NCBI GenBank assembly: GCA_963806185.1 | Contig: CAWDXE010000007.1 | Location: 978,059 to 1,042,058 of the forward strand | DNA from: an uncultured candidate division Zixibacteria bacterium | Lineage (GTDB): Bacteria > Zixibacteria > MSB-5A5 > GN15 > FEB-12 | DNA: 64,000 nucleotides | Direction of reading: 5' to 3' | Shown: positions 1-64,000 of the stretch, one piece after another | Layout of the letters: the number at the start of each line of letters is the position of its first letter | Numbering within the stretch: the stretch's first letter is position 1 | Made by a program: the position numbers and the translations under genes | The notes under the pieces: generated by a model | What the model was told of the DNA's origin: nothing | Databases searched by the model: none | What the model saw: the letters and a program-made list of their open reading frames with translations, nothing else

Positions 1-157
1 CGGTCAGCGCATCCTCCTCCGTTTTGGTCAAGGAGACAAGTTGGGCACTTACGTTGTCAAATGGCATAGCCGATTCCTTCCCTTTCTCGGTTGGATTTCC
101 GCAAACGGCCAGGACAAAAGCAATGGCAGTCAGGGTGGCAGCCTGGCACGGCTTCAT
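1..157 (-). CDS. Exported/lipoprotein-like protein, 3'-truncated by the window edge; candidate immunity protein
   Basis: Read manually: the ATG at 157 overlaps the TGA of the upstream gene (ATGA). Translation MKPCQAATLTAIAFVLAVCGNPTEKG... has a signal-peptide-like segment followed by Cys and stays open to position 1. Confidence 0.6.
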   Translation of the reverse strand, partial: MKPCQAATLTAIAFVLAVCGNPTEKGKESAMPFDNVSAQLVSLTKTEEDALT

Positions 158-1491
158 AGCGGCGGCATATGCGACCACGCCTCGGGATCCCATATTGCCT
201 CCGGACAGGGGCCTGGATTCTTGCAGAAGCCGGCGGCGTTACTCACCCAGACCGTGGCCACAACCATGGCCTCCATGGCCGCGGCCGGGGAATCATAACA
301 GCTTTCGCCGATGCAGTAGTATTTCTCGCCGTATTTCACCGTTCCTTCAAAATTGTTCCACCCCTGGTAGGCCGTCTTGCGTTTCGAGTGATCGCGAAAG
401 ATAAGCTTCTCGCTCGCTCCGTGCGGAGGATCAGGATTTGGGTGGGTAGCCGCCACACCGCGCGACTCGTTGGCTTTGCCTGAGCGGTCGAATTTACCGC
501 TTCCCTTCAGCATGCCGGGATACAGATGCCCGAGCACAAATTTGTCCGGCAGGCCGAGCATTTGACAACTCTTTTGGAAGAGGTCGGCCAGGGCGTTGCA
601 TTCGGCACGTACTCCGCCGAAGATCTTCCAGACAGGATTGGGATACGGTGCGCCCAGAAAGTAGTGGCCGATCTCCTGGCCGGAAATTACTTTGAAGACG
701 GCATCAACATACCCCTGTTCATCGCGGGGAGACTCGGGATTATCCGTGAAATATTTATCCACCCATGTTGTGAGCGCATACAGCCGCTTGACGGTCGGGG
801 CGCTGCCGTACGGCTTGTCGTAGGTCAGCATGATATGGTGAGGGCCGGTGGGTCCGAGGTCAAACTTACGCTTGCCGATGTCGACCTCCCAGGACAACTG
901 GACCTTCCAAGTCGCGATTTCATCCCACAATGGGGCTTCAGCTTCGAGGGTGGCCTCACCCCGGCCGTTTTCAATCTTAAATTCCTGGTCAACGAAAGAC
1001 ACTTTGAGCTGGTCACCCTTGACTCGGACGATGGCCTGCTCGGTGACGTGGTCGGCAGGCAGTGCTTCCACTTCGACAGTGATCTTGAGTTTCTGATGCT
1101 TGGTGTGTGAGATAGGGGAGTTGAGACGAGGGGTCCACTCCGGTTTGGGGAAGCGGTTTCCCGTATCGGTCCAGTCACGTTTGTTGTCGAGGAGCAGGTC
1201 GTGATCGGAGACGAACTTCAGGCCCTTAATGGAGAGGGATTCTATCTTGCGTGGGGCACGCCGGAAGAAACGAAAGATGCCGCCCGTGTGACTTCGGGCG
1301 CGATTGGGAGTGGCAGGAATCCAGACACGCTCGCCAACCGAGAGTTCGTTATGGTCAGGGTGTTTCTTTCGAAAGCTCTCGTTCCGGTCGTGGTAGTAGA
1401 TCACTTTCCAGTCGGCCAGACCGTAGGTTCGGGCCAGGCGTGAGAGCGACTCTCCACGCTCGACAACATGATAGAATCCACCGTTGCTCAT
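154..1491 (-). CDS. LysM-domain protein with a C-terminal transglutaminase/papain-like core; candidate secreted effector
   Basis: N-terminal HVVERGESLSRLARTYGL...LSVGERVWIP is LysM-like. ECNALADLFQKSCQMLGLP resembles the catalytic-Cys helix of transglutaminase-like proteins. Confidence 0.65.
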   Translation of the reverse strand: MSNGGFYHVVERGESLSRLARTYGLADWKVIYYHDRNESFRKKHPDHNELSVGERVWIPATPNRARSHTGGIFRFFRRAPRKIESLSIKGLKFVSDHDLLLDNKRDWTDTGNRFPKPEWTPRLNSPISHTKHQKLKITVEVEALPADHVTEQAIVRVKGDQLKVSFVDQEFKIENGRGEATLEAEAPLWDEIATWKVQLSWEVDIGKRKFDLGPTGPHHIMLTYDKPYGSAPTVKRLYALTTWVDKYFTDNPESPRDEQGYVDAVFKVISGQEIGHYFLGAPYPNPVWKIFGGVRAECNALADLFQKSCQMLGLPDKFVLGHLYPGMLKGSGKFDRSGKANESRGVAATHPNPDPPHGASEKLIFRDHSKRKTAYQGWNNFEGTVKYGEKYYCIGESCYDSPAAAMEAMVVATVWVSNAAGFCKNPGPCPEAIWDPEAWSHMPPL

Positions 1492-2390
1492 GACTTGTCT
1501 TCGCGGCCGACGATCTGGTCAAGACTCGGCCATTCGATCACCACTTCACCGGGCGGGAGGTCCTCTTCCTTCAAGTTGCCGTCGGCGTCGAGCTTTCCCT
1601 TCCGCTCTGAACCATCAGCCAGATGCAGGACATAATCCTCGTTGGCGACGGGGTTGCCGCTTTCATCAAGCACCTGCAGTTGGAGCCAGTCCTTAAACCG
1701 CAGGAGCCCGCTCGCCTGATCGACGCCATATTCGGTGCCGTCGACGCGGACGGTGAAGAAATACTCCGGATGGGCATAACTGCCGCCGTGCTCGGCCAGC
1801 TCATCGTTGGTGGGGATTTCGTCGACGTCCTCGTAATACTCGTACTCCCATTTCAGGTCGAACTTGCCGTCGTTGACCTGAACCGGCAGCTCCACTATCG
1901 GGTCGTGACACCCGTCGGCGTCGAATTCGTACACCACAAGTGTGACTTCCCAGCCGCTCGGCACACCTTTAACTTTACCCGAGAGTCCTACGATATCACC
2001 GCGTGTGGCCCGGTCCGCGCTCCATTTGAGTTCGCTGACTACGACAGGCGGGCGGGCGGGAATGTGGTCGGATTCTCCCTTCACGCCGTTTTTGGACAGC
2101 TCAACTTCAAAATATACGGAGTCGCCGGATTCGATATCATCAGGAATGGGAATGGCACCCAGGAATCGGTTGCCCCGAACCTCACCCTCGATCTTACCCA
2201 GTTTCTTCCCCTTGTCGCTTTTGCCGGTCAATTTTATGGGGGCACCGTGTCCGACAAAGGCAGTCAGCACTTCACAGCGAGCGTCCTGGCCGCCGAAGGC
2301 AACCGAAGAGAGCCAATGGGCGGAGACAAGCGACGGATCGAGCTTGATCTTTTCTTTTTTGTCGGTGCTGACGGTGTGGGTTTCCGACAT
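1488..2390 (-). CDS. Hypothetical protein paralogous to the C-terminal extension of the PAAR protein (Ig-like plus transthyretin-like module)
   Basis: C-terminal DESGNPVANEDYVLHLADGSERKGKLDADG and YAHPEYFFTVRV match segments of 6414..7562. ATGA overlap with the next gene. Confidence 0.7.
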   Translation of the reverse strand: MSETHTVSTDKKEKIKLDPSLVSAHWLSSVAFGGQDARCEVLTAFVGHGAPIKLTGKSDKGKKLGKIEGEVRGNRFLGAIPIPDDIESGDSVYFEVELSKNGVKGESDHIPARPPVVVSELKWSADRATRGDIVGLSGKVKGVPSGWEVTLVVYEFDADGCHDPIVELPVQVNDGKFDLKWEYEYYEDVDEIPTNDELAEHGGSYAHPEYFFTVRVDGTEYGVDQASGLLRFKDWLQLQVLDESGNPVANEDYVLHLADGSERKGKLDADGNLKEEDLPPGEVVIEWPSLDQIVGREDKS

Positions 2391-2401
2391 GACTGCCGCA
2401 A

Positions 2402-2833
2402 CTAATCTATGGGTGTAAAACTCTCTAAGATTTTCTCTACCTGACGACCGATGGTCTTGGCCGTTTTCTTGGAGAAATTGGCCGTGATGGTATAGGCGAT
2501 ACCGCCCGTAATAATGAAGATCAGTTTGCGGATTTCCGCCTGTTGGGGAGCCGGCGTGGTGGCATAGGCGAATTCATAGGCGGTAAGGCCATTTCCCAAT
2601 TCCCGTTCTTCGGATTTCAGTGTCCTGGCATCGGGACGGGACGCGAGCGTCTGGTCAATGTGCGAACGCGCGTATTCGCGAAGGGACTGCTTTCCGGCCT
2701 CGCGATCGAGTGTAATGACGAGGGTATGGTACACGCCTGACTCCTGGGGACCGCTGAAGGTGTACACGGTCTGCTCGTGCCAGTCGGATGGGAGTTTGAG
2801 ATCGAAGCCGGGGTGTCGTCCTGATTTCGCCAT
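2402..2833 (-). CDS. DcrB/DUF1795 (PsbP-like, EagR-type) adaptor/chaperone
   Basis: FDLKLPSDWHEQTVYTF...SLREYA...ITGGIAYTITA...ILESF pattern and PAAR-locus context. The ATG at 2833 was chosen as start. Confidence 0.7.
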   Translation of the reverse strand: MAKSGRHPGFDLKLPSDWHEQTVYTFSGPQESGVYHTLVITLDREAGKQSLREYARSHIDQTLASRPDARTLKSEERELGNGLTAYEFAYATTPAPQQAEIRKLIFIITGGIAYTITANFSKKTAKTIGRQVEKILESFTPID

Positions 2834-2835
2834 GA

Positions 2836-3615
2836 CTATTCGCCTGTTGAAGTCCAATCGCCAAGTTCGCGCACCAACTGGCCGTTTCTCCAGATAAGAT
2901 AATACGTCCTGTTCCGAAGGGAAGTGCCGGTGCTGTCGATTTCGCCCTCGACGCCCTCGACCACGGTCTTCCCGTCGCCGAGATGGGACGAGGGTTCCGT
3001 GGCAATAGCAGAATCAAGAATGGGTACGAGCATCTCGTGGACATGGGTTTGATCGGTGCCAAATGACCAGGTCGCTGTGCCGACGCCCGGCGTGTTGATC
3101 GAGGTAGAGTCGAAGATCACGAAGCGCCAGGTAAGGAGACCATCCTCGGCACAGCGCTGAGCCAATACCACGGGACTGGCAACCGAATCGCTCAAACGGG
3201 CCATAACAACTGATTGGCAACTGATTTCCTCCCATACGTCGCTCGTGTCGCCGGCTGATCTGAGCAGTTGATGACCGACAATCTCGGACGGAGGAATAGC
3301 ATTGAAGTAGAGGATTTTGGTTTCCCAATCGGGCCCGTAAGGAGTGTATGGGTGCACTCTTTGATCGAGGGGCACGGAGACAATCAGCAGCGGCGTTTGA
3401 GCGCCACCGAACGAGATTGCCGTGTCCAACTCCACGAAAGAGTCCTTTCGCTGGGTCTGGGTTACCCAGTTGCGGGCGTCATCGCGTGTGGGTTGGTGGC
3501 TCGTTTGGGCAACTTCACGAGCGCAGCCAATCATCGTCAGAAGGGCCGCTGCGGCAAGGCAGGTCAAGAGCGATATTCTCGGGAAAGTACTCGACAGATT
3601 CATCGTGGGTTCCAT
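2836..3615 (-). CDS. Predicted lipoprotein; candidate immunity protein
   Basis: Hydrophobic leader ending MIG-C (lipobox-like). Starts 1 bp after the stop of the 777-aa gene. Confidence 0.6.
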   Translation of the reverse strand: MEPTMNLSSTFPRISLLTCLAAAALLTMIGCAREVAQTSHQPTRDDARNWVTQTQRKDSFVELDTAISFGGAQTPLLIVSVPLDQRVHPYTPYGPDWETKILYFNAIPPSEIVGHQLLRSAGDTSDVWEEISCQSVVMARLSDSVASPVVLAQRCAEDGLLTWRFVIFDSTSINTPGVGTATWSFGTDQTHVHEMLVPILDSAIATEPSSHLGDGKTVVEGVEGEIDSTGTSLRNRTYYLIWRNGQLVRELGDWTSTGE

Positions 3616-3616
3616 T

Positions 3617-5950
3617 CTATGCGGTCAAATAGCAATACAGCCACTGTTTCGCAATCGGTGGTTGGGGTTTTGGATCGCCGTCCATTATTTCAACCCTGGT
3701 CAGAAGTTTCTGGCTCACCAGTTTGTCTGCGATCGCCTTCACTTGCTGCAACGCCTTGTTTTGTTCCTGCTCCAGAGCCGACAATGCCTGTGCCTTCGCC
3801 GAATCTCCTTTGGCGGCCGACTTCTCATACTGCTCCGCCAGTTTTCCGTAATTGAGCGGCAGGACCTCCAGCGCCAAACCGTCGCCGCCGGCCACTATTG
3901 CTCGCGGCACCACTGAATTCTTGATCCGATAGCGCAGGAGTTGGACATACTTGAGTAGATTTACGCTACAACGCATGGGAGACGCCAGTTTTTTTATATC
4001 GGCGTAGGTGAAATGGGCCGATAGCTGAGGATTCGAGTTGGGATTGCTGGCGCCGGTGAGGTACTTGCGATCGGGCGTAAAGGCGAGTTCGTCGGCCATG
4101 GCGCCCGGCGTGCCTCCGGCAAGGGCGGCCAGTTCGTCATAGATCAGGTCGACCTGGCGTTTCAGTTCGGGGTTGTAACCGGGGGTTGATTCGTCCGCGT
4201 CCTTTCTCCCCTGCCACTCCCACGGCAGGTACTTGCCGCTCACTTGACACATAGTGCGAATGAGATTACCAGCGTGCAGCCTTTTCGAATAAAGAGCGGC
4301 ATTGGCGGCCGAATATTGGGGCAGGGCAAATTGTTTGAGGAATTCCCGGCGGCCAGCCTCGGTAAAGCGAGGTTGCCTGAGGAGGAGGCCAATAAAATCG
4401 GCGGTCCCGAAGGCTGAGAAGACTCGCAGCCACGGGTTGCGCGTGGTGTGACCGGCGGTGGCGTGTGCCCAGACGGTCGCCTGATTAATACCGTTAGCCA
4501 GAAGTCCGCGCATCAATATCCACCCCAGTGATTCGGCGCCGATTTCTTCACCGGGATCCGGCTTGCCGTACGTTTTTTCCGAGAAGCGATCGACGCCTCC
4601 AGTGATCGAACGGCCGCAGTTGCAGGCGTAGAGCGGGATGACCAAATCCGAGGTTACATCGTTCTTGATCATACTTACGAAGTCATCGGCAGAGGTGACG
4701 GTGAGACAGCCGGGGTCACTCCAATTATCCATCTTCAGTTCTGTCTTCTGCCGGATACCGTGAGAGTAGATGGCGAGCATGGATACTTTTACCGGATCGG
4801 GCAGCGCGGGGTCGGTGATGCCTTTGAGTTTAGACTTTAGTGTGGTGAGGCTTGAGCCGATTTTCTTGTAACTGTCGATTTGATAGAAGCCGAACCGGAT
4901 CTTGCTCTTGTCTTCGTCGTAGAAGATCGTCGGCAGAGTGCTGATCATTTCCTCGGCCTGGTTCTGAAATTCCTTATTATTCAGCCCCTTCTTGATTCCA
5001 GCCTCGGCTGCGGCGATCTTGTTGTTGGCAAGGCCAATCTGCTTCTTGGCTTCTTTCAGTTTTTGGCCATTGTCTGTATCCAGATATTTTTTGTAATCAG
5101 GAGAAGTGAGGGGATCGAGGCCGGCCGGTGGCGTCGCGCCGGCTGGAACCGGGTCGTTTCCGTACGTCTTCTGCTTCCAGAGCGCGTCGGCGGCCGATTT
5201 GAAATCGGCCTTTGCCTTCTCCAGTTCTTTCTGGCCCTCAGCCTTCTTCTGCGCATTGTCTGCATTGGCTTCATCAGAAAACGCCGCGCGGTAATCGGCC
5301 ACGAAGGCGACAGCGATTCCTTTGCGTTCATCCAACTGTCGACGGATTGTTGCCTCAACATTGCGGACGACATAGGGCCGGGCGATTTTGGATTCACCGA
5401 AAGTGCGATCCAGAGACGTCGTTGTAAGGGTAGCAGCGAGTTCGAGAATACCTTCGTATTCCGGAAGGGGGATGACAAACTGGGAAGGGGATGATTCACC
5501 GGCACGGGTCAATTCAAAGGTGACCTTGCCGTAGAGCACGTTGACGTCGCTTTCGACCAGAGACGGCGACGAGGTGGGGCGGAATTGGTATCCGCCGGCA
5601 GTCCGCACAACCACGCCGGGAAAGGTTGCCAACCACTGATTCTTCCGTTCATTGAGGTCGGTCTCTTCATTGGTGAGAACGCGATTGATCGGGAAGAAAT
5701 CCAATTCCCAGAGCTGGAGGTAGCAGTCGGCCGAGGTGGAGTCGGAGACGGTATCGGGCGTGTGAAAGGGAACGACGGGGATCTTGCCGGGCAGTTTGTG
5801 AGGTCCGGTCAGCGATACAGAATGCTTGTACGCCTCGACAGGACCCGGCAGAGCATCACCAGTCTTGAGTGCGACGGTGAAAGCGGCTTCCAGTTTTGCC
5901 GGCTGCCTGGCGGCAGATTTCTTTTTCGCTTTCGCTGGTGGCGCGGCCAT
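3617..5950 (-). CDS. 777-aa multidomain hypothetical protein; candidate effector with a clan CD-like His/Cys motif pair
   Basis: Long ORF in the PAAR operon. Motifs MLAIYSHG and IPLYACNCG, a central Lys/Ala-rich coiled-coil-like region, and C-terminal QLSAHFTY. Confidence 0.6.
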   Translation of the reverse strand: MAAPPAKAKKKSAARQPAKLEAAFTVALKTGDALPGPVEAYKHSVSLTGPHKLPGKIPVVPFHTPDTVSDSTSADCYLQLWELDFFPINRVLTNEETDLNERKNQWLATFPGVVVRTAGGYQFRPTSSPSLVESDVNVLYGKVTFELTRAGESSPSQFVIPLPEYEGILELAATLTTTSLDRTFGESKIARPYVVRNVEATIRRQLDERKGIAVAFVADYRAAFSDEANADNAQKKAEGQKELEKAKADFKSAADALWKQKTYGNDPVPAGATPPAGLDPLTSPDYKKYLDTDNGQKLKEAKKQIGLANNKIAAAEAGIKKGLNNKEFQNQAEEMISTLPTIFYDEDKSKIRFGFYQIDSYKKIGSSLTTLKSKLKGITDPALPDPVKVSMLAIYSHGIRQKTELKMDNWSDPGCLTVTSADDFVSMIKNDVTSDLVIPLYACNCGRSITGGVDRFSEKTYGKPDPGEEIGAESLGWILMRGLLANGINQATVWAHATAGHTTRNPWLRVFSAFGTADFIGLLLRQPRFTEAGRREFLKQFALPQYSAANAALYSKRLHAGNLIRTMCQVSGKYLPWEWQGRKDADESTPGYNPELKRQVDLIYDELAALAGGTPGAMADELAFTPDRKYLTGASNPNSNPQLSAHFTYADIKKLASPMRCSVNLLKYVQLLRYRIKNSVVPRAIVAGGDGLALEVLPLNYGKLAEQYEKSAAKGDSAKAQALSALEQEQNKALQQVKAIADKLVSQKLLTRVEIMDGDPKPQPPIAKQWLYCYLTA

Positions 5951-5972
5951 AATTGCGTATGCGACGGTCGCC

Positions 5973-6410
5973 TTACTCCGGTTGGCTATCGAATTCAGCT
6001 TCCTGATCGTCTGCAGTCAATTCATTTCCGGTGGGACCCTGAAAGGCATCCCGCTGATCCTCGAGCGCCGTAAACGGCACGCTGACCTCGACCGGCGTTG
6101 CCTCCGGTGGAATCGCCGGAACGATGTAACTGGCGTCACCGACATGAAGCTGATAGTCGCCAAAGTCGGCGGGTGAGTGCTGAAACTTTCCCTGATCGTC
6201 AGTCTGGTCCTTGATTGACAGGCCGTGCCCTTCAAGCGTGAAGGCCCGTTGGGGCCACGGTTCGCCGCCGGCCTCACTCTGCAAAACGAAGGAAATTGCG
6301 CCAACACCATCGGGGAGAATCGTGAAGCTGTTCGTACGACCGGGAACAAGGCTGATCTTCTTCCCTTCGAAGGCGCTGCCATAGACATATCGGTGGTACG
6401 GGTCGCTCAT
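5973..6410 (-). CDS. Small transthyretin-like/carboxypeptidase-regulatory-like domain protein
   Basis: GEPWPQRAFTLEG...DQTDDQGKF...GDYQLHVG resembles PAAR/VgrG-associated beta-sandwich adaptors. Starts 3 bp after the PAAR gene. Confidence 0.55.
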   Translation of the reverse strand: MSDPYHRYVYGSAFEGKKISLVPGRTNSFTILPDGVGAISFVLQSEAGGEPWPQRAFTLEGHGLSIKDQTDDQGKFQHSPADFGDYQLHVGDASYIVPAIPPEATPVEVSVPFTALEDQRDAFQGPTGNELTADDQEAEFDSQPE

Positions 6411-6413
6411 GAA

Positions 6414-7562
6414 TCACTCCGGCGCGGATTCCGGTTCGGGACGCGGAAAGTTGGGAAAACGCAGCCAGTGGATGGCGGCCGGTACCGGATCGAGGGTCGC
6501 TTTCCCGGACGAATCAAGTTTCCCGTCGCGCACTTCCCCGTTGGAGAGGAAAACCACGTAGGGTTCGTCTTTCAGGGCGTTGCCGTCTTCATCCTTGGCT
6601 TCGATTACTATCTTGTCAGTAAACGTAATCAGGGCCGAGCGCGCCTCAAGGGCTCCGATGCGGACCTTGAAGAAGTACTGCGGCAAGCTGTACGCCGAGC
6701 GGCCGTCGGAGAGGGTCGGAATCGAAGCGAAGGAAGGGTATTCGAACGCCCATTCTCTTTCGATGCCGTCGCTCTTGACGGTAACATCGGGAATGACGGT
6801 GACCATCTGATCCGGCTGTTTGATATCGCGCAGCCAGACTTCGAGCTGAGCAGGTGTGCCGTCCTCGACACCGACCGTGCTCACGGTCACCTTCACCTTG
6901 TCGCCGGCTTTGGCCTTGTCGGTCGACCACCGGGCTTGCGTGATCGCCTTAAAAGCAACATCGTAATCACCTTCATCGGCCGCATTACGCTGGATGACGC
7001 CGGTGGACAGCTCACCGGACGACTTGCCGTCGGGATGAGTAATTTCATGGACGACGCCCGTTATCGGGAAACCGCCCTTGTCGACTATTTGAACGTCGAG
7101 GAAGTGACCCTCAACGTCGTCTTCTTCGCTATCGCTGGAGTCTGACTCGCTTTCGGAACTTGCGTCGGTGTGACCACCTTCTTCGGCGGCGGCAGTTTCG
7201 CGATCGCCTTCTTTAGCACCGCCGCTTCCCCCTCCGCCGCCGGCTCCGCCCCCTCCCCCGCCGCTATCGCCAATCAACACGGTAGGGCATCCGCCGACGA
7301 TTGAATCCGGTGGGCCGGCGCAAGTGGCCATGTCGCCCATTCTGGCAGCAGGCATTCCGCCGATAAGCACGGTTGCACTACCTTTCATAATGGGACCGCC
7401 GACGTGTGGTGGCGGCGGGACGCCGGGGTTGAGCATCGGACAGACGTGCATGTCACCCATGCGGGCGGCCGGCTGACCACCGATGAGAACCATCGGAAAG
7501 CCGACGACGATTGCTCCGCCGTGAGCGGTACTGTCACCAAGTCGAGCTGCTGGTTGGCCCAT
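6414..7562 (-). CDS. PAAR-domain protein with a Gly/acidic linker and C-terminal extension
   Basis: Three PAAR motifs (QPAARLGD, QPAARMGD, MPAARMGD) with His/Cys metal ligands. Confidence 0.93.
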   Translation of the reverse strand: MGQPAARLGDSTAHGGAIVVGFPMVLIGGQPAARMGDMHVCPMLNPGVPPPPHVGGPIMKGSATVLIGGMPAARMGDMATCAGPPDSIVGGCPTVLIGDSGGGGGGAGGGGGSGGAKEGDRETAAAEEGGHTDASSESESDSSDSEEDDVEGHFLDVQIVDKGGFPITGVVHEITHPDGKSSGELSTGVIQRNAADEGDYDVAFKAITQARWSTDKAKAGDKVKVTVSTVGVEDGTPAQLEVWLRDIKQPDQMVTVIPDVTVKSDGIEREWAFEYPSFASIPTLSDGRSAYSLPQYFFKVRIGALEARSALITFTDKIVIEAKDEDGNALKDEPYVVFLSNGEVRDGKLDSSGKATLDPVPAAIHWLRFPNFPRPEPESAPE

Positions 7563-7668
7563 ATAATCGTGCGAATTCGAGCTATCGGATTTCTGTCATC
7601 ACAGTCTACCGGTTTTTCAAAAACCGGTCAAGTATTTGTAACGCCTGATTATCTCCGTATGCGTGATA

Positions 7669-8988
7669 TCAAAAGCTGGCCTGAATGCCAATAGTAGGCA
7701 CCCATTCCGCACGCATGCCGCCGCTATTGGTAGGCAGCAGAACATCGGCCATAAACAGGACGCTCGACGAGGCGGCGTACTTCAGGCCGAACGAGGCGTT
7801 GTTAATGTTATCACTCTTGTAGTTCGGGATATTCGTCGGCGACACTGTTCGCGAGACAACGGGGTTGCCGGTTGGAGAACTAATCGTCGAAATGGAGACC
7901 GCTCCCGGGAACTGGTAGGCCTTGATTTCTTCGCCAACTTCGAGATTGCCAAGCCACTCTGCCACGAGGGTGAATTTCTGACCCAGGCGGTAATCGTAGC
8001 CAAGGCCGATGTTGACTTGATCACGCTGGAACGCGCTGGAGTGAATATTATAGGTCAGATTCATGTGGGGAATGTATCCCTCCTCGGAACCCGAGACCAG
8101 CACACCGAACTTGTAACTGGCGTCGCCGGTGCCGAGGAAGTTCTTCTCGTCGCCGGTGGCCAGGCGGGCTTCGAACAAGCCGCTCACAACCGTCTTTTCA
8201 GATTTGGCCAGCATATACTTTGCGCGAAGGGCGATATCACCGATGCCGGTAGCGGATTCATCGATGGCCGGCGGGGTCAGGGTCAGAATCGGATCACCCA
8301 GAGCTGTCGTATCATAGAAGTGGTTGGCATAACCGAACATCTCGAGCGTGTGGCTGTTGATACGAGAGGTAGGGTTGGCCTTCATGTTGATCGAGATGAA
8401 CGGGACAGCCAAGCCGACGTCGAGCTTATCAGACACGCCGTACGTGGCATACATGGCGGCGACATTGGCGGTGATATCCATCTTCATTTGCAGTTCAATG
8501 GTGTCGAATTCGTTGGGGTCGTCGCCCATGCCGTTGCCCAGTTCATCCTCGTGAAGGAAGGTGAATTTGATATCCTGCGTCTTGATACCGCGGATGCGTG
8601 TCAGCGGCATGTGAGTGAAATTCATGCCAACGTTCAGGACTTTCTTACCGAGGGTTTGCGCTCGTTCGGTGAAGATTGGTCCGGCACTGGTAGTGGCCGC
8701 GACCGGGACGCCGGAGGAGAAGTCGAAAGTCAGGCCGGCGCCGGTGGAACTGAGCGGGAACGAGGAGAGATTGCCGGAGATGTAGCTGGTGAGGGCGTCG
8801 CGAATCTGTTTGTTGACGGCTGAATTATCCGTCTTGAAGTGGTTGCCGTGCGAGCCGGGCGACAAATGAAGGTCGAGAACGGTCTTGAAAATGCCGTCCA
8901 ATTGATCGCGTAGGTCGGCGGCGGCGGTGATGCCAGTCAAGGCAACACCGATGAACCCAACGTAAAGAAGTAAGCGCAGTTTTGTCAC
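7669..8988 (-). CDS. Probable outer-membrane beta-barrel protein (MetA-pathway phenol-degradation/transporter-like)
   Basis: Signal peptide, GIGDIALRAKY and LATGD...FLGTG motifs, C-terminal Phe (IQASF). Confidence 0.7.
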   Translation of the reverse strand: MTKLRLLLYVGFIGVALTGITAAADLRDQLDGIFKTVLDLHLSPGSHGNHFKTDNSAVNKQIRDALTSYISGNLSSFPLSSTGAGLTFDFSSGVPVAATTSAGPIFTERAQTLGKKVLNVGMNFTHMPLTRIRGIKTQDIKFTFLHEDELGNGMGDDPNEFDTIELQMKMDITANVAAMYATYGVSDKLDVGLAVPFISINMKANPTSRINSHTLEMFGYANHFYDTTALGDPILTLTPPAIDESATGIGDIALRAKYMLAKSEKTVVSGLFEARLATGDEKNFLGTGDASYKFGVLVSGSEEGYIPHMNLTYNIHSSAFQRDQVNIGLGYDYRLGQKFTLVAEWLGNLEVGEEIKAYQFPGAVSISTISSPTGNPVVSRTVSPTNIPNYKSDNINNASFGLKYAASSSVLFMADVLLPTNSGGMRAEWVPTIGIQASF

Positions 8989-9013
8989 GATTAGACCTCC
9001 TATGTCCAGTTAG

Positions 9014-11185
9014 TTACTTGATTGCAGTTACTTTGCTGATCAGCCAATTGTCACCGCTTCGCACGAGAACGAACTGAAATTTGACCGGCGAAGAGCGTGA
9101 ACCTTTGGTTTTCGGTCTGGCCGTACCGGCCAACTGAGCTGTGGCTTCGGCTCCCGAGATTTCGATGTCTGAGACTTTTCCCGACAATTCCATCCCGCCC
9201 GTAGTTGCAAACGAGTTGTTGTACGCGTCCCGGTCTTTGGATGAGATCGATGGCCAGACCGCCTTCAGCTGGTCGACGCTGGCATTTTGCAGGGCCTGTT
9301 GGAAGCGGGAGATGGTCTGCTTGATGACCTTTTCGTTATCGATTGAAGAGATGGCGACGTTGGACGGAGGGGCGGCCGGTGGCTGAAAGACGAAGATAAG
9401 GACGCACTCTTTGCCGCCGATCACTTTGACAGTGGAGTCCTGCTTCTGCTTGCCGTCGAGGCTGGTAACGGCAATCTGGTATGTCCCGGGCTCGACGGTG
9501 GCTGAATATGGTGTTTTTCCCTCGGCGGAAGTTGGTCCGGTAATCTGGACGTGGGCTCCGCTTGGACCGCTGGTGATCTTCAGCAATCCGCCGGCGACGG
9601 CAGGAACCATGAAGGAACGGCTGGTGGTGCGACCCTTCACGACAGTAAGCGATTCATTGAGCCACTGGCGCTGGTCGGGGCCATGCTGAATCCGGATTGC
9701 ATAGGTCCCTACCGGGAGTGACTCCTGCCAGGTGGTACCGTTATCGCGGCGGAGCTGATTATTGATGTAGATGTCACTCGGTTGATCAACAGTGAGGCTA
9801 AGCAGACCCTGTTCGACTACCGGCGAAGCTGATATTGCCGTATCGGGCGATTCGAGGACGATCGAACGAGTCTCGGAATACGGCCCCGGCTGATTGTCGG
9901 CATTCATCCCTACGACGCGCCAATAATATGTAGCTCCGGATTTGAGGTCAGAGATAGTGAGACGCCCCTGGCGAAGGCCAGAATATTTCTTGGAGTCTAC
10001 AAACGCACTTGATGAACTGATCTCGAGCGAATAGGTGCCCTGGTCGCCGATATCGCCGCGCCACGCAAACTCCACCGGCGCGGCCGAGCGGAAACGGCTC
10101 CCGTCTGAAGGTGAGACAAGCACGGGGGTCGAGGGAGGCGCCGCGGATTCAGGCGTTGCTTTCTGAACCGTTGTGGCGGTGGTTTCGGTGGGTGGCACAG
10201 TCTGCTGAGACGAGCCTGGTCCCTGCGGTGATTGTGCGGCGGAGGTTGGCTTGTGACCAAGGACCAGTGGATACAGGAGGTATCCGGCGACAGCCACGAC
10301 AATCACCCCTGCCACGGCGATGCCGATTTTCGAATACCCTCCGCCGAGATATACGGAATCAACCTCTTTCAGAGCGGCGGCCAGTTCGTCGACCGACGGA
10401 TATCTCTTCTTCGGATCGGGATGAGTCGCTCGCTTGAGGACGTTGCGCAAGCCGGGAGCGAGTTTTTTGCCGGCGCTGTCCTTCCATTCATCCACCAACG
10501 GGGCGGCAGGATTGCGATACGGGAAGCTGTTGGTGGCGAGGTTGAAGAGCGTGATGCCGAGTTCGTAGACGTCACTCAGATACGGGTTGTAATCCAGTCG
10601 CCCACCCTGCCGTTCGGGCGCGGCAAAATTCACTGACAGCGCCGCATAGCCAGTGCGTGTGCGCGAGGCGTCGGTTCCCTCTTTGGCGATGCCGAAGTCG
10701 ATCAGATAGACGTGACCGTTCTTATCAATCAGGATATTGCCGGGTTTGAGATCGCGGTGGGCCACGCCTTGTTTGTGGGCATAGGCGACGGCATCGGCAA
10801 CGTGACGCGCGACTTTCAGGAGGAGTTCGGATTCGAGCGGTCCCTTGTCATGCAGGATTTGGTCGGCGTTCCGGCCGTCGATGTACTGCATCACCAGGGC
10901 GTTTTCATCCGGAAAATAGTCCATCACCCGGGAGATGTTGGGGTGATCGAGGCGACAGAGAATCTGGGCTTCGCGATCGAAGCGTTCGCGGAAGGCCACT
11001 TCCTTGAAGAACTTAAGGACGAGCCTCTGCTGGGGGAGGTTGCTGTTGAAGCCTTCGTAGACCTCACCGAAACCACCGCCGCCGATATACGAGCGGACCT
11101 TGTATTTCCCGCCGATAGTCCAGCCGACTACACCAAGCGGATCAGGGCCGTGTTGTTCGAGATCGTCGCCGAAAGTGCTAATCAT
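9014..11185 (-). CDS. Transmembrane Ser/Thr protein kinase with extracytoplasmic FN3-like, PEGA and NTF2-like domains
   Basis: GGGGFGEVY, HRDLKPGN, DFG and APE kinase motifs, one TM helix, YYWRV (FN3-like), ITSGPSGAHV (PEGA-like). Confidence 0.92.
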   Translation of the reverse strand: MISTFGDDLEQHGPDPLGVVGWTIGGKYKVRSYIGGGGFGEVYEGFNSNLPQQRLVLKFFKEVAFRERFDREAQILCRLDHPNISRVMDYFPDENALVMQYIDGRNADQILHDKGPLESELLLKVARHVADAVAYAHKQGVAHRDLKPGNILIDKNGHVYLIDFGIAKEGTDASRTRTGYAALSVNFAAPERQGGRLDYNPYLSDVYELGITLFNLATNSFPYRNPAAPLVDEWKDSAGKKLAPGLRNVLKRATHPDPKKRYPSVDELAAALKEVDSVYLGGGYSKIGIAVAGVIVVAVAGYLLYPLVLGHKPTSAAQSPQGPGSSQQTVPPTETTATTVQKATPESAAPPSTPVLVSPSDGSRFRSAAPVEFAWRGDIGDQGTYSLEISSSSAFVDSKKYSGLRQGRLTISDLKSGATYYWRVVGMNADNQPGPYSETRSIVLESPDTAISASPVVEQGLLSLTVDQPSDIYINNQLRRDNGTTWQESLPVGTYAIRIQHGPDQRQWLNESLTVVKGRTTSRSFMVPAVAGGLLKITSGPSGAHVQITGPTSAEGKTPYSATVEPGTYQIAVTSLDGKQKQDSTVKVIGGKECVLIFVFQPPAAPPSNVAISSIDNEKVIKQTISRFQQALQNASVDQLKAVWPSISSKDRDAYNNSFATTGGMELSGKVSDIEISGAEATAQLAGTARPKTKGSRSSPVKFQFVLVRSGDNWLISKVTAIK

Positions 11186-11366
11186 GGTAACCCGGTGAAT
11201 ACATACGGGGCGACCCGACCGGGGCAGCGGGCACCGGCAGTCGCCGCATTTAATCGATTATATTGATCCAATTTATCGATCCAGTATAGAGGCTGCCTTA
11301 CGGCTTGTCAATGAACAGTTTCCGACAGTCCTTGACAAGTCCGACCGCAAGAGTCTACCTTGTCTC

Positions 11367-11819
11367 ATGCCCTGCTCCGATATAACCGAAGTTCTGCAGA
11401 TAGAGATCGACGCTGAGGATCGGCTGGTGACCTATTCGCTCCTGAAACAGACGTGCGGGGGGTCGCTGGGAAAAGAGTCCCTGCTGTTGAAGTGGGCCGG
11501 AAACCGATCGGTAGCGGAGATTCTCGAGACCGACTTTGATCGGTTCCGGGCGCTGTTTCCGACTGATGATCCGGTGGTGGAGTTTGTGCGCCTGAAGCAC
11601 TTCGTCGCCCTGCAGAAAGGGCTCGCGGCGTTACTCGGCACCCAGTCGGCTCAGCCGACCGACGCTTGCGCGGTCGACACGATCACCTATCTCCCTGACG
11701 GCGGGGTGCGCATGCTGGCGGAACTCAAAGTTGATGTATTGACTGACGAAATAAAAGCCTGTGGCGGCTGCGGAAGCTGCGCCACAGGCTCAATCCCTAC
11801 CAAACGACAGTGCCGGTAA
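11367..11819 (+). CDS. Hypothetical protein with a C-terminal CxxCxxC motif
   Basis: 150-aa ORF filling the gap between flanking genes; ends ACGGCGSC. Confidence 0.65.
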   Translation: MPCSDITEVLQIEIDAEDRLVTYSLLKQTCGGSLGKESLLLKWAGNRSVAEILETDFDRFRALFPTDDPVVEFVRLKHFVALQKGLAALLGTQSAQPTDACAVDTITYLPDGGVRMLAELKVDVLTDEIKACGGCGSCATGSIPTKRQCR

Positions 11820-11855
11820 TTCAGGCGGCTTCTGTCGTATCTTCCTTCTCCCTCA

Positions 11856-14316
11856 TCATTGCGGACAGGCCGGCGGCGGCGCGAAGGTCACGAAGAGGGT
11901 CGAGATCATTTGCGTCAGGTCGCCAATATCAATACCGGGCGTGCCGCTGAACTCCGCCTCATTGGCACAACAGAGCGGCGTGAAGGTGATGAACAGGTTG
12001 TTGATCAGCGCCGTCAAATCGCCGATGTCAACTGTCCCCTGTGCGTCGCAATCCACGTTGCCAACGGTCCCGACGCAGCAGCAGGCGTCGCCGATGCCAT
12101 CTTGATTGGCGTCTTCCTGCAAAGGATTGAAGAAGATCGGGCAATTGTCCAGGAGGCCGCAGATGCCGTCGTTGTCAGCGTCATTGGTCGGATCCTGCGG
12201 GCAGGCGTCGCAGACGTCACCGATGCCGTCACTGTCGGCATCCGCCTGACCCGGATTGAACACCGCGGGACAGTTGTCAGTGGGACAGGTGTTTTCCGGA
12301 TGGCCGGGATCGCCGAAACCGTCAATGTCGGTGTCGACGCAGGCAAATTGGCCGGCGACAACGGTCATGTCCGGCTGTGAGAAGCGGCTCCACTGCCCCT
12401 GCGCATCCTGACCACGGACGCGATAGTAGAACGTCCCGTTGATATGATTCGTGAAGCTATAGGTAGTGTCGGTGAGCGTGGAAGAGACCACCGTCTTGAG
12501 ACCGAACTTCTGGACCGGTGAGATGTCGTCGAAATAAACCCCCTCTTCGTAGAGAGCCTGGTCAGTGTACATCGACAGTCGGACGTACACGTCCTGTCCG
12601 ACATAGGCGCCGAGGGAGAACTTGGCCAGCACACCCGATGAACTTCCGGTGAAACCGAAGCCGCGATTGTTGCCGTTCGGATTGGACAGGCTGGAGATAT
12701 TTCCCCTTATGGGCGTGAACGTCACACCGTCAGTTGAAATCTCGACATACGCGTAGTCCCAGTCGGACTCGAGGCCATATGCTGTCCAGAGTCTGAGTGA
12801 GTCGCCCGAAACGACGTGATATGGAAAATCGGAATCAATAAAGCGGGTCAGATTGTTGCCGGTGCCGGTAAAGAAGCTGTTGGGGAGGGATTGACGACGA
12901 ACGGTTGACAGCGTCATGCCGGTTGAGGTCCAGTTGTTGAAGTTGTTGGCAGAGTCTGCACCCAACGAGCGGCTGCCGTATTCCGTCAATTCATACGCGA
13001 TGGCCGGGTTGAGCGTGTCGTGCAACGACCAGGCCACCGGGAAGCTCGCACCATCGACGGAATCAGCGACGGCTACGGTCGGTTGTGCGGGTGCGCGCAG
13101 CTCATACGGGTTGCCGGCGACTCTGGTCAGAAATAAGGCAGGGCTGAAGATTTTCGGAAACGAGTTGCGCTTTGCGCGAGAGTGCGGGCCAGAAACCATC
13201 GCCGTCACTTCCAACCTCAATCGTCATGGCAAAGACCTTGTTCTTGGTTGTCTGTTCGCCGTACTCCCAGTCATCGCTGTCGCCATTGGTGACGTACAGT
13301 CCCCAGCCGGGAATAGGCGTATAGCCGTTAAACGCGGCGCAGGAATCGGCCATTTGCGAGAAGATGTCATTGTCGGGCGTCAGAAGCTGATCGTACCCCC
13401 AGGGATACAGGACAAGGTTGGAGTAGGAGTGGAAATTCATCGCGACACTAAAATTGTGTGCGGTCATGAAATCGCGAACGTGTTGTGTCTCCGGTTCGGA
13501 GAAAGCCGCCGTTCCCCGATATGTTTCGTTCGCGGGTGTCGGTGAGGAGCCGGCGTTGTCCCAGCCCCAGTGGTATCCGAAATTGCGATTGAGATCGACG
13601 CCATAGCTGAGATCAGCGTTTTCGCGGCGATTCTTTCGCCACATGCCAAGGCCGGTTGGCGCAATGACTTGGTTATAGTAGTAGCCGTCGGGATTGACAT
13701 TGAGGAGAAACCAGATTTCGCGGCTATTGACCAGATTGGTGATATCAGCGTCCACACCGTAGTTGGTCAACAGGTGATCCATGAAGTAAAAGAGCACTTC
13801 GGGGGTGATCACTTCCCGGGCATGAATGGCAGCCGTAAAGAATATCTCCGGTTCGTCCTCATCGACATTCGGATTGTCGGACAATTTGACCACCCACATC
13901 GGCCGCCCCTCGATCGTGTTGCCAATCGATTGCTTGGCGGAGAGAAGCGTTGGATTAGCCGCAATCAGCGAGTCGAGTCGGGCATTGATTTCGGCCAGTG
14001 TTTTCCATCCCCCCATGTCGAGTGTCCCAGGGGTGCGGGCCAGCCTGGGGCGATAGTGGGCCTCAACGCTGGGATAAACGATTTCGGTCCGATACCCGGC
14101 GGCTGTAAGGCCGGCCAGTTCGGAACTGTCAGCGAATAATTCGAAATAGGTGTCGGCCGATTTGATGACGTCGAGCGGCATCTGGCGCAATTCGAAAAAT
14201 TGCGTCTTGGTGTCAAAGAAGACCTTTGCCTGGATGTCTCTCTGATTCGCGGCGATCGCCGGTACGGCACAAACAAGCAGAAGGAGAGCGCAAGCGCAGA
14301 AACGGACCTGATGCAT
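11856..14316 (-). CDS. Secreted M14 zinc carboxypeptidase (carboxypeptidase T-like) with jelly-roll, TSP type-3 repeats and dockerin-like C-terminus; one frameshift near 13135
   Basis: HARE, WRKNR, GVDLNRN and FHSY motifs. DNCP...NPGQADADSDGIGDVCD repeats. The two ORFs join as ENLQPCL-FLTRVAGNPY if one base is removed. Confidence 0.9.
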
Positions 14317-14470
14317 AATTCCTCACCGTGACTGTAGGACCCAAAGTGTGTATAGAATCGAATATACACGGCGATGCCGTTTTTGCCGCAAACATTCTTG
14401 CCCCGATTAACGAACAAGGCCCTCGACGGAGGGCCTTGACGTTAAGAGGTCACGATGGAAAAAGTGGGAA

Positions 14471-14734
14471 TCACGCCGGGCTGGTGCCCGCAGAATCTGC
14501 GTCACGGACGATCTGATCGTTGACGGAATTTCCAGTGATGATCCCTGCGCTCTTTCGTCCAGCCTTACTGGCGCGTTCCGGATCGCGGGCGAAATTGCCG
14601 CCAGACGCTTCACCGCCTTTTCGGCCAATTTCAGCCATATGTCGACGGTCACGACTGACAGTCTCGCCGCCCTTTTTCCCGGCACGAGCGTGGCCAACCG
14701 AATCGCCGTGCCAACCTCTGCCTTGACCTGCCAT
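14471..14734 (-). CDS. KGG-repeat general stress protein (YciG/Con-10-like)
   Basis: AGKKGG, IGRKGGEASGGNFARDPERASKAGRK. AAGGAG RBS before the ATG at 14734. Confidence 0.85.
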   Translation of the reverse strand: MAGQGRGWHGDSVGHARAGKKGGETVSRDRRHMAEIGRKGGEASGGNFARDPERASKAGRKSAGIITGNSVNDQIVRDADSAGTSPA

Positions 14735-14959
14735 ATGATGAGTCTCCTTTCTGTCAAAAACGTTCCCCCTCACGATCCCACCCGATGTGAGCATATGTGC
14801 GCGTCGCAAACATCGCAGAAAGACGAGCGGAGAGGTATTTGTTCAACACTTTCACCACGAGAGAGCCAGAAAGTTCCTGACGAGCCTACGGAACTGGGAG
14901 CAGAGCGCCGGGAAAATACGGAGAGAGGACTGTAACTGAAAGGGGGGCTTTAGAATAAA

Positions 14960-15032
14960 AGCCGCAGAGCGGATTCGAACCGCTGACCTGCTGATTACGA
15001 ATCAGCTGCTCTACCAGCTGAGCTACTGCGGC
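14960..15032 (-). tRNA. tRNA-Thr(CGT)
   Basis: Reverse complement GCCGCAGTAGCTCAGCTGGTAGAGCAGCTGATTCGTAATCAGCAGGTCAGCGGTTCGAATCCGCTCTGCGGCT folds as a cloverleaf with anticodon CGT. CCA is not encoded. Confidence 0.96.
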
Positions 15033-15178
15033 TTAACACCTATACGATTGGCAATGACCGCCTTAGGAGCGGCTTACTGACCGGAAACACTCAAATTGCG
15101 CATGTTCACCGTCAGTGCGCCCAAATGTAGGGAAATCGAAAGTATTGTCAACTTGATTGTTGGCGATTGCAGAATCAG

Positions 15179-15793
15179 TCAGGACAATCGACGCAAGAGG
15201 CCGACGACCTTTCCGGCAATGCGGAATTCGCCGGACCGTTTGTTGACAACAATAGGACGGAAATCGTCGTTTTCCGGCTGGAGGCGAACCTGAGTGCCCT
15301 CGGGGAAATATCGTTTGACGGTTGCTTCGCCGTTGACGATGGCGACGACTATATCGCCGCGCTGAGCAACCTCCTGTTTGCTTACCACGACCAGATCGCC
15401 ATCAAGAATGCCGGCGTTTCGCATCGAGTCGCCTTTGACGCGCAATGAGAAGGTCTGTCCGCGCGGGAGAAAACTCAGATCGAGGGCAATATCTCCCTCG
15501 ATGTTTTCCGGTGAGTCGATCGGCGTACCGGCGGGGACCGAGCCAACCAGGGGCACTCGTTTAATCCCTTCAGAAAGCGACCGGGTCAGTTCAAGACCGC
15601 GCGAAATGAACTCGGCCTTCTTGAGATACCCCTTTCGAATCAGGGCGTCGATATGAGTGCGTACACCGTTGGTGGAGGTGATGCCAAAAAAGGCTCCGAT
15701 CTCGCGAATGGTAGGCGGCTGGCTACGGCCAACAATCTGCTTTTCTATGTATTCCAGAATGGAGCGTTGCTTCTTGGTCAACTCCGGTTTCAC
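15179..15793 (-). CDS. lexA: SOS repressor LexA
   Basis: LTKKQ...PPTIREI wHTH, VPAG cleavage site, GDSM catalytic Ser, ATVKR catalytic Lys. Confidence 0.96.
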   Translation of the reverse strand: MKPELTKKQRSILEYIEKQIVGRSQPPTIREIGAFFGITSTNGVRTHIDALIRKGYLKKAEFISRGLELTRSLSEGIKRVPLVGSVPAGTPIDSPENIEGDIALDLSFLPRGQTFSLRVKGDSMRNAGILDGDLVVVSKQEVAQRGDIVVAIVNGEATVKRYFPEGTQVRLQPENDDFRPIVVNKRSGEFRIAGKVVGLLRRLS

Positions 15794-15829
15794 GCCTACT
15801 CCCTTGGCTAATTCAGGATCTCTGGGTCC

Positions 15830-15858
15830 AGACTACTGCCCAGATGAGCAGATGTCAA
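15830..15858 (-). promoter_or_regulatory. lexA sigma70 promoter with a putative LexA operator (15834-15853) in the spacer
   Basis: Minus strand reads TTGACA-17 bp-TAGTCT. The imperfect palindrome TACTGCCCAGATGAGCAGAT covers the spacer. Confidence 0.8.
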
Positions 15859-15959
15859 ACATAAATGTACCGAGGGAACCGTAGGATATGCTAAATGTGA
15901 TACAGAAAAGCGGGCCCGCTTGTGGCAGGCCCGCGAGGGAGAATCATCGGCAGGGCAAA

Positions 15960-18044
15960 TCAGGAAGCGAGAGCTTCCTGCATGGCCTTGGCCTCGGCAA
16001 TAACCTTCTGGGCGGTTTCGGACGGTACGTCTTCGTAATGCGAGAAGGACATGGAGTAGACCCCCTGCCCCTGGGTCATAGAACGAAGGTCGACCGAGTA
16101 TTTGTACAATTCCGCCTGCGGCACTTGTGCCCGAATGCGCTGCGAACCGCTGTCTTCTTCCATGCCGGAGATCTTTCCCCGGCGTGAGGAGAGGTCACCC
16201 ATGACATCGCCCGTGTAATCGGCGGGGACGACAATTTCTATATTGAAGATCGGTTCGAGCAGGACTGGACGGCACTCAAGGAATCCCTCTTTGAAAGCCA
16301 TAAGGCCGGCAATCTTGAAGGCCATATCGGAGGAGTCGACGTCGTGATATGATCCGAAATAGAGAGCTACTCTGACGTCGACCACAGGCGCACCCGCCAG
16401 CCCGCCGGCCTGCATTTGTTCGACCACGCCCTTTTCGACCGCCGGGATATACTTGATCGGTATGACGCCGCCCGTGATTTCGTTAACGAATTCGAAGCCG
16501 CCACCGCGAACGTTTGGCTCAATGCGGATGTACACGTCGCCGTATTGCCCGCGACCGCCCGATTGTTTCTTGTGCTTGTACTGCTTCTCCGTCTTGCCGC
16601 GAACCGTTTCGCGATATGGGATGCGGGGTTTGATCGCCTCAACTTCGACACCGAAACGATGCTTGAGCTTATCCAAAAGGACTTCGATGTGAGTCGAGCC
16701 TTGACCCCAGAGCACGAGTTGTTTAAGAGCAGCATCCTGCACCAGCTTGAAGGATTTGTCTTCTTCTTCCAGCTTGTGCAGACCCGTGGCGATTTTGTCC
16801 TCTTCCCCTTTCGTCTTTGGCTTCAGAGCTACGTCCATCACCGGATTGGGGAGTACTGTCGGCGGGAGAGCGACGGAAAGATCTTTCTCAGTGAAGGTGT
16901 TGCCGGTGTGAGCGTCTTTCATTTTCACCAGGATTCCGAGATCGCCGGCTTCGGCCCCATTGAGTTCGATGCGGTTCTTGCCCTGCATCGTATATATCTG
17001 GGCAATCCTGGTACTCTGACCAGTACTCTGATTAACGAGTTCAATGCCGCCTTTGATGGTACCGGAGATAGCGCGGAAGACAGACATTTCTCCCAAATGG
17101 CCTTCGACGACGGTCTTGAAGATATACGCGACGGCTTTGCCGTTGGGATCGTAGGCGATCTCGACCGGCTGATCAGTGCCGGTTCTGAAGGCCTTTTCCT
17201 TTCGCATCATGTTGGCGGGAACCAGGAATTCGGCAAGGAAGTCGAGCAGGATGCGCGTACCCATATTGCGACTAGCCGACCCGAAGAACACCGGGAAGAG
17301 CGTTCCCTTCGCGATTCCTTTGCCCAGGCCCTTGCGCATGTCGTCGTCAGAGAGGGTGCCGTCGGCGAAGAATTTTTCCAGCAGAGCGTCATCACTTTCG
17401 GCGGCAACTTCGAGCAGCGATTCACGCTCGCTGGCGGCCAGCGATTTGAGATCGGCGGGGATTTCGATTTCCTTTTGTGAGTCACCTTCGAAGGTGTACG
17501 CTTTCATATGGAGGAGGTCGATGAGTCCCTTAAACGATTCGGCCTCACCAATCGGCAGCACCACAGCGACGGCCGACTTACCGAAGGCGCTGCGGATGGA
17601 GTCCAGGTTCTGGCGCCACTTGACGTTTTCTTTTTCGAGCTTATTGACGAATATGAAACGGGCCCAGCCCTCTTTGGGGAAAGCGCGCCACTGAAGGCGA
17701 GTGCCGATTTCGACCCCTGAGGTTGCGTCGATCACGACGCCAATAGCATCGACGACGCGGGCCGCCGAAAGCAATTCACCCACGAAATCGGGGTGGCCAG
17801 GACAGTCGATCAGGTTGATTTTGAGGTCTTTCCACTGGGTCGCAAGCAACTTGGAAGAGATGGTGGTCTTCCGGGCAAGTTCGGCGTCGTAGTAGTCGAA
17901 CATCGAGGATCCGTCGTCAACCCGGCCAATACGGTTATTGACGCCGGTCGTGAATGCAATTGCATCGGCTAGACTCGTCTTTCCGCAACCCCTTTGGCCG
18001 GCCAGACACAGGGTGCGAATCTTATCGGTTGTATACTCTTTCAC
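15960..18044 (-). CDS. fusA: Elongation factor G-like protein (EF-G2 type, outside the str operon)
   Basis: GCGKTSL, DCPGHPDF, NKLE, KKQSGGRGQYG, GSYHDVDSS and LRSMTQGQG motifs. Confidence 0.92.
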   Translation of the reverse strand: MKEYTTDKIRTLCLAGQRGCGKTSLADAIAFTTGVNNRIGRVDDGSSMFDYYDAELARKTTISSKLLATQWKDLKINLIDCPGHPDFVGELLSAARVVDAIGVVIDATSGVEIGTRLQWRAFPKEGWARFIFVNKLEKENVKWRQNLDSIRSAFGKSAVAVVLPIGEAESFKGLIDLLHMKAYTFEGDSQKEIEIPADLKSLAASERESLLEVAAESDDALLEKFFADGTLSDDDMRKGLGKGIAKGTLFPVFFGSASRNMGTRILLDFLAEFLVPANMMRKEKAFRTGTDQPVEIAYDPNGKAVAYIFKTVVEGHLGEMSVFRAISGTIKGGIELVNQSTGQSTRIAQIYTMQGKNRIELNGAEAGDLGILVKMKDAHTGNTFTEKDLSVALPPTVLPNPVMDVALKPKTKGEEDKIATGLHKLEEEDKSFKLVQDAALKQLVLWGQGSTHIEVLLDKLKHRFGVEVEAIKPRIPYRETVRGKTEKQYKHKKQSGGRGQYGDVYIRIEPNVRGGGFEFVNEITGGVIPIKYIPAVEKGVVEQMQAGGLAGAPVVDVRVALYFGSYHDVDSSDMAFKIAGLMAFKEGFLECRPVLLEPIFNIEIVVPADYTGDVMGDLSSRRGKISGMEEDSGSQRIRAQVPQAELYKYSVDLRSMTQGQGVYSMSFSHYEDVPSETAQKVIAEAKAMQEALAS

Positions 18045-18183
18045 CGTTCTCCTCCAACCTTGCGCTCGAGCGCCTCAAAAAAACGTCAGAATTCGTTCGT
18101 GCGGGGCCATTTCATAAAGACAACTATTATATAGCACTCGGCGCTGCTTGTCAAGAAGACCGGTAAGTCCGCGTTAGACAAAG

Positions 18184-18213
18184 AAAAGGCCCGGCGCCCA
18201 AGCGCCGGACCTT
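18184..18213 (-). terminator. Intrinsic terminator after the YceI gene
   Basis: GGCCCGGCGC/GCGCCGGACC stem with an A-run on its left (U-tract on the minus strand). Confidence 0.65.
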
Positions 18214-18235
18214 CGAATCATCTGAGTAACACTTT

Positions 18236-18826
18236 TTAAGCCTTAGGTTTGATAGCCTCGATTTCAAGGGAAATCTCAACATCGTTGCCGGCCACCAAGC
18301 CGCCATTATCCAGCGCCTTACTCCAGCTCACACCGTAATCCTGGCGGTTGATCTTGGTCCTGGCCGAGAAGCCAGCGTGGGTATTCCCCTTGGCGTCGAC
18401 GACCGTTCCCCCAAACTCGCATTCGAAGGTCACTTCTTTGGTGACTCCTTTGAGCGTCAGATCGCCGACCAGGGTGAACGCATTTCCGTCGCCGGGGACA
18501 ACTTTCCTGGAGACAAATTCGATGGTGGGGAATTTGGCCACATCGAAGAACTGTTCGCCCTTCAGGTCCTGGTCACGGTACGTGTTGCTGGTATTCACCG
18601 AACCGGCCTGGATGGTGAATTTCACCGAGCCTGCTTTCAGGTCTTTGCCATCCCAGGTAAGGGTTCCGGCGAATTCGTCAAATTTGCCGTTGACCTTGGC
18701 CACAACCATGTGGCGGATGCTGAAGTCGACTGAAGAATGTGCGCCGTCGACTGTCCATTCGTCAGCCTTGGCGGCAGAAACAGTCAATATCAGCGCGAGA
18801 GTCAGTAATGAAAGGCGTTTGAGCAT
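18236..18826 (-). CDS. YceI-family periplasmic protein
   Basis: Signal peptide, HSSVDFSIRH, RDQDLK...FFD and GDLTLKGVTK. GGAGGAG RBS before the ATG at 18826. Confidence 0.93.
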   Translation of the reverse strand: MLKRLSLLTLALILTVSAAKADEWTVDGAHSSVDFSIRHMVVAKVNGKFDEFAGTLTWDGKDLKAGSVKFTIQAGSVNTSNTYRDQDLKGEQFFDVAKFPTIEFVSRKVVPGDGNAFTLVGDLTLKGVTKEVTFECEFGGTVVDAKGNTHAGFSARTKINRQDYGVSWSKALDNGGLVAGNDVEISLEIEAIKPKA

Positions 18827-18951
18827 AACAACTCCTCCGATAATCGCAGACAATTGCACAGTGATTTAGTGAGTCAAACCAGTGCCCATTGTAACCGGCG
18901 GGCAGTTCCCTGGTTCCAAGAATGGGCCATTTTGCCGGCCGTTCACAGGGG

Positions 18952-19332
18952 TCAGCGGCGGAACAAGACGAGCAGTGCGCCTGTCACGTAGGCCAGCACC
19001 CACCAGATATAGGCAAAACGGGAGTACAGATGGAGTGCCCGCGAGACTTGTTCGGCGCCGCGCCGGCGGCGATGCCACCAGATCAGCGCTGTGTCCAACG
19101 TCATAGCTGTAAGAGAAGAATAGCCGAGGATTCCGTGCAGCGTAAAGGGAGAACTCGTGGAGCCAATGATCATGCAGGTGGTGGCAATGAAATCGAGTGT
19201 GACGCCGAGGGAGAGAAATTGAAGCACACGGTTGGAGACAAGGTGGGATCGTTGTTCCAGGGCGATGCCGATCGTATAACTTGCCAGGGCGAGATTCACG
19301 ATGACGGTTCCGGTGACCAGAATTGGAGTCAT
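18952..19332 (-). CDS. Small four-TM membrane protein (HsmA/TIGR03987-like)
   Basis: ALASYTIG, GVTLDFIATTCM, LHGILG and LHLYS...WVLAY pattern. Confidence 0.7.
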   Translation of the reverse strand: MTPILVTGTVIVNLALASYTIGIALEQRSHLVSNRVLQFLSLGVTLDFIATTCMIIGSTSSPFTLHGILGYSSLTAMTLDTALIWWHRRRRGAEQVSRALHLYSRFAYIWWVLAYVTGALLVLFRR

Positions 19333-19489
19333 AATTTAGTGGACGCTCCCGATTATTGACGACCAGGCGGAAATTTTGGACGCCAAGGTACTTTTTTTCC
19401 GCCTGGAGGCAAGCAATTTCCGGTTAATATTGTGGACCCATACATAGATTTTATTTGACACAGCCATAGAAACTACTATGTTTTTAGTG

Positions 19490-19707
19490 GCTACCAGTCA
19501 GGCGACATACGCAAGCGACGAATGGATTTGTCGAAAAACGGGCCGCGGGCGGGTCTGCCGAGGGGCGGGTGTCGTTCCAGCGGTCCATTGACAGGATAGT
19601 CCCCAACTCTGGGGTAAACGAGAACCTTGTCCGGGAGGTGTTGTTTACTCTAAAACAAAACTCAACTTTCGGGCTCGTCGCGGGCAACCGCGGCGAGCTT
19701 TATTTTT
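19490..19707 (+). ncRNA. Candidate intergenic small RNA
   Basis: TTGACA (19455)-16 bp-TATGTT upstream and a plus-strand terminator GCTCGTCGCGG-GCAA-CCGCGGCGAGC-TTTATTTTT downstream, with no convincing ORF between them. Confidence 0.4.
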
Positions 19708-20296
19708 GGTTCTTCCCTGCCCTGCCAAAGCTACGCTGACGCACCGCTTCATACAGGCAAACGCCGGCGGACACCGATACATTCAGGCTTTCAACCTTGC
19801 CGGCCATGGGAATGCGCACCAGAAAATCACAATGGTCGGCGGTGAGCCGACGGATACCTGCCCCCTCGGAGCCGAGGACGATCGCAATGGGGCCGGTAAG
19901 TTCGATCTCGTACAAAGATTGAGAGGCCTCCTCCATCGTGCCCACTATCCATATCCCCCGCTCGCGAAGCTGATCCATAGTTCGGGCCAGATTGGTGACC
20001 GGAATAAAAGGCACTCGTTCAGCCGCGCCGCAGGCAACAGTCCGGACTACGTCAGTGATGGTAACCGATCGATCTTTGGGTGCGATCACTGCCAGCACCC
20101 CGGCTCCGTCGGCTGTCCGCAGACAGGCACCCAGATTATGGGGGTCCTGCACCTGGTCCAGGATAAGCAGCAGCGGCGCCGCCGGTGTCTGTTCGAGAAG
20201 GCCAAACAGATCGTCTTCGGAGTGGGTCTTGAACCGGGCCGTCAGATTGGTGTGACGGTGATGTCGTTCGCCCTGTGATCGTGGATTTTGTCCCAT
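19700..20296 (-). CDS. rlmB: 23S rRNA Gm2251 methyltransferase, SpoU catalytic domain with a short N-terminus
   Basis: [23 protein letters not shown] and [11 protein letters not shown] motifs. Confidence 0.88.
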
Positions 20297-20332
20297 GCAA
20301 TATCTGGACCTCGGCGTTACTGCCTTTATGAA

Positions 20333-21268
20333 TCAAAACACGGAGAACTTGAAGTATTTTCTCGGATTCTTCTCTATGTCAGCCACCAGGGAGTTGATGC
20401 GCACGACAAGATTGGTGACCTCGACATAGAGGGCAGTGTCGCGCACCATGAGCCCCAGGCTGCCGTCGCCCTGGTTGACGTGCGCCATGATCGAGTCGAG
20501 TTTGGCCGAGGTCGCGGCCAGATTATCGTACAGGGCCGGGTCGTTCAGGAGGCGGCCGACGGTGGTATTCTTCTGGTTGATCGTTGTGGTGAGAGTATCG
20601 ATCGACCGGGCGGTTTGTTCGACCGAGGAGAAGAGTCGATCCTGGTTTTTCTGCAGTCCGGCAGTGAGCGCGGTGAGGCGGTCGAGTAATTCGGTCAAAC
20701 GGACATACATGGCATCGTCGCGAGCAATCTTACCCAGTGTCCCTTCTCCCCTGTTCATACGAGTCAAAAGAGAGTCGAGATTGTTGACCATCGAACCGGC
20801 GGAGGTCAGGGCTTTCTCGCCTTCCTTAAACATGGCGGTGACCTCGCCGACGTCACGGGTAGGGACTACGGCCATTTCCTCGATCTGGGGCTGGTCCAGG
20901 GTTCCGGGGATGACCTCAATATACTTGTCACCCAGAAATCCGATAGTCCCGAGCTGTACAGCCGCATTGGTAGTCATTTTCGACCAGACTCCCTTTTTTA
21001 CGCGGCAGACCACCTGCACCTGGCGGATTGAATCGAGATTGACAAAGGTAACCGAGCGTACGTTGCCCACCTCGACTCCCGACATCCATACCGGCGAGCC
21101 GGTGACAAGGCCGTTGACGTTTCGAAAGTAGCAGGTGAATTTACCCTTGGATTCGAAGATCGACGTGCCGCCGCCGGACAGCGAGGCATAAAACGCCGCA
21201 GCTATGGCGAACATGATCAGCAAGCCAACCCAAAGTTTTCCCCATCCGACGCCTATAGATCGTTTCAT
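20333..21268 (-). CDS. mlaD: MCE/MlaD-family protein
   Basis: N-terminal TM helix, GLVTGSPVWMSGVEVGNV, GFLGDKYIEV, helical C-terminus. Confidence 0.9.
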   Translation of the reverse strand: MKRSIGVGWGKLWVGLLIMFAIAAAFYASLSGGGTSIFESKGKFTCYFRNVNGLVTGSPVWMSGVEVGNVRSVTFVNLDSIRQVQVVCRVKKGVWSKMTTNAAVQLGTIGFLGDKYIEVIPGTLDQPQIEEMAVVPTRDVGEVTAMFKEGEKALTSAGSMVNNLDSLLTRMNRGEGTLGKIARDDAMYVRLTELLDRLTALTAGLQKNQDRLFSSVEQTARSIDTLTTTINQKNTTVGRLLNDPALYDNLAATSAKLDSIMAHVNQGDGSLGLMVRDTALYVEVTNLVVRINSLVADIEKNPRKYFKFSVF

Positions 21269-21310
21269 CGTAGTATCCTCAAAGTTCTCTTTCCCTGACC
21301 AAGCGACGCA

Positions 21311-22090
21311 CTATTGATTATTGACAAAACGTTTCTCCAGAACCTTTTCGAACGATTCGCGGAACGGCGCAAGAAAGTCTGTCACGCGCGGCTCCCGGGA
21401 GTCTCGAAGCTGCGACAGGTCGCCGTCAAAAGCAAGCATGCCATCGTCAATAACGAGGAAGCGGTTCGCGATCGAGAAGGCATCGGCGATTTGATGCGTA
21501 ACGACGATGGTCGAGATGCTCTTCTCGGCTGTCAATTTGTTGATCAAGTGAAGGACGAGCTCGGTTGACTGCGGGTCAAGGCCGGTGGTCGGCTCGTCGT
21601 ACAGCATGATTTTGGGATTGGTGGACAGCAGGGCGCGGCCTATGGCGACGCGGCGCTGCATACCGCCGGACAACTGCTCCGGAAGTTTATCGATGATTTC
21701 GTCGGCATCCAAACCGACAAAGCCGAGCATTTCTCTGGCCCGGGATTCGATCTCCTCCCATTTCAGCTTTGTGTGTTCGAGCAGATAATAGCCCACGTTC
21801 TCGCCGACGGTAAGCGAATCAAAGAGCGCGCCGTCCTGGAAGACCATGCCAATCTGCTTGCGTACTTCCCGTTTATGTTTCTCCCGCATCGTGCAGATGT
21901 TACTTCGATCAATATAGATTTCCCCTCGCTGTGGACACACCAGGCCGAGGATCAGGCGCAGGATGGTCGATTTCCCGGAACCGGAAGGTCCCATGATGAC
22001 CGCCGACTCGTTGTCCTCGACCCGGAACGAAACATTCCTGAGAATCGAGCGCTCGCCGTAGCTGAAATCCACATTGCGCAGCTCGATCAT
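21311..22090 (-). CDS. mlaF: MlaF-type ABC ATPase
   Basis: GPSGSGKS, FQDGALFDSL, LSGGMQRR and YDEPTTGLDP motifs. Confidence 0.92.
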   Translation of the reverse strand: MIELRNVDFSYGERSILRNVSFRVEDNESAVIMGPSGSGKSTILRLILGLVCPQRGEIYIDRSNICTMREKHKREVRKQIGMVFQDGALFDSLTVGENVGYYLLEHTKLKWEEIESRAREMLGFVGLDADEIIDKLPEQLSGGMQRRVAIGRALLSTNPKIMLYDEPTTGLDPQSTELVLHLINKLTAEKSISTIVVTHQIADAFSIANRFLVIDDGMLAFDGDLSQLRDSREPRVTDFLAPFRESFEKVLEKRFVNNQ

Positions 22091-22896
22091 AGGTATCCCT
22101 TAATCCAGGAAAAGACAACCTTGGTTACGAAGAAGTCGACCACCAGGATAATGATCGAACTCAGCATCACCGATTCGGTAGTGGCTCGTCCGACACCCTT
22201 GGTGCCACCTTCGGCAGTGAAGCCCTTGTAACACGATATAAAGGCGATGACAAAGGAAAAGAGAAACGGCTTCAACAAACCCACGAAGAGATTCCCGAAG
22301 ATCAGGCGTTCTTTGACCGCTGACCAATACATGGTGGAGGTAACGTGCGAGATAAACAGCGCAATCACCCATCCGCCCACGAGCGCGACCACGTCACAAA
22401 CGATTGTCAGCGCCGGAACCATTATGATGAGGGCGATCAGTCGGGGTGTGGCGAGCTTTCTGATCGGATCAATGCCGAATGCAACCATGGCGTCAAGCTG
22501 ATTGGATGATTTCATGGCGCCGATCTCGGCGGTGATGCCGGAGGCGACGCGCGCGGCGATCATCAGGGCGGTCAAGGTTGGCGCCAGGCTCCGGATCATG
22601 GCTATGGACATGATTCGGCCGATATAATTCTTGGCGCCGAAATCGGCCAATTCAACGGAGAAAGCGAGGGCAAACCCCTGTCCGGAGAAGGTGCCGGTGA
22701 GAACAATCAGAAAGAGCGAGCCAACGCCGATCAGGTACATCTGCTCAAGGGTCTCCTCGACATAGAAAGGACGACCGAACAGCGAAGCGAGCATTCGCAT
22801 CGAAAAGAAAAAGAGATTCTGGCTCTCAAAGGCAAAGCGCTTGAGACCGTTGTTGATCGCGCTTATAATAGCGGGCTCCTCCAGACTTCTTGGCAA
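22087..22896 (-). CDS. mlaE: MlaE-type ABC permease
   Basis: ARVASGITAEIGAMK...QLDAM and GGTKGVGRATTESV motifs. Confidence 0.92.
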   Translation of the reverse strand: MPRSLEEPAIISAINNGLKRFAFESQNLFFFSMRMLASLFGRPFYVEETLEQMYLIGVGSLFLIVLTGTFSGQGFALAFSVELADFGAKNYIGRIMSIAMIRSLAPTLTALMIAARVASGITAEIGAMKSSNQLDAMVAFGIDPIRKLATPRLIALIIMVPALTIVCDVVALVGGWVIALFISHVTSTMYWSAVKERLIFGNLFVGLLKPFLFSFVIAFISCYKGFTAEGGTKGVGRATTESVMLSSIIILVVDFFVTKVVFSWIKGYL

Positions 22897-22997
22897 TGGT
22901 AGGCCCCGGCAGGCAGTTAGTCAAGCAATTTGCCCACTTGGACATAAGGGATCGATGACTTATATTTTCGACGATTACGGTTTGCTGACACTGAGGA

Positions 22998-24035
22998 ATG
23001 AACTTGGCAATGTACAATACGGACGGGACCAAGCGGGGCCACGCAATCGCGCTATTTTCAGGGGGGCTCGATTCGGCGCTGGCGATCCTGCTGATGCTTC
23101 GCCAGAATATAGAAGTGACAGCGCTGACGTTCATGACCCACTTCGGGTGCGATTTGGGTGACCGCTCATCGTGCGGGTCCAACCCCTACCCTACCGCAGA
23201 GAAGTTCGGGTTCAACGTCAAGCTGATGCATTTGGGTCAGAAGTTTGTCGAGATTGTCGAGAAGCCGAAATTCGGGCGCGGGGCACACATGAATGTGTGT
23301 GTTGACTGCCGGATACTGATGCTCACTGAAGCCAAGAATTTCATGGAGATGACAAACGCCGATTTTATCATCACCGGCGAGGTCCTGGGCCAACGTCCGT
23401 TTTCACAGGTGCGCGACAAGATGTTCCTGGTTATCAAGGAGTCCGGCCTGCAAGGCAAGCTACTGCGCCCTTTATCGGCCAAGCTTCTCCCCCCGACCGA
23501 CGCGGAGATGAGCGGACTCGTGGACAGGGAGAAACTGGAAGCGATCCGGGGTCGATCCCGCAAGCGGCAGATAGAATTGGCACGCGAATTCGGACTGGAG
23601 GATTATCCGAATCCTGCGTCCGGCTGTCTGCTTACAGACGCGGGGTATTCCAATCGGCTTCGCGACCTGCTGGCCCATACGGCACATGTGACTTTCGATG
23701 ATCTCAATCTTCTCAAAGTCGGCCGGCATTTCCGGCTTGATAGTCAGACGAAAGTGATAGTTGGTCGCAACGAGACAGAGAATCGGCAGATAGTTGCCTA
23801 TCGCCGGCCACAACACGTTCTGCTTGAAGCGGTTGATGTGACCTCGCCGACCACGCTACTGATTGGCCCGCCCACTGATGAGAATATTACAAAGGCGGCA
23901 ATGATCACCGCCCGGTACACGCATGCTCGAAACGAGACCTCCGTTCGAATCGCTGCCCATGGATCTGAGCTTGAAAGAAATCTTGAAATTCAGCCGGCCA
24001 GCGAGCACGACTGTGATTGTGTCGCCGTTCGGTAG
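22998..24035 (+). CDS. ThiI/MnmA-like PP-loop tRNA thiolation enzyme with a C-terminal NFACT-R (DUF814)-like domain
   Basis: SGGLDS, CVDCR, TGEVLGQRPFSQ, GCLLT, GRHFR...VGRN motifs. The true start may be the ATG at 23010. Confidence 0.82.
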   Translation: MNLAMYNTDGTKRGHAIALFSGGLDSALAILLMLRQNIEVTALTFMTHFGCDLGDRSSCGSNPYPTAEKFGFNVKLMHLGQKFVEIVEKPKFGRGAHMNVCVDCRILMLTEAKNFMEMTNADFIITGEVLGQRPFSQVRDKMFLVIKESGLQGKLLRPLSAKLLPPTDAEMSGLVDREKLEAIRGRSRKRQIELAREFGLEDYPNPASGCLLTDAGYSNRLRDLLAHTAHVTFDDLNLLKVGRHFRLDSQTKVIVGRNETENRQIVAYRRPQHVLLEAVDVTSPTTLLIGPPTDENITKAAMITARYTHARNETSVRIAAHGSELERNLEIQPASEHDCDCVAVR

Positions 24036-24162
24036 TCGAGTAGATTGATCCACAACAACTTACTCACCTCGTTCAAGGGTTGATATTTCGTTCAATTTCA
24101 CTGCGATTCGTTCCGATATATAGGCTATCGGACCGTTTCAGCGTACAATACGTACGCCCCTG

Positions 24163-24847
24163 ATGAGAAAATCCCGAGTGGAGGATATCTTCATGATGAG
24201 ACTCATTCAGTTAACCATTTTTCTCGCTGTGATACTGGCCTCAATTCCAAAGGCGGCTGCTGATGTGGCGGTCAGCGCGACTGTCACCGACGAGGGTCTG
24301 AAGACATTTCATCTGGCGATAGGTGATTTTTTTAAGGTGTCTGGAGACGAGGTGGCATATGTTCGTGACCGGCATATTCCCGACGACGAGATGCCAGTGG
24401 TATTCTTCCTGGCGCGACGTGCGGAAGCCTCGCCGACTTTTATCGTGGATCTTCGCCTGGCCAGGATGTCGTGGATGGATATCACCCGCAAGCTCGGCCT
24501 GGGCGCAGATATCTATTATGTAGAGGTAAAGCACGCGCCCGGCCCGCCCTACGGAAGGGCCTATGGTTTCTACAAGGATACGCCCCGCAAGAAGTGGGGC
24601 ACGATTGCCCTGGCCGATGACGACATCATCAACCTGGTCAACCTGAGGTTCATCTCCCAGCAATACCGTTACTCGCCCGATATGGTGATCAAGCAGCGCT
24701 GCTGCGGGCAAGAACTTCGTCCTGATCAATCAGGACGTCAAGATCGGCAAGGAGAAGCAGAAAAATCGGAAGGCACAGCAAGCGGCGTTGAACGACGATG
24801 ACAGTGGCAAAGTGAACAAGGGGAATGCCAAGAAGAAAGAAAAGTAA
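24163..24847 (+). CDS. Exported hypothetical protein; probable frameshift near 24700
   Basis: Signal peptide and GPPYGRAYG motif. The +1 frame continues AAGKNFVLIN...KKKEK to a TAA at 24847, just before a terminator. Confidence 0.7.
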
Positions 24848-24874
24848 CCGCTGTTCGCTCAGCGTCAAAATGGC

Positions 24875-24910
24875 AATGCCGTCAGGAGTTTCACTTCCTG
24901 ACGGCATTTT
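24875..24910. terminator. Terminator between convergent genes, probably bidirectional
   Basis: AATGCCGTCAGGA/TCCTGACGGCATT stem followed by a T-run. Confidence 0.8.
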
Positions 24911-24948
24911 CGTTTGCCTAACTTTCCGACAATGCGTGGACGTTCAAC

Positions 24949-26481
24949 CTACAGCTTGATCTCGCCGACCGCTTCTTCGACCGCCTCGACAATCGAACCG
25001 TCCCGGACAAGCGCCGTGACGATTTCGATATCGGGGTAAAGGACGCGATCATTGACGAGCTTTTTCAGCTTGCGACGGATGACCTTGTAGGCGGCCTCGG
25101 AGCCCTTACCGGCCTTGAGTGGACGCTTGAAGTCGAGTGCTTGCGCGCAGGACATCAATTGAATCGCGATAACGATTTCAGTATTGCGCACGATCTCGGT
25201 CAATTTGCTGGCTGTCACTGAGCCCATGCAGACATGGTCTTCCTGATCGGCTGACACGGAGATGTTGTCCACCACTGCCGGGTGCGAGAGTATCTTGTTC
25301 TCCGAGACGAGGGCGGCGGCCGAGTACTGGGCGACCATCAGGCCGCTGTTGAGACCACGACCTTCAACAAGGAAATCCGGGAGGCCGGACAGCACCGGGT
25401 TCATCAGGCGATTGGTATGACGTTCCGCCAGATCGGCAAATTCGGAAACAGCAATCGCCAGGAAGTCCTGCGCCATGGCTACTGCCTGTCCGTGGAAATT
25501 GCCGGCGGCGAGGTACTCGTCTTCTTTAGTGAAGAAGAGCGGATTGTCAGCGACACCGTTGGCTTCGTTGAGATGGGTCTCGGTAACGTACCGGATAGCA
25601 TCGAGCGACGGCCCCAGGATTTGCGGAATGCAGCGGAGCGAGTAGGCGTCCTGCACTTTTCCTTTGTTGGCCGGGATCGTTTCCGATTGGGCGATAAGGC
25701 GACGGACGTTTTCGGCTACGACTTGCTGACCGCGATGGTTGCGAATCTTGTGCACGCGCGGATCGAAGGCGGCCGTGCCCGAGCTAATGCAATCAGCGGT
25801 AAATGATGCCGCGATGATGGCATTCTTGGCGAGCTTATAGATATCGTGCAGGGCGAGCGTGCCAACACCCGTGAAGGCCTGGGTACCATTAATAAGTCCG
25901 AGACCCTCCTTGTAGCTGAGGGTGACCGGTGCAATGCCGGCCGCTTTGAGCGCCGCGGCACCGGACATCTTCTTCCCCTGATAGTGCGCCCAACCCTCGC
26001 CGATGACTACCTCGGCCATCTGCGAAAGCGGCGCCAGGTCGCCCGAAGTGCCCAGCGAGCCCTTCTTATAAATTACGGGGTGCACCCCTTTGTTCAGCAT
26101 TGCGATAAGCGTGTCGACAATCAGCAGCCGAACGCCCGAGTATCCTTTGGAAAGCGTGTTGACTCGGAGCAGCATGGCGGCCCGGACGTGATCCTCGGGG
26201 ATCTCGTCGCCGACCGCTGCGGCGTGCGAGTAAACAATGCGCTTTTGAAGTTCTGTCCCCTGTTCGGGGGATATCATGATGCGGGCGAATTCACCGATGC
26301 CGGTGGTGACGCCGTAGATCGGCAACCCGGCTTTGACTTTGCGTTCGATTACCGCACGATTGGCCTTGATGGCCTGCTTGGCTTCGTCGGAGAGTTTGAC
26401 TTTTGCCTTACCCCGGCAGACGGCCGCGATCTGATCGATGGTCAGATCGTTCCCGGTAATGACAACATCTTTACCTGCCAT
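24949..26481 (-). CDS. hutH: Histidine ammonia-lyase / aromatic amino acid lyase family (MIO) enzyme
   Basis: YGVTTG, YSHAA, GTSGDLAPL, KEGLGLING, QDAYSLRC, GNFHG and QEDHV motifs. Confidence 0.85.
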   Translation of the reverse strand: MAGKDVVITGNDLTIDQIAAVCRGKAKVKLSDEAKQAIKANRAVIERKVKAGLPIYGVTTGIGEFARIMISPEQGTELQKRIVYSHAAAVGDEIPEDHVRAAMLLRVNTLSKGYSGVRLLIVDTLIAMLNKGVHPVIYKKGSLGTSGDLAPLSQMAEVVIGEGWAHYQGKKMSGAAALKAAGIAPVTLSYKEGLGLINGTQAFTGVGTLALHDIYKLAKNAIIAASFTADCISSGTAAFDPRVHKIRNHRGQQVVAENVRRLIAQSETIPANKGKVQDAYSLRCIPQILGPSLDAIRYVTETHLNEANGVADNPLFFTKEDEYLAAGNFHGQAVAMAQDFLAIAVSEFADLAERHTNRLMNPVLSGLPDFLVEGRGLNSGLMVAQYSAAALVSENKILSHPAVVDNISVSADQEDHVCMGSVTASKLTEIVRNTEIVIAIQLMSCAQALDFKRPLKAGKGSEAAYKVIRRKLKKLVNDRVLYPDIEIVTALVRDGSIVEAVEEAVGEIKL

Positions 26482-26757
26482 ACCACACCTACAATTTCGA
26501 TTTATGGTTGATGAATCTTATTACAAAAGTAGCGCTATGAAACGGATGAGCTATTCATCCTGGAGTCCGGAACCGGACAGAGCATTGTAGCATTTCGCAA
26601 AGGAACGGATTGGCTTTGGACGAACGGCCACCCTTTTGAATCGTAGAAAGACGCGATACATGGCTATGCTCCTTGCTGCAAATATAGAGCACCGAAATTA
26701 TGATTGTCAATCGGTAATCAGTGACACATTATGTAGGATATTGGGCACGAATCAGAT

Positions 26758-27573
26758 ATGAGTCTTCGCTTCGTAGCATTTGACACCGAGACGACCGGCC
26801 TTTGGGCACCGGTCCATAATATTGTAGAGATTGGGGCGGTCGCTTTCTCACTGGAAGGTGACGATACTGAGAATTTTCAGACCCTGGTCAATCCGGGGAG
26901 GAAGATGCCGCCGGAGGTCATACGGATTCATGGGATTACCGATGACATGGTCGCCGGGGCGCCCCCGGCACCAGAAGCGTTGGCTCAGTTCTTTGCGTTT
27001 TGTGGCGATGACTCAGTACTCATCGCGCACAACGCCATGTTTGACATCTCATTTCTGGCCGCCGAGATCGAGCGGGCTCAGATTGCTTTCCCCTCCAATC
27101 CGGTGCTCGATACGGTGCAACTGTACCACAAGTACCTCCCCGGTCTGCCCTCCTACTCGCTGGAGTCACTATCGATCGGGCTCGGCTTGACCCGGCACCA
27201 GGAACACCGGGCACTTTCGGATGCGCTGTTGGTAATGGGGTTGATTCGGCGACTGGCGGATTCGCTGGGCGGGATGGAATCACGCGAGGCGGTCATGGCG
27301 CGATTTGGGCATCACTTTATGGCTGACGGGCGCATCGAGGAAGCAGTTTTGCCGGACGAGTTCGACGAACTTCGCACTGGCATCGCCAACCGGAGTCGGA
27401 TCGAGATAGAATATGAATCGACCGGCAAACCGCCGACGACCCGTGTGATTCAGGCCAAACGAATCATGATGCAGAAGAATCAGTTTTACTTGTTCGCGTA
27501 TTGTGAACTGGCCGAGGCGGATCGGACGTTTCGGCTGGACCGGATACTCCGGTATCGCGTGCTCGACAAATGA
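26758..27573 (+). CDS. DEDDh 3'-5' exonuclease (DnaQ-like) fused to a C-terminal WYL domain
   Basis: FDTETTG, AHNAMFDISFL and HRALSDA exonuclease motifs. C-terminal YLFAYCELAEADRTFRLDRI is WYL-like. Confidence 0.88.
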   Translation: MSLRFVAFDTETTGLWAPVHNIVEIGAVAFSLEGDDTENFQTLVNPGRKMPPEVIRIHGITDDMVAGAPPAPEALAQFFAFCGDDSVLIAHNAMFDISFLAAEIERAQIAFPSNPVLDTVQLYHKYLPGLPSYSLESLSIGLGLTRHQEHRALSDALLVMGLIRRLADSLGGMESREAVMARFGHHFMADGRIEEAVLPDEFDELRTGIANRSRIEIEYESTGKPPTTRVIQAKRIMMQKNQFYLFAYCELAEADRTFRLDRILRYRVLDK

Positions 27574-27717
27574 TCTGCCATCGATAACGCGGACCGCATT
27601 TCTCCCTTTTTCACTTTTGTCCTGTTTCCCGCAGGTTGACCTTCCGGGAACCTTTCCTGATGCTTCCCGTTACAGGGAGCATCAGACATAACAGTCAAAA
27701 CAATTTGAGGTGTAGAT

Positions 27718-28323
27718 ATGGCTTTCACTCTTCCGGAATTAGGATATGCGTACGACGCGCTGGAACCGTTCATCGACAAAGAAACGATGAACATCCATCA
27801 CACCAAGCATCATCAGACCTATGTGACCAAGTTGAATCAGGCGGTCGAGAAGTATCCTGATTTGCAGACGCAGACGGCGGAGCAGTTGATCACGAATCTG
27901 AATGCTGTGCCGGAGGCGGTGCGGACGGCAGTTCGTAATCATGGCGGCGGGGTGGCCAATCACTCGTTCTTCTGGCAGCACTTGAAGAAAGACGTCAAGT
28001 TTTCCGGCGCGGCTGCGGAGATGATCACGAAGAAGTTCGGCGGGTTCGACCAGTTCAAGGAGCAGTTTTCGACGGCCGCGGCCAACGTGTTTGGTTCCGG
28101 CTGGGCCTGGCTGGTGCTCAATCATGGCGAGTTGGAGATCATGTCGACGCCCAATCAGGACTCCCCTCTGACGGTCGGCAAGAAGCCGATTCTCTGTCTT
28201 GATGTGTGGGAGCATGCATATTACCTGAAATATCAGAATCGCCGGCCGGATTATATCACTGCGTTTTTCAGCGTGATTAACTGGCAGAAGGCGGACGAGA
28301 ATCTGTCACACGCAAAGAAGTAG
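27718..28323 (+). CDS. sodA: Mn/Fe superoxide dismutase
   Basis: [19 protein letters not shown] and DVWEHAYY motifs. Confidence 0.95.
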
Positions 28324-28355
28324 TTTCTTTCCTGGTCCCATATTGCAGAAGGCAG

Positions 28356-28400
28356 CGGCCGCTCAGAGATGAGCGGCCGTTTGTATTTGTTTTGTTTTTG
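28356..28400 (+). terminator. Intrinsic terminator after the SOD gene
   Basis: CGGCCGCTCA-GAGA-TGAGCGGCCG followed by a T-rich tract. Confidence 0.85.
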
Positions 28401-28477
28401 TTTGGGGGAAGGTTGTCGTTTGACGGCAGCGGCAGTCTGATAGGAAGGGGGGGGCGGTGCGGCGCTACTGATGACTG

Positions 28478-29212
28478 CTACTCCTCGGGGCTCCCCCACA
28501 TTCTGATTTCGGGTTCGCCCGGATTTAATTCCTGGCTAATGAGCTCTTTGATACTCTCAAAGTGCTCCTCGTGAAAGCACATGATGCTCAGAACCTGTGT
28601 GTCAAAATTCCTGATGTAGAGATAATCGAACAGGCCCGCGAAACCGATCCCCCAGGGATCCCCCATCTTGTGAGTTGCGAATAGTTCGATGACATTCAAT
28701 AGTCGAGATTTCGGGAAAAAACCGACGGACCACAGGGTATAGTTGTGAACCTGGGTCGTTGCATCAATTGCCCAGTGGGTTTCTTCTTCTGAGTACTCTC
28801 GTATAGTGAGAAATGCTCCTGCTGTTAGTGTTTTCCGTTTCAGCCGTTCTTCAATTTTGCGAAGGTCACGACCGTGTGCTAAGCCATGTAGGAGGACCAT
28901 CTCCCCGTGATATCTGTCCGTTGCCATTTTGAGGAAATCCGTATTGTGGAATTTCCATGACCCGCCCAAGTCAAATGTCAGGTGAGGAGGTTTGTCATCG
29001 GAGGCATGCATGCGTTTTCGGCCCTCGGCTGAGGCTCCGTCATAAATATAATAAGGCACAGATTCTCCCTCTGGAGTCTCGCTATCGAGAATATTGCGTA
29101 ACATAGCACCTCTTCTCCACATGACGCAATCGATTTGGGGGATGTTTTGTCCCGTGGATTCTGGCTCCTTCGGAATCGCGCTCTGCGCGTTCCTTCGGAG
29201 CCAGAATGACAA
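28478..29212 (-). CDS. Hypothetical protein (start uncertain)
   Basis: Long ORF, more AT-rich than its neighbours, with no recognisable motif. Confidence 0.55.
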   Translation of the reverse strand: MSFWLRRNAQSAIPKEPESTGQNIPQIDCVMWRRGAMLRNILDSETPEGESVPYYIYDGASAEGRKRMHASDDKPPHLTFDLGGSWKFHNTDFLKMATDRYHGEMVLLHGLAHGRDLRKIEERLKRKTLTAGAFLTIREYSEEETHWAIDATTQVHNYTLWSVGFFPKSRLLNVIELFATHKMGDPWGIGFAGLFDYLYIRNFDTQVLSIMCFHEEHFESIKELISQELNPGEPEIRMWGSPEE

Positions 29213-29308
29213 TTCGGCGGTCGTCGCTTTCCGAGACCGCTGGTCATCATTTTACCTATCTCTCAATCTCTCAATCCCTCTCCCCTGACCTTCCCTGTCA
29301 AAATGGTA

Positions 29309-29358
29309 TTGACAGTTCGGCTGGGTTGGGTATCCTTATACTGAACATTTGAGCAGTA
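29309..29358 (+). promoter_or_regulatory. imuA promoter with a putative LexA operator (29339-29358)
   Basis: TTGACA-16 bp-TATCCT followed closely by the palindrome TACTGAACATTTGAGCAGTA. Confidence 0.8.
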
Positions 29359-29387
29359 CCATTGCGCGCGACGTGAGTTGCTGGCGG

Positions 29388-29575
29388 GGCGGTGGACACT
29401 GAGGTCCTGAACCTTTAAGAAAAGGTTCAGGATGATAATTCGGGGGGTAGGTTCAGGATGACAAAGCGTGGGGGTTGTTGCAAATGGTGAGGCGGTGGAC
29501 GCTGAGGTCCTGAACCTTTAAGAAAAGGTTCAGGATGACAAAGTGCGGGAAAAGATTCAGGATGACAATTCTGGG
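29388..29575. repeat. Tandem ~103-bp REP-like palindromic repeat in the imuA leader
   Basis: Two copies of CCTGAACCTT-TAAGAA-AAGGTTCAGG and four copies of TTCAGGATGA(C/T)AA. Confidence 0.85.
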
Positions 29576-29583
29576 GGAAAATT

Positions 29584-30237
29584 ATGGAAGCGCAGACAAA
29601 CCGTCAGGCCCTCTCAGACCTGGCTCGTCAGATTCAAAACCGGTGGCCACAGGCTCTGTTTTCGGCGCAGGAGCCCGGTTTGGTGTTTGCCACCGGTCAC
29701 CGGGAGTTTGATAAGTTGTTTCCGCACGGGGGGATTCCCTACGGTCAGCTGATCGAGATCACCGGCGGGATCGTCTGCGGCAAGACCAGTCTCCTCTTCA
29801 TGTTGCTGGCGAAGATTACATCGCGCGGGATTGCCGCCTATCTCGATTACAGCAACTCCTTCTACCCCGTTGCGGCGGATGCGGCGGGGGTCGATCTGTC
29901 ACGCCTGCTGGTAGTTGCGCCCGAGACGCAGGCAGGCGGGATTCGGATCGCGGAAGTTTTATTGAGCCAGAAAATCACGCGCGGGGTGGTGTTCGATCTG
30001 GTCGGCGTCAAGACCCGTCTGCCGGAAACCCTGGTGCACCGTCTGCGGATGAAAACCACGCGGGCCAAGGCGCTGGTGATTTTCCTCACCGAAAGCAAGG
30101 CCGACCTGCTCGCCCCCAGTGTCACATCTTTGCGTCTCGAAGTGATGCGCACGACCCCGAACCGCCTGCAGGTGACGGTGGCGCGCAGTCGCATCTCACC
30201 GGAAGGAATAACTACGGAGGTGGATATAGATGTCTGA
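29584..30237 (+). CDS. imuA: ImuA (RecA-like) mutasome accessory protein
   Basis: GGIPYGQLIEITG...GKTSL and AAGVDLSRLLVV. Overlaps the following Y-family gene. Confidence 0.82.
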   Translation: MEAQTNRQALSDLARQIQNRWPQALFSAQEPGLVFATGHREFDKLFPHGGIPYGQLIEITGGIVCGKTSLLFMLLAKITSRGIAAYLDYSNSFYPVAADAAGVDLSRLLVVAPETQAGGIRIAEVLLSQKITRGVVFDLVGVKTRLPETLVHRLRMKTTRAKALVIFLTESKADLLAPSVTSLRLEVMRTTPNRLQVTVARSRISPEGITTEVDIDV

Positions 30238-31739
30238 ACCGCGCATGGCCTGTGTGAGCATACCTGATTTTTCGGCCGAGGTATTGATACGATACGAACC
30301 GGCGCTGAAAGGGAAACTGCTGGCGCTGACGGAGGTTGGCCGGCCCGACGCGCTGATTGTGGCCGTCAATCAGGCGGCAATTGAAGCCGGCGTGACGACG
30401 GAACTGACCGCCGCGCAGGCGGGTGTTCTCTGCCCCGGCCTGCTGATCCGTCGGCGCGATCTGGCGCAGGAGTCGAAAGCTGAGGAGATGATTGTCGAAC
30501 GACTGCGCACCTTGTCGCCGTCGGTAGAGACAACCTCGCAGGCGGGGACATTCCTGCTTGACGCCTCCGGCCTGGAGCGGCTGCATCAGTCGGAGGAACA
30601 TCTGGCGCGCAAGATACAGGCGGTGTTGCGCCCGACCGGGTATCCGGTGCGGGTGGGCATTGCGGCCAACATGTTTGTGGCGCAGGTGGCGGCGGAGGTC
30701 ACGCGCGACGGCCGATCGACCCTTATTCCGACCGGAGGCGAAGAGGAATTTTTGCAACACCTGACAATCGATCATCTCAGGTTGTCACCGGAGATTGCGG
30801 AGCACCTGCACGATCTCGGCCTCTCCTCTATCGGTCAGGTAGCGGCGATCCAGGGAAACGAACTGGCGCGACGGTTCGGTGCGGCGGGGGCGACGATGGC
30901 TCATCATGCGCGGGGTGAAGAGTTGTCGCTTTTTGCGCCGGCTAAATTGCCGGAGGAGTTGTCGATCGCGCTGGTGTTAACCTATCCGGTGTTTACCGCC
31001 TCGGCGATTATCGCCCATACCGAGCAACTGCTGACAGAACTGTTTGACAAGTTGAGTCAACTGGCGCAGGGATGCAGTGAGATTGTGATCACCCTGTCGC
31101 TTGAGGATAAAACAGCGCCGGCGTTGACGGTAGCGCTGGAACGGCCGACGTTGTCGACGCGCAAGTTCATGCGTCAACTGCGGGCGATACTTGAAAAAAC
31201 AAAATTGCCGTCGGGTGTAAACGGCCTCACTATCACCATTCCCAACCTGGCGGTTTTGATATCCGAACAGTTGGGGCTGAGGGTGTCGGGGATCGACGCG
31301 GCGGCCTCGCGACTGCCGGTCGACGTCGCAGGCATGCCGTGTCATCAGCAACTGACGGCGGCCCGACTGCAGTGTGCGCTTTTGCCGGAGAAGAGATTTC
31401 ATCTGTATCCGCTGGGTGAGATTCAGGCGAAGGCGCGCGAACTGCCGGCGGGGATGCTTCACCCGTATACGGCGTCGCCGCTGAACGGATTGCGGCTGCT
31501 AGCCGAACCGCGACCGGTGGAGGTAACGATTGACGGCGACCGGCCGTGTGCGATGCGCCTGGGCGAGTCGGGCGATACCGATTACCCGGCATCAGGGGCC
31601 GTGGGAGCTTTCGGGCGGCTGGTGGAACACGTTGTACGAGCGGAGGTATTATGAGATGCAGATAGACAACGCGAATGCATATCTGGTGTATCGTGACGGA
31701 ACAAACACGCAGTGGTTTGTGCAGGGAGTGTTTGATTGA
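30230..31739 (+). CDS. imuB: ImuB (inactive Y-family polymerase); frameshift near 31562
   Basis: MACVSIPDF, FLLDASG and LGLSSIGQ motifs. The +1 frame supplies the typical GPWELSGGWW...RRYY...WFVQGVFD C-terminus. Confidence 0.88.
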
Positions 31740-31787
31740 GGGGGGGATTAACCAATGATCACAGTTTTTACAGAGTGCTATTGAAAA

Positions 31788-32514
31788 GTCATTGCGAGGC
31801 CCTTCTTAGGGCCGTGGCAATCTCAAATTCAACGGAGTCTTATGGCTATACATTCTGACAAATGCGAATCACACCGTTCTCTATACCGGTGTGACAAGCA
31901 ACCTTCCCTCGCGATTATACCAGCATAGATTCGGCGTCATACCCGGCTTTACGCAAAAGTACCGTATATTCAAGCTCGTTTACTATGAGGAATGCGCTGA
32001 TGTGCACGAAGCGATCATTCGAGAAAAGCAGATCAAGAGCGGTTCGCGGAACAGTAAGATCAAGTTGATAAACGCGGGAAACTCGGAATGGGTTGATTTG
32101 GGACTCGAGATACTTGAGGGGAAAGATTTGCCTTCTAAGGATACGAGCAAAGGGAAAGATCGTGATCATCGATAGATTTGAGATTGCCACGGCTCACTAA
32201 GAAGTGAGCCTCGCAATGACTCGTATCGGCACCTTGAGTGAAGACTTGCCTTCGAAGGATACGAACAATGGGAAGGATCGTGATTGTCGGTAGATTAGAG
32301 ATTGCCACGGCGCGAAGCGCGCCTCGCAATGACTCGTATCGTCGCCCTGAGCCCTTCGGCTTCGCTCAGGATGAACTACGTCGAAGGGTGACGCTTTACG
32401 ATTGAGGGCAAGAATAGGGCGTCAGGATCACTCGCTAAGAAGCGAGGATCCTGACCTACAAAAAGAGAGCTGATAGATTGCCACGGCTCACTAAGAAGTG
32501 AGCCTCGCAATGAC
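31788..32514. mobile_element. REPtron-like element: a GIY-YIG nuclease gene flanked by inverted palindromic REPs
   Basis: GTCATTGCGAGGC...GCCGTGGCAATCTC at 31788-31824, with inverted copies at 32180-32220, 32298-32333 and 32475-32514. Confidence 0.7.
31814..32175 (+). CDS. GIY-YIG (YhbQ/URI-like) endonuclease; probable frameshift near 31843
   Basis: LYILTNANHTVLYTGVT...FTQKY...LVYYE...AIIREKQIK...W.DL. There is no in-frame start upstream of LYIL; the GTG at 31814 inside the REP fits with a 1-nt shift. Confidence 0.82.
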
Positions 32515-32565
32515 CTTTGAAAAGTATGGCGTGAAAATGCTGATCACTATCCCTTGTCGGTACCC

Positions 32566-35681
<3,116 letters not shown>

Positions 35682-35684
35682 GTC

Positions 35685-36119
35685 TCAATACACAAACGGA
35701 ATCAGCCGACTGGTATGCCGAGAGTACCCTTCGTATTCGGCATACCTCTCGCGCAACAATCGTTCTTCGGCGTTGATTCGCATCAGCACAAAGGTGGTCA
35801 CCACAATCCCTACCCCGGCACTTATCAACGACAGGTGTCCGAGGATGCTCACCCACAGCAGCGACAGCACTCCGGCATACATCGGATGGCGAATGATCTT
35901 AAACGGTCCGCGACGAATCAGTTCACCCTCACCGGGATAGGCAGTGACTCTGATATGATGACCGCGAAAGGCCACCCGCGCAGATATGGCCAAGGCAATC
36001 GCCGCCAACTGGCCGACAATAACCCATGGATTGCGGCTAATAAGCGAACCGGTGACGAGAAGGATCGCAAAGCCGAGCAATACGATTAAAAGCGTATACT
36101 TCTCAATAAATGTCTTCAT
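35685..36119 (-). CDS. Isoprenylcysteine carboxyl methyltransferase-family membrane protein
   Basis: LIRRGPFKIIRHPMY and EERLL...Y..Y...RLIPFVY. Start taken at MKTFIEK. Confidence 0.85.
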   Translation of the reverse strand: MKTFIEKYTLLIVLLGFAILLVTGSLISRNPWVIVGQLAAIALAISARVAFRGHHIRVTAYPGEGELIRRGPFKIIRHPMYAGVLSLLWVSILGHLSLISAGVGIVVTTFVLMRINAEERLLRERYAEYEGYSRHTSRLIPFVY

Positions 36120-36159
36120 GGGTCGAACCCCTGACGAATACTCCTGCAAAGCCCCCGCC

Positions 36160-36696
36160 CTATTTGACGTGCAGGTAACGCGTACGGAGTATTTCGGCGT
36201 GATGACGTTCATGCCCGGCAATGATCCAGGCAAGCGCTCGAACGCTGACCGGGTTGTTCGAGGCGGTTCCTCGGCGCAGCCAGGCGTCGGCTCCAAAACT
36301 GCCAAGCAAGTCGATGGTGGACACGCGCAAATGGTCGAACTCGCTGGCCAGATCGGAAATCCTGCGAGAGCCGAAATCGCCGAAACGGACGAAATCATCC
36401 TGCTCCATGGAAGGCAGGGGAGTCTTGTCATTGCGGGCAATGCGCAGGGCGCGGTACCCGAATACGCGTTCGGTGTCAATCATGTGGCCGACCACCTCTT
36501 TGACGATCCACTTCCCCGGCGCGTAGGCGAACATACCCTGATCATCGGATAACCCCGACAGCAGCCTGACCGTATCGGCTCCCTGACGTACAAGAGTTGC
36601 GATAATGTCGCCGTGGGGTACGGCGCCGATGTACGTGTGATAATACGGGGCATACTCGTCGTCGGCCGGGGCGATAGCCCGAAAGTCGGGTGTCAT
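36160..36696 (-). CDS. DinB-family protein
   Basis: YAPGKW.VKEVVGH..DTER and IAGHERHH motifs. Confidence 0.9.
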   Translation of the reverse strand: MTPDFRAIAPADDEYAPYYHTYIGAVPHGDIIATLVRQGADTVRLLSGLSDDQGMFAYAPGKWIVKEVVGHMIDTERVFGYRALRIARNDKTPLPSMEQDDFVRFGDFGSRRISDLASEFDHLRVSTIDLLGSFGADAWLRRGTASNNPVSVRALAWIIAGHERHHAEILRTRYLHVK

Positions 36697-36914
36697 GGTA
36701 CAGCTCCTCTATTCGTTGTGTAGATGACATTAAGAAGCTTACCGGCGGGAGATTTCGCAAGCAGGATTTGAGTTGTTTTTCAGAATCGCATTAGAGGAGC
36801 ATCGCGAAGGAAGTGTATGTGACGATGCTCCGCTTCGTCGGTGTCCGCTGCTCCGATTGGTTATATACGGGCGACAACATCGCGCCAGGAGATATTCGGC
36901 AAGTGCAAACCGCA

Positions 36915-37187
36915 CTACAGCATCGGGGCAATCACTTGCATTGCTTCAGAAGATGTTCGAACCGGGACGACCTCAAATTCCACCAGATCGTCCCAATGAC
37001 CTATCCAGACATCAAAAAACGTCGGGTTGTCGGTCTTCATGAGTTGAAAACAACGCGAGAACTCCAGATCGACCCAGCTGGCAACATATTCCAGGCCGTC
37101 CGGAATAGACCTACCCTGCTCTTTGGCGCGGCGGTAGATATCAATCGCTCCCGGGGTCTTGTATCGCTCGATAACCATATACAGCAT
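36915..37187 (-). CDS. DUF3303-family protein
   Basis: MLYMVIER...GR..PDGL...SW...CFQLM...W.DLVEFEVVPV pattern. Confidence 0.8.
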   Translation of the reverse strand: MLYMVIERYKTPGAIDIYRRAKEQGRSIPDGLEYVASWVDLEFSRCFQLMKTDNPTFFDVWIGHWDDLVEFEVVPVRTSSEAMQVIAPML

Positions 37188-37218
37188 GATGAAGATGCCT
37201 TTCTTTTGGAATGCCTGA

Positions 37219-37776
37219 TCAGCGCGAAGCAGCGTCGACTATCTTGAGAATCGTGTTCCAGTTGCGAGTCGTGATGTTGCGGCCGAACCGTTTTTCCAGG
37301 TCGGCCATGACGTCGGTCGTCTGCATGACAGGCGAAAGCGTGAGCGTGAAGCAGACTTCCCTGTCAGTAACGCGCACGATTTGGTACCCACCTTGCGAAA
37401 CCTTGGCGGAAAGCATGGCGGGGGTTGGCTTCTCAGACAGAAATGTGACGTATAGTCGAGTCTGCGGTGTGATTTTGATTCTCTTGAAGGGATTGGCCCC
37501 GACAAGTCTCTGCAAATCCTCGATTGTACGTGCAATGACTGATACGTCGCGTCCCAATTCTTCTCTAAGTGTCCGCTCAATGCGTGGGGTGAGTGCGGCG
37601 ACAGTTGTGGATTCGGCACTGAAAAGAACATTCCCGCTGGAGAGAACAGTCCTGACGTTCTGAGAGCTGAGCGACTCAAAAGCGGCCTTGAGGTCGGCCA
37701 TCTTGACCGAATTGTGGCCGCCGACATTGATGCCGCGGAGAAAGGCGACGTAGACCCGGTGTGATTGCGTCGACAT
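37219..37776 (-). CDS. DUF1697-family protein
   Basis: AFLRGINVGGHN, SGNVLF and TTRNWNT motifs. Start taken at MSTQSH. Confidence 0.9.
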   Translation of the reverse strand: MSTQSHRVYVAFLRGINVGGHNSVKMADLKAAFESLSSQNVRTVLSSGNVLFSAESTTVAALTPRIERTLREELGRDVSVIARTIEDLQRLVGANPFKRIKITPQTRLYVTFLSEKPTPAMLSAKVSQGGYQIVRVTDREVCFTLTLSPVMQTTDVMADLEKRFGRNITTRNWNTILKIVDAASR

Positions 37777-37781
37777 CCGAC

Positions 37782-38240
37782 CTAACCGGCCTTCTTTAGA
37801 ATGACAATCTGCCCGGCGTGGTACAGATCGTGCTGAACGACGCCGTGGATCTGGACGTAATATGTCGAGGCGCCCCGCCGCGGCTTCATGGCCAGATCGG
37901 CGTCGGAGAGAGCACCCACCACTTTCACCAGCGCCTCGTGACGATCTGTGAGCACGGCGACTGTCCGTTTCCATTCGGCAGAAGTCGGGTTGACAATGGT
38001 CGGGAAGTTCTCAATCTCGGCAAAATTGGCCAGCTCACCGGTAATCCGCCGGCGCACGACCTCTTTCCAAGCGCCGATATGGTGTGCAATTTCCCAAATA
38101 GAGTGGGCACGAGAGATCGGTCGTGAGGCCGCACGAGCGGCAGTCACCCCTTTCAGCACCTCCATAACGGCCGGGCCATGCCAGGCGTCCCCGTAAAACC
38201 CCCTATTGAGTTGGTCGACTATTCGTTTGGTTTCACGCAT
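37782..38240 (-). CDS. DinB-family protein
   Basis: AWHGP, HSIWEIAHH and HDLYHAGQI motifs. Confidence 0.88.
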   Translation of the reverse strand: MRETKRIVDQLNRGFYGDAWHGPAVMEVLKGVTAARAASRPISRAHSIWEIAHHIGAWKEVVRRRITGELANFAEIENFPTIVNPTSAEWKRTVAVLTDRHEALVKVVGALSDADLAMKPRRGASTYYVQIHGVVQHDLYHAGQIVILKKAG

Positions 38241-38337
38241 AACATTCTCCTGCGCGCCAATATACATGGGCTGGCCGGAATCACGATATCACTTTCTCGT
38301 AGACTGCAAGTATCAACTCATCGGATAGACGTCCGCT

Positions 38338-38820
38338 CTACCGGCCGTCGTATGCCTTTTGCAGGGCGGAAATGTCGAGCTTGATCATTTGCTCCAGTGC
38401 GGTCATAACACGACTGGCTCGCTCGGGTGCATCACCGGACAACAGTTTACCAATGATGGTTGGGGTCACCTGCCAGGAGAGGCCGAATCTGTCGGTCAGC
38501 CAGCCACACTGAACGGGTTGGCCGCCATCGCACAGTTTGTCCCAATAATAATCGATTTCGGCCTGGGTATCACAATTCACCACAAACGATATGGCCGGCG
38601 ACAGTTTGTAAATAGGGCCGCCGTTCAGGGCCATAAACTCCTGGCCATCGAGAGTAAATGCCACGACCATCACCGACCCGGTCGGGCGTTGTCCTCCCTC
38701 GACGTCCCTGACAACCTTGGTGATCCTGGAATTCTTGAAGACGGAGACGTAGAAGTTGGCGGCCTCTTCGGCATTGTCGTTAAACCAGAGGAAGGGCGAG
38801 ATTCTTTGCAAGTTTGCCAT
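38338..38820 (-). CDS. VOC/PhnB-family (3-dmu-9 3-MT-like) protein
   Basis: PFLWF, ALNGGP and CGWLTDRFGLSWQV motifs. Confidence 0.92.
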   Translation of the reverse strand: MANLQRISPFLWFNDNAEEAANFYVSVFKNSRITKVVRDVEGGQRPTGSVMVVAFTLDGQEFMALNGGPIYKLSPAISFVVNCDTQAEIDYYWDKLCDGGQPVQCGWLTDRFGLSWQVTPTIIGKLLSGDAPERASRVMTALEQMIKLDISALQKAYDGR

Positions 38821-38996
38821 CCTTTCGTAAAATTTTGGTCGTACTCCCGGGTACCGTTGGGGGGAATATAAGTGGATCGACCCGGTCTACGGAATCACTT
38901 TTTGCGAATGCAGGATAGGCCGATATTTCGCTGGCCTATGCAGAGTAAACGTATTTCACTTCGAAAGAAACAACAGGCACGACAACAGGAGATCAG

Positions 38997-39440
38997 GTGC
39001 ACATGATGCAGAATACAAGTCCAAGCGATGAAACGGCCACAATCGAGAGAGTAATCAAGAGTTCGATCACCTGGGCCATGACCAAAGACAAGAACCTGCT
39101 GTACCGCTGTTTCGTGAATGATTCGACGCTATTCTACTTCAGCCCTGACAGAGCCGGTACCATTAAGGGATTCCAGCAGTTCACGAAGCTGGTCGACGAG
39201 CTTTTCATGAACCCGGCTTTCAAGGCAGTGCGATCGGAATTCAAGGAGCTGACCGTCAATCAGTCGAAATCGGGAGACGTTGCCTGGTGGTCATGCATAC
39301 TCGACGACTTCAATGAATGGCAAGGCAAACCTTCGAACTGGGAAAATGTTCGCTGGACCGGCGTCCTGGAGAGACTTGACGGCCAGTGGAGGATCATGCA
39401 GATGCACTTTTCGTATGCGGTCGAGGACATGCGAAAGTGA
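38997..39440 (+). CDS. SnoaL/NTF2-like domain protein
   Basis: GDVAW...RWTGVLER.DGQWRIMQMHFS pattern. Confidence 0.85.
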   Translation: MHMMQNTSPSDETATIERVIKSSITWAMTKDKNLLYRCFVNDSTLFYFSPDRAGTIKGFQQFTKLVDELFMNPAFKAVRSEFKELTVNQSKSGDVAWWSCILDDFNEWQGKPSNWENVRWTGVLERLDGQWRIMQMHFSYAVEDMRK

Positions 39441-39530
39441 AGCGGTGCGAATATCATTGCGACCGATCGTGTACGAAGTGACATTTGTTGGGGCAGGAGT
39501 GCATGGCTCCTGCCCTGCCGACGATGCGCG

Positions 39531-41567
39531 CTACAATGCGCCCAGTCCAATGATCTTTCCGTCAACCCAGTAGATGTCCGATTCGCCACTCGGTGAGCTA
39601 TTGAGAAACAGATACTTGCCATCGCTCGAAACCATCGGACAAAGTCCGTTGATGCGTTTCCCGGCGACCTGTAGTTCAACCGGATCTCTCCACGTGCCAT
39701 CCGGTCTTCGATAGGAAATCTTCAAATACAATCCGCCCGGGCTGTCGGGATCGGTTGTGGTGACAATCAGATAAGATTCGTCCGGAGCAATGAAGGGGCA
39801 CATTTCCATATTCGGGGAATTGATGGCCGCGTCCAGATGTTCCGCCGGCTGCCATTGACCGCCGACGTACCTGGACACCCAAATATCGCCATTGCCGAGT
39901 CCACGCGGGTCCCCGGATGAGAAGTAGATGTTCCCGTTCGCGGCGACCGTGAACTGCCAGTGCAAGCGGTGACCGTCCAACCCCGTTTGCACACATCGTG
40001 GTTTTGACCATCCCGATGGCGTCCTGTCGACGTACCATATCCGGGCGGTCCTCCCCTCTCCAGCCGAGTCGTCGAGACGTCTGGAGAGGAAGAACAGCCG
40101 ATTACCTCCCGGCTGAAAGTGAGGAACATCATCATTGATTCCCACGCTGGAGAATTCGGCCAGCCTCGGCACGGTCCAGTATCCGTTTTCCACGCGCGAA
40201 GTGAGAATCCCGCCGACGCTGTACCCGGAATCAGCGAACGCATATTCAGAGGACCAGTACGCCTCGAGTCCGTCGGGAGAGAATGTGATGCTTCCGTGCT
40301 TGAACCGACATGATGCTACAATGTCGAGGGCGAACGGCTGCAGTTCGTTGCCCTGTGCCTCTTGCCCGAAATATGGTCCCTGAGGGCGCGGGAAGTTTGG
40401 CTTCTCGATTGTGGCGCCAATTTGTCGCAAGAGCGCGGATGTCTGGTCTTTCTCGAATTCCACGGCGAGGCTCAAAGGTGTGTATCCAGCCAGGCTCTGG
40501 GCATCGGCATTTGCACCGCGTGCAACCAAAAGACTGCACGCTTGCGAGCGGCCGCGCTCAGCAGCGTAATGTAGGGGGATGCGACCGTAACGGTCACGGT
40601 CATCCACTTTGAGACCTCGGGCAATCAACAGGTCACACATCTCAGCGGACCCGCCCTTGGCGGCCTCGTGGAGCAACGTGCCGCCAGATCCGCTTCGCTC
40701 GGAGATGACATGAACTGAATCGACCAGCGCCCTGAACAAGTTGTCCATTCCGTGCTGGGCGGCCTCGGCGATCATCCCTTTGCGGGCGTCTGGTGTCGGC
40801 GGCAACGACGCGCCACGCGTTACAAGCAGGTCGGCGAGTGACCGAAAGCCCCGCCATGCCGCCAAGGATAGTGGCGTGTCACCGAATCTATCTTGTGCAT
40901 TGATGTTGGCACCACGGTCGAGCAGAAAGGCGGCCATCTCCGGGTTACCGCGCTCGCGGGCGACCAGAAGCAGAGGTGTACGGCCGTAACTGTCAGCAGC
41001 CTCTGTTTTAGCGCCATGTAGAATCAAGAGGTGCGCAAACTCAAGACTTCCGCTCAGGGCAGCGATTTGGAGGGGAGTCGACTGTTCCCTGTTGGCAAGG
41101 TTGACGTCGGCCCCCCTTTCAATCAGCCACCGGGCCGCCTCAGGCTTGCTGTACAGCATGGCAAATAATAGGGCGGTCTGACCATTTCTGTCCTGAGCAT
41201 TGATATCAGCCCCGGCGTTGATCAATAGTCCAAGGGCTCCGACCTGCCCGGCAACCGCTGCATTGTGCGTCGGCTGGCTGCTGTCCCTGTCGCCAATGGT
41301 AACGTCGGCACCCCGTCGCAGCAACTCCCGGACAAGACTCGAGTGTCCTTTGTATGCGGCGATGTTGAGCGAGGTCATCCCGAGTGAATCGCGAGCGTTC
41401 AGACTGTCGGAGTGACTATCCAGCAGAGATGCGACGGTCGCGGAATCGCCCGTCTCGACCGCTTCGTGGATACCTCCTGCCGTTTCAGACACAGCCACCA
41501 ACAGCACAAGAATGGCAACAACTGTGATGCTCAGTACTGCGATGAGTCCTCTGAAGTGATTTCTCAT
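39531..41567 (-). CDS. Exported ankyrin-repeat protein with C-terminal PD40/WD40-like propeller repeats
   Basis: Many G.TPLH.AA..G repeats, then GPYFGQ, FSPDG, PFIAPDESYL and SSDGKYLF. Confidence 0.9.
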   Translation of the reverse strand: MRNHFRGLIAVLSITVVAILVLLVAVSETAGGIHEAVETGDSATVASLLDSHSDSLNARDSLGMTSLNIAAYKGHSSLVRELLRRGADVTIGDRDSSQPTHNAAVAGQVGALGLLINAGADINAQDRNGQTALLFAMLYSKPEAARWLIERGADVNLANREQSTPLQIAALSGSLEFAHLLILHGAKTEAADSYGRTPLLLVARERGNPEMAAFLLDRGANINAQDRFGDTPLSLAAWRGFRSLADLLVTRGASLPPTPDARKGMIAEAAQHGMDNLFRALVDSVHVISERSGSGGTLLHEAAKGGSAEMCDLLIARGLKVDDRDRYGRIPLHYAAERGRSQACSLLVARGANADAQSLAGYTPLSLAVEFEKDQTSALLRQIGATIEKPNFPRPQGPYFGQEAQGNELQPFALDIVASCRFKHGSITFSPDGLEAYWSSEYAFADSGYSVGGILTSRVENGYWTVPRLAEFSSVGINDDVPHFQPGGNRLFFLSRRLDDSAGEGRTARIWYVDRTPSGWSKPRCVQTGLDGHRLHWQFTVAANGNIYFSSGDPRGLGNGDIWVSRYVGGQWQPAEHLDAAINSPNMEMCPFIAPDESYLIVTTTDPDSPGGLYLKISYRRPDGTWRDPVELQVAGKRINGLCPMVSSDGKYLFLNSSPSGESDIYWVDGKIIGLGAL

Positions 41568-41908
41568 ATGGGCCTCCATTGCGTCCGGGCGACCGTCGGC
41601 ACAAAGAGTCGATGCCGGCACAGACGGGTCGGGTTCGTCAGTGAGTTCTCACACGGTGTTTGAACCATTTCGTGTATGTCGGAGTCTACGGTTGACGGGG
41701 TCCAAGGTTGCGTTGGAGTGGCCCTGGAATCAGGAGGACATTGGTGCATGATGATGAAGGGGCAGCGGGAGTGTGTCTTCCCCAAGGTGCTTGTCGGATA
41801 CGAGAGCTTGGCTGCGCACCTCGCCAAATGTTTATTGGATAGCATCGACCCACGCTATATATTATCGCTTATTGGATCAACACAATCTATCTCTTACAGG
41901 AGGATCAA

Positions 41909-43330
41909 ATGCCGTCTCGCCTTTCGTCTGCCCGGCTGTCCGGACTGCTCTCCCTCATCGTTCTGGGGCTCGGAGCCTACGTCCAGGCGGCCACCCCTTC
42001 GTTAGTTTCCTATCAGGGTCGCTTGACCGATCTCTCCGGGACGCCGGTCGCTGACGGCAACTACTCGGTAGCCTTCACGGTTTACGACGCGTCCACCGGC
42101 GGTACCGCCCTCTGGACTGAGACGCAAAACGTGGCGACCGTCGGCGGACTATTCTCTGTCCAACTGGGGGCGGTGACTGCGCTCGATGCCACGGTCTTTA
42201 CTGATCCTAATCGGTGGCTAGGGGTTAAGGTTGGCGCCGATCCGGAGCTTGTCCCCCGCACGCGCTTTACTTCTTCCCCGTACGCCGATCGTATCGCCAC
42301 GGTCGACGGTTCCACGGGTGGACAGATCGCCGGGCCGGTCGAAGTTACAGGTGCGGGGTTCGGCAAGGCGCAGATCACCGATGTTGGCGGCGAGGGCGAA
42401 GCAATCTACCTGTGGCAGGAAGACGGCTTCCCGTTCATGGGGTTGGAGCCGGACGCCAACGGAATCGGTGGATTCTTCCGCCTTTGGGGTGGAAATCCCT
42501 CGAGCGGGATGTATGTCGACGGTAATGCTACGGGCGGCGGAGATTTGACGGCCAGCATATATGGGACGCAGTCCGGGACCATCTTCAACACCGGTCAGTC
42601 GGGTGACGCGTCGGTACAACTGCCCAACAGCGCGGTGGCGGCCAAGGAGATCCTCGATGAGCCGGGGCTGTCGGCCAATTACGCCTTCGGCAATATCGTA
42701 CTCGGTCGAAGCCTTATGACCGATCTGGCCACGACCACGATCTCGATACCGGCCCCTGGGTATGTGCTGGCGATCGGAACGGTCGGCGAGTTCGATTTCA
42801 AAGGTACGACCGGAAATAACTGGGCATTTATCCAGATTGATACCAATTCGTTCGGGTCGATGATTCCGGACCTGACCACCATCGGCGCATACACATTCCC
42901 TGATACGAATTACTATTTCTATGCCTTCAGCGGGCAGCGTGTCATGTACTTTAGCGCCCCCGGCACCTACACCTTCCGAGTGCAGGCGTTGCAGACCAGC
43001 CTTGCGATACCAAGCGCGACCATACGTGCGTACCAAGCAAAGATCAGTGCCGTCTATATCCCGACGTCGTACGGCCCAGTCACCGTGCCGGTGCCGGGTA
43101 ACGACGTTTCGCAGTTCGAGCAAGTCTCGAAGATGACAGGCAGCGATCGCGCGAGCGCGGTCGGACTGCCTATCTCCGACAATGTATACACGGCGGATCT
43201 TCGCGATCTGGAGCTGAAGGTGGCGCGGACGGAGGCCGAGGCGCAGAAGGCACGGGCGACACTTTTGGAGGCGCAGTTAAAGAAGCAGCCGGCTGTGCGA
43301 AATGTCGCAGGGGAGGCGGACAAGAAGTAG
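41909..43330 (+). CDS. Secreted hypothetical protein
   Basis: Signal peptide and SYQGRLTD...LWTETQ...GLFSVQLG...PYA N-terminal module typical of secreted fibre-like proteins. Confidence 0.8.
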   Translation: MPSRLSSARLSGLLSLIVLGLGAYVQAATPSLVSYQGRLTDLSGTPVADGNYSVAFTVYDASTGGTALWTETQNVATVGGLFSVQLGAVTALDATVFTDPNRWLGVKVGADPELVPRTRFTSSPYADRIATVDGSTGGQIAGPVEVTGAGFGKAQITDVGGEGEAIYLWQEDGFPFMGLEPDANGIGGFFRLWGGNPSSGMYVDGNATGGGDLTASIYGTQSGTIFNTGQSGDASVQLPNSAVAAKEILDEPGLSANYAFGNIVLGRSLMTDLATTTISIPAPGYVLAIGTVGEFDFKGTTGNNWAFIQIDTNSFGSMIPDLTTIGAYTFPDTNYYFYAFSGQRVMYFSAPGTYTFRVQALQTSLAIPSATIRAYQAKISAVYIPTSYGPVTVPVPGNDVSQFEQVSKMTGSDRASAVGLPISDNVYTADLRDLELKVARTEAEAQKARATLLEAQLKKQPAVRNVAGEADKK

Positions 43331-43331
43331 A

Positions 43332-43396
43332 GTGTGGCGTACCACCAAGGTGCGCCACTTTTTGAGACACTTCATCGTAAAGCGGTGAGGTACGGA
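43332..43396. repeat. Double-hairpin REP-like repeat, copy 1
   Basis: GTGGCGTACC/GGTGCGCCAC hairpin plus ACTTCATCG/CGGTGAGGT hairpin. Direct copy at 43937-44000. Confidence 0.8.
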
Positions 43397-43431
43397 GATG
43401 AGCGACTGGTGGCGGCCACGGGAGGACGGGT

Positions 43432-43842
43432 ATGATATTCGCAATCAAGACCGAGATCAAAGATCCGCGTGCGGCGACGTTTACCTTTCGCGCGCAAAAG
43501 ACGATGTATGGCGGCAAGCAGATCGCCAGAAATGATATGATCTTTCTTTTCGCGAGCGAGAACGAGGGCGGCTCGGGGCTCATCGCCCGGGGACTCGTCA
43601 CCGCAGCCACACCGATTCCGCTGAAGACCGGAGTCGCCCGCCAGACCCAGCGCGTGAGCATCACGGTGCGTCGCACCGCACTTGCCAAGCGACGGCTGGG
43701 ACGGAGCGAACTCAAGCCTTTCTCAGACTGGACGGACGGTCGGCCGGAGACGGAGCTGAACTTCAAGTACTATCGTCAGGCAACCAACAAGATTGTCGGC
43801 ATCTCAGAAGAAACGGCGGCGTTCCTCGATCGGTTCTTTTGA
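43432..43842 (+). CDS. Hypothetical protein
   Basis: GGAGG RBS and a clean 136-aa ORF lying between two direct repeats. Confidence 0.75.
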   Translation: MIFAIKTEIKDPRAATFTFRAQKTMYGGKQIARNDMIFLFASENEGGSGLIARGLVTAATPIPLKTGVARQTQRVSITVRRTALAKRRLGRSELKPFSDWTDGRPETELNFKYYRQATNKIVGISEETAAFLDRFF

Positions 43843-43936
43843 CGCGGCCGATTTCATTCAGCTGGCCTGGACTCCCCCCACAGAACTTAGACTTTCAGCG
43901 AGCCTCGGAAGCCTCGATCGGCGTAGTAATATCCGT

Positions 43937-44000
43937 GTGTGGCGCACCCCATGGTGCGCCACTTTTTGGGAAACCTCACCGTAAAACGGTGAGGTACGGA
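43937..44000. repeat. Double-hairpin REP-like repeat, copy 2 (partial third copy at 44829-44852)
   Basis: GTGGCGCACC-CCAT-GGTGCGCCAC-TTTTTG...ACCTCACCG-TAAAA-CGGTGAGGTACGGA. Confidence 0.8.
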
Positions 44001-44021
44001 ATCAGAGATGGCTACCGCCTC

Positions 44022-44717
44022 TCAGGCGGCGATGCCGAATAGTTTTCCAACCCCAGCTGTTAACGCCATAGCCAGAGCACCCCAGAGGGCAACTCGCCCT
44101 ACCGAGGTCAGCACGGGGGCACCGGCGGCCTGGGCCGCCAACGCTCCGAGGCCGGCAAGACAGACAAGTGACGAAATCGATACTACGGGCACAACGATAC
44201 TCTGAGGAACCAACACAGCGGCCAGCAACGGAAGCACAGCTCCAGCCGTAAATGTGGCAGCGGACGTCAACGCCGCCTGTATCGGTCGAGCGCTGAGAAC
44301 CTCAGATATGCCCAGTTCGTCATGGGCATGTGCACCTAAGGCGTCCCGTGCCATGAGCTGTTCGGCAACCTGCTTGGCCAGGGGCGCGTCCAGTCCCCGC
44401 TCAACGTAAATTGCCGCCAGTTCCTCCGCTTCAAAGTCGGGATCGTTGGCAAGTTCTGCTTTCTCGCGCTCCAGGTCGGCTCGTTCCGTATCGGACTGCG
44501 TGCTGACCGACACGTACTCGCCTGCGGCCATCGACATGGCGCCCGCAACCAGACCGGCGAGTCCGGCGGCGAGTACACCACTCCGGCTCATTTCGGCCGC
44601 CGCAACGCCGACCAGAAGACTGGCCGTGGAAACAATACCATCGTTGGCGCCCATGACCGCGGCGCGGAGCCACCCAATTCGTTGTGTTCGATGTCGTTCG
44701 GGAAGATGCATTGCCAT
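44022..44717 (-). CDS. VIT1/CCC1-family Fe/Mn transporter
   Basis: WLRAAVMGANDGIVS and SMAAGEYVSV motifs. Confidence 0.93.
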   Translation of the reverse strand: MAMHLPERHRTQRIGWLRAAVMGANDGIVSTASLLVGVAAAEMSRSGVLAAGLAGLVAGAMSMAAGEYVSVSTQSDTERADLEREKAELANDPDFEAEELAAIYVERGLDAPLAKQVAEQLMARDALGAHAHDELGISEVLSARPIQAALTSAATFTAGAVLPLLAAVLVPQSIVVPVVSISSLVCLAGLGALAAQAAGAPVLTSVGRVALWGALAMALTAGVGKLFGIAA

Positions 44718-44915
44718 TCCTCACTGAGTCGTTTCCCAAGTATTGGGAGACATTGTGTCGTCAAGACTGTTGGCGACGGTGATATGTCAAGGTAAGACGC
44801 ACTATGCCGGATGACAATGGCATTTTGCGTGGCGTCCCCCATGATGCGCCACGGGTAGGCGGAGGTATCTCAATTTCATCGGAGAGGATGGAAAGAGCGG
44901 CTATCTGCCCCGGGG

Positions 44916-45704
44916 CTATTGGGCGATCTTCTTCCATTCAGCCAAAGTGCGGCCATCGCCGGCCGACGTACTGAAATCGGCTGGACGGTCACTGCCGGGT
45001 CCGGCGTAAATGGTCCGAAATATTCCGCTCGTGAACTCATAGAGCCCGCGCTGTATTTGACCGGCGTGGCCGCCGTCGGTGATGTAATAGTCAATTTTAT
45101 GAGGCGTTGTCGAGTCATCCACCTTGACCTTCGCTTTGAGAAATAACTGCCCCCCAAACGTGACCGTCGTCTCAAAGCCGCGATAGGTTCTCCGGCCCGA
45201 CTGCACCATCCTCTTGTCCAAGGGCATTCCATCGCGCACACAGGAAACCATCGCCCACTCACCCTCAAGTTCTGGTCGTGATGCAAATTCGAGAGCACCG
45301 AAGTCCGTCGACGATCCCGACGCCTCTTCCCCGCCCTCGGATGCCCGGACAAACGTTTCCAAAGCGTGACCACTCTTCGGTGAGGTGGCGAGTCCGGTCG
45401 GCCTCGTTTGGCTGGTAACAGTCAGGCAGACAGTCCAGGTGTCGCCGTCGAGTTTGAATATGCCAAGCGAAGCCCTCCCCTTCTCCGGACCGTCGGTGAA
45501 ATTCATATCGAGTTGGGCGGGCGTTACAGCGGTATTTACGGTGAAGTTGCCCCGGTAGGTAGCACCCATGCCGATCGCGACAAACTGGGTGCCCTCGATA
45601 ACCATCTTTGCGCCGGTGAAGGCGCCGGCGGGCAGTTTGCCGCCGTCCATCTCGAGGGCGGTGATATTCCAGGTTCCCTGCAAGCTCTTGACCGTGTCGT
45701 TCAC
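44916..45704 (-). CDS. Tandem TIGR03067-domain protein
   Basis: Two LQGTW/LEGEW...P..LD/ID...GIF/GLY...RP repeats. AAAGGAGA RBS before the GTG at 45704. Confidence 0.82.
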   Translation of the reverse strand: MNDTVKSLQGTWNITALEMDGGKLPAGAFTGAKMVIEGTQFVAIGMGATYRGNFTVNTAVTPAQLDMNFTDGPEKGRASLGIFKLDGDTWTVCLTVTSQTRPTGLATSPKSGHALETFVRASEGGEEASGSSTDFGALEFASRPELEGEWAMVSCVRDGMPLDKRMVQSGRRTYRGFETTVTFGGQLFLKAKVKVDDSTTPHKIDYYITDGGHAGQIQRGLYEFTSGIFRTIYAGPGSDRPADFSTSAGDGRTLAEWKKIAQ

Positions 45705-45911
45705 GTGATGGTCTCCTTTTGCCGTCACAGATGACATTGTGTCCCGGACTGGTATAATATACTAGTTTAGTACATGATTGACAAGGGGGCAAAGAGACGG
45801 CGATGACCGGCTGATTTGTAATCTGGAAGTCGGAGATGTTCGGAGAAGGCGTAACAAGATACCCCGCCGTGAAGCGGTGGGGGTACCGAGTTCAAGGGGT
45901 GGGCTACGGCA

Positions 45912-46601
45912 CTACCCGGCCGCCGGCTTTGGTTTGACGCCAATGATAAGCAACCACAACGTCAGTGCCAGCTCGCCGAGTAAAGCTGGGAATGCGTATT
46001 TGGAGACGACCTCATAATACTCCGGCAGAAGCAAACCAGTGAAGCACATCACGACATAAGCAGTACCGTTGATGATAAGCCAAACACCCACGATGCGCGG
46101 CAGAAAACCCGACCGGTAGACCAGCACCCCGAGAGGAAATAGCCAGATTCCCCAGAATATTTCCGCAAGAATAGACGTCTGATTGCTCAGATGAATACAC
46201 ATCATGGCCCATACGTCACGCTGCGACTGGTCAAGCACGGTCAGAAAGTCGGCGCCGCGCACGAGTTCGAGCGTTCCGATCTGGAGCAACTGACTCACGA
46301 ACGATTGGGGAAGCTGCACCAAAACCAGAATCACCATGAGTTTAGCAAGCGGGCGGTTCACGTCTTTGAGCAAACGGTACAGAGCCAGGACGAGGATCAT
46401 GAAGATGACGGTGGATACGACACTTACTGCGATGTCGACCCGAAACAGGGTCTGATGGGCCAGGATGTTGCCGGCGGTGGCCGCCGCGTCTCCCCGCACT
46501 ATCAGCTTGCTGGGGACATACATCAGGTTGAACAAGCCCGTGAATACCAGGAGCAAGTACAATACTCCCGCGATACGTGCTTTCTTCTGGGTTGGATTCA
46601 T
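45912..46601 (-). CDS. DUF4386-family membrane protein
   Basis: ARIAGVLYL, GDAAATA.NI, SGFLPR and GE...LWLLI.G motifs. Confidence 0.87.
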   Translation of the reverse strand: MNPTQKKARIAGVLYLLLVFTGLFNLMYVPSKLIVRGDAAATAGNILAHQTLFRVDIAVSVVSTVIFMILVLALYRLLKDVNRPLAKLMVILVLVQLPQSFVSQLLQIGTLELVRGADFLTVLDQSQRDVWAMMCIHLSNQTSILAEIFWGIWLFPLGVLVYRSGFLPRIVGVWLIINGTAYVVMCFTGLLLPEYYEVVSKYAFPALLGELALTLWLLIIGVKPKPAAG

Positions 46602-46688
46602 GTAGTTCCTCGTCGTTGTTCGTTCAAGGATAGTACGCGACGCACGGCAGTTTGTTTCAATTGGCCGCGTGGGCGGATGGGGGTGTAT

Positions 46689-46786
46689 TAGGGCGGAACT
46701 CTATTGCGATGGTCAGACGTCCAGACCTAGGATGGCGCGTGCGATAGTGGTTGAATTCAAGGAAAACGAAAGAGAGTTCCGCCCTT
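46689..46786. repeat. ~100-bp REPIN/MITE-like element, copy 1
   Basis: Terminal inverted repeats AGGGCGGAACTC...GAGTTCCGCCCT; interior similar to 48246-48345. Confidence 0.8.
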
Positions 46787-46936
46787 CTTACCGCCCTGTG
46801 CGCGGCGTACCCCCAGGCGCGCCACCGGGAGGAGACGGGATCGCAGGTGTGCTACTGGGTGCTCGGGTCGGCAAGAAAGGCAGAGCACGGGCAACGGTTA
46901 AGTGGTGTTGGCGATTGAAGCTGACCTACAAACTCG

Positions 46937-48037
46937 CTAACAGCCCGGTAAGGGTGTGGCAGTGATAAACAAATAGTCAATCAGGCGAGTCAGGTCGCCA
47001 ACATCGACACCTGTTGCACCGTCCAGGTCAGCCTCCTGTTCGCAACAGAGCGCGGAGTAGGAAAGGAACAGAAAATCGATCAGCCGCGTCAGGTCGCTTA
47101 TGTCCACCCAATCGTTATCCGCTGTCGAGCAGTCGACATTACCACGGCCTTCGGTATTGTCGCAACAGACGACGGCAGGTCGCAGTTTCTCGATGACCTG
47201 GGCATCCACCCACCAAATGTCTCCATTGAGGAAGAAGAACAGATATTTCCCGTCGGGAGAGAGGGTCGCGCCCCCCGCGCTCGGATCAAAGCCGTGGGCC
47301 GTCAGATCGATAGCCACATCCCAGGTACCGTCCGGTTTTCGGAAACTGACATACATGTAGCTGCCGCCCTGCACATCGAATATGATGTAGCTTCCATCTC
47401 GAGCGATACAGGGATGCGCCTGAGCTCCGTAATGGGCGCTGATGTTTATTCGCTGATAACTCTCAAACAGACCGTTGTTCAGAGTCACCTTAGCAAGATA
47501 GGTTTTGCCATCGATATACAGAGAGGACATGTCGGTCACGTAGATGTTGCCCATGGAGTCTGACGAAACAAACATTCCCTGGCCGGCACGTTGGGGCTCC
47601 GTCCAGCCGGCTGATTCTCGTGTCGTTACCCAGACCTCAGGCAACGTGCTTCCTCTCTGCCAATTGAAGTACAGTGAAGCGTTGTCATACGTGATACAGG
47701 GTTCAAAGGCGGGATATCCGGCGGAAAAGTCAACCGGTTCGGGGGCTGTCCATCCTGAGTCGACGACCACGCATTGATAGATTGTTGCAGTCGTTACTTC
47801 GGAAAAGCGATAGAAGTAGTACTCACTGTCATTCGATGCGAAGGTGCCTGAAAATTCAGTGTATGCCGGAAGAGAGACGATTCCCGGCGCGAACACCACG
47901 GGCACCTCGCCCGGAAGCTCCTGGCCGAGATACGGTCCCGGAGTATCGAGTGCAGCACTATGACTTTCTTCGGGATAACCGGAGGCAGCCAGTATGGCCG
48001 AGACGGCCAGGACAAGACAAACCAGCGCAAATCTCAC
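46937..48037 (-). CDS. Secreted PD40-propeller protein with a C-terminal dockerin-like domain
   Basis: Signal peptide, GPYLGQ..P...FAPGIVS, LSPDGKYLFF, and a duplicated D(I/V).DLTRLID.LF repeat. Confidence 0.85.
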   Translation of the reverse strand: MRFALVCLVLAVSAILAASGYPEESHSAALDTPGPYLGQELPGEVPVVFAPGIVSLPAYTEFSGTFASNDSEYYFYRFSEVTTATIYQCVVVDSGWTAPEPVDFSAGYPAFEPCITYDNASLYFNWQRGSTLPEVWVTTRESAGWTEPQRAGQGMFVSSDSMGNIYVTDMSSLYIDGKTYLAKVTLNNGLFESYQRINISAHYGAQAHPCIARDGSYIIFDVQGGSYMYVSFRKPDGTWDVAIDLTAHGFDPSAGGATLSPDGKYLFFFLNGDIWWVDAQVIEKLRPAVVCCDNTEGRGNVDCSTADNDWVDISDLTRLIDFLFLSYSALCCEQEADLDGATGVDVGDLTRLIDYLFITATPLPGC

Positions 48038-48245
48038 GGATCAGTATCCTCTCTTCATGCCATATGTTGCCATGTAACACGTTTATTGGATGGACGAACG
48101 ATGATTTCAGGTTGTTGCATCGACGGGAGAAAGAGTTAAGAAATGACTAGTGGTTTCTTGTCTTATCCACATTTATGCGATATTCTTTGTCCCCGTTCTC
48201 GAAAGGAATGATTCTGCCGCGATACGGTATGTGAACGCGAGAATT

Positions 48246-48345
48246 GTAGGGCGGAACTCTTTTGCGATGGTCAGAAGTTCAGCTTTTCGAATGGACGTAC
48301 GATAGTGGTTGAATTTGAAAACAACGAAAGGGAGTTCCGCCCTAC
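48246..48345. repeat. ~100-bp REPIN/MITE-like element, copy 2
   Basis: Perfect 14-bp terminal inverted repeat GTAGGGCGGAACTC...GAGTTCCGCCCTAC. Confidence 0.85.
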
Positions 48346-48444
48346 GGACTGCGCTACTGCCGATGGCAAGATAGCGCGAACGCAGGACTCCTGCCCGACG
48401 AACCAGATTCTTGACACTCTCCGTTGAATTGCCATTGTTACCCC

Positions 48445-49011
48445 ATGCTTCCGGAATATTGGGCGATTATCGGCGCCATCATCGGCTCGCTCGGGGGCTT
48501 CTACTATCTATACGAAACCATCGTCGGCACAACCCAGCCCAACCGCATCACGTGGCTGCTCTGGGGGATCTTCCCGATCGTCATCTTCGTGGCGCAACGG
48601 GCACAAGGCGTGGCGGATATATCATGGACATCGTTTGTGGCCGGCCTTACGCCGTTGCTGATCGTGGCGGCATCGTTCTTCAACAAGAAAGCCTACTGGA
48701 AAAGTGAGCCGCGCGATTACTACCTGATGGCCGCGGCTATCGTCGGCATCATGCTCTGGGCCATCACGGACAATCCGAACCTGGCCCTGTTGTTCTCGCT
48801 GTTGGCCGATATGCTGGCCGGCATACCGACACTCATCAAATCATATCGCCATCCGCAATCGGAGAGTTGGATTGCCTATACTATCAGCACATTCGGCTTT
48901 GGGATATGCGTGATGTCGGTTCAAACCTACAACTTTGAAAATGCTGCTTTCGTAGCCTACGTGTTTGTCCTTAACGGCGCTTGTGCGGTGCTGGCCTCGC
49001 GGAACAGGTAG
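48445..49011 (+). CDS. Multi-pass membrane hypothetical protein
   Basis: About seven hydrophobic segments; PNRITW..W and PTLIKSY..P.SE motifs. Confidence 0.75.
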   Translation: MLPEYWAIIGAIIGSLGGFYYLYETIVGTTQPNRITWLLWGIFPIVIFVAQRAQGVADISWTSFVAGLTPLLIVAASFFNKKAYWKSEPRDYYLMAAAIVGIMLWAITDNPNLALLFSLLADMLAGIPTLIKSYRHPQSESWIAYTISTFGFGICVMSVQTYNFENAAFVAYVFVLNGACAVLASRNR

Positions 49012-49113
49012 GGCGGACCCCGTTTTCAATTCGTCAAGGGGTCCGCCAGACGTGAAAGTCGAGAATAGCAGATGGCAAACCCCTTGATCAATGGGAAATG
49101 GGGTTTGCCCTAC
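49008..49113. repeat. GTAG-type REP doublet (REPIN-like) overlapping the upstream stop codon
   Basis: GTAG-GGCGGACCCC...GGGGTCCGCC followed by the inverted GGCAAACCCC...GGGGTTTGCC-CTAC. Confidence 0.75.
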
Positions 49114-49145
49114 GTCACTGCGGAGAATCATGAGGAGATCATAGC

Positions 49146-49474
49146 ATGAAAATGACCGATTGCCCGTTCAAGCCGGTTGACTGGAGCAAAGTCGAGCTGG
49201 AGGTTCACAAAGGGGATCAGGGCGAAGCGACCTGGAGAACTGAACGTGCGGACCGTTGCGCGTGCGCGTGGTGGACTACTCCCCCGGGTACGTTGCCGAC
49301 CATTGGTGCAAGAAAGGACATGTGCTGTTCGTGATGGAGGGCGAGTTGGAAACGTCGCTCGAGGACGGTCGGAAGTTCGTTTTGAAGAAGGGCGAGGGGT
49401 ATCTTGTGGCGGATGACGTCGCGCCACACCGGTCGACGACGAAAAGCGGGGCGAGGTTATTTATTGTGGATTGA
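49146..49474 (+). CDS. DHCW-motif cupin-fold protein; frameshift near 49240-49255
   Basis: H.G..G.A.WRT in one frame, RVVDYSPGYVADHWCKKGH...LFIVD in the next. Confidence 0.85.
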
Positions 49475-49594
49475 GTGGGGCGAGGTCGACGGGGGTCTCG
49501 GCCACACTCGGCACGCGGATGGGAGTGCATGCCTAAAGGAAGGGGGAAAGCCGCAGTAAGCACAATCCGCCTGGTGGGTTTAGGCGAGGCCAAA

Positions 49595-50032
49595 TCAGAA
49601 AAGTGGCATGTGCCCATCTGATTCCTCCTCTGCCTGGGACGCAAGTTTTTGATTGTCGGGATGGGCATCGCTATGGCATTTGATACAAAGCAACTGCAGA
49701 TTGTCGAGAGAATGATCGGGCCCAGTCGAGATAGGCACGATGTGATGAACATGCCCGCGGCATTCAACTTTCTGGCCCCAGTTCTCCAGATGCTCGAGCA
49801 AGTCAATTTCAGCAACCCCTAGCACTCGTCCACACTTCTCACATTTACTAGCAGCCCTAATGATTATGAAGGCGCGCCGAACTTGCCAGTCAGGAGGGTA
49901 CGTGGGATAGAATCTGTATTTTTGATCTGTGTCAGAATGCCATTTCTTGGTTTCTTTGGGGAGGACGACGCGCTTGCGGTAGTTTGACCAAACTGCGCTG
50001 ATGATAAGCCAGACGATGAAACCGGCGATCAT
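49595..50032 (-). CDS. HNH endonuclease with an N-terminal hydrophobic segment; 5' end probably cut by the junction
   Basis: YPPDW, CEKCG and HVHHIVPIS.G.DHSLDNLQLLCIKCH motifs. Confidence 0.8.
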   Translation of the reverse strand: MIAGFIVWLIISAVWSNYRKRVVLPKETKKWHSDTDQKYRFYPTYPPDWQVRRAFIIIRAASKCEKCGRVLGVAEIDLLEHLENWGQKVECRGHVHHIVPISTGPDHSLDNLQLLCIKCHSDAHPDNQKLASQAEEESDGHMPLF

Positions 50033-50265
50033 CGCAAGCTGATCAGCATCCTCACCATCATGATCGAGCGGCGCCAGAAGTGGGACGCCAAACGCTACTC
50101 GGTCAGCTGATCGAGCGTACTCCGCGCTCGGTCCTGGACCGAGCGCATGCAAAGCCAAAAGACCGGTGAGCGGACGGGGTCAAGGCCGTCAGCCGCCGAA
50201 GGCTGGGGCGCGCCGCGCCAGCCTTGAGGCCGGCCGATCACTGGTCTACGTAAAACACAGTTGCT
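50033..50265 (+). mobile_element. 3' end of an IS110-family element (transposase C-terminus 50033-50110 plus non-coding right end)
   Basis: Manual translation RKLISILTIMIERRQKWDAKRYSVS* resembles IS110 transposase C-termini. The end reads CACAGTTGCT. Confidence 0.65.
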
Positions 50266-50581
50266 CCCCGGTGACCGGCCTTTCTTGCCACCGTCATCCG
50301 CGAGAATGGCTTCCCGCGAACTTGACTCAGGGTCGGGGTGCCAGGACCACACGCCTTCGCCGTCCGCATCGTGCGCGCCCGTCAAGCGCGCGCCTTGCGT
50401 CCACCGCATCTCACCGCAACGTTCGTAGACGATCGCGAGCCGCCCCTCCTTTCGGGTGAGACGGGCAAAGCTAAAGCGCTGATTTGCGCCGCATGTGAAG
50501 CGATTTATTTTTGATTCTGCGGCTTGACACCCAATTCGGAAAATCAGAAGTGATTTGCCCGTCGGGTTGTTTTGTCGCAGG
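50264..50581. repeat. Bradyrhizobium-type intergenic repeat element (partial)
   Basis: CCCCGGTGACCGG..TTCTTGCCACCGTC, CAGGACCACACG.CTTCGCCGTCCGC, CGTCCACCGCATC and TGATTTGCCCGTCGGG blocks, recognised from memory of Bradyrhizobium repeats. Confidence 0.55.
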
Positions 50582-50712
50582 CGCGACGCAGGATTTCGCT
50601 TGCGCGCGAGGCGAAGCAGTTCACGCTTCGCAAGTTGGCTGGCTGGCGCCGACGCGATAGGATTGCGAAAGAAACGGCGGAGCACGCTGAAGCTAATCCG
50701 CCCCACGAGCTG

Positions 50713-51225
50713 TTAGCGGCGAATCCAGATCTTCTCGCCGGTCACCGGGTTGATCCCGTAACTTGGCCGATCGTCATCGTCGATGTCGTCGGGGTCCGGA
50801 TATTGCGGAGGAGCGCTGCCGCGTGTCGCAACCACGCGCGGGTATCGGACCTTCGCCAGCTTTGTGCCCTTCGCTTTCAGGCTCACGCGAAAGTGCCAAT
50901 CATCGCCGTAGTCGAACAGAAACACCATGGTGTGGCCGATCTCCGCAAACGCCTGTGAAATCCTGGTTTTCTTAACGCCGCCGACGCCCGGTGCGGCATC
51001 GCCCATATCGGCGAACAGTTCGTATCGGGGAAGCGTGCTCATCAGGGTGGTGGGCTTGAGCCCGCTGTAAAAGCCAAAAGCGTGATCGAATTCGAAACCA
51101 AATGCCGTCACGATTGCCTCGGCAAGCGTGTAGAGCGATTTTGACGGCTCGATTTCGATATCCCGGTAAATTGACATTTTACCGTCAAGCCCGGCGCGCA
51201 GGATAAAGGTGTCATTCGACGTCAT
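50713..51225 (-). CDS. Plasmid pRiA4b ORF-3 / IS1096 passenger TnpR-family protein
   Basis: YRDIEI...SL..L...I..AFGF..DH, FLFDYGDDWHF and PPQYP motifs. Confidence 0.85.
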   Translation of the reverse strand: MTSNDTFILRAGLDGKMSIYRDIEIEPSKSLYTLAEAIVTAFGFEFDHAFGFYSGLKPTTLMSTLPRYELFADMGDAAPGVGGVKKTRISQAFAEIGHTMVFLFDYGDDWHFRVSLKAKGTKLAKVRYPRVVATRGSAPPQYPDPDDIDDDDRPSYGINPVTGEKIWIRR

Positions 51226-51294
51226 GTCGGACCTGCCAGAATCGCTGCCGAAATCGTATCATTACTTCGGCAGCTGCGAGGGCCGCAGCAGCTC

Positions 51295-51385
51295 GTACGG
51301 TGGGTTAGCGAAGCGTGACCCACCGTTTCCGGAGCGATATCCCGGTGAGAGATGGGGGACTACGCTCCGCTACACGCCCTGCGGG
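51295..51385. repeat. REP doublet; similar doublet at 51726-51812 and a hairpin at 52246-52278
   Basis: GGTGGGTTAGCGAAGCGTGACCCACC palindrome with a degenerate inverted partner. Confidence 0.6.
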
Positions 51386-51439
51386 CCGGCGCGGGGCGCG
51401 GCAGTTCGTTCGCTGAACCCCAGCCTGCCACCCAGCTCT

Positions 51440-51658
51440 TCACTTCATCAGAGCGGCACGGCGGCGCAGCCCGCTGGAAGCGTCGAGCCGCCGGCGGTCC
51501 TCGCCGATATCCGGCCCGGTAATATCGACCACGGAATCGAGCAGCGCCACCGCTTCCGCGAGCACCGCCGCGACATCCTGACCGCGCTCGTCGGCCATTT
51601 CGCGCAGGCGCGCATCGGTGTCGGCGTCGATATCCAGCGTGCGGCGGATGATGTTCAT
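51440..51658 (-). CDS. Small ribbon-helix-helix-like protein
   Basis: RRTLDIDADTDARLREMADERG pattern. Confidence 0.5.
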   Translation of the reverse strand: MNIIRRTLDIDADTDARLREMADERGQDVAAVLAEAVALLDSVVDITGPDIGEDRRRLDASSGLRRRAALMK

Positions 51659-51834
51659 GGCGGAAGAATAATGGCGGAGGGTGATCTGTTCGAGATCCTG
51701 ACTGGCCGCATGAGAGGCACAGGTCCGCAGGGTGGGTTAGATTAGCGAAGCGTAACCCGCCGTTTTCCGGTCGGCAAAGTTGGCGGACTGCGTTACGTTC
51801 ATCTACCCTACCGTCCGCAGAGGGAGCAAATACA

Positions 51835-52235
51835 TGAGCACGATCGAACATCCCCGCACCGAGGGGCTTTCGCAAAATCCGGCCTACTCGCATGTGGTCG
51901 TCGCCTCGGGAAAGCGCACGATCTACACGGCGGGGCAGGTGTCGATCGACGAGCGCGGCGCGCTGGTCGGGCCCGGCGACCTCGCCGCGCAAACGGCGCA
52001 GGTGATGCGCAATGTCGGCCTGGCGCTCGCCGCCGCGGGCGCGGGCTACGCCGACATCGTCAAGATCACCACCTATGTCGTGAACTACAAGCCCGAGTAT
52101 CGAACCGTCGTCGGCAAGGCGCGGGCCCCCTTCTTCGCGGGCGGAACGCCGCGGGCCAGCACCCTGGTCGGAGTCGCGGCGCTGGCGATGCCTGAGTGGC
52201 TGGTCGAGATCGAGGCGGTCGCGGTCATTGACTAA
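51835..52235 (+). CDS. RidA/YjgF-family protein
   Basis: YSHVV, AGQV, DIVKITTYV and STLVGV..LA.P..LVEIEA motifs. The ATG at ~51834 follows GGGAG. Confidence 0.88.
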
Positions 52236-52340
52236 CGATCGCGACGTGCGATGGGCCTCGCTAAGGCTCACCCATCCGCGGGGCTGGCGAATCGGTTGAA
52301 GAAGGACCGGGGTGGTGTTTGTTCGGCCAGCGAGGATCCT

Positions 52341-53006
52341 GAAACACTAATTTTCCTGGACTTATTTTGAAGCCAAGTCTTTATTATCAATGGAATAATA
52401 GTATTCATTTTGATTTGGCCAAGGGACTGTATCAATTGAAAGATGATGACAGACGAACTAAATCCTGATTATTTTAATACAGTCTATGATCAAGCCATCT
52501 CACTTTTTAATGATCTTTTCTCAGATGAAGATACAATTCTTTTGGTTACGAATGTTTATCAGCACAGGGATTATATAAGAAGAAGTAAAAGGAAAATCAA
52601 GGTCTATAGTCATTACATAAAAAGCAAAAATGTACGATTTCATTTAAAGCAAGAAACACTCCCCTATATGTTTGATGACGAAGAAGAAGCAGGGGATTAT
52701 TGTACTTCCCAATTTTCATTGGAATGTCACAAACGGGATATTTCGTATCCATTGCTCATAAAAGCAATTTGTAATCAGGATTTTCCTTCGTTAAAACCAA
52801 GATTAAGTAATCCATATTATAGATACGATCCAGATATATTTTTCATTAATGTCACAAAAAATGTGATCCTTTACATTTACGATGATAGGGGATGCGAGGT
52901 CATCGCAAGTGATATTGAAACAATACGCCCTATATATGAGAAGTATGTTGATTGGATTGATGAATATTGTCGTGAAGAGATAGACCAACGTTTTGGTGTA
53001 AATTAG
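52341..53006 (+). CDS. DUF3885-like protein, 5'-partial, frameshift near 52445
   Basis: NFPGLILKPSLYYQW...IHFDL upstream joins ELNPDYF...HIYDDRGC-like C-terminus (YIYDDRGC). Confidence 0.72.
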
Positions 53007-53018
53007 GATATAAAAAAG

Positions 53019-53153
53019 CAGTTCTTTATTCAATTTGGGTACGATTATTATATGTACATTGGGGCGAGTGAAGACTGTGCGAAAGCTAAAGAGGTTGTTA
53101 AGGAAACTGGATTATTTATTGAGGACTTCAAATCTCCTTATCTATCGAATTAA
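53019..53153 (+). pseudogene. Start-less 44-codon gene remnant
   Basis: QFFIQFGYDYYMYIGASEDCAKAKEVVKETGLFIEDFKSPYLSN* looks like a protein C-terminus; the only in-frame Met is internal and has no RBS. Confidence 0.5.
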
Positions 53154-53172
53154 TAAGTAGTGGAGGGTATTA

Positions 53173-53607
53173 ATGGAGAAAACGCAAGTGATGGTGTATT
53201 TTAGTATGTTTGCAGATGAATTTCCATTAGATGCTGTAACAAAACAATTGGGTATCGAACCAACGGAAAGTTATAAAAAAGGTGACATCATAAAGAAAAT
53301 ATCTCCTACAGAAAATCATGTAAGAAGTTATACTCGTTGGAAGCTAAGTACAGGTTATCAAGAATCATTGGATGTAGGCGGGCAAATGGATATGATTATC
53401 GATCAAATTGGCGACAAATCAGCGGTTATTAATGACCTAAAAAGGCAATTTGGATTAGATTGCAGGTTTACCATTGTCATTATAATGAACAATGGCTATA
53501 CACCTGGCTTATATTTAGATCAATCCATAATCGCATTTGCCAATAGCATCAATGCTGATTTTGATATTGATTTGTACGCAAACTCTTATGATGAAGTAGC
53601 CGAATAA
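53173..53607 (+). CDS. DUF4279-family protein
   Basis: VYF...VT..LGIEPT...KGD...W.LST...DFDIDLY pattern; GGAGG RBS. Confidence 0.8.
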   Translation: MEKTQVMVYFSMFADEFPLDAVTKQLGIEPTESYKKGDIIKKISPTENHVRSYTRWKLSTGYQESLDVGGQMDMIIDQIGDKSAVINDLKRQFGLDCRFTIVIIMNNGYTPGLYLDQSIIAFANSINADFDIDLYANSYDEVAE

Positions 53608-53636
53608 GTGAGGAAAGGACAAATTTAGGTAATCTT

Positions 53637-54210
53637 ATGGAAATATCATTAATTAGACATGGAAAATCGAAGCATATAGAAAACAATATAGTAACTTGTA
53701 AAGAATTCGTTAAATGGGTAGAAAAGTATGACAATAGTGGGGTTTTTGAAGAAAAGGATTATCCGTCTGAAACGCTGAAAAAAATAGCAACAGCAAGCAT
53801 CGTTATCACAAGTGATTTGACAAGATCTGTTGAGTCAGCAAATCTAATCATTCAAAACAGGAATACAAGAGTGGTTACGGATGCATTATTCCGAGAAACA
53901 GAATTACCTGTTCCTTCGAGGAATTTGAAGTTCAAAATGAGTGCTAATAGTTGGGCAGTGATCTTACGATGTCTATGGTTTTGCGGTTATGCAAGACAAA
54001 ATGAGTCTTTGGCGAAAGCGAAACAGCGGGCTAAAAAGGCATCCGAACGTATTAGTTAAGTATGCAGAGGAGCATGAGTCGGTTGTTTTGGTTGGTCATG
54101 GATTTTTTAATAGGTTAATTGCTGTAGAACTAAAGAAAATGGGCTGGAAAGGTAAAAGAAAGGCAACTGCTAAACACTGGCATTGTACGACCTATTCGTT
54201 ATTTAGCTAA
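53637..54210 (+). CDS. Histidine phosphatase family protein; frameshift near 54050
   Basis: LIRHG, SDL.R..ESA and FRE in one frame; VLVGHGFFN in the next. Confidence 0.82.
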
Positions 54211-54313
54211 CATGGAAAGAATATAAGCATATTGGTTTTAAAAATAGTGATACTTTGGGTTTTATGATTTATGTGAATGCGTAATTCAAGATGGGGGAAA
54301 TAAAGTTGAGAAA

Positions 54314-54779
54314 ATGATTAAGTTTTTGTTCTTTTCACTATTAGTATTGCTTTTATTAAGTGGATGTAATTCAAATGAAAAATACCAATAACGATATTTT
54401 TCAATTCATAGATTGTTTGTAGGTGATAATAGTGCAGTAGGAAACATTATGAATCATCTACCAGGAGCGGAGCAATTAAACGGTTTTGAACTTAAAACCA
54501 ATGAAGAACCGTATGGAATCATTTTAAATTATGACTGGATAGAATCAGAGCAAGAATATAAGGATACAGTGGCATACAATGTAACATTTTATTTACTTTA
54601 TAAAAAATGTTGATTGGATAACATTAATTCAATATTGGTGAATATACAATTTCAAGAATTCTACATGAGTGGTATGGAAAAGAATTAAGTGGAACTCAAA
54701 ACGAAGATGAACTAAGAGACTTATACAAGAATATTTAGAAGACGAAAACAAAGTTAATCAGTTATTAAATGAATCATAA
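54314..54779 (+). pseudogene. DUF4825-like lipoprotein disrupted by several frameshifts (possibly sequencing error)
   Basis: LLSGC lipobox, FVGDNSAVGNI...LP and FELKT.EEPYG..LNY motifs spread across frames. Confidence 0.65.
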
Positions 54780-54883
54780 GTGGGTGCTAGAATAGAGAAA
54801 AGAGATTCAAGAAAAAAGAGTACAACAATTTTGCTTCTTTTCTCTTGTTTTTCTTCTCTCCACTTCTTTCTCGTGTCTTTCTC

Positions 54884-55868
54884 TCAACGTTCAATGTTAA
54901 AAGGGAATACAATGCTTCCAAGAAAGATTGGTTGCTTACCATTGATATCATAGTCTCGGAGACTTGCTCTTATAATTTGGTTATTTTCATAGGTATTAAA
55001 GTAATATTCACATGTGTTTGTATTGATAAAAGCAATATATTTTGTATAATCAATCGGTTCCTCTGTTCGTTAGGACGATACCTTTAGGAATAAATACACT
55101 ATTCATAATATGAAAGCAGGTCATAATAGCGTCAGAGCGGTTTTCGGGAACCTCCACATGTGTTTTTAGAAATGCTGTGCGAACGAAACGCTCAGGGGAT
55201 GTGAAGCCTCCAGGGAGTTGTATGGTTCCTGTACCCTGGCCGAAAGGAGTTAATGATACATTTCCCCATTTCACTTCCTTTTGTTGAGTTGTGGAAACAT
55301 CCATATAATTTCTCAGATTGGTCATATGCCAGTTAAAATCAGGACTATTTGCCATAACTCCTATAGGGTTATTAATAATCTCAAGACCGTTTTTCGTTTG
55401 TTCAATCACAACACATTTGCCATTTCTATCGGTTGCCATCCAATGTAACGGAGCAGCTTTTTGTGTAACAGGATCCGCTATACCTACAATACTGATGTTT
55501 TCTAATAAAGCCTTTAAATCATCCACGGAGCCGCAACGTCCCAAGATATAATGGAGAAAATCTAAAGAAGCAATCTGTTCTTTATCCTCTATTGGTAAAT
55601 CATAATTTGCATAACCCTCAAAATATAAGACTGCCGCGGCAAATCCTTGTTCATTTACACCATCGAAAAAACCTAACATACCATCTGTTTCTTGACCAAT
55701 ACTGATAAAGCTATAGTGATTAATATTTTTTTTCATTGTTATAAGGCTATACCATTCATAATTTCTCGGTATTACATAAAGTCCAGGTTCAATCGGATAG
55801 GAAAAATCCATCGTTCTTCCAAAGAAGTTTTCCCCTTGGTTTGAGTGTAATGTAATAGCGGTACACAT
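54884..55868 (-). CDS. Choloylglycine hydrolase / penicillin V acylase (Ntn hydrolase); frameshift near 55052
   Basis: N-terminal MCT, GRTMDF, DGVNEQG, NSP and LPG.FTSPERFVR. The shifted frame continues DYTKY... to a TGA at 54884. Confidence 0.9.
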
Positions 55869-56315
55869 ACCGTAAAACCTCCAATACTATAATTGTCATC
55901 TTCATACTTTATGTTTTGAAGGTAAATAAGATGCTTTCCACTCAAACACTACTCTTACTATTTCAGAATTTCTTTCAATCTATCATTTTCCTGCTAAAAT
56001 TATCAAAATACGAAACGCAAGATACCTCGTTTATTTTTCGAAAATACAACTTAGGTCCTAGTCGATAGTTAGGCTCTAGTTGGTTAAACTTTTACATTTC
56101 ATTTTGTATGATTAACTTAAGATTTTAACTAAAACTTGTGCATGTTCCCTGTGTAGGAAAGATTAATGCAAGGATTGAATCTAATTTTTGCTCAGAAGTT
56201 AAATATATTTTGAAAAATTTAAGAATTTCTTAAGGAAAGGATTAACCTCTTCTTAAGTTTTTCAAAGTATATTGATATTTGAATAGTTTCTTTGAGCGTT
56301 TGAAAAGGAGAATGG

Positions 56316-56897
56316 ATGATGATAGAAAAGAAGATATATATTTTATTGACAGATACGGGTACATTATTTACAAAATTAATAAAGTTATATACAAAAAAAC
56401 CATATAATCATGCATCCATATCCTTTGATTCCGAATTATCAGAGGTATATAGCTTTGGTAGGAAAACAGCTCGAAACCCATTTATTGGCGGGTTTGTAAA
56501 AGAAGATGTGGACAAAGGTTTGTTTAAAGAAGCCAATTGTGCAGTCTATGCACTTACAGTAAATGAAGTTCAATTGCAAAAGATGAATTGCTATATAAAA
56601 GAAATAGAAGCACAAAAAGGAGAATATCGCTATAATTTATTGGGGCTATTGGGATTTCTACTTAATAAGCCCATTAAAAGAAAAAAGGCATTTTTCTGCT
56701 CTCAGTTTGTAGCAACCGTTTTAAAAGAATGTAACATCATTGATTTTGGAAAATCACCATCACTTGTAGCACCTAATGACTTGCAGAAGGTATCTAAATG
56801 TCAATTGGTGTATGAAGGAGAGCTAAAGACTTATCAGAATAAAGGTATAGGTGAAAACGTACATGTTTCTTTCCATTTTATACCTGCTGAAATGTAA
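56316..56897 (+). CDS. Hypothetical protein, permuted papain-like (His before Cys) candidate
   Basis: YNHASISFD...Y.YN...FFCSQFV...P.DL pattern. Confidence 0.7.
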   Translation: MMIEKKIYILLTDTGTLFTKLIKLYTKKPYNHASISFDSELSEVYSFGRKTARNPFIGGFVKEDVDKGLFKEANCAVYALTVNEVQLQKMNCYIKEIEAQKGEYRYNLLGLLGFLLNKPIKRKKAFFCSQFVATVLKECNIIDFGKSPSLVAPNDLQKVSKCQLVYEGELKTYQNKGIGENVHVSFHFIPAEM

Positions 56898-56994
56898 TAC
56901 ACGTAAAAGGGTGTACAAAAACGACCGGTGGAAAATGTTGAAGAACTTCTTTATTGTTTTTTTTTGAATAGGTTTTTGCAGCGATTAAATGAAT

Positions 56995-57145
56995 TGGACA
57001 ACCAAGGACAATGTGGTTAAAATGAATGAAATAATGATATCGACTGAAGCTGACGGAGTAAGTGTAAAAATATTTCAAAGCAAAAGATTGCTAAGAACAG
57101 TCTCCTAGGGATATTATGCCTTTTAGGAGTTTTTTTGTTTTTTAA
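56995..57145 (+). promoter_or_regulatory. sigmaA promoter plus a structured 5' leader containing an intrinsic terminator (attenuator/riboswitch candidate)
   Basis: TGGACA-17 bp-TAAAAT, then CTCCTAGGG...CTTTTAGGAG-TTTTTTTG about 55 nt before the start codon. Confidence 0.6.
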
Positions 57146-57196
57146 GGCAACGAAGGAACATTTTTTTAGAGAAGAAACAGCATCAGATGAAAGGAC

Positions 57197-58132
57197 ATGA
57201 CGATGGAAAATAAACATACTACAGGTCATTTATTAGCTGTACTTACCATTTTAATTTGGGGTACAACTTTTATTTCTACTAAAATCTTATTAAATGATTT
57301 TACTCCCGTTGAGATTCTGTTTTTTCGTTTCATATTGGGGTTTGTTGCATTAATGATTGTATACCCACACCGGATGAAGGTGGTTAATAAAAAGCATGAA
57401 CTCTTATTTGCAGCTGCTGGTTTATGCGGCGTTACGTTGTATTATCTGTTGGAAAACATCGCGCTCACGTATACAATGGCTTCCAATGTAGGGGTAATCT
57501 GTGCATTAGCGCCATTTTTTACTGTGATTGTTGCTTATTTGTTTTTGAAAGAAGAACCGTTGCGGCTCAATTTCTTCTTAGGATTTGTCGTTGCCATGGT
57601 CGGTATATATCTAATTAGTTTTAGCGGTGCTTCCAATTTTCAACTAAATCCGCTAGGTGATTTATTGGCGTTTGTAGCTACCATTATTTGGGCCGTTTAT
57701 TCTGTGTTGACGAGAAAAATTAGTAGTTTCGGTTATAATACGTTCCAAACGACAAGAAAGATATTTTTCTATGGAATCTTATTCATGATCCCGACTCTGT
57801 TTCTATTCGATTTCAAACTGGGGTTGGAGCGATTTGCAAATCCTATTAACCTATTTAATCTTTTATTTTTGGGTCTGGGTGCTTCCGCTCTTTGCTTTGT
57901 AACATGGAACTTTTGCGTTAAAGTATTGGGGCCTGTAAAAACGAGCGTCTACATCTACATGATTCCAGTCATTACGGTGGTTACATCCGTTATCGTATTA
58001 CACGAAAAGATAACAGGGTTGGCTGCAATAGGAACACTTCTAACATTAGCCGGGCTGTTTCTTTCAGAGGGCAGGATCTTTTTAAAGAAACGAGCTTCAA
58101 AAGAAAAACAGGGGGATCGTTATGTTTCATAG
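57197..58132 (+). CDS. DMT/EamA-family transporter
   Basis: About ten TM segments, WG.TF..TK, LGDLL and LHEKIT; two-repeat organisation. Confidence 0.92.
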   Translation: MTMENKHTTGHLLAVLTILIWGTTFISTKILLNDFTPVEILFFRFILGFVALMIVYPHRMKVVNKKHELLFAAAGLCGVTLYYLLENIALTYTMASNVGVICALAPFFTVIVAYLFLKEEPLRLNFFLGFVVAMVGIYLISFSGASNFQLNPLGDLLAFVATIIWAVYSVLTRKISSFGYNTFQTTRKIFFYGILFMIPTLFLFDFKLGLERFANPINLFNLLFLGLGASALCFVTWNFCVKVLGPVKTSVYIYMIPVITVVTSVIVLHEKITGLAAIGTLLTLAGLFLSEGRIFLKKRASKEKQGDRYVS

Positions 58133-58180
58133 CTTTGCTACTAAAATAGCTTAATAGAATTTTGTAATTGATATAACAAT

Positions 58181-58230
58181 AAAGGAACCTACAAAAGTAA
58201 CAATTTGACATTTTTGTTGGTTCCTTTTTT
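58181..58230. terminator. Terminator between convergent genes
   Basis: AAAGGAACCTACAAAA/TTTTGTTGGTTCCTTT stem with a T-run. Confidence 0.7.
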
Positions 58231-58274
58231 ATATCCGTTCTGAAGTGCCCAAAGATGATTCTGTTGATTATTCA

Positions 58275-58348
58275 GGACTGTTTTTGTATAGTTTGTTGTT
58301 AAAATCCAAAGGCCGATTTTAACGTAGAAAGAGCTATTTTGTGCATTC
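58275..58348. repeat. Truncated copy of a Bacillaceae MITE-like repeat
   Basis: Near-identical to the first ~70 bp of 60322-60470. Confidence 0.75.
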
Positions 58349-59152
58349 AAATTGATTCTTACGATCTTTGAAAAAGTCGTAGAAATATCTTACATTTTCC
58401 AGTTCAGTCCATTTATATGTTCTCAGAAGGGGAGCGTCAAGATTATAAATCTTTGCATCTAGTGTTCCCAGCATAAAAGGAGAATGTGTTGCTATAATAA
58501 ATTGACAGTTAAAGAATCTTGCCAGTTCTTTGATTTCTTCGGCCAACTTAATTTGGTTTGTAGGTGAAAGAGATGTTTCAGGTTCATCGAGTAGGTATAA
58601 GCCATTAGGGGTAAGATACTCATCAAATATCTGCATGGATGTTTCTCCATTAGAATACTTTTCATTGGCAAACTTCATAATCTCGATTTGTTTGTACATT
58701 TGTGAAGAATGTTTCAACTCTTCTAATTGCTCCTTCGTGTATCCCAATTTAGAGTGTTGGTAAAGGTAACCTTCCTTAAGAATTGCCTCCTGCTGAATCT
58801 TTTTAATTTCATACAAAATATCTTCGCTTTTGATGTACAAACTATTTTTCGGTATTCGATCTGACTCCCCGTCACTATTATAGTCACCTAGGCTGTATGA
58901 ACAATCCGATATGTAATCTAACGGGTATAAATTATAGCCATTATTTGTAAGTCCTTCAGCCCCTGTAATATTCAGCTTGTTTGCTATTAAATTTAACAGT
59001 GTGGACTTACCGGAACCGTTGTTACCATACAAAACTGTAATGTTTTGAAAGACAAACACTTCACCAGTTATTTTTCTAAACACATTATATGGATAGGCAT
59101 TTGGATGCTTGACTGTATGAGGAGAAAGTTTAAAGCTTTTTAAATAGATCAT
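58334..59152 (-). CDS. AAA/ABC-like ATPase (COG3910-like)
   Basis: GNNGSGKST, SNGE, LLDEPETSLSP and IIATHSP motifs. Confidence 0.88.
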   Translation of the reverse strand: MIYLKSFKLSPHTVKHPNAYPYNVFRKITGEVFVFQNITVLYGNNGSGKSTLLNLIANKLNITGAEGLTNNGYNLYPLDYISDCSYSLGDYNSDGESDRIPKNSLYIKSEDILYEIKKIQQEAILKEGYLYQHSKLGYTKEQLEELKHSSQMYKQIEIMKFANEKYSNGETSMQIFDEYLTPNGLYLLDEPETSLSPTNQIKLAEEIKELARFFNCQFIIATHSPFMLGTLDAKIYNLDAPLLRTYKWTELENVRYFYDFFKDRKNQFECTK

Positions 59153-59373
59153 ATGGGTAAACCTTCCTTTGGGAAAAATGAATAGCTATAACCAATACTA
59201 TCAACATTTTATCACGTTTGCATGATGTAACTCTTTTCTCAAAAATAAAGTCCTATTTTAACAGGAAAATAATCCCTCAATGATATTGATTGAATTATGC
59301 CTTTTCTTTTGCAAGTTTTTTGTAAACCAATATACTTACAAGTAAGATTGGAATTTTTATTAAATATGGAAGG

Positions 59374-60186
59374 GTGATAAGTATGACCTTAAAGATTGCT
59401 TCAATTTGGAGATATCCTGTTAAGTCGATGATGGGAGAAGAATTAAACGCCTGTGAAATCACGGAAAATGGGTTACTAGGTGACAGAGCTTATGGAGTCA
59501 TTGACAATGAAACTGGAAAACTTGCGAATGCTAAAAATCCACAAAAATGGCCAAATATGTTTCAATATCGAGCCAATTTTATTGAACCACCGCAAAAGAC
59601 TACTGCTATTCCACCGGTAAGAATTACTACTCCAAATGGTTCTTCGATTGTTAGCACGGACGAAGAAAAAAATACATTGCTTTCAAACAGCTTTAATCGA
59701 AACGTTCATTTGGCAACTCCATCTTCAATGGATGTACAGTTTGAGGGATATATTCCAGAAGAAATCGAGGAACTTGATGACAAAGGTACGATTTTCACCA
59801 GAACTTCACCAAACGGCACGTTTTTTGATATTGACAAAGTTCATATTATTACAACTTCAACGATTAATTACTTAAGGAAATTGGCACCGGAAAGTAGAAT
59901 TGAGGCAAGGCGGTTCAGACCTAATCTTATTATCGAGGTTCCGAATACGGATGCTTTTGTAGAAAATGATTGGGTAGGTAAAACCTTAACGATTGGCAAT
60001 GTACAGCTCAAAATTTCTCAGGAAACAAAGAGATGTGTAATGACAACATTGGCTCAGGGCGATCTTCCCAAAGATCCCAATGTACTAAGAACAATTGTGA
60101 GAAATAACGCTGGAAGCTTTGGGGTTTATGCTTCTGTGGTGAAACCTGGACAGGTGAGCATCGGGGACAGAATTGAGATTGATTGA
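59374..60186 (+). CDS. MOSC-domain protein
   Basis: RYPVKSM.GE, GDRAY, RRFRPN, RCVMTT and FGVYA motifs. Confidence 0.92.
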   Translation: MISMTLKIASIWRYPVKSMMGEELNACEITENGLLGDRAYGVIDNETGKLANAKNPQKWPNMFQYRANFIEPPQKTTAIPPVRITTPNGSSIVSTDEEKNTLLSNSFNRNVHLATPSSMDVQFEGYIPEEIEELDDKGTIFTRTSPNGTFFDIDKVHIITTSTINYLRKLAPESRIEARRFRPNLIIEVPNTDAFVENDWVGKTLTIGNVQLKISQETKRCVMTTLAQGDLPKDPNVLRTIVRNNAGSFGVYASVVKPGQVSIGDRIEID

Positions 60187-60321
60187 CATACGGAACACTT
60201 CCTATTTCTTGAAAATTTCCCATAAAAAACTCTGTTGGGCTTCCCTAAACTAAAGTGGTAACCGTAGTGCATCTACTGAGATTGAACTTTACTTTTGGTA
60301 GGCACGAATCACATATTTTCT

Positions 60322-60470
60322 GGCTGTTTTCGTAAAGTTTGTTGTTAAAATCCAAAAGCCGATTTTAACGTAGTAATAGCTATTTTGCGCATTCGTATTA
60401 AGTTTGCAGCTCTTTTCTCAAATTAAGCACAACATAAAGCTTTTCAAAGCAACAAAGTTTGAAAAAGAGC
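60322..60470. repeat. Bacillaceae MITE-like repeat with imperfect terminal inverted repeats
   Basis: GCTGTTTTCGTAAAGTTTGTTG...CAACAAAGTTTGAAAAAGAGC. Confidence 0.75.
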
Positions 60471-60535
60471 TTTACCTTATGAATCTGTAGGGGACTGAGT
60501 CCTACTTTCGTACTCGATCCATGATGAACGGTTAT

Positions 60536-61024
60536 TTATTTTGAGGTATTTTCAATATTGAACTTTCTTATAATCGCAATGAAACCTCGAACAAACAAAA
60601 ATGTGATAACTAACGTTAAGTATGTAATTAACCAATTCCAATTTTTTTTGTATCTTATTAGATTAGTGTTCTTCTCTAAAATGACCTCCAAAACCGTCAT
60701 CGGTGTACTATAAATAAAAGACTGTAAGAAAATAGAATGAAGATTCGATTTTTCAGATGTTCGATTATAAAACACACATAGTATGGGGAAAAGTAAATAA
60801 TCAAATAAAATACTCGAATCAAAATACTTTGACATAAGACGGACAGGATAAGAAATTTGTTTCTTTTTTACAATGATTTGGTCAAGAAAACTGGAAATGT
60901 AACCTTTTAAAAAAAATATTAAAAACCAATCCTTTAATTTTTCTCTTTTAAAAGCAAAAGGAATTAATAAAAGTCCAACCCCTAAAATGATTCTCAATAA
61001 TTTCTTTTGCATAGAATTATACAC
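60536..61024 (-). CDS. CBO0543-family membrane protein
   Basis: YPVR, FDYLLFP and E..LEKNT.LI.Y...W pattern. Confidence 0.8.
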   Translation of the reverse strand: MYNSMQKKLLRIILGVGLLLIPFAFKREKLKDWFLIFFLKGYISSFLDQIIVKKKQISYPVRLMSKYFDSSILFDYLLFPILCVFYNRTSEKSNLHSIFLQSFIYSTPMTVLEVILEKNTNLIRYKKNWNWLITYLTLVITFLFVRGFIAIIRKFNIENTSK

Positions 61025-61262
61025 CCCTAAAATAAATACTATCTTTTGTTATCTTTTGTTTTATTGAGTTGTTTTATTCAATATTAAGTGAGTTGACGCA
61101 AAGTTCAAGATGGATTATTTGACGGTTCCTTTTTAGGAATTAGTCCAATAAACTTTTTAAATATTAATTGGGGAAATGTTGTAACTTTTATTAAGGAAGA
61201 TTATGATGAAAAATGACTGTAAAGTTATTGTTCTTATTTTTTGTTATGGGAGGTCTTTATAA

Positions 61263-61790
61263 ATGGATAATAATGATATATTAATTAGATTAAGATATGC
61301 TCTGGATATAAAAAATTCTGATATGGTAGAGATATTTAAACTCGGCGGTGTTGAATTGCAAAAAGAAGAAGTGCTTAAAATACTGAAAAAGTCAAATGAA
61401 AGTGATATTGAAGAAGTAGATGATGATCATGATACAGATGAAAATGAAGACCGTATAGAATGCGATAATAACATGTTAGAGGCATTTTTAAATGGCCTGA
61501 TTATTTTTAAACGAGGAAAACAAGATCCAAAACCAGACCAGCCTAATAGACCAGCGCAGTCTTTAAATAGTAATGAAAGTGTTAATAATATCCTGCTAAA
61601 GAGAGTGAAAATAGCGTTGGCATTAACAAGTGAGGATATGCTTGATATTTTAGCAGCAGCAGACGTCATCATAACAAAAGGAGAATTAGGCGCTGTACTA
61701 AGAAAAGAAGGACATCGGAATTATAAAGTTTGCGGTGATCGATACGCTAGGAACTTCCTAAAAGGATTAGCTTTAAAATACAGGGGATGA
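61263..61790 (+). CDS. DUF1456 (YehS-like) protein
   Basis: NNDILIRLRYAL, FLNGLI..KRG and H.NYK.CGD...RNFLKGL motifs. Confidence 0.9.
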   Translation: MDNNDILIRLRYALDIKNSDMVEIFKLGGVELQKEEVLKILKKSNESDIEEVDDDHDTDENEDRIECDNNMLEAFLNGLIIFKRGKQDPKPDQPNRPAQSLNSNESVNNILLKRVKIALALTSEDMLDILAAADVIITKGELGAVLRKEGHRNYKVCGDRYARNFLKGLALKYRG

Positions 61791-62090
61791 TAAGGTTCCA
61801 GCAAAACCAAGAATATTGATTGTGAAAGGGTTAAAATAAGGAGTAGAACTGGTTTAAATTCAAATAGGATTCTATTAAAATAGAGGCTGCTTATGAATAA
61901 ACAGCCTCTAAACAGATCCATCAAGAAACGATCGATGTTTCACGATTTCAAACAAAGTGACGTTTTATCTAAACGAGGCGAGCTTCTCTCGGGTTAACAA
62001 AAGATCCTGTATTTTAAACGAAAATAATTACCGTAACAATCAGATTTCTGACTTCTAACCCTAACCGAATCAACGGGTTCAAATAATGAC

Positions 62091-64000
62091 TTAAAATTTT
62101 TCAACATTTACAAAGGTGTCAAAAAATGCATAGTTATGAAAAACAGATGATGCTTCTCTTGAAACTTCCTGCTTTGCAGAGATAAGATCGTTAATGGAAA
62201 TATCTGAATCAGGATACCAGCCTTGATAGACCATCACAATATCCTTTGGAACTTGTTTGCTGCATACGGCTTTCATCTCAATGCAAGCTTGATCATTGTA
62301 AACCTTCACAATATCCCCGTTTGTTATTCCTATATCTGTGGCCGCTTTTGGATGGATGACCGCAAATGCTTCTTTCTCATCGGATAGGTTTAAAAAATGA
62401 AATTGAGAGTTAAAGGCATATGGATGGTGAGGAGTTATGAACCAAAAAGGATAATCTCTTGATGGCAATTCGCCCATCCTAGGTTTAAAATCTTTAGCTT
62501 TGTTAGTGTAACACTGATTCATTCTAGTATCAGAAAGATCTCCTGTCATGCGTCTTTCCTTCAAATCTGATAGGTTTCTAATCGAATAACGCTGAAGTAC
62601 CTCATGATTGAATTGGGCATTTAGATATTCCTCTTCTGAAGAATAAATAGGAAAAGTACAAAGTGATGGCAATTGCTCATTCAGCCTTTTTGCTAATTCG
62701 GTCATGATCCACCATTCACTTCTGCTTTCATAATAAGGCGATAGGGCTTTTTCATTTAACGCAATTTCTCTATGCCACCAGCTTACAATGATATCCATTT
62801 CTTCAAAATGGGTGGTTGTTGGCAGGATGAGATTGGACATTTGTGCTGTTGGTGTCATGAACTGATCCACCGTTACAACGAATGGAATATCCATTAGAAA
62901 GCGCTTCATAGCTATTGAATCGGGTTCTTGAGTTAATGGGTTTGCACATGAAACCAATAACATTTTAACAGGTTGATCCCCTACACGATTACCTATCATT
63001 TATATTCATGATTCGATTTTTCCCTACTAATTTCTCAGGTGTTTGATTATTAAAAATCATCGTGTCGTTAACTCTAGAGTAGATACCCCCACCGATTTTC
63101 CCAATATCTCCACGAATCGTAGCTAATACTTCAATGAAACGCAACGTTTGATTAAAGTTGGAATGCTTTTGCAGCCCTGTACCGATTACATAAGAAACCG
63201 TCTTAGCATCTGTAAGCCAAGTCAACAAAAGGCTTAAGGCCTCTTTGGATACATCACAATTCATTAAATAGTCTTCTTCATCTATTTCATTTATGCTATG
63301 AATCAGTTCATTGATTTCAATAGAATTCATTTCAATAAAACTCTTATCACAGGCATTTTTTTCGATCAAATGTTTTATTAATAAACTGGCAAACGCTCCA
63401 TCTGTACCGGGTCGTAATTGAATATATAAATCAGCTAACTCCGCTGTTTGTGTATAAAGCGGATCAATGACGACAATTTTTGCCCCTTTTACTTTTGCTT
63501 CTATTATATAAGGGATGAGATGAATATTGGTTGCAGCAGGATTAGCTCCCCAGATGATAATCATGGAAGCCTCTTTGATGGCAGAAGGGTCAGGCCCATT
63601 CACCGCAATCGTATCAGACTCAATAGTATTTAATCCCGAAAATAAAGATGAGGAACTAAACATTCTTGTTGTTTCACCAAGATTCGAAAAAAAGTCATCT
63701 GTTACATAATGATGCACGCCGATATTTCCAGAACCTTTAAACAAGGCTAACAGGGAGAAAGCTGTCAAATTGATGATGAATATTCAATAATTCACGAATC
63801 ATGAGTTGAAAAGCCTTTTCCCATGTAATTTGAATATATTTTCCCGATCCTTTTACTTTTTGGTAGTAAGGGTATTTTAAGCGATCCCGATGATTATTTT
63901 TTTCTGCATAAGAAAATCCCTTCGCACAAAGTTTTCCCTTTGTATAGGGATGATTGATATCACCTGCAATATGATGAATGGAATCATTTTCTATATGGGA
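62091..64000 (-). CDS. Molybdopterin oxidoreductase (YoaE/FdhF-like), 5'-truncated by the window edge; frameshifts near 63745 and 62990
   Basis: HPYTKGKLCAKG...RLKYP, WGANPAATN, VIDP, RPGTDGA, D.FMT.TA...LP and IHP..A...GI..GD.V motifs across three frames. Confidence 0.88.

Follow-up and report, generated by a model that had tools for sequence, protein, structure and literature searches.

Among the closest described systems, T6SS-i is anchored by TssJLM and shows tssJKLM-tagF synteny, T6SS-iii has TssN as a near-ubiquitous membrane hub, and eCIS have a gp19-type tube and lack ClpV and TssK. T6SS-iii is held to be confined to Bacteroidota, with none found in >20,000 other genomes (PMC10781749), and sections 11 and 12 of that paper set out three untested scenarios for how the two membrane complexes arose. 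With regard to cargo loading, PMC7043769 and PMC10433429 describe TTR-like domains of VgrG that bind Tle1, PldA and PldB. The DO-GTPase/GAP1-N2 ternary conflict systems combine a DO-GTPase with GAP1 and an FNIII or GASH component (PMC7159879), and the main text of that paper makes no mention of T6SS, IcmF, TagF or TssM.

In this work we analysed a stretch of 64,000 nucleotides, the window, with eight genes at its left end. We propose, with a probability of roughly 0.8, that these genes make up the cargo-loading head of one contiguous T6SS cluster with a Bacteroidota-type tail. Its spike would likely be armed with two exchangeable toxins, and after the gene of each toxin comes one for a predicted periplasmic immunity protein. 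In gene order they are:

6414..7562, minus strand: PAAR spike tip, Gly linker, TTR-like repeat, beta domain and second TTR-like repeat, 382 aa (PAAR_motif E 3.8e-24)
5973..6410, minus strand: small TTR-like relay protein, 145 aa (hhalign to the TTR-like repeats)
3617..5950, minus strand: slot A cargo, 777 aa, predicted caspase-like (clan CD) cysteine protease effector (conserved His/Cys pattern)
2836..3615, minus strand: lipoprotein, 259 aa, likely immunity partner of the 777-aa cargo (hydrophobic 11-33, MIG-C31)
2402..2833, minus strand: DcrB/DUF1795-type chaperone, 143 aa counted from the ATG, conserved scaffold (DcrB E 1.6e-6, over cut-off)
1488..2390, minus strand: X300, PAAR-less paralogue of the PAAR extension, 300 aa, scaffold, likely second adaptor (hhalign 100%, residues 117-296 against 206-378)
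154..1491, minus strand: slot B cargo, 445 aa, with a LysM-like N-terminus, a beta domain and a predicted transglutaminase/papain-like C-terminal domain
1..157 and onward to G000:C7:977526, minus strand: exported protein, 229 aa, likely immunity partner of the slot B cargo (5' end in the window)

The genes are tightly packed and co-oriented, as a preliminary description of this DNA had stated, with gaps read from the sequence of 3, 22, 1, 2 and 11 bp followed by two ATGA overlaps. Its PAAR and DcrB-like calls and its view of the 300-aa protein as a paralogue of the PAAR extension are borne out by the matches given above. Two of its labels hold only in part. The gene that it called a LysM enzyme exists, with LysM at only E 0.08 and 'enzyme' based on a motif, and the last gene, called lipoprotein-like, has a non-canonical lipobox.

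The same description saw no injection machinery and read the genes as an auxiliary cargo island relying on injection machinery from another locus. The absence of machinery is true only inside the window and is an artefact of its edge, because the contig continues into a T6SS core 0.7 kb to the left of window base 1, on the strand of the eight genes. This cluster of tail, baseplate and ClpV genes is complete (G000:C7:962199-977331, minus strand), starts 194 bp past the eighth gene and contains, in contig coordinates outside the window:

974758-977331, minus strand: clpV in two genes
966028-974737, minus strand: tssB, C, D, vgrG, tssE, F, G and K
962199-965957, minus strand: U316, G744 and S172, three unnamed membrane or exported genes, the presumed anchor

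The search of the source genome for vgrG, hcp and tssBC that had been suggested thus finds vgrG, tssB, tssC and TssD adjoining. TssC (PF17541, E 2.4e-73) and TssD (PF17642, E 5.2e-21) are both over the cut-off, and the cluster further matches TIGR03345 (E 2e-113 and 1.5e-88), Phage_base_V (E 6e-25), TssG (E 5e-16), gp25 (E 6e-13) and, weakly, TssF (E 1e-3). With the core adjacent, the location part of the island reading is refuted for this genome, and we consider the reading as a whole extremely improbable. The cassette heads the sole T6SS locus found in the genome, its linkage to the core is repeated in most relatives, and no second copy was found; in this 82% complete genome only the Clp ATPases have a paralogue of any locus protein. 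What favours an island is that in one family (f5) the same scaffold is detached from the core (L110, L136), that pairs of X300 and cargo are also found alone in some loci, and that two transcripts are possible because of the 194-bp gap between the eighth gene and clpV. Promoter and terminator scans gave results at chance level. The guess of a Zixibacteria-like lineage is supported by the names of related records (26/56). Two wetland runs with small shares contained only fragments of relatives.

Judged by profile scores, the tail is of the Bacteroidota type (T6SS-iii). TssC scores E 1e-84 to 1e-80 with Bacteroidota versus E 5e-5 to 5e-3 with T6SS-i, and TssK scores E 1e-41 to 1e-31 with three Bacteroidota TssK versus about 1e-6 with T6SS-i. 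The locus shares with T6SS-iii (PMC10781749) the PF17541 TssC, the PF17642 TssD, the Bacteroidota-like TssK, tssB/E/F/G, vgrG and clpV, and also the lack of a detected TssA (ImpA_N, none in the 82% complete genome, E. coli control positive). It differs in its phylum, in a mostly split ClpV, in a fixed two-slot cargo scaffold, in having U316-G744-S172 after tssK, and in TssN, which is over the cut-off in 0 of 285 genomes of the phylum set (likely Zixibacteria; control 3/3 Bacteroidota plasmids). Within literature listings that placed subscription papers and supplements outside their scope, we found no relevant paper on a split ClpV or on Zixibacteria/Zixiibacteriota with T6SS or contractile injection. 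A quick TssC tree of 26 rows, in which long branches meet, does not fix the order of events.

The predicted membrane anchor fits neither known type. As in T6SS-i, tssK is followed by a helical protein with a C-terminal TM segment and a large P-loop membrane protein, and there are TssL fold and IcmF-N signals, both weak. Unlike T6SS-i, the sheath is iii-type, and besides ImpA_N the TssJ, DotU and IcmF_C models for TssJ, TssL and TssM have no match in the genome (controls positive). DotU is over the cut-off in 23/285 genomes, only 2 of which have this sheath. The TssR model found nothing in the genome, and its control was likewise silent. Profiles of U316, G744, S172 and X300 against one set of TssR, TssO, TssP and TssQ gave nothing convincing (best TssO, E 0.005 among 26 targets). 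With alignments of two sequences each for TssL, TssM, TssJ and TssN, and with one sequence each for TssA, TssP and TssR, hhalign probabilities were at most 1.3%, but such targets are too shallow for homology to be excluded. U316 gave no Foldseek match and no usable Atlas match.

Also in contrast to T6SS-i, G744 has 744 aa with intact G1/G3/G4 motifs. Its best score is to DO-GTPase2, near or below the cut-off, and some relatives match IcmF-related_N on the G4 stretch (E 0.002-0.04). Its fold search was filled by GTPases, with the periplasmic part barely covered; a sequence search of the family against the PDB gave no significant match, and a genome scan with G744 alone came back empty. Envelope anchoring of the machine probably depends on U316, G744 and S172, which would stand in for TssNQOPR or TssJLM. 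Whether U316 and G744 are remote relatives of TssL and TssM is an even call.

If the locus instead encoded a contractile injection system that is released or stays in the cytoplasm (eCIS or T6SS-iv-like), the GTPase trio would be a neighbouring DO-GTPase/GAP1 conflict module rather than an anchor. Such modules share with G744 the DO-GTPase2-like domain, the TM segment and, in families f5 and f16, a weak GAP1-N2-like gene downstream (below cut-off; none in our genome by tblastn), and the failure to find TssA, J, L, M or N would agree with this. Here, however, a single GTPase is tied to the T6SS. G744 and the sheath gene are each present in 145/285 genomes, 143 of them in common, and G744 comes after tssK-U316 in most loci. 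Three f16/f17 genomes have it separated from the core, but the relocated gene keeps S172 (2 loci), in one case with PAAR alongside. PF06841, the gp19-type tube, had no match, its control being likewise silent; the presence of ClpV and TssK argues against eCIS, as do TssB/C/D of T6SS type. We regard such a system as very unlikely.

The cargo head is organised around a conserved scaffold of the PAAR extension, the DcrB-type protein and X300, with 37-49% identity, and two variable slots. The order PAAR extension, slot A, DcrB, X300, slot B, clpV is repeated in most fetched loci, and X300 is present in 138/285 genomes, 135 of which also have the sheath gene. The PAAR-extension protein has 37 relatives (median identity 44%), and its internal repeats 152-208 and 315-373 align at 82% in hhalign. 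The 145-aa protein aligns with these repeats and those of X300 at 93-95% in hhalign, and one of its relatives matches the Pfam prealbumin-like SpaA family below the cut-off (E 4e-4). X300 has a median identity of 49% among relatives and only a short match in a PDB sequence search, to a biofilm surface protein repeat (E 2.7e-5). The DcrB-type protein has 57 relatives, and DcrB scores among relatives reach E 1.3e-11.

TTR-like domains beside cargo genes are shared with VgrG-Tle1 of EAEC and VgrG4b/5-PldA/B, but here PAAR, a PAAR-less paralogue and a free relay protein carry them. A DcrB-family protein within the cargo region is shared with the Eag/DUF1795 chaperones; their known client is a PAAR effector with a TM segment, whereas hydropathy finds none to shield in this PAAR protein, nor any in the 777-aa and 445-aa cargo. 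In the mechanism that we propose, PAAR would cap VgrG, and the 145-aa relay and X300 would dock on the TTR-like repeats of the PAAR protein. These two would in turn bind the 777-aa and 445-aa cargo through TTR-like domains of their own, and DcrB would act as a chaperone in the cytoplasm. That TTR-like domains are the hooks for cargo loading has about even odds. The 145-aa protein is likely the adaptor for the 777-aa cargo, since a 36%-identical homologue lies directly 5' of a 777-aa homologue in L146. X300 is likely a second adaptor, and may represent an undescribed loading route.

The slot genes comprise 35 families of first genes and 21 of last genes, and very probably are secreted effector-immunity pairs. 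In 61 multi-gene slots, a hydrophobic, signal-like N-terminus is found in 39/61 last genes versus 2/61 first genes, and first and last genes pair by family (11/12, 9/9, 5/5, 4/4 and 6/6). Two adaptor-cargo-partner modules had been proposed for this locus, a view that gains support from the scaffold with its variable slots and from partner and adaptor synteny in unrelated metagenome contigs. Recognisable cargo of relatives includes Amidase_2, VanY, Zn phospholipase C, PAD, metallophosphoesterase and LysM/PG-binding/OmpA domains. The same machine and scaffold could instead deliver surface, predation or host-directed enzymes, with the lipoproteins as accessories rather than immunity. We think this unlikely given the family-specific pairing with signal-bearing last genes and the peptidoglycan hydrolase and phospholipase domains, even if 30 single-gene slots have no partner, a 777-aa homologue is an orphan in L145, the PAD domain and many unannotated cargo genes are found among relatives, and near-uniform retention in several families (f2 14/14, f5 21/21) is unusual for a dispensable weapon. 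A donor-peptide motif test gave a weak result. At two conserved addresses (PAAR extension to DcrB, X300 to clpV), about 35 candidate effector families, most of them unannotated, can be picked out together with their partners for tests in E. coli.

That about half of a separate phylum combines a iii-type tail with a different predicted anchor is of direct relevance to how the two membrane complexes arose. We tentatively suggest, as somewhat less than an even chance, that a fifth T6SS subtype is present in half of Zixibacteria. This subtype would have a Bacteroidota-type tail, a GTPase-based TssL/TssM-like anchor, two-chain ClpV recycling and an invariant chain of TTR-like hooks (PAAR extension, free relay, PAAR-less X300) that serves dozens of interchangeable, unknown toxin families. 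As a living intermediate, it would reveal that the ancestor of T6SS-iii had a TssLM-like anchor, for which Bacteroidota later substituted TssNQOPR.

Turning to the individual cargo, the 445-aa protein has three homologues at 42-51% identity. The ECNALA motif and its Cys are invariant, the expected His position is His in 1/4 and Asn in 3/4, and one homologue matches Transglut_core at E 0.052; a sequence search of the PDB gave no significant match. A wall-targeted Cys enzyme is conceivable, at slightly under even odds. The 229-aa protein, whose gene overlaps that of the cargo by ATGA, is likely its immunity partner, with a hydrophobic N-terminus and Cys19; it has no Pfam match and no homologue among slot proteins.

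The 777-aa cargo is found in 1/285 phylum genomes, this one, and has no Pfam or PDB match, which supports the earlier claim of uncharacterised effector families. H397-G and A-C443 are kept in 7/7 aligned homologues, a strand-His-Gly and strand-Ala-Cys dyad pattern that we take to mark clan CD cysteine proteases. The Atlas leads, Peptidase_C80 (0.89) and DUF4347 (0.87), are under 0.9 and lead level only. On balance we favour a clan CD protease, one that would differ from Peptidase_C80, DUF4347 and caspase-like members by the lack of such matches, an extra conserved WxHxxxxHxxRN motif and an N-terminal domain of its own. The 259-aa lipoprotein is likely its immunity partner: a homologue (33%, E 1.6e-29) lies directly 3' of a 777-aa homologue in L147, and none was seen in L145 or L146. 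An N-terminal domain common to the 777-aa cargo and a family of 460-481 aa looked good by eye but reached only 6-8% (E 0.004-0.006), and is kept as a lead only. The 460-481-aa family itself comes after TTR-like genes in six relatives.

The eight minus-strand genes of the window are borne out by the sequence at the positions that the preliminary description gave them, with gaps of 3, 22, 1, 2 and 11 bp followed by two ATGA overlaps. For the DcrB gene the likeliest start codon is the ATG at 2833; for the eighth gene it is the ATG at 157, giving 229 aa. The only Pfam matches in this block are to PAAR (E 3.8e-24), to DcrB (E 1.6e-6) and, faintly, to LysM (E 0.08). Upstream, on the same strand, are a beta-barrel-like protein (window 7669-8988) and a Ser/Thr kinase carrying TM and PEGA domains (window 9014-11185); the PAAR gene is flanked by related kinases in many relatives, in either orientation.

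The feature described is real, and it was misread in one respect. It had been taken for an auxiliary island with no injection machinery in view, but the machinery stands next door in the source genome (G000), where the window occupies G000:C7:978059-1042058: to the left of window base 1, on the same strand and 194 bp beyond the eighth gene, lies a T6SS gene cluster that includes the vgrG and tssBC genes proposed as a check.

G000:C7:974758-977331, minus strand, left of the window: clpV, as two genes
G000:C7:966028-974737, minus strand, left of the window: tssB, tssC, tssD, vgrG, tssE, tssF, tssG, tssK
G000:C7:962199-965957, minus strand, left of the window: three unnamed genes, U316, G744 and S172 (316, 744 and 172 aa)

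Because the core is contiguous with the block, and no paralogues of the locus proteins were seen elsewhere in the source genome apart from Clp ATPases, the island reading is a window-edge effect in this genome. Cargo scaffolds detached from the core do exist in family f5 of the phylum set (L110, L136). The eight genes are the polymorphic cargo head of a T6SS variant that apparently has not been described before; our literature search, conducted at the level of search results, found no published account of a Zixibacteria T6SS.

The conserved part of this head is a scaffold of the PAAR protein with its extension (PAAR-ext), DcrB and X300, a PAAR-less paralogue of the extension. X300 is found in 138 of the 285 genomes of the phylum set (all those listed belong to one class), 135 of which also have the sheath. 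Our locus sample is a chosen subset of 20 sheath-centred and 40 X300-centred stretches, long contigs being preferred, plus 56 sheath-homologue loci. The recurrent order is PAAR-ext, slot A, DcrB, X300, slot B, clpV, and median identities to the source genome are 44% for PAAR-ext, 37% for DcrB and 49% for X300. Counting distinct slots and co-oriented genes of at least 120 aa only, with empty slots possibly counted twice, slot A holds two genes in 35 cases, one in 3 and none in 4, and slot B two genes in 25, three in 1, one in 27 and none in 5. First and single genes represent 35 families, and last genes 21. The N-terminus is hydrophobic in 39/61 last genes, 2/61 first genes and 0/30 single genes, and first and last families pair in 11/12, 9/9, 6/6, 5/5 and 4/4 cases; these slot figures are descriptions rather than statistical tests, since the loci include kin and are non-independent. 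Among the 70 slot proteins scanned (174 collected), 16 have a Pfam match at E 1e-4, including amidase, VanY, phospholipase C, PAD, metallophosphoesterase and wall-binding domains. One slot B cargo, L036:3550-6183, matches Pfam PAD at E 3e-43; such a protein-arginine deiminase domain is unusual in a T6SS locus. The commonest slot A family (L003:9403-12933 and 11 related genes, 900-1340 aa) has an OmpA-like N-terminal stretch and pairs in 11/12 cases with a 400-aa lipoprotein family bearing a weak beta-propeller match.

The 777-aa cargo of slot A was probably swapped in, as it was not found in the other 284 phylum genomes and has six homologues elsewhere (27-38% identity, one labelled Planctomycetes). 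His397-Gly and Ala-Cys443 are retained in 7/7 members, and Atlas gives Peptidase_C80 and DUF4347 as its named leads, both below 0.9. At locus L147 the gene after the homologue encodes a protein homologous to the 259-aa lipoprotein (33%, E 1.6e-29). At L146 the protein ahead of the 777-aa homologue has a C-terminal part homologous to the 145-aa relay (36%, E 2.7e-12), and the lipoprotein partner was not found there; at L145 the homologue has no companions. The 445-aa cargo has three homologues (42-51% identity). Its ECNALA helix is invariant, and the site at which a transglutaminase-like triad demands His has it in 1/4.

PAAR-ext has a beta domain between two TTR-like repeats. X300 has its own N-terminal domain and then repeats the last two PAAR-ext domains (hhalign 100%), and the 145-aa protein is a single such TTR-like repeat (hhalign 93-95%). 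We call these repeats TTR-like after a sub-threshold prealbumin-fold match in one relative. Excerpts of PMC7043769 and PMC10433429 report that TTR-like domains of VgrG bind Tle1, PldA and PldB, and that swapping the domain swaps specificity. We propose that PAAR-ext, X300 and the 145-aa protein form a chain of TTR-like hooks. A weak donor-motif test missed the window's own cargo.

TssC and TssD of the source genome match Bacteroidota models over cut-off. Profiles built from relatives gave E 1e-84 to 1e-80 against three Bacteroidota TssC and 5e-5 and 5e-3 against two T6SS-i TssC; for TssK the values were 1e-41 to 1e-31 for Bacteroidota versus about 1e-6 for T6SS-i. PMC10781749, in the excerpts used, reports T6SS-iii from Bacteroidota only, in every case accompanied by part of the TssNQOPR set, and leaves the origin of the T6SS anchors open among three scenarios. 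Excerpts of a 2026 review (PMC13584744) repeat the Bacteroidota restriction and describe Bacteroidales T6SS-iii without TssA. The present system works like T6SS-iii, yet falls outside that type on TssN.

Titles of the 56 records of close sheath homologues name Zixibacteria (26), Ignavibacteria (20), 'bacterium' (8) and others (2), submitter labels being mixed. Among proteins that carry an organism name most are from Zixibacteria, and Zixibacteria is the likely lineage. Two remote homologues of U316, P0031 and P0048, are labelled Eisenbacteria and suggest that the system reaches beyond this phylum. Canonical DotU/TssL exceeds the cut-off in 23/285 phylum genomes (families f7, f19, f20) and is nearly mutually exclusive with the sheath system (both in 2 genomes), hinting at two alternative T6SS types within one phylum.

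The split of ClpV is natural, given 62 distinct stand-alone N-halves versus 6 fused proteins in relatives. In the source assembly the first clpV half also has its reading frame broken near codon 18, likely an assembly error, because frame changes occur in 10/112 source-assembly genes comparable with relatives, suggesting indel errors. Over window positions 52400-64000, which run to the contig end, GC falls from about 56% to 31-37% and the genes resemble Bacillota proteins; 50000-52300, with higher GC, resembles a third source (both origins judged by eye). This end of a contig in a noisy assembly is possibly chimeric.

In families f5 and f16 the membrane GTPase (G744 in the source genome) is followed by a GAP1-N2-like gene (L030:11205-12020, L027:8026-8835, L150:6213-7049), in the position that TagF occupies after tssM in T6SS-i. 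In two f17 genomes (L148:7874-10506, L149:6465-10334) the GTPase lies away from the core, still beside a convergent 172-aa-type gene, and in one of the two it adjoins PAAR-ext.
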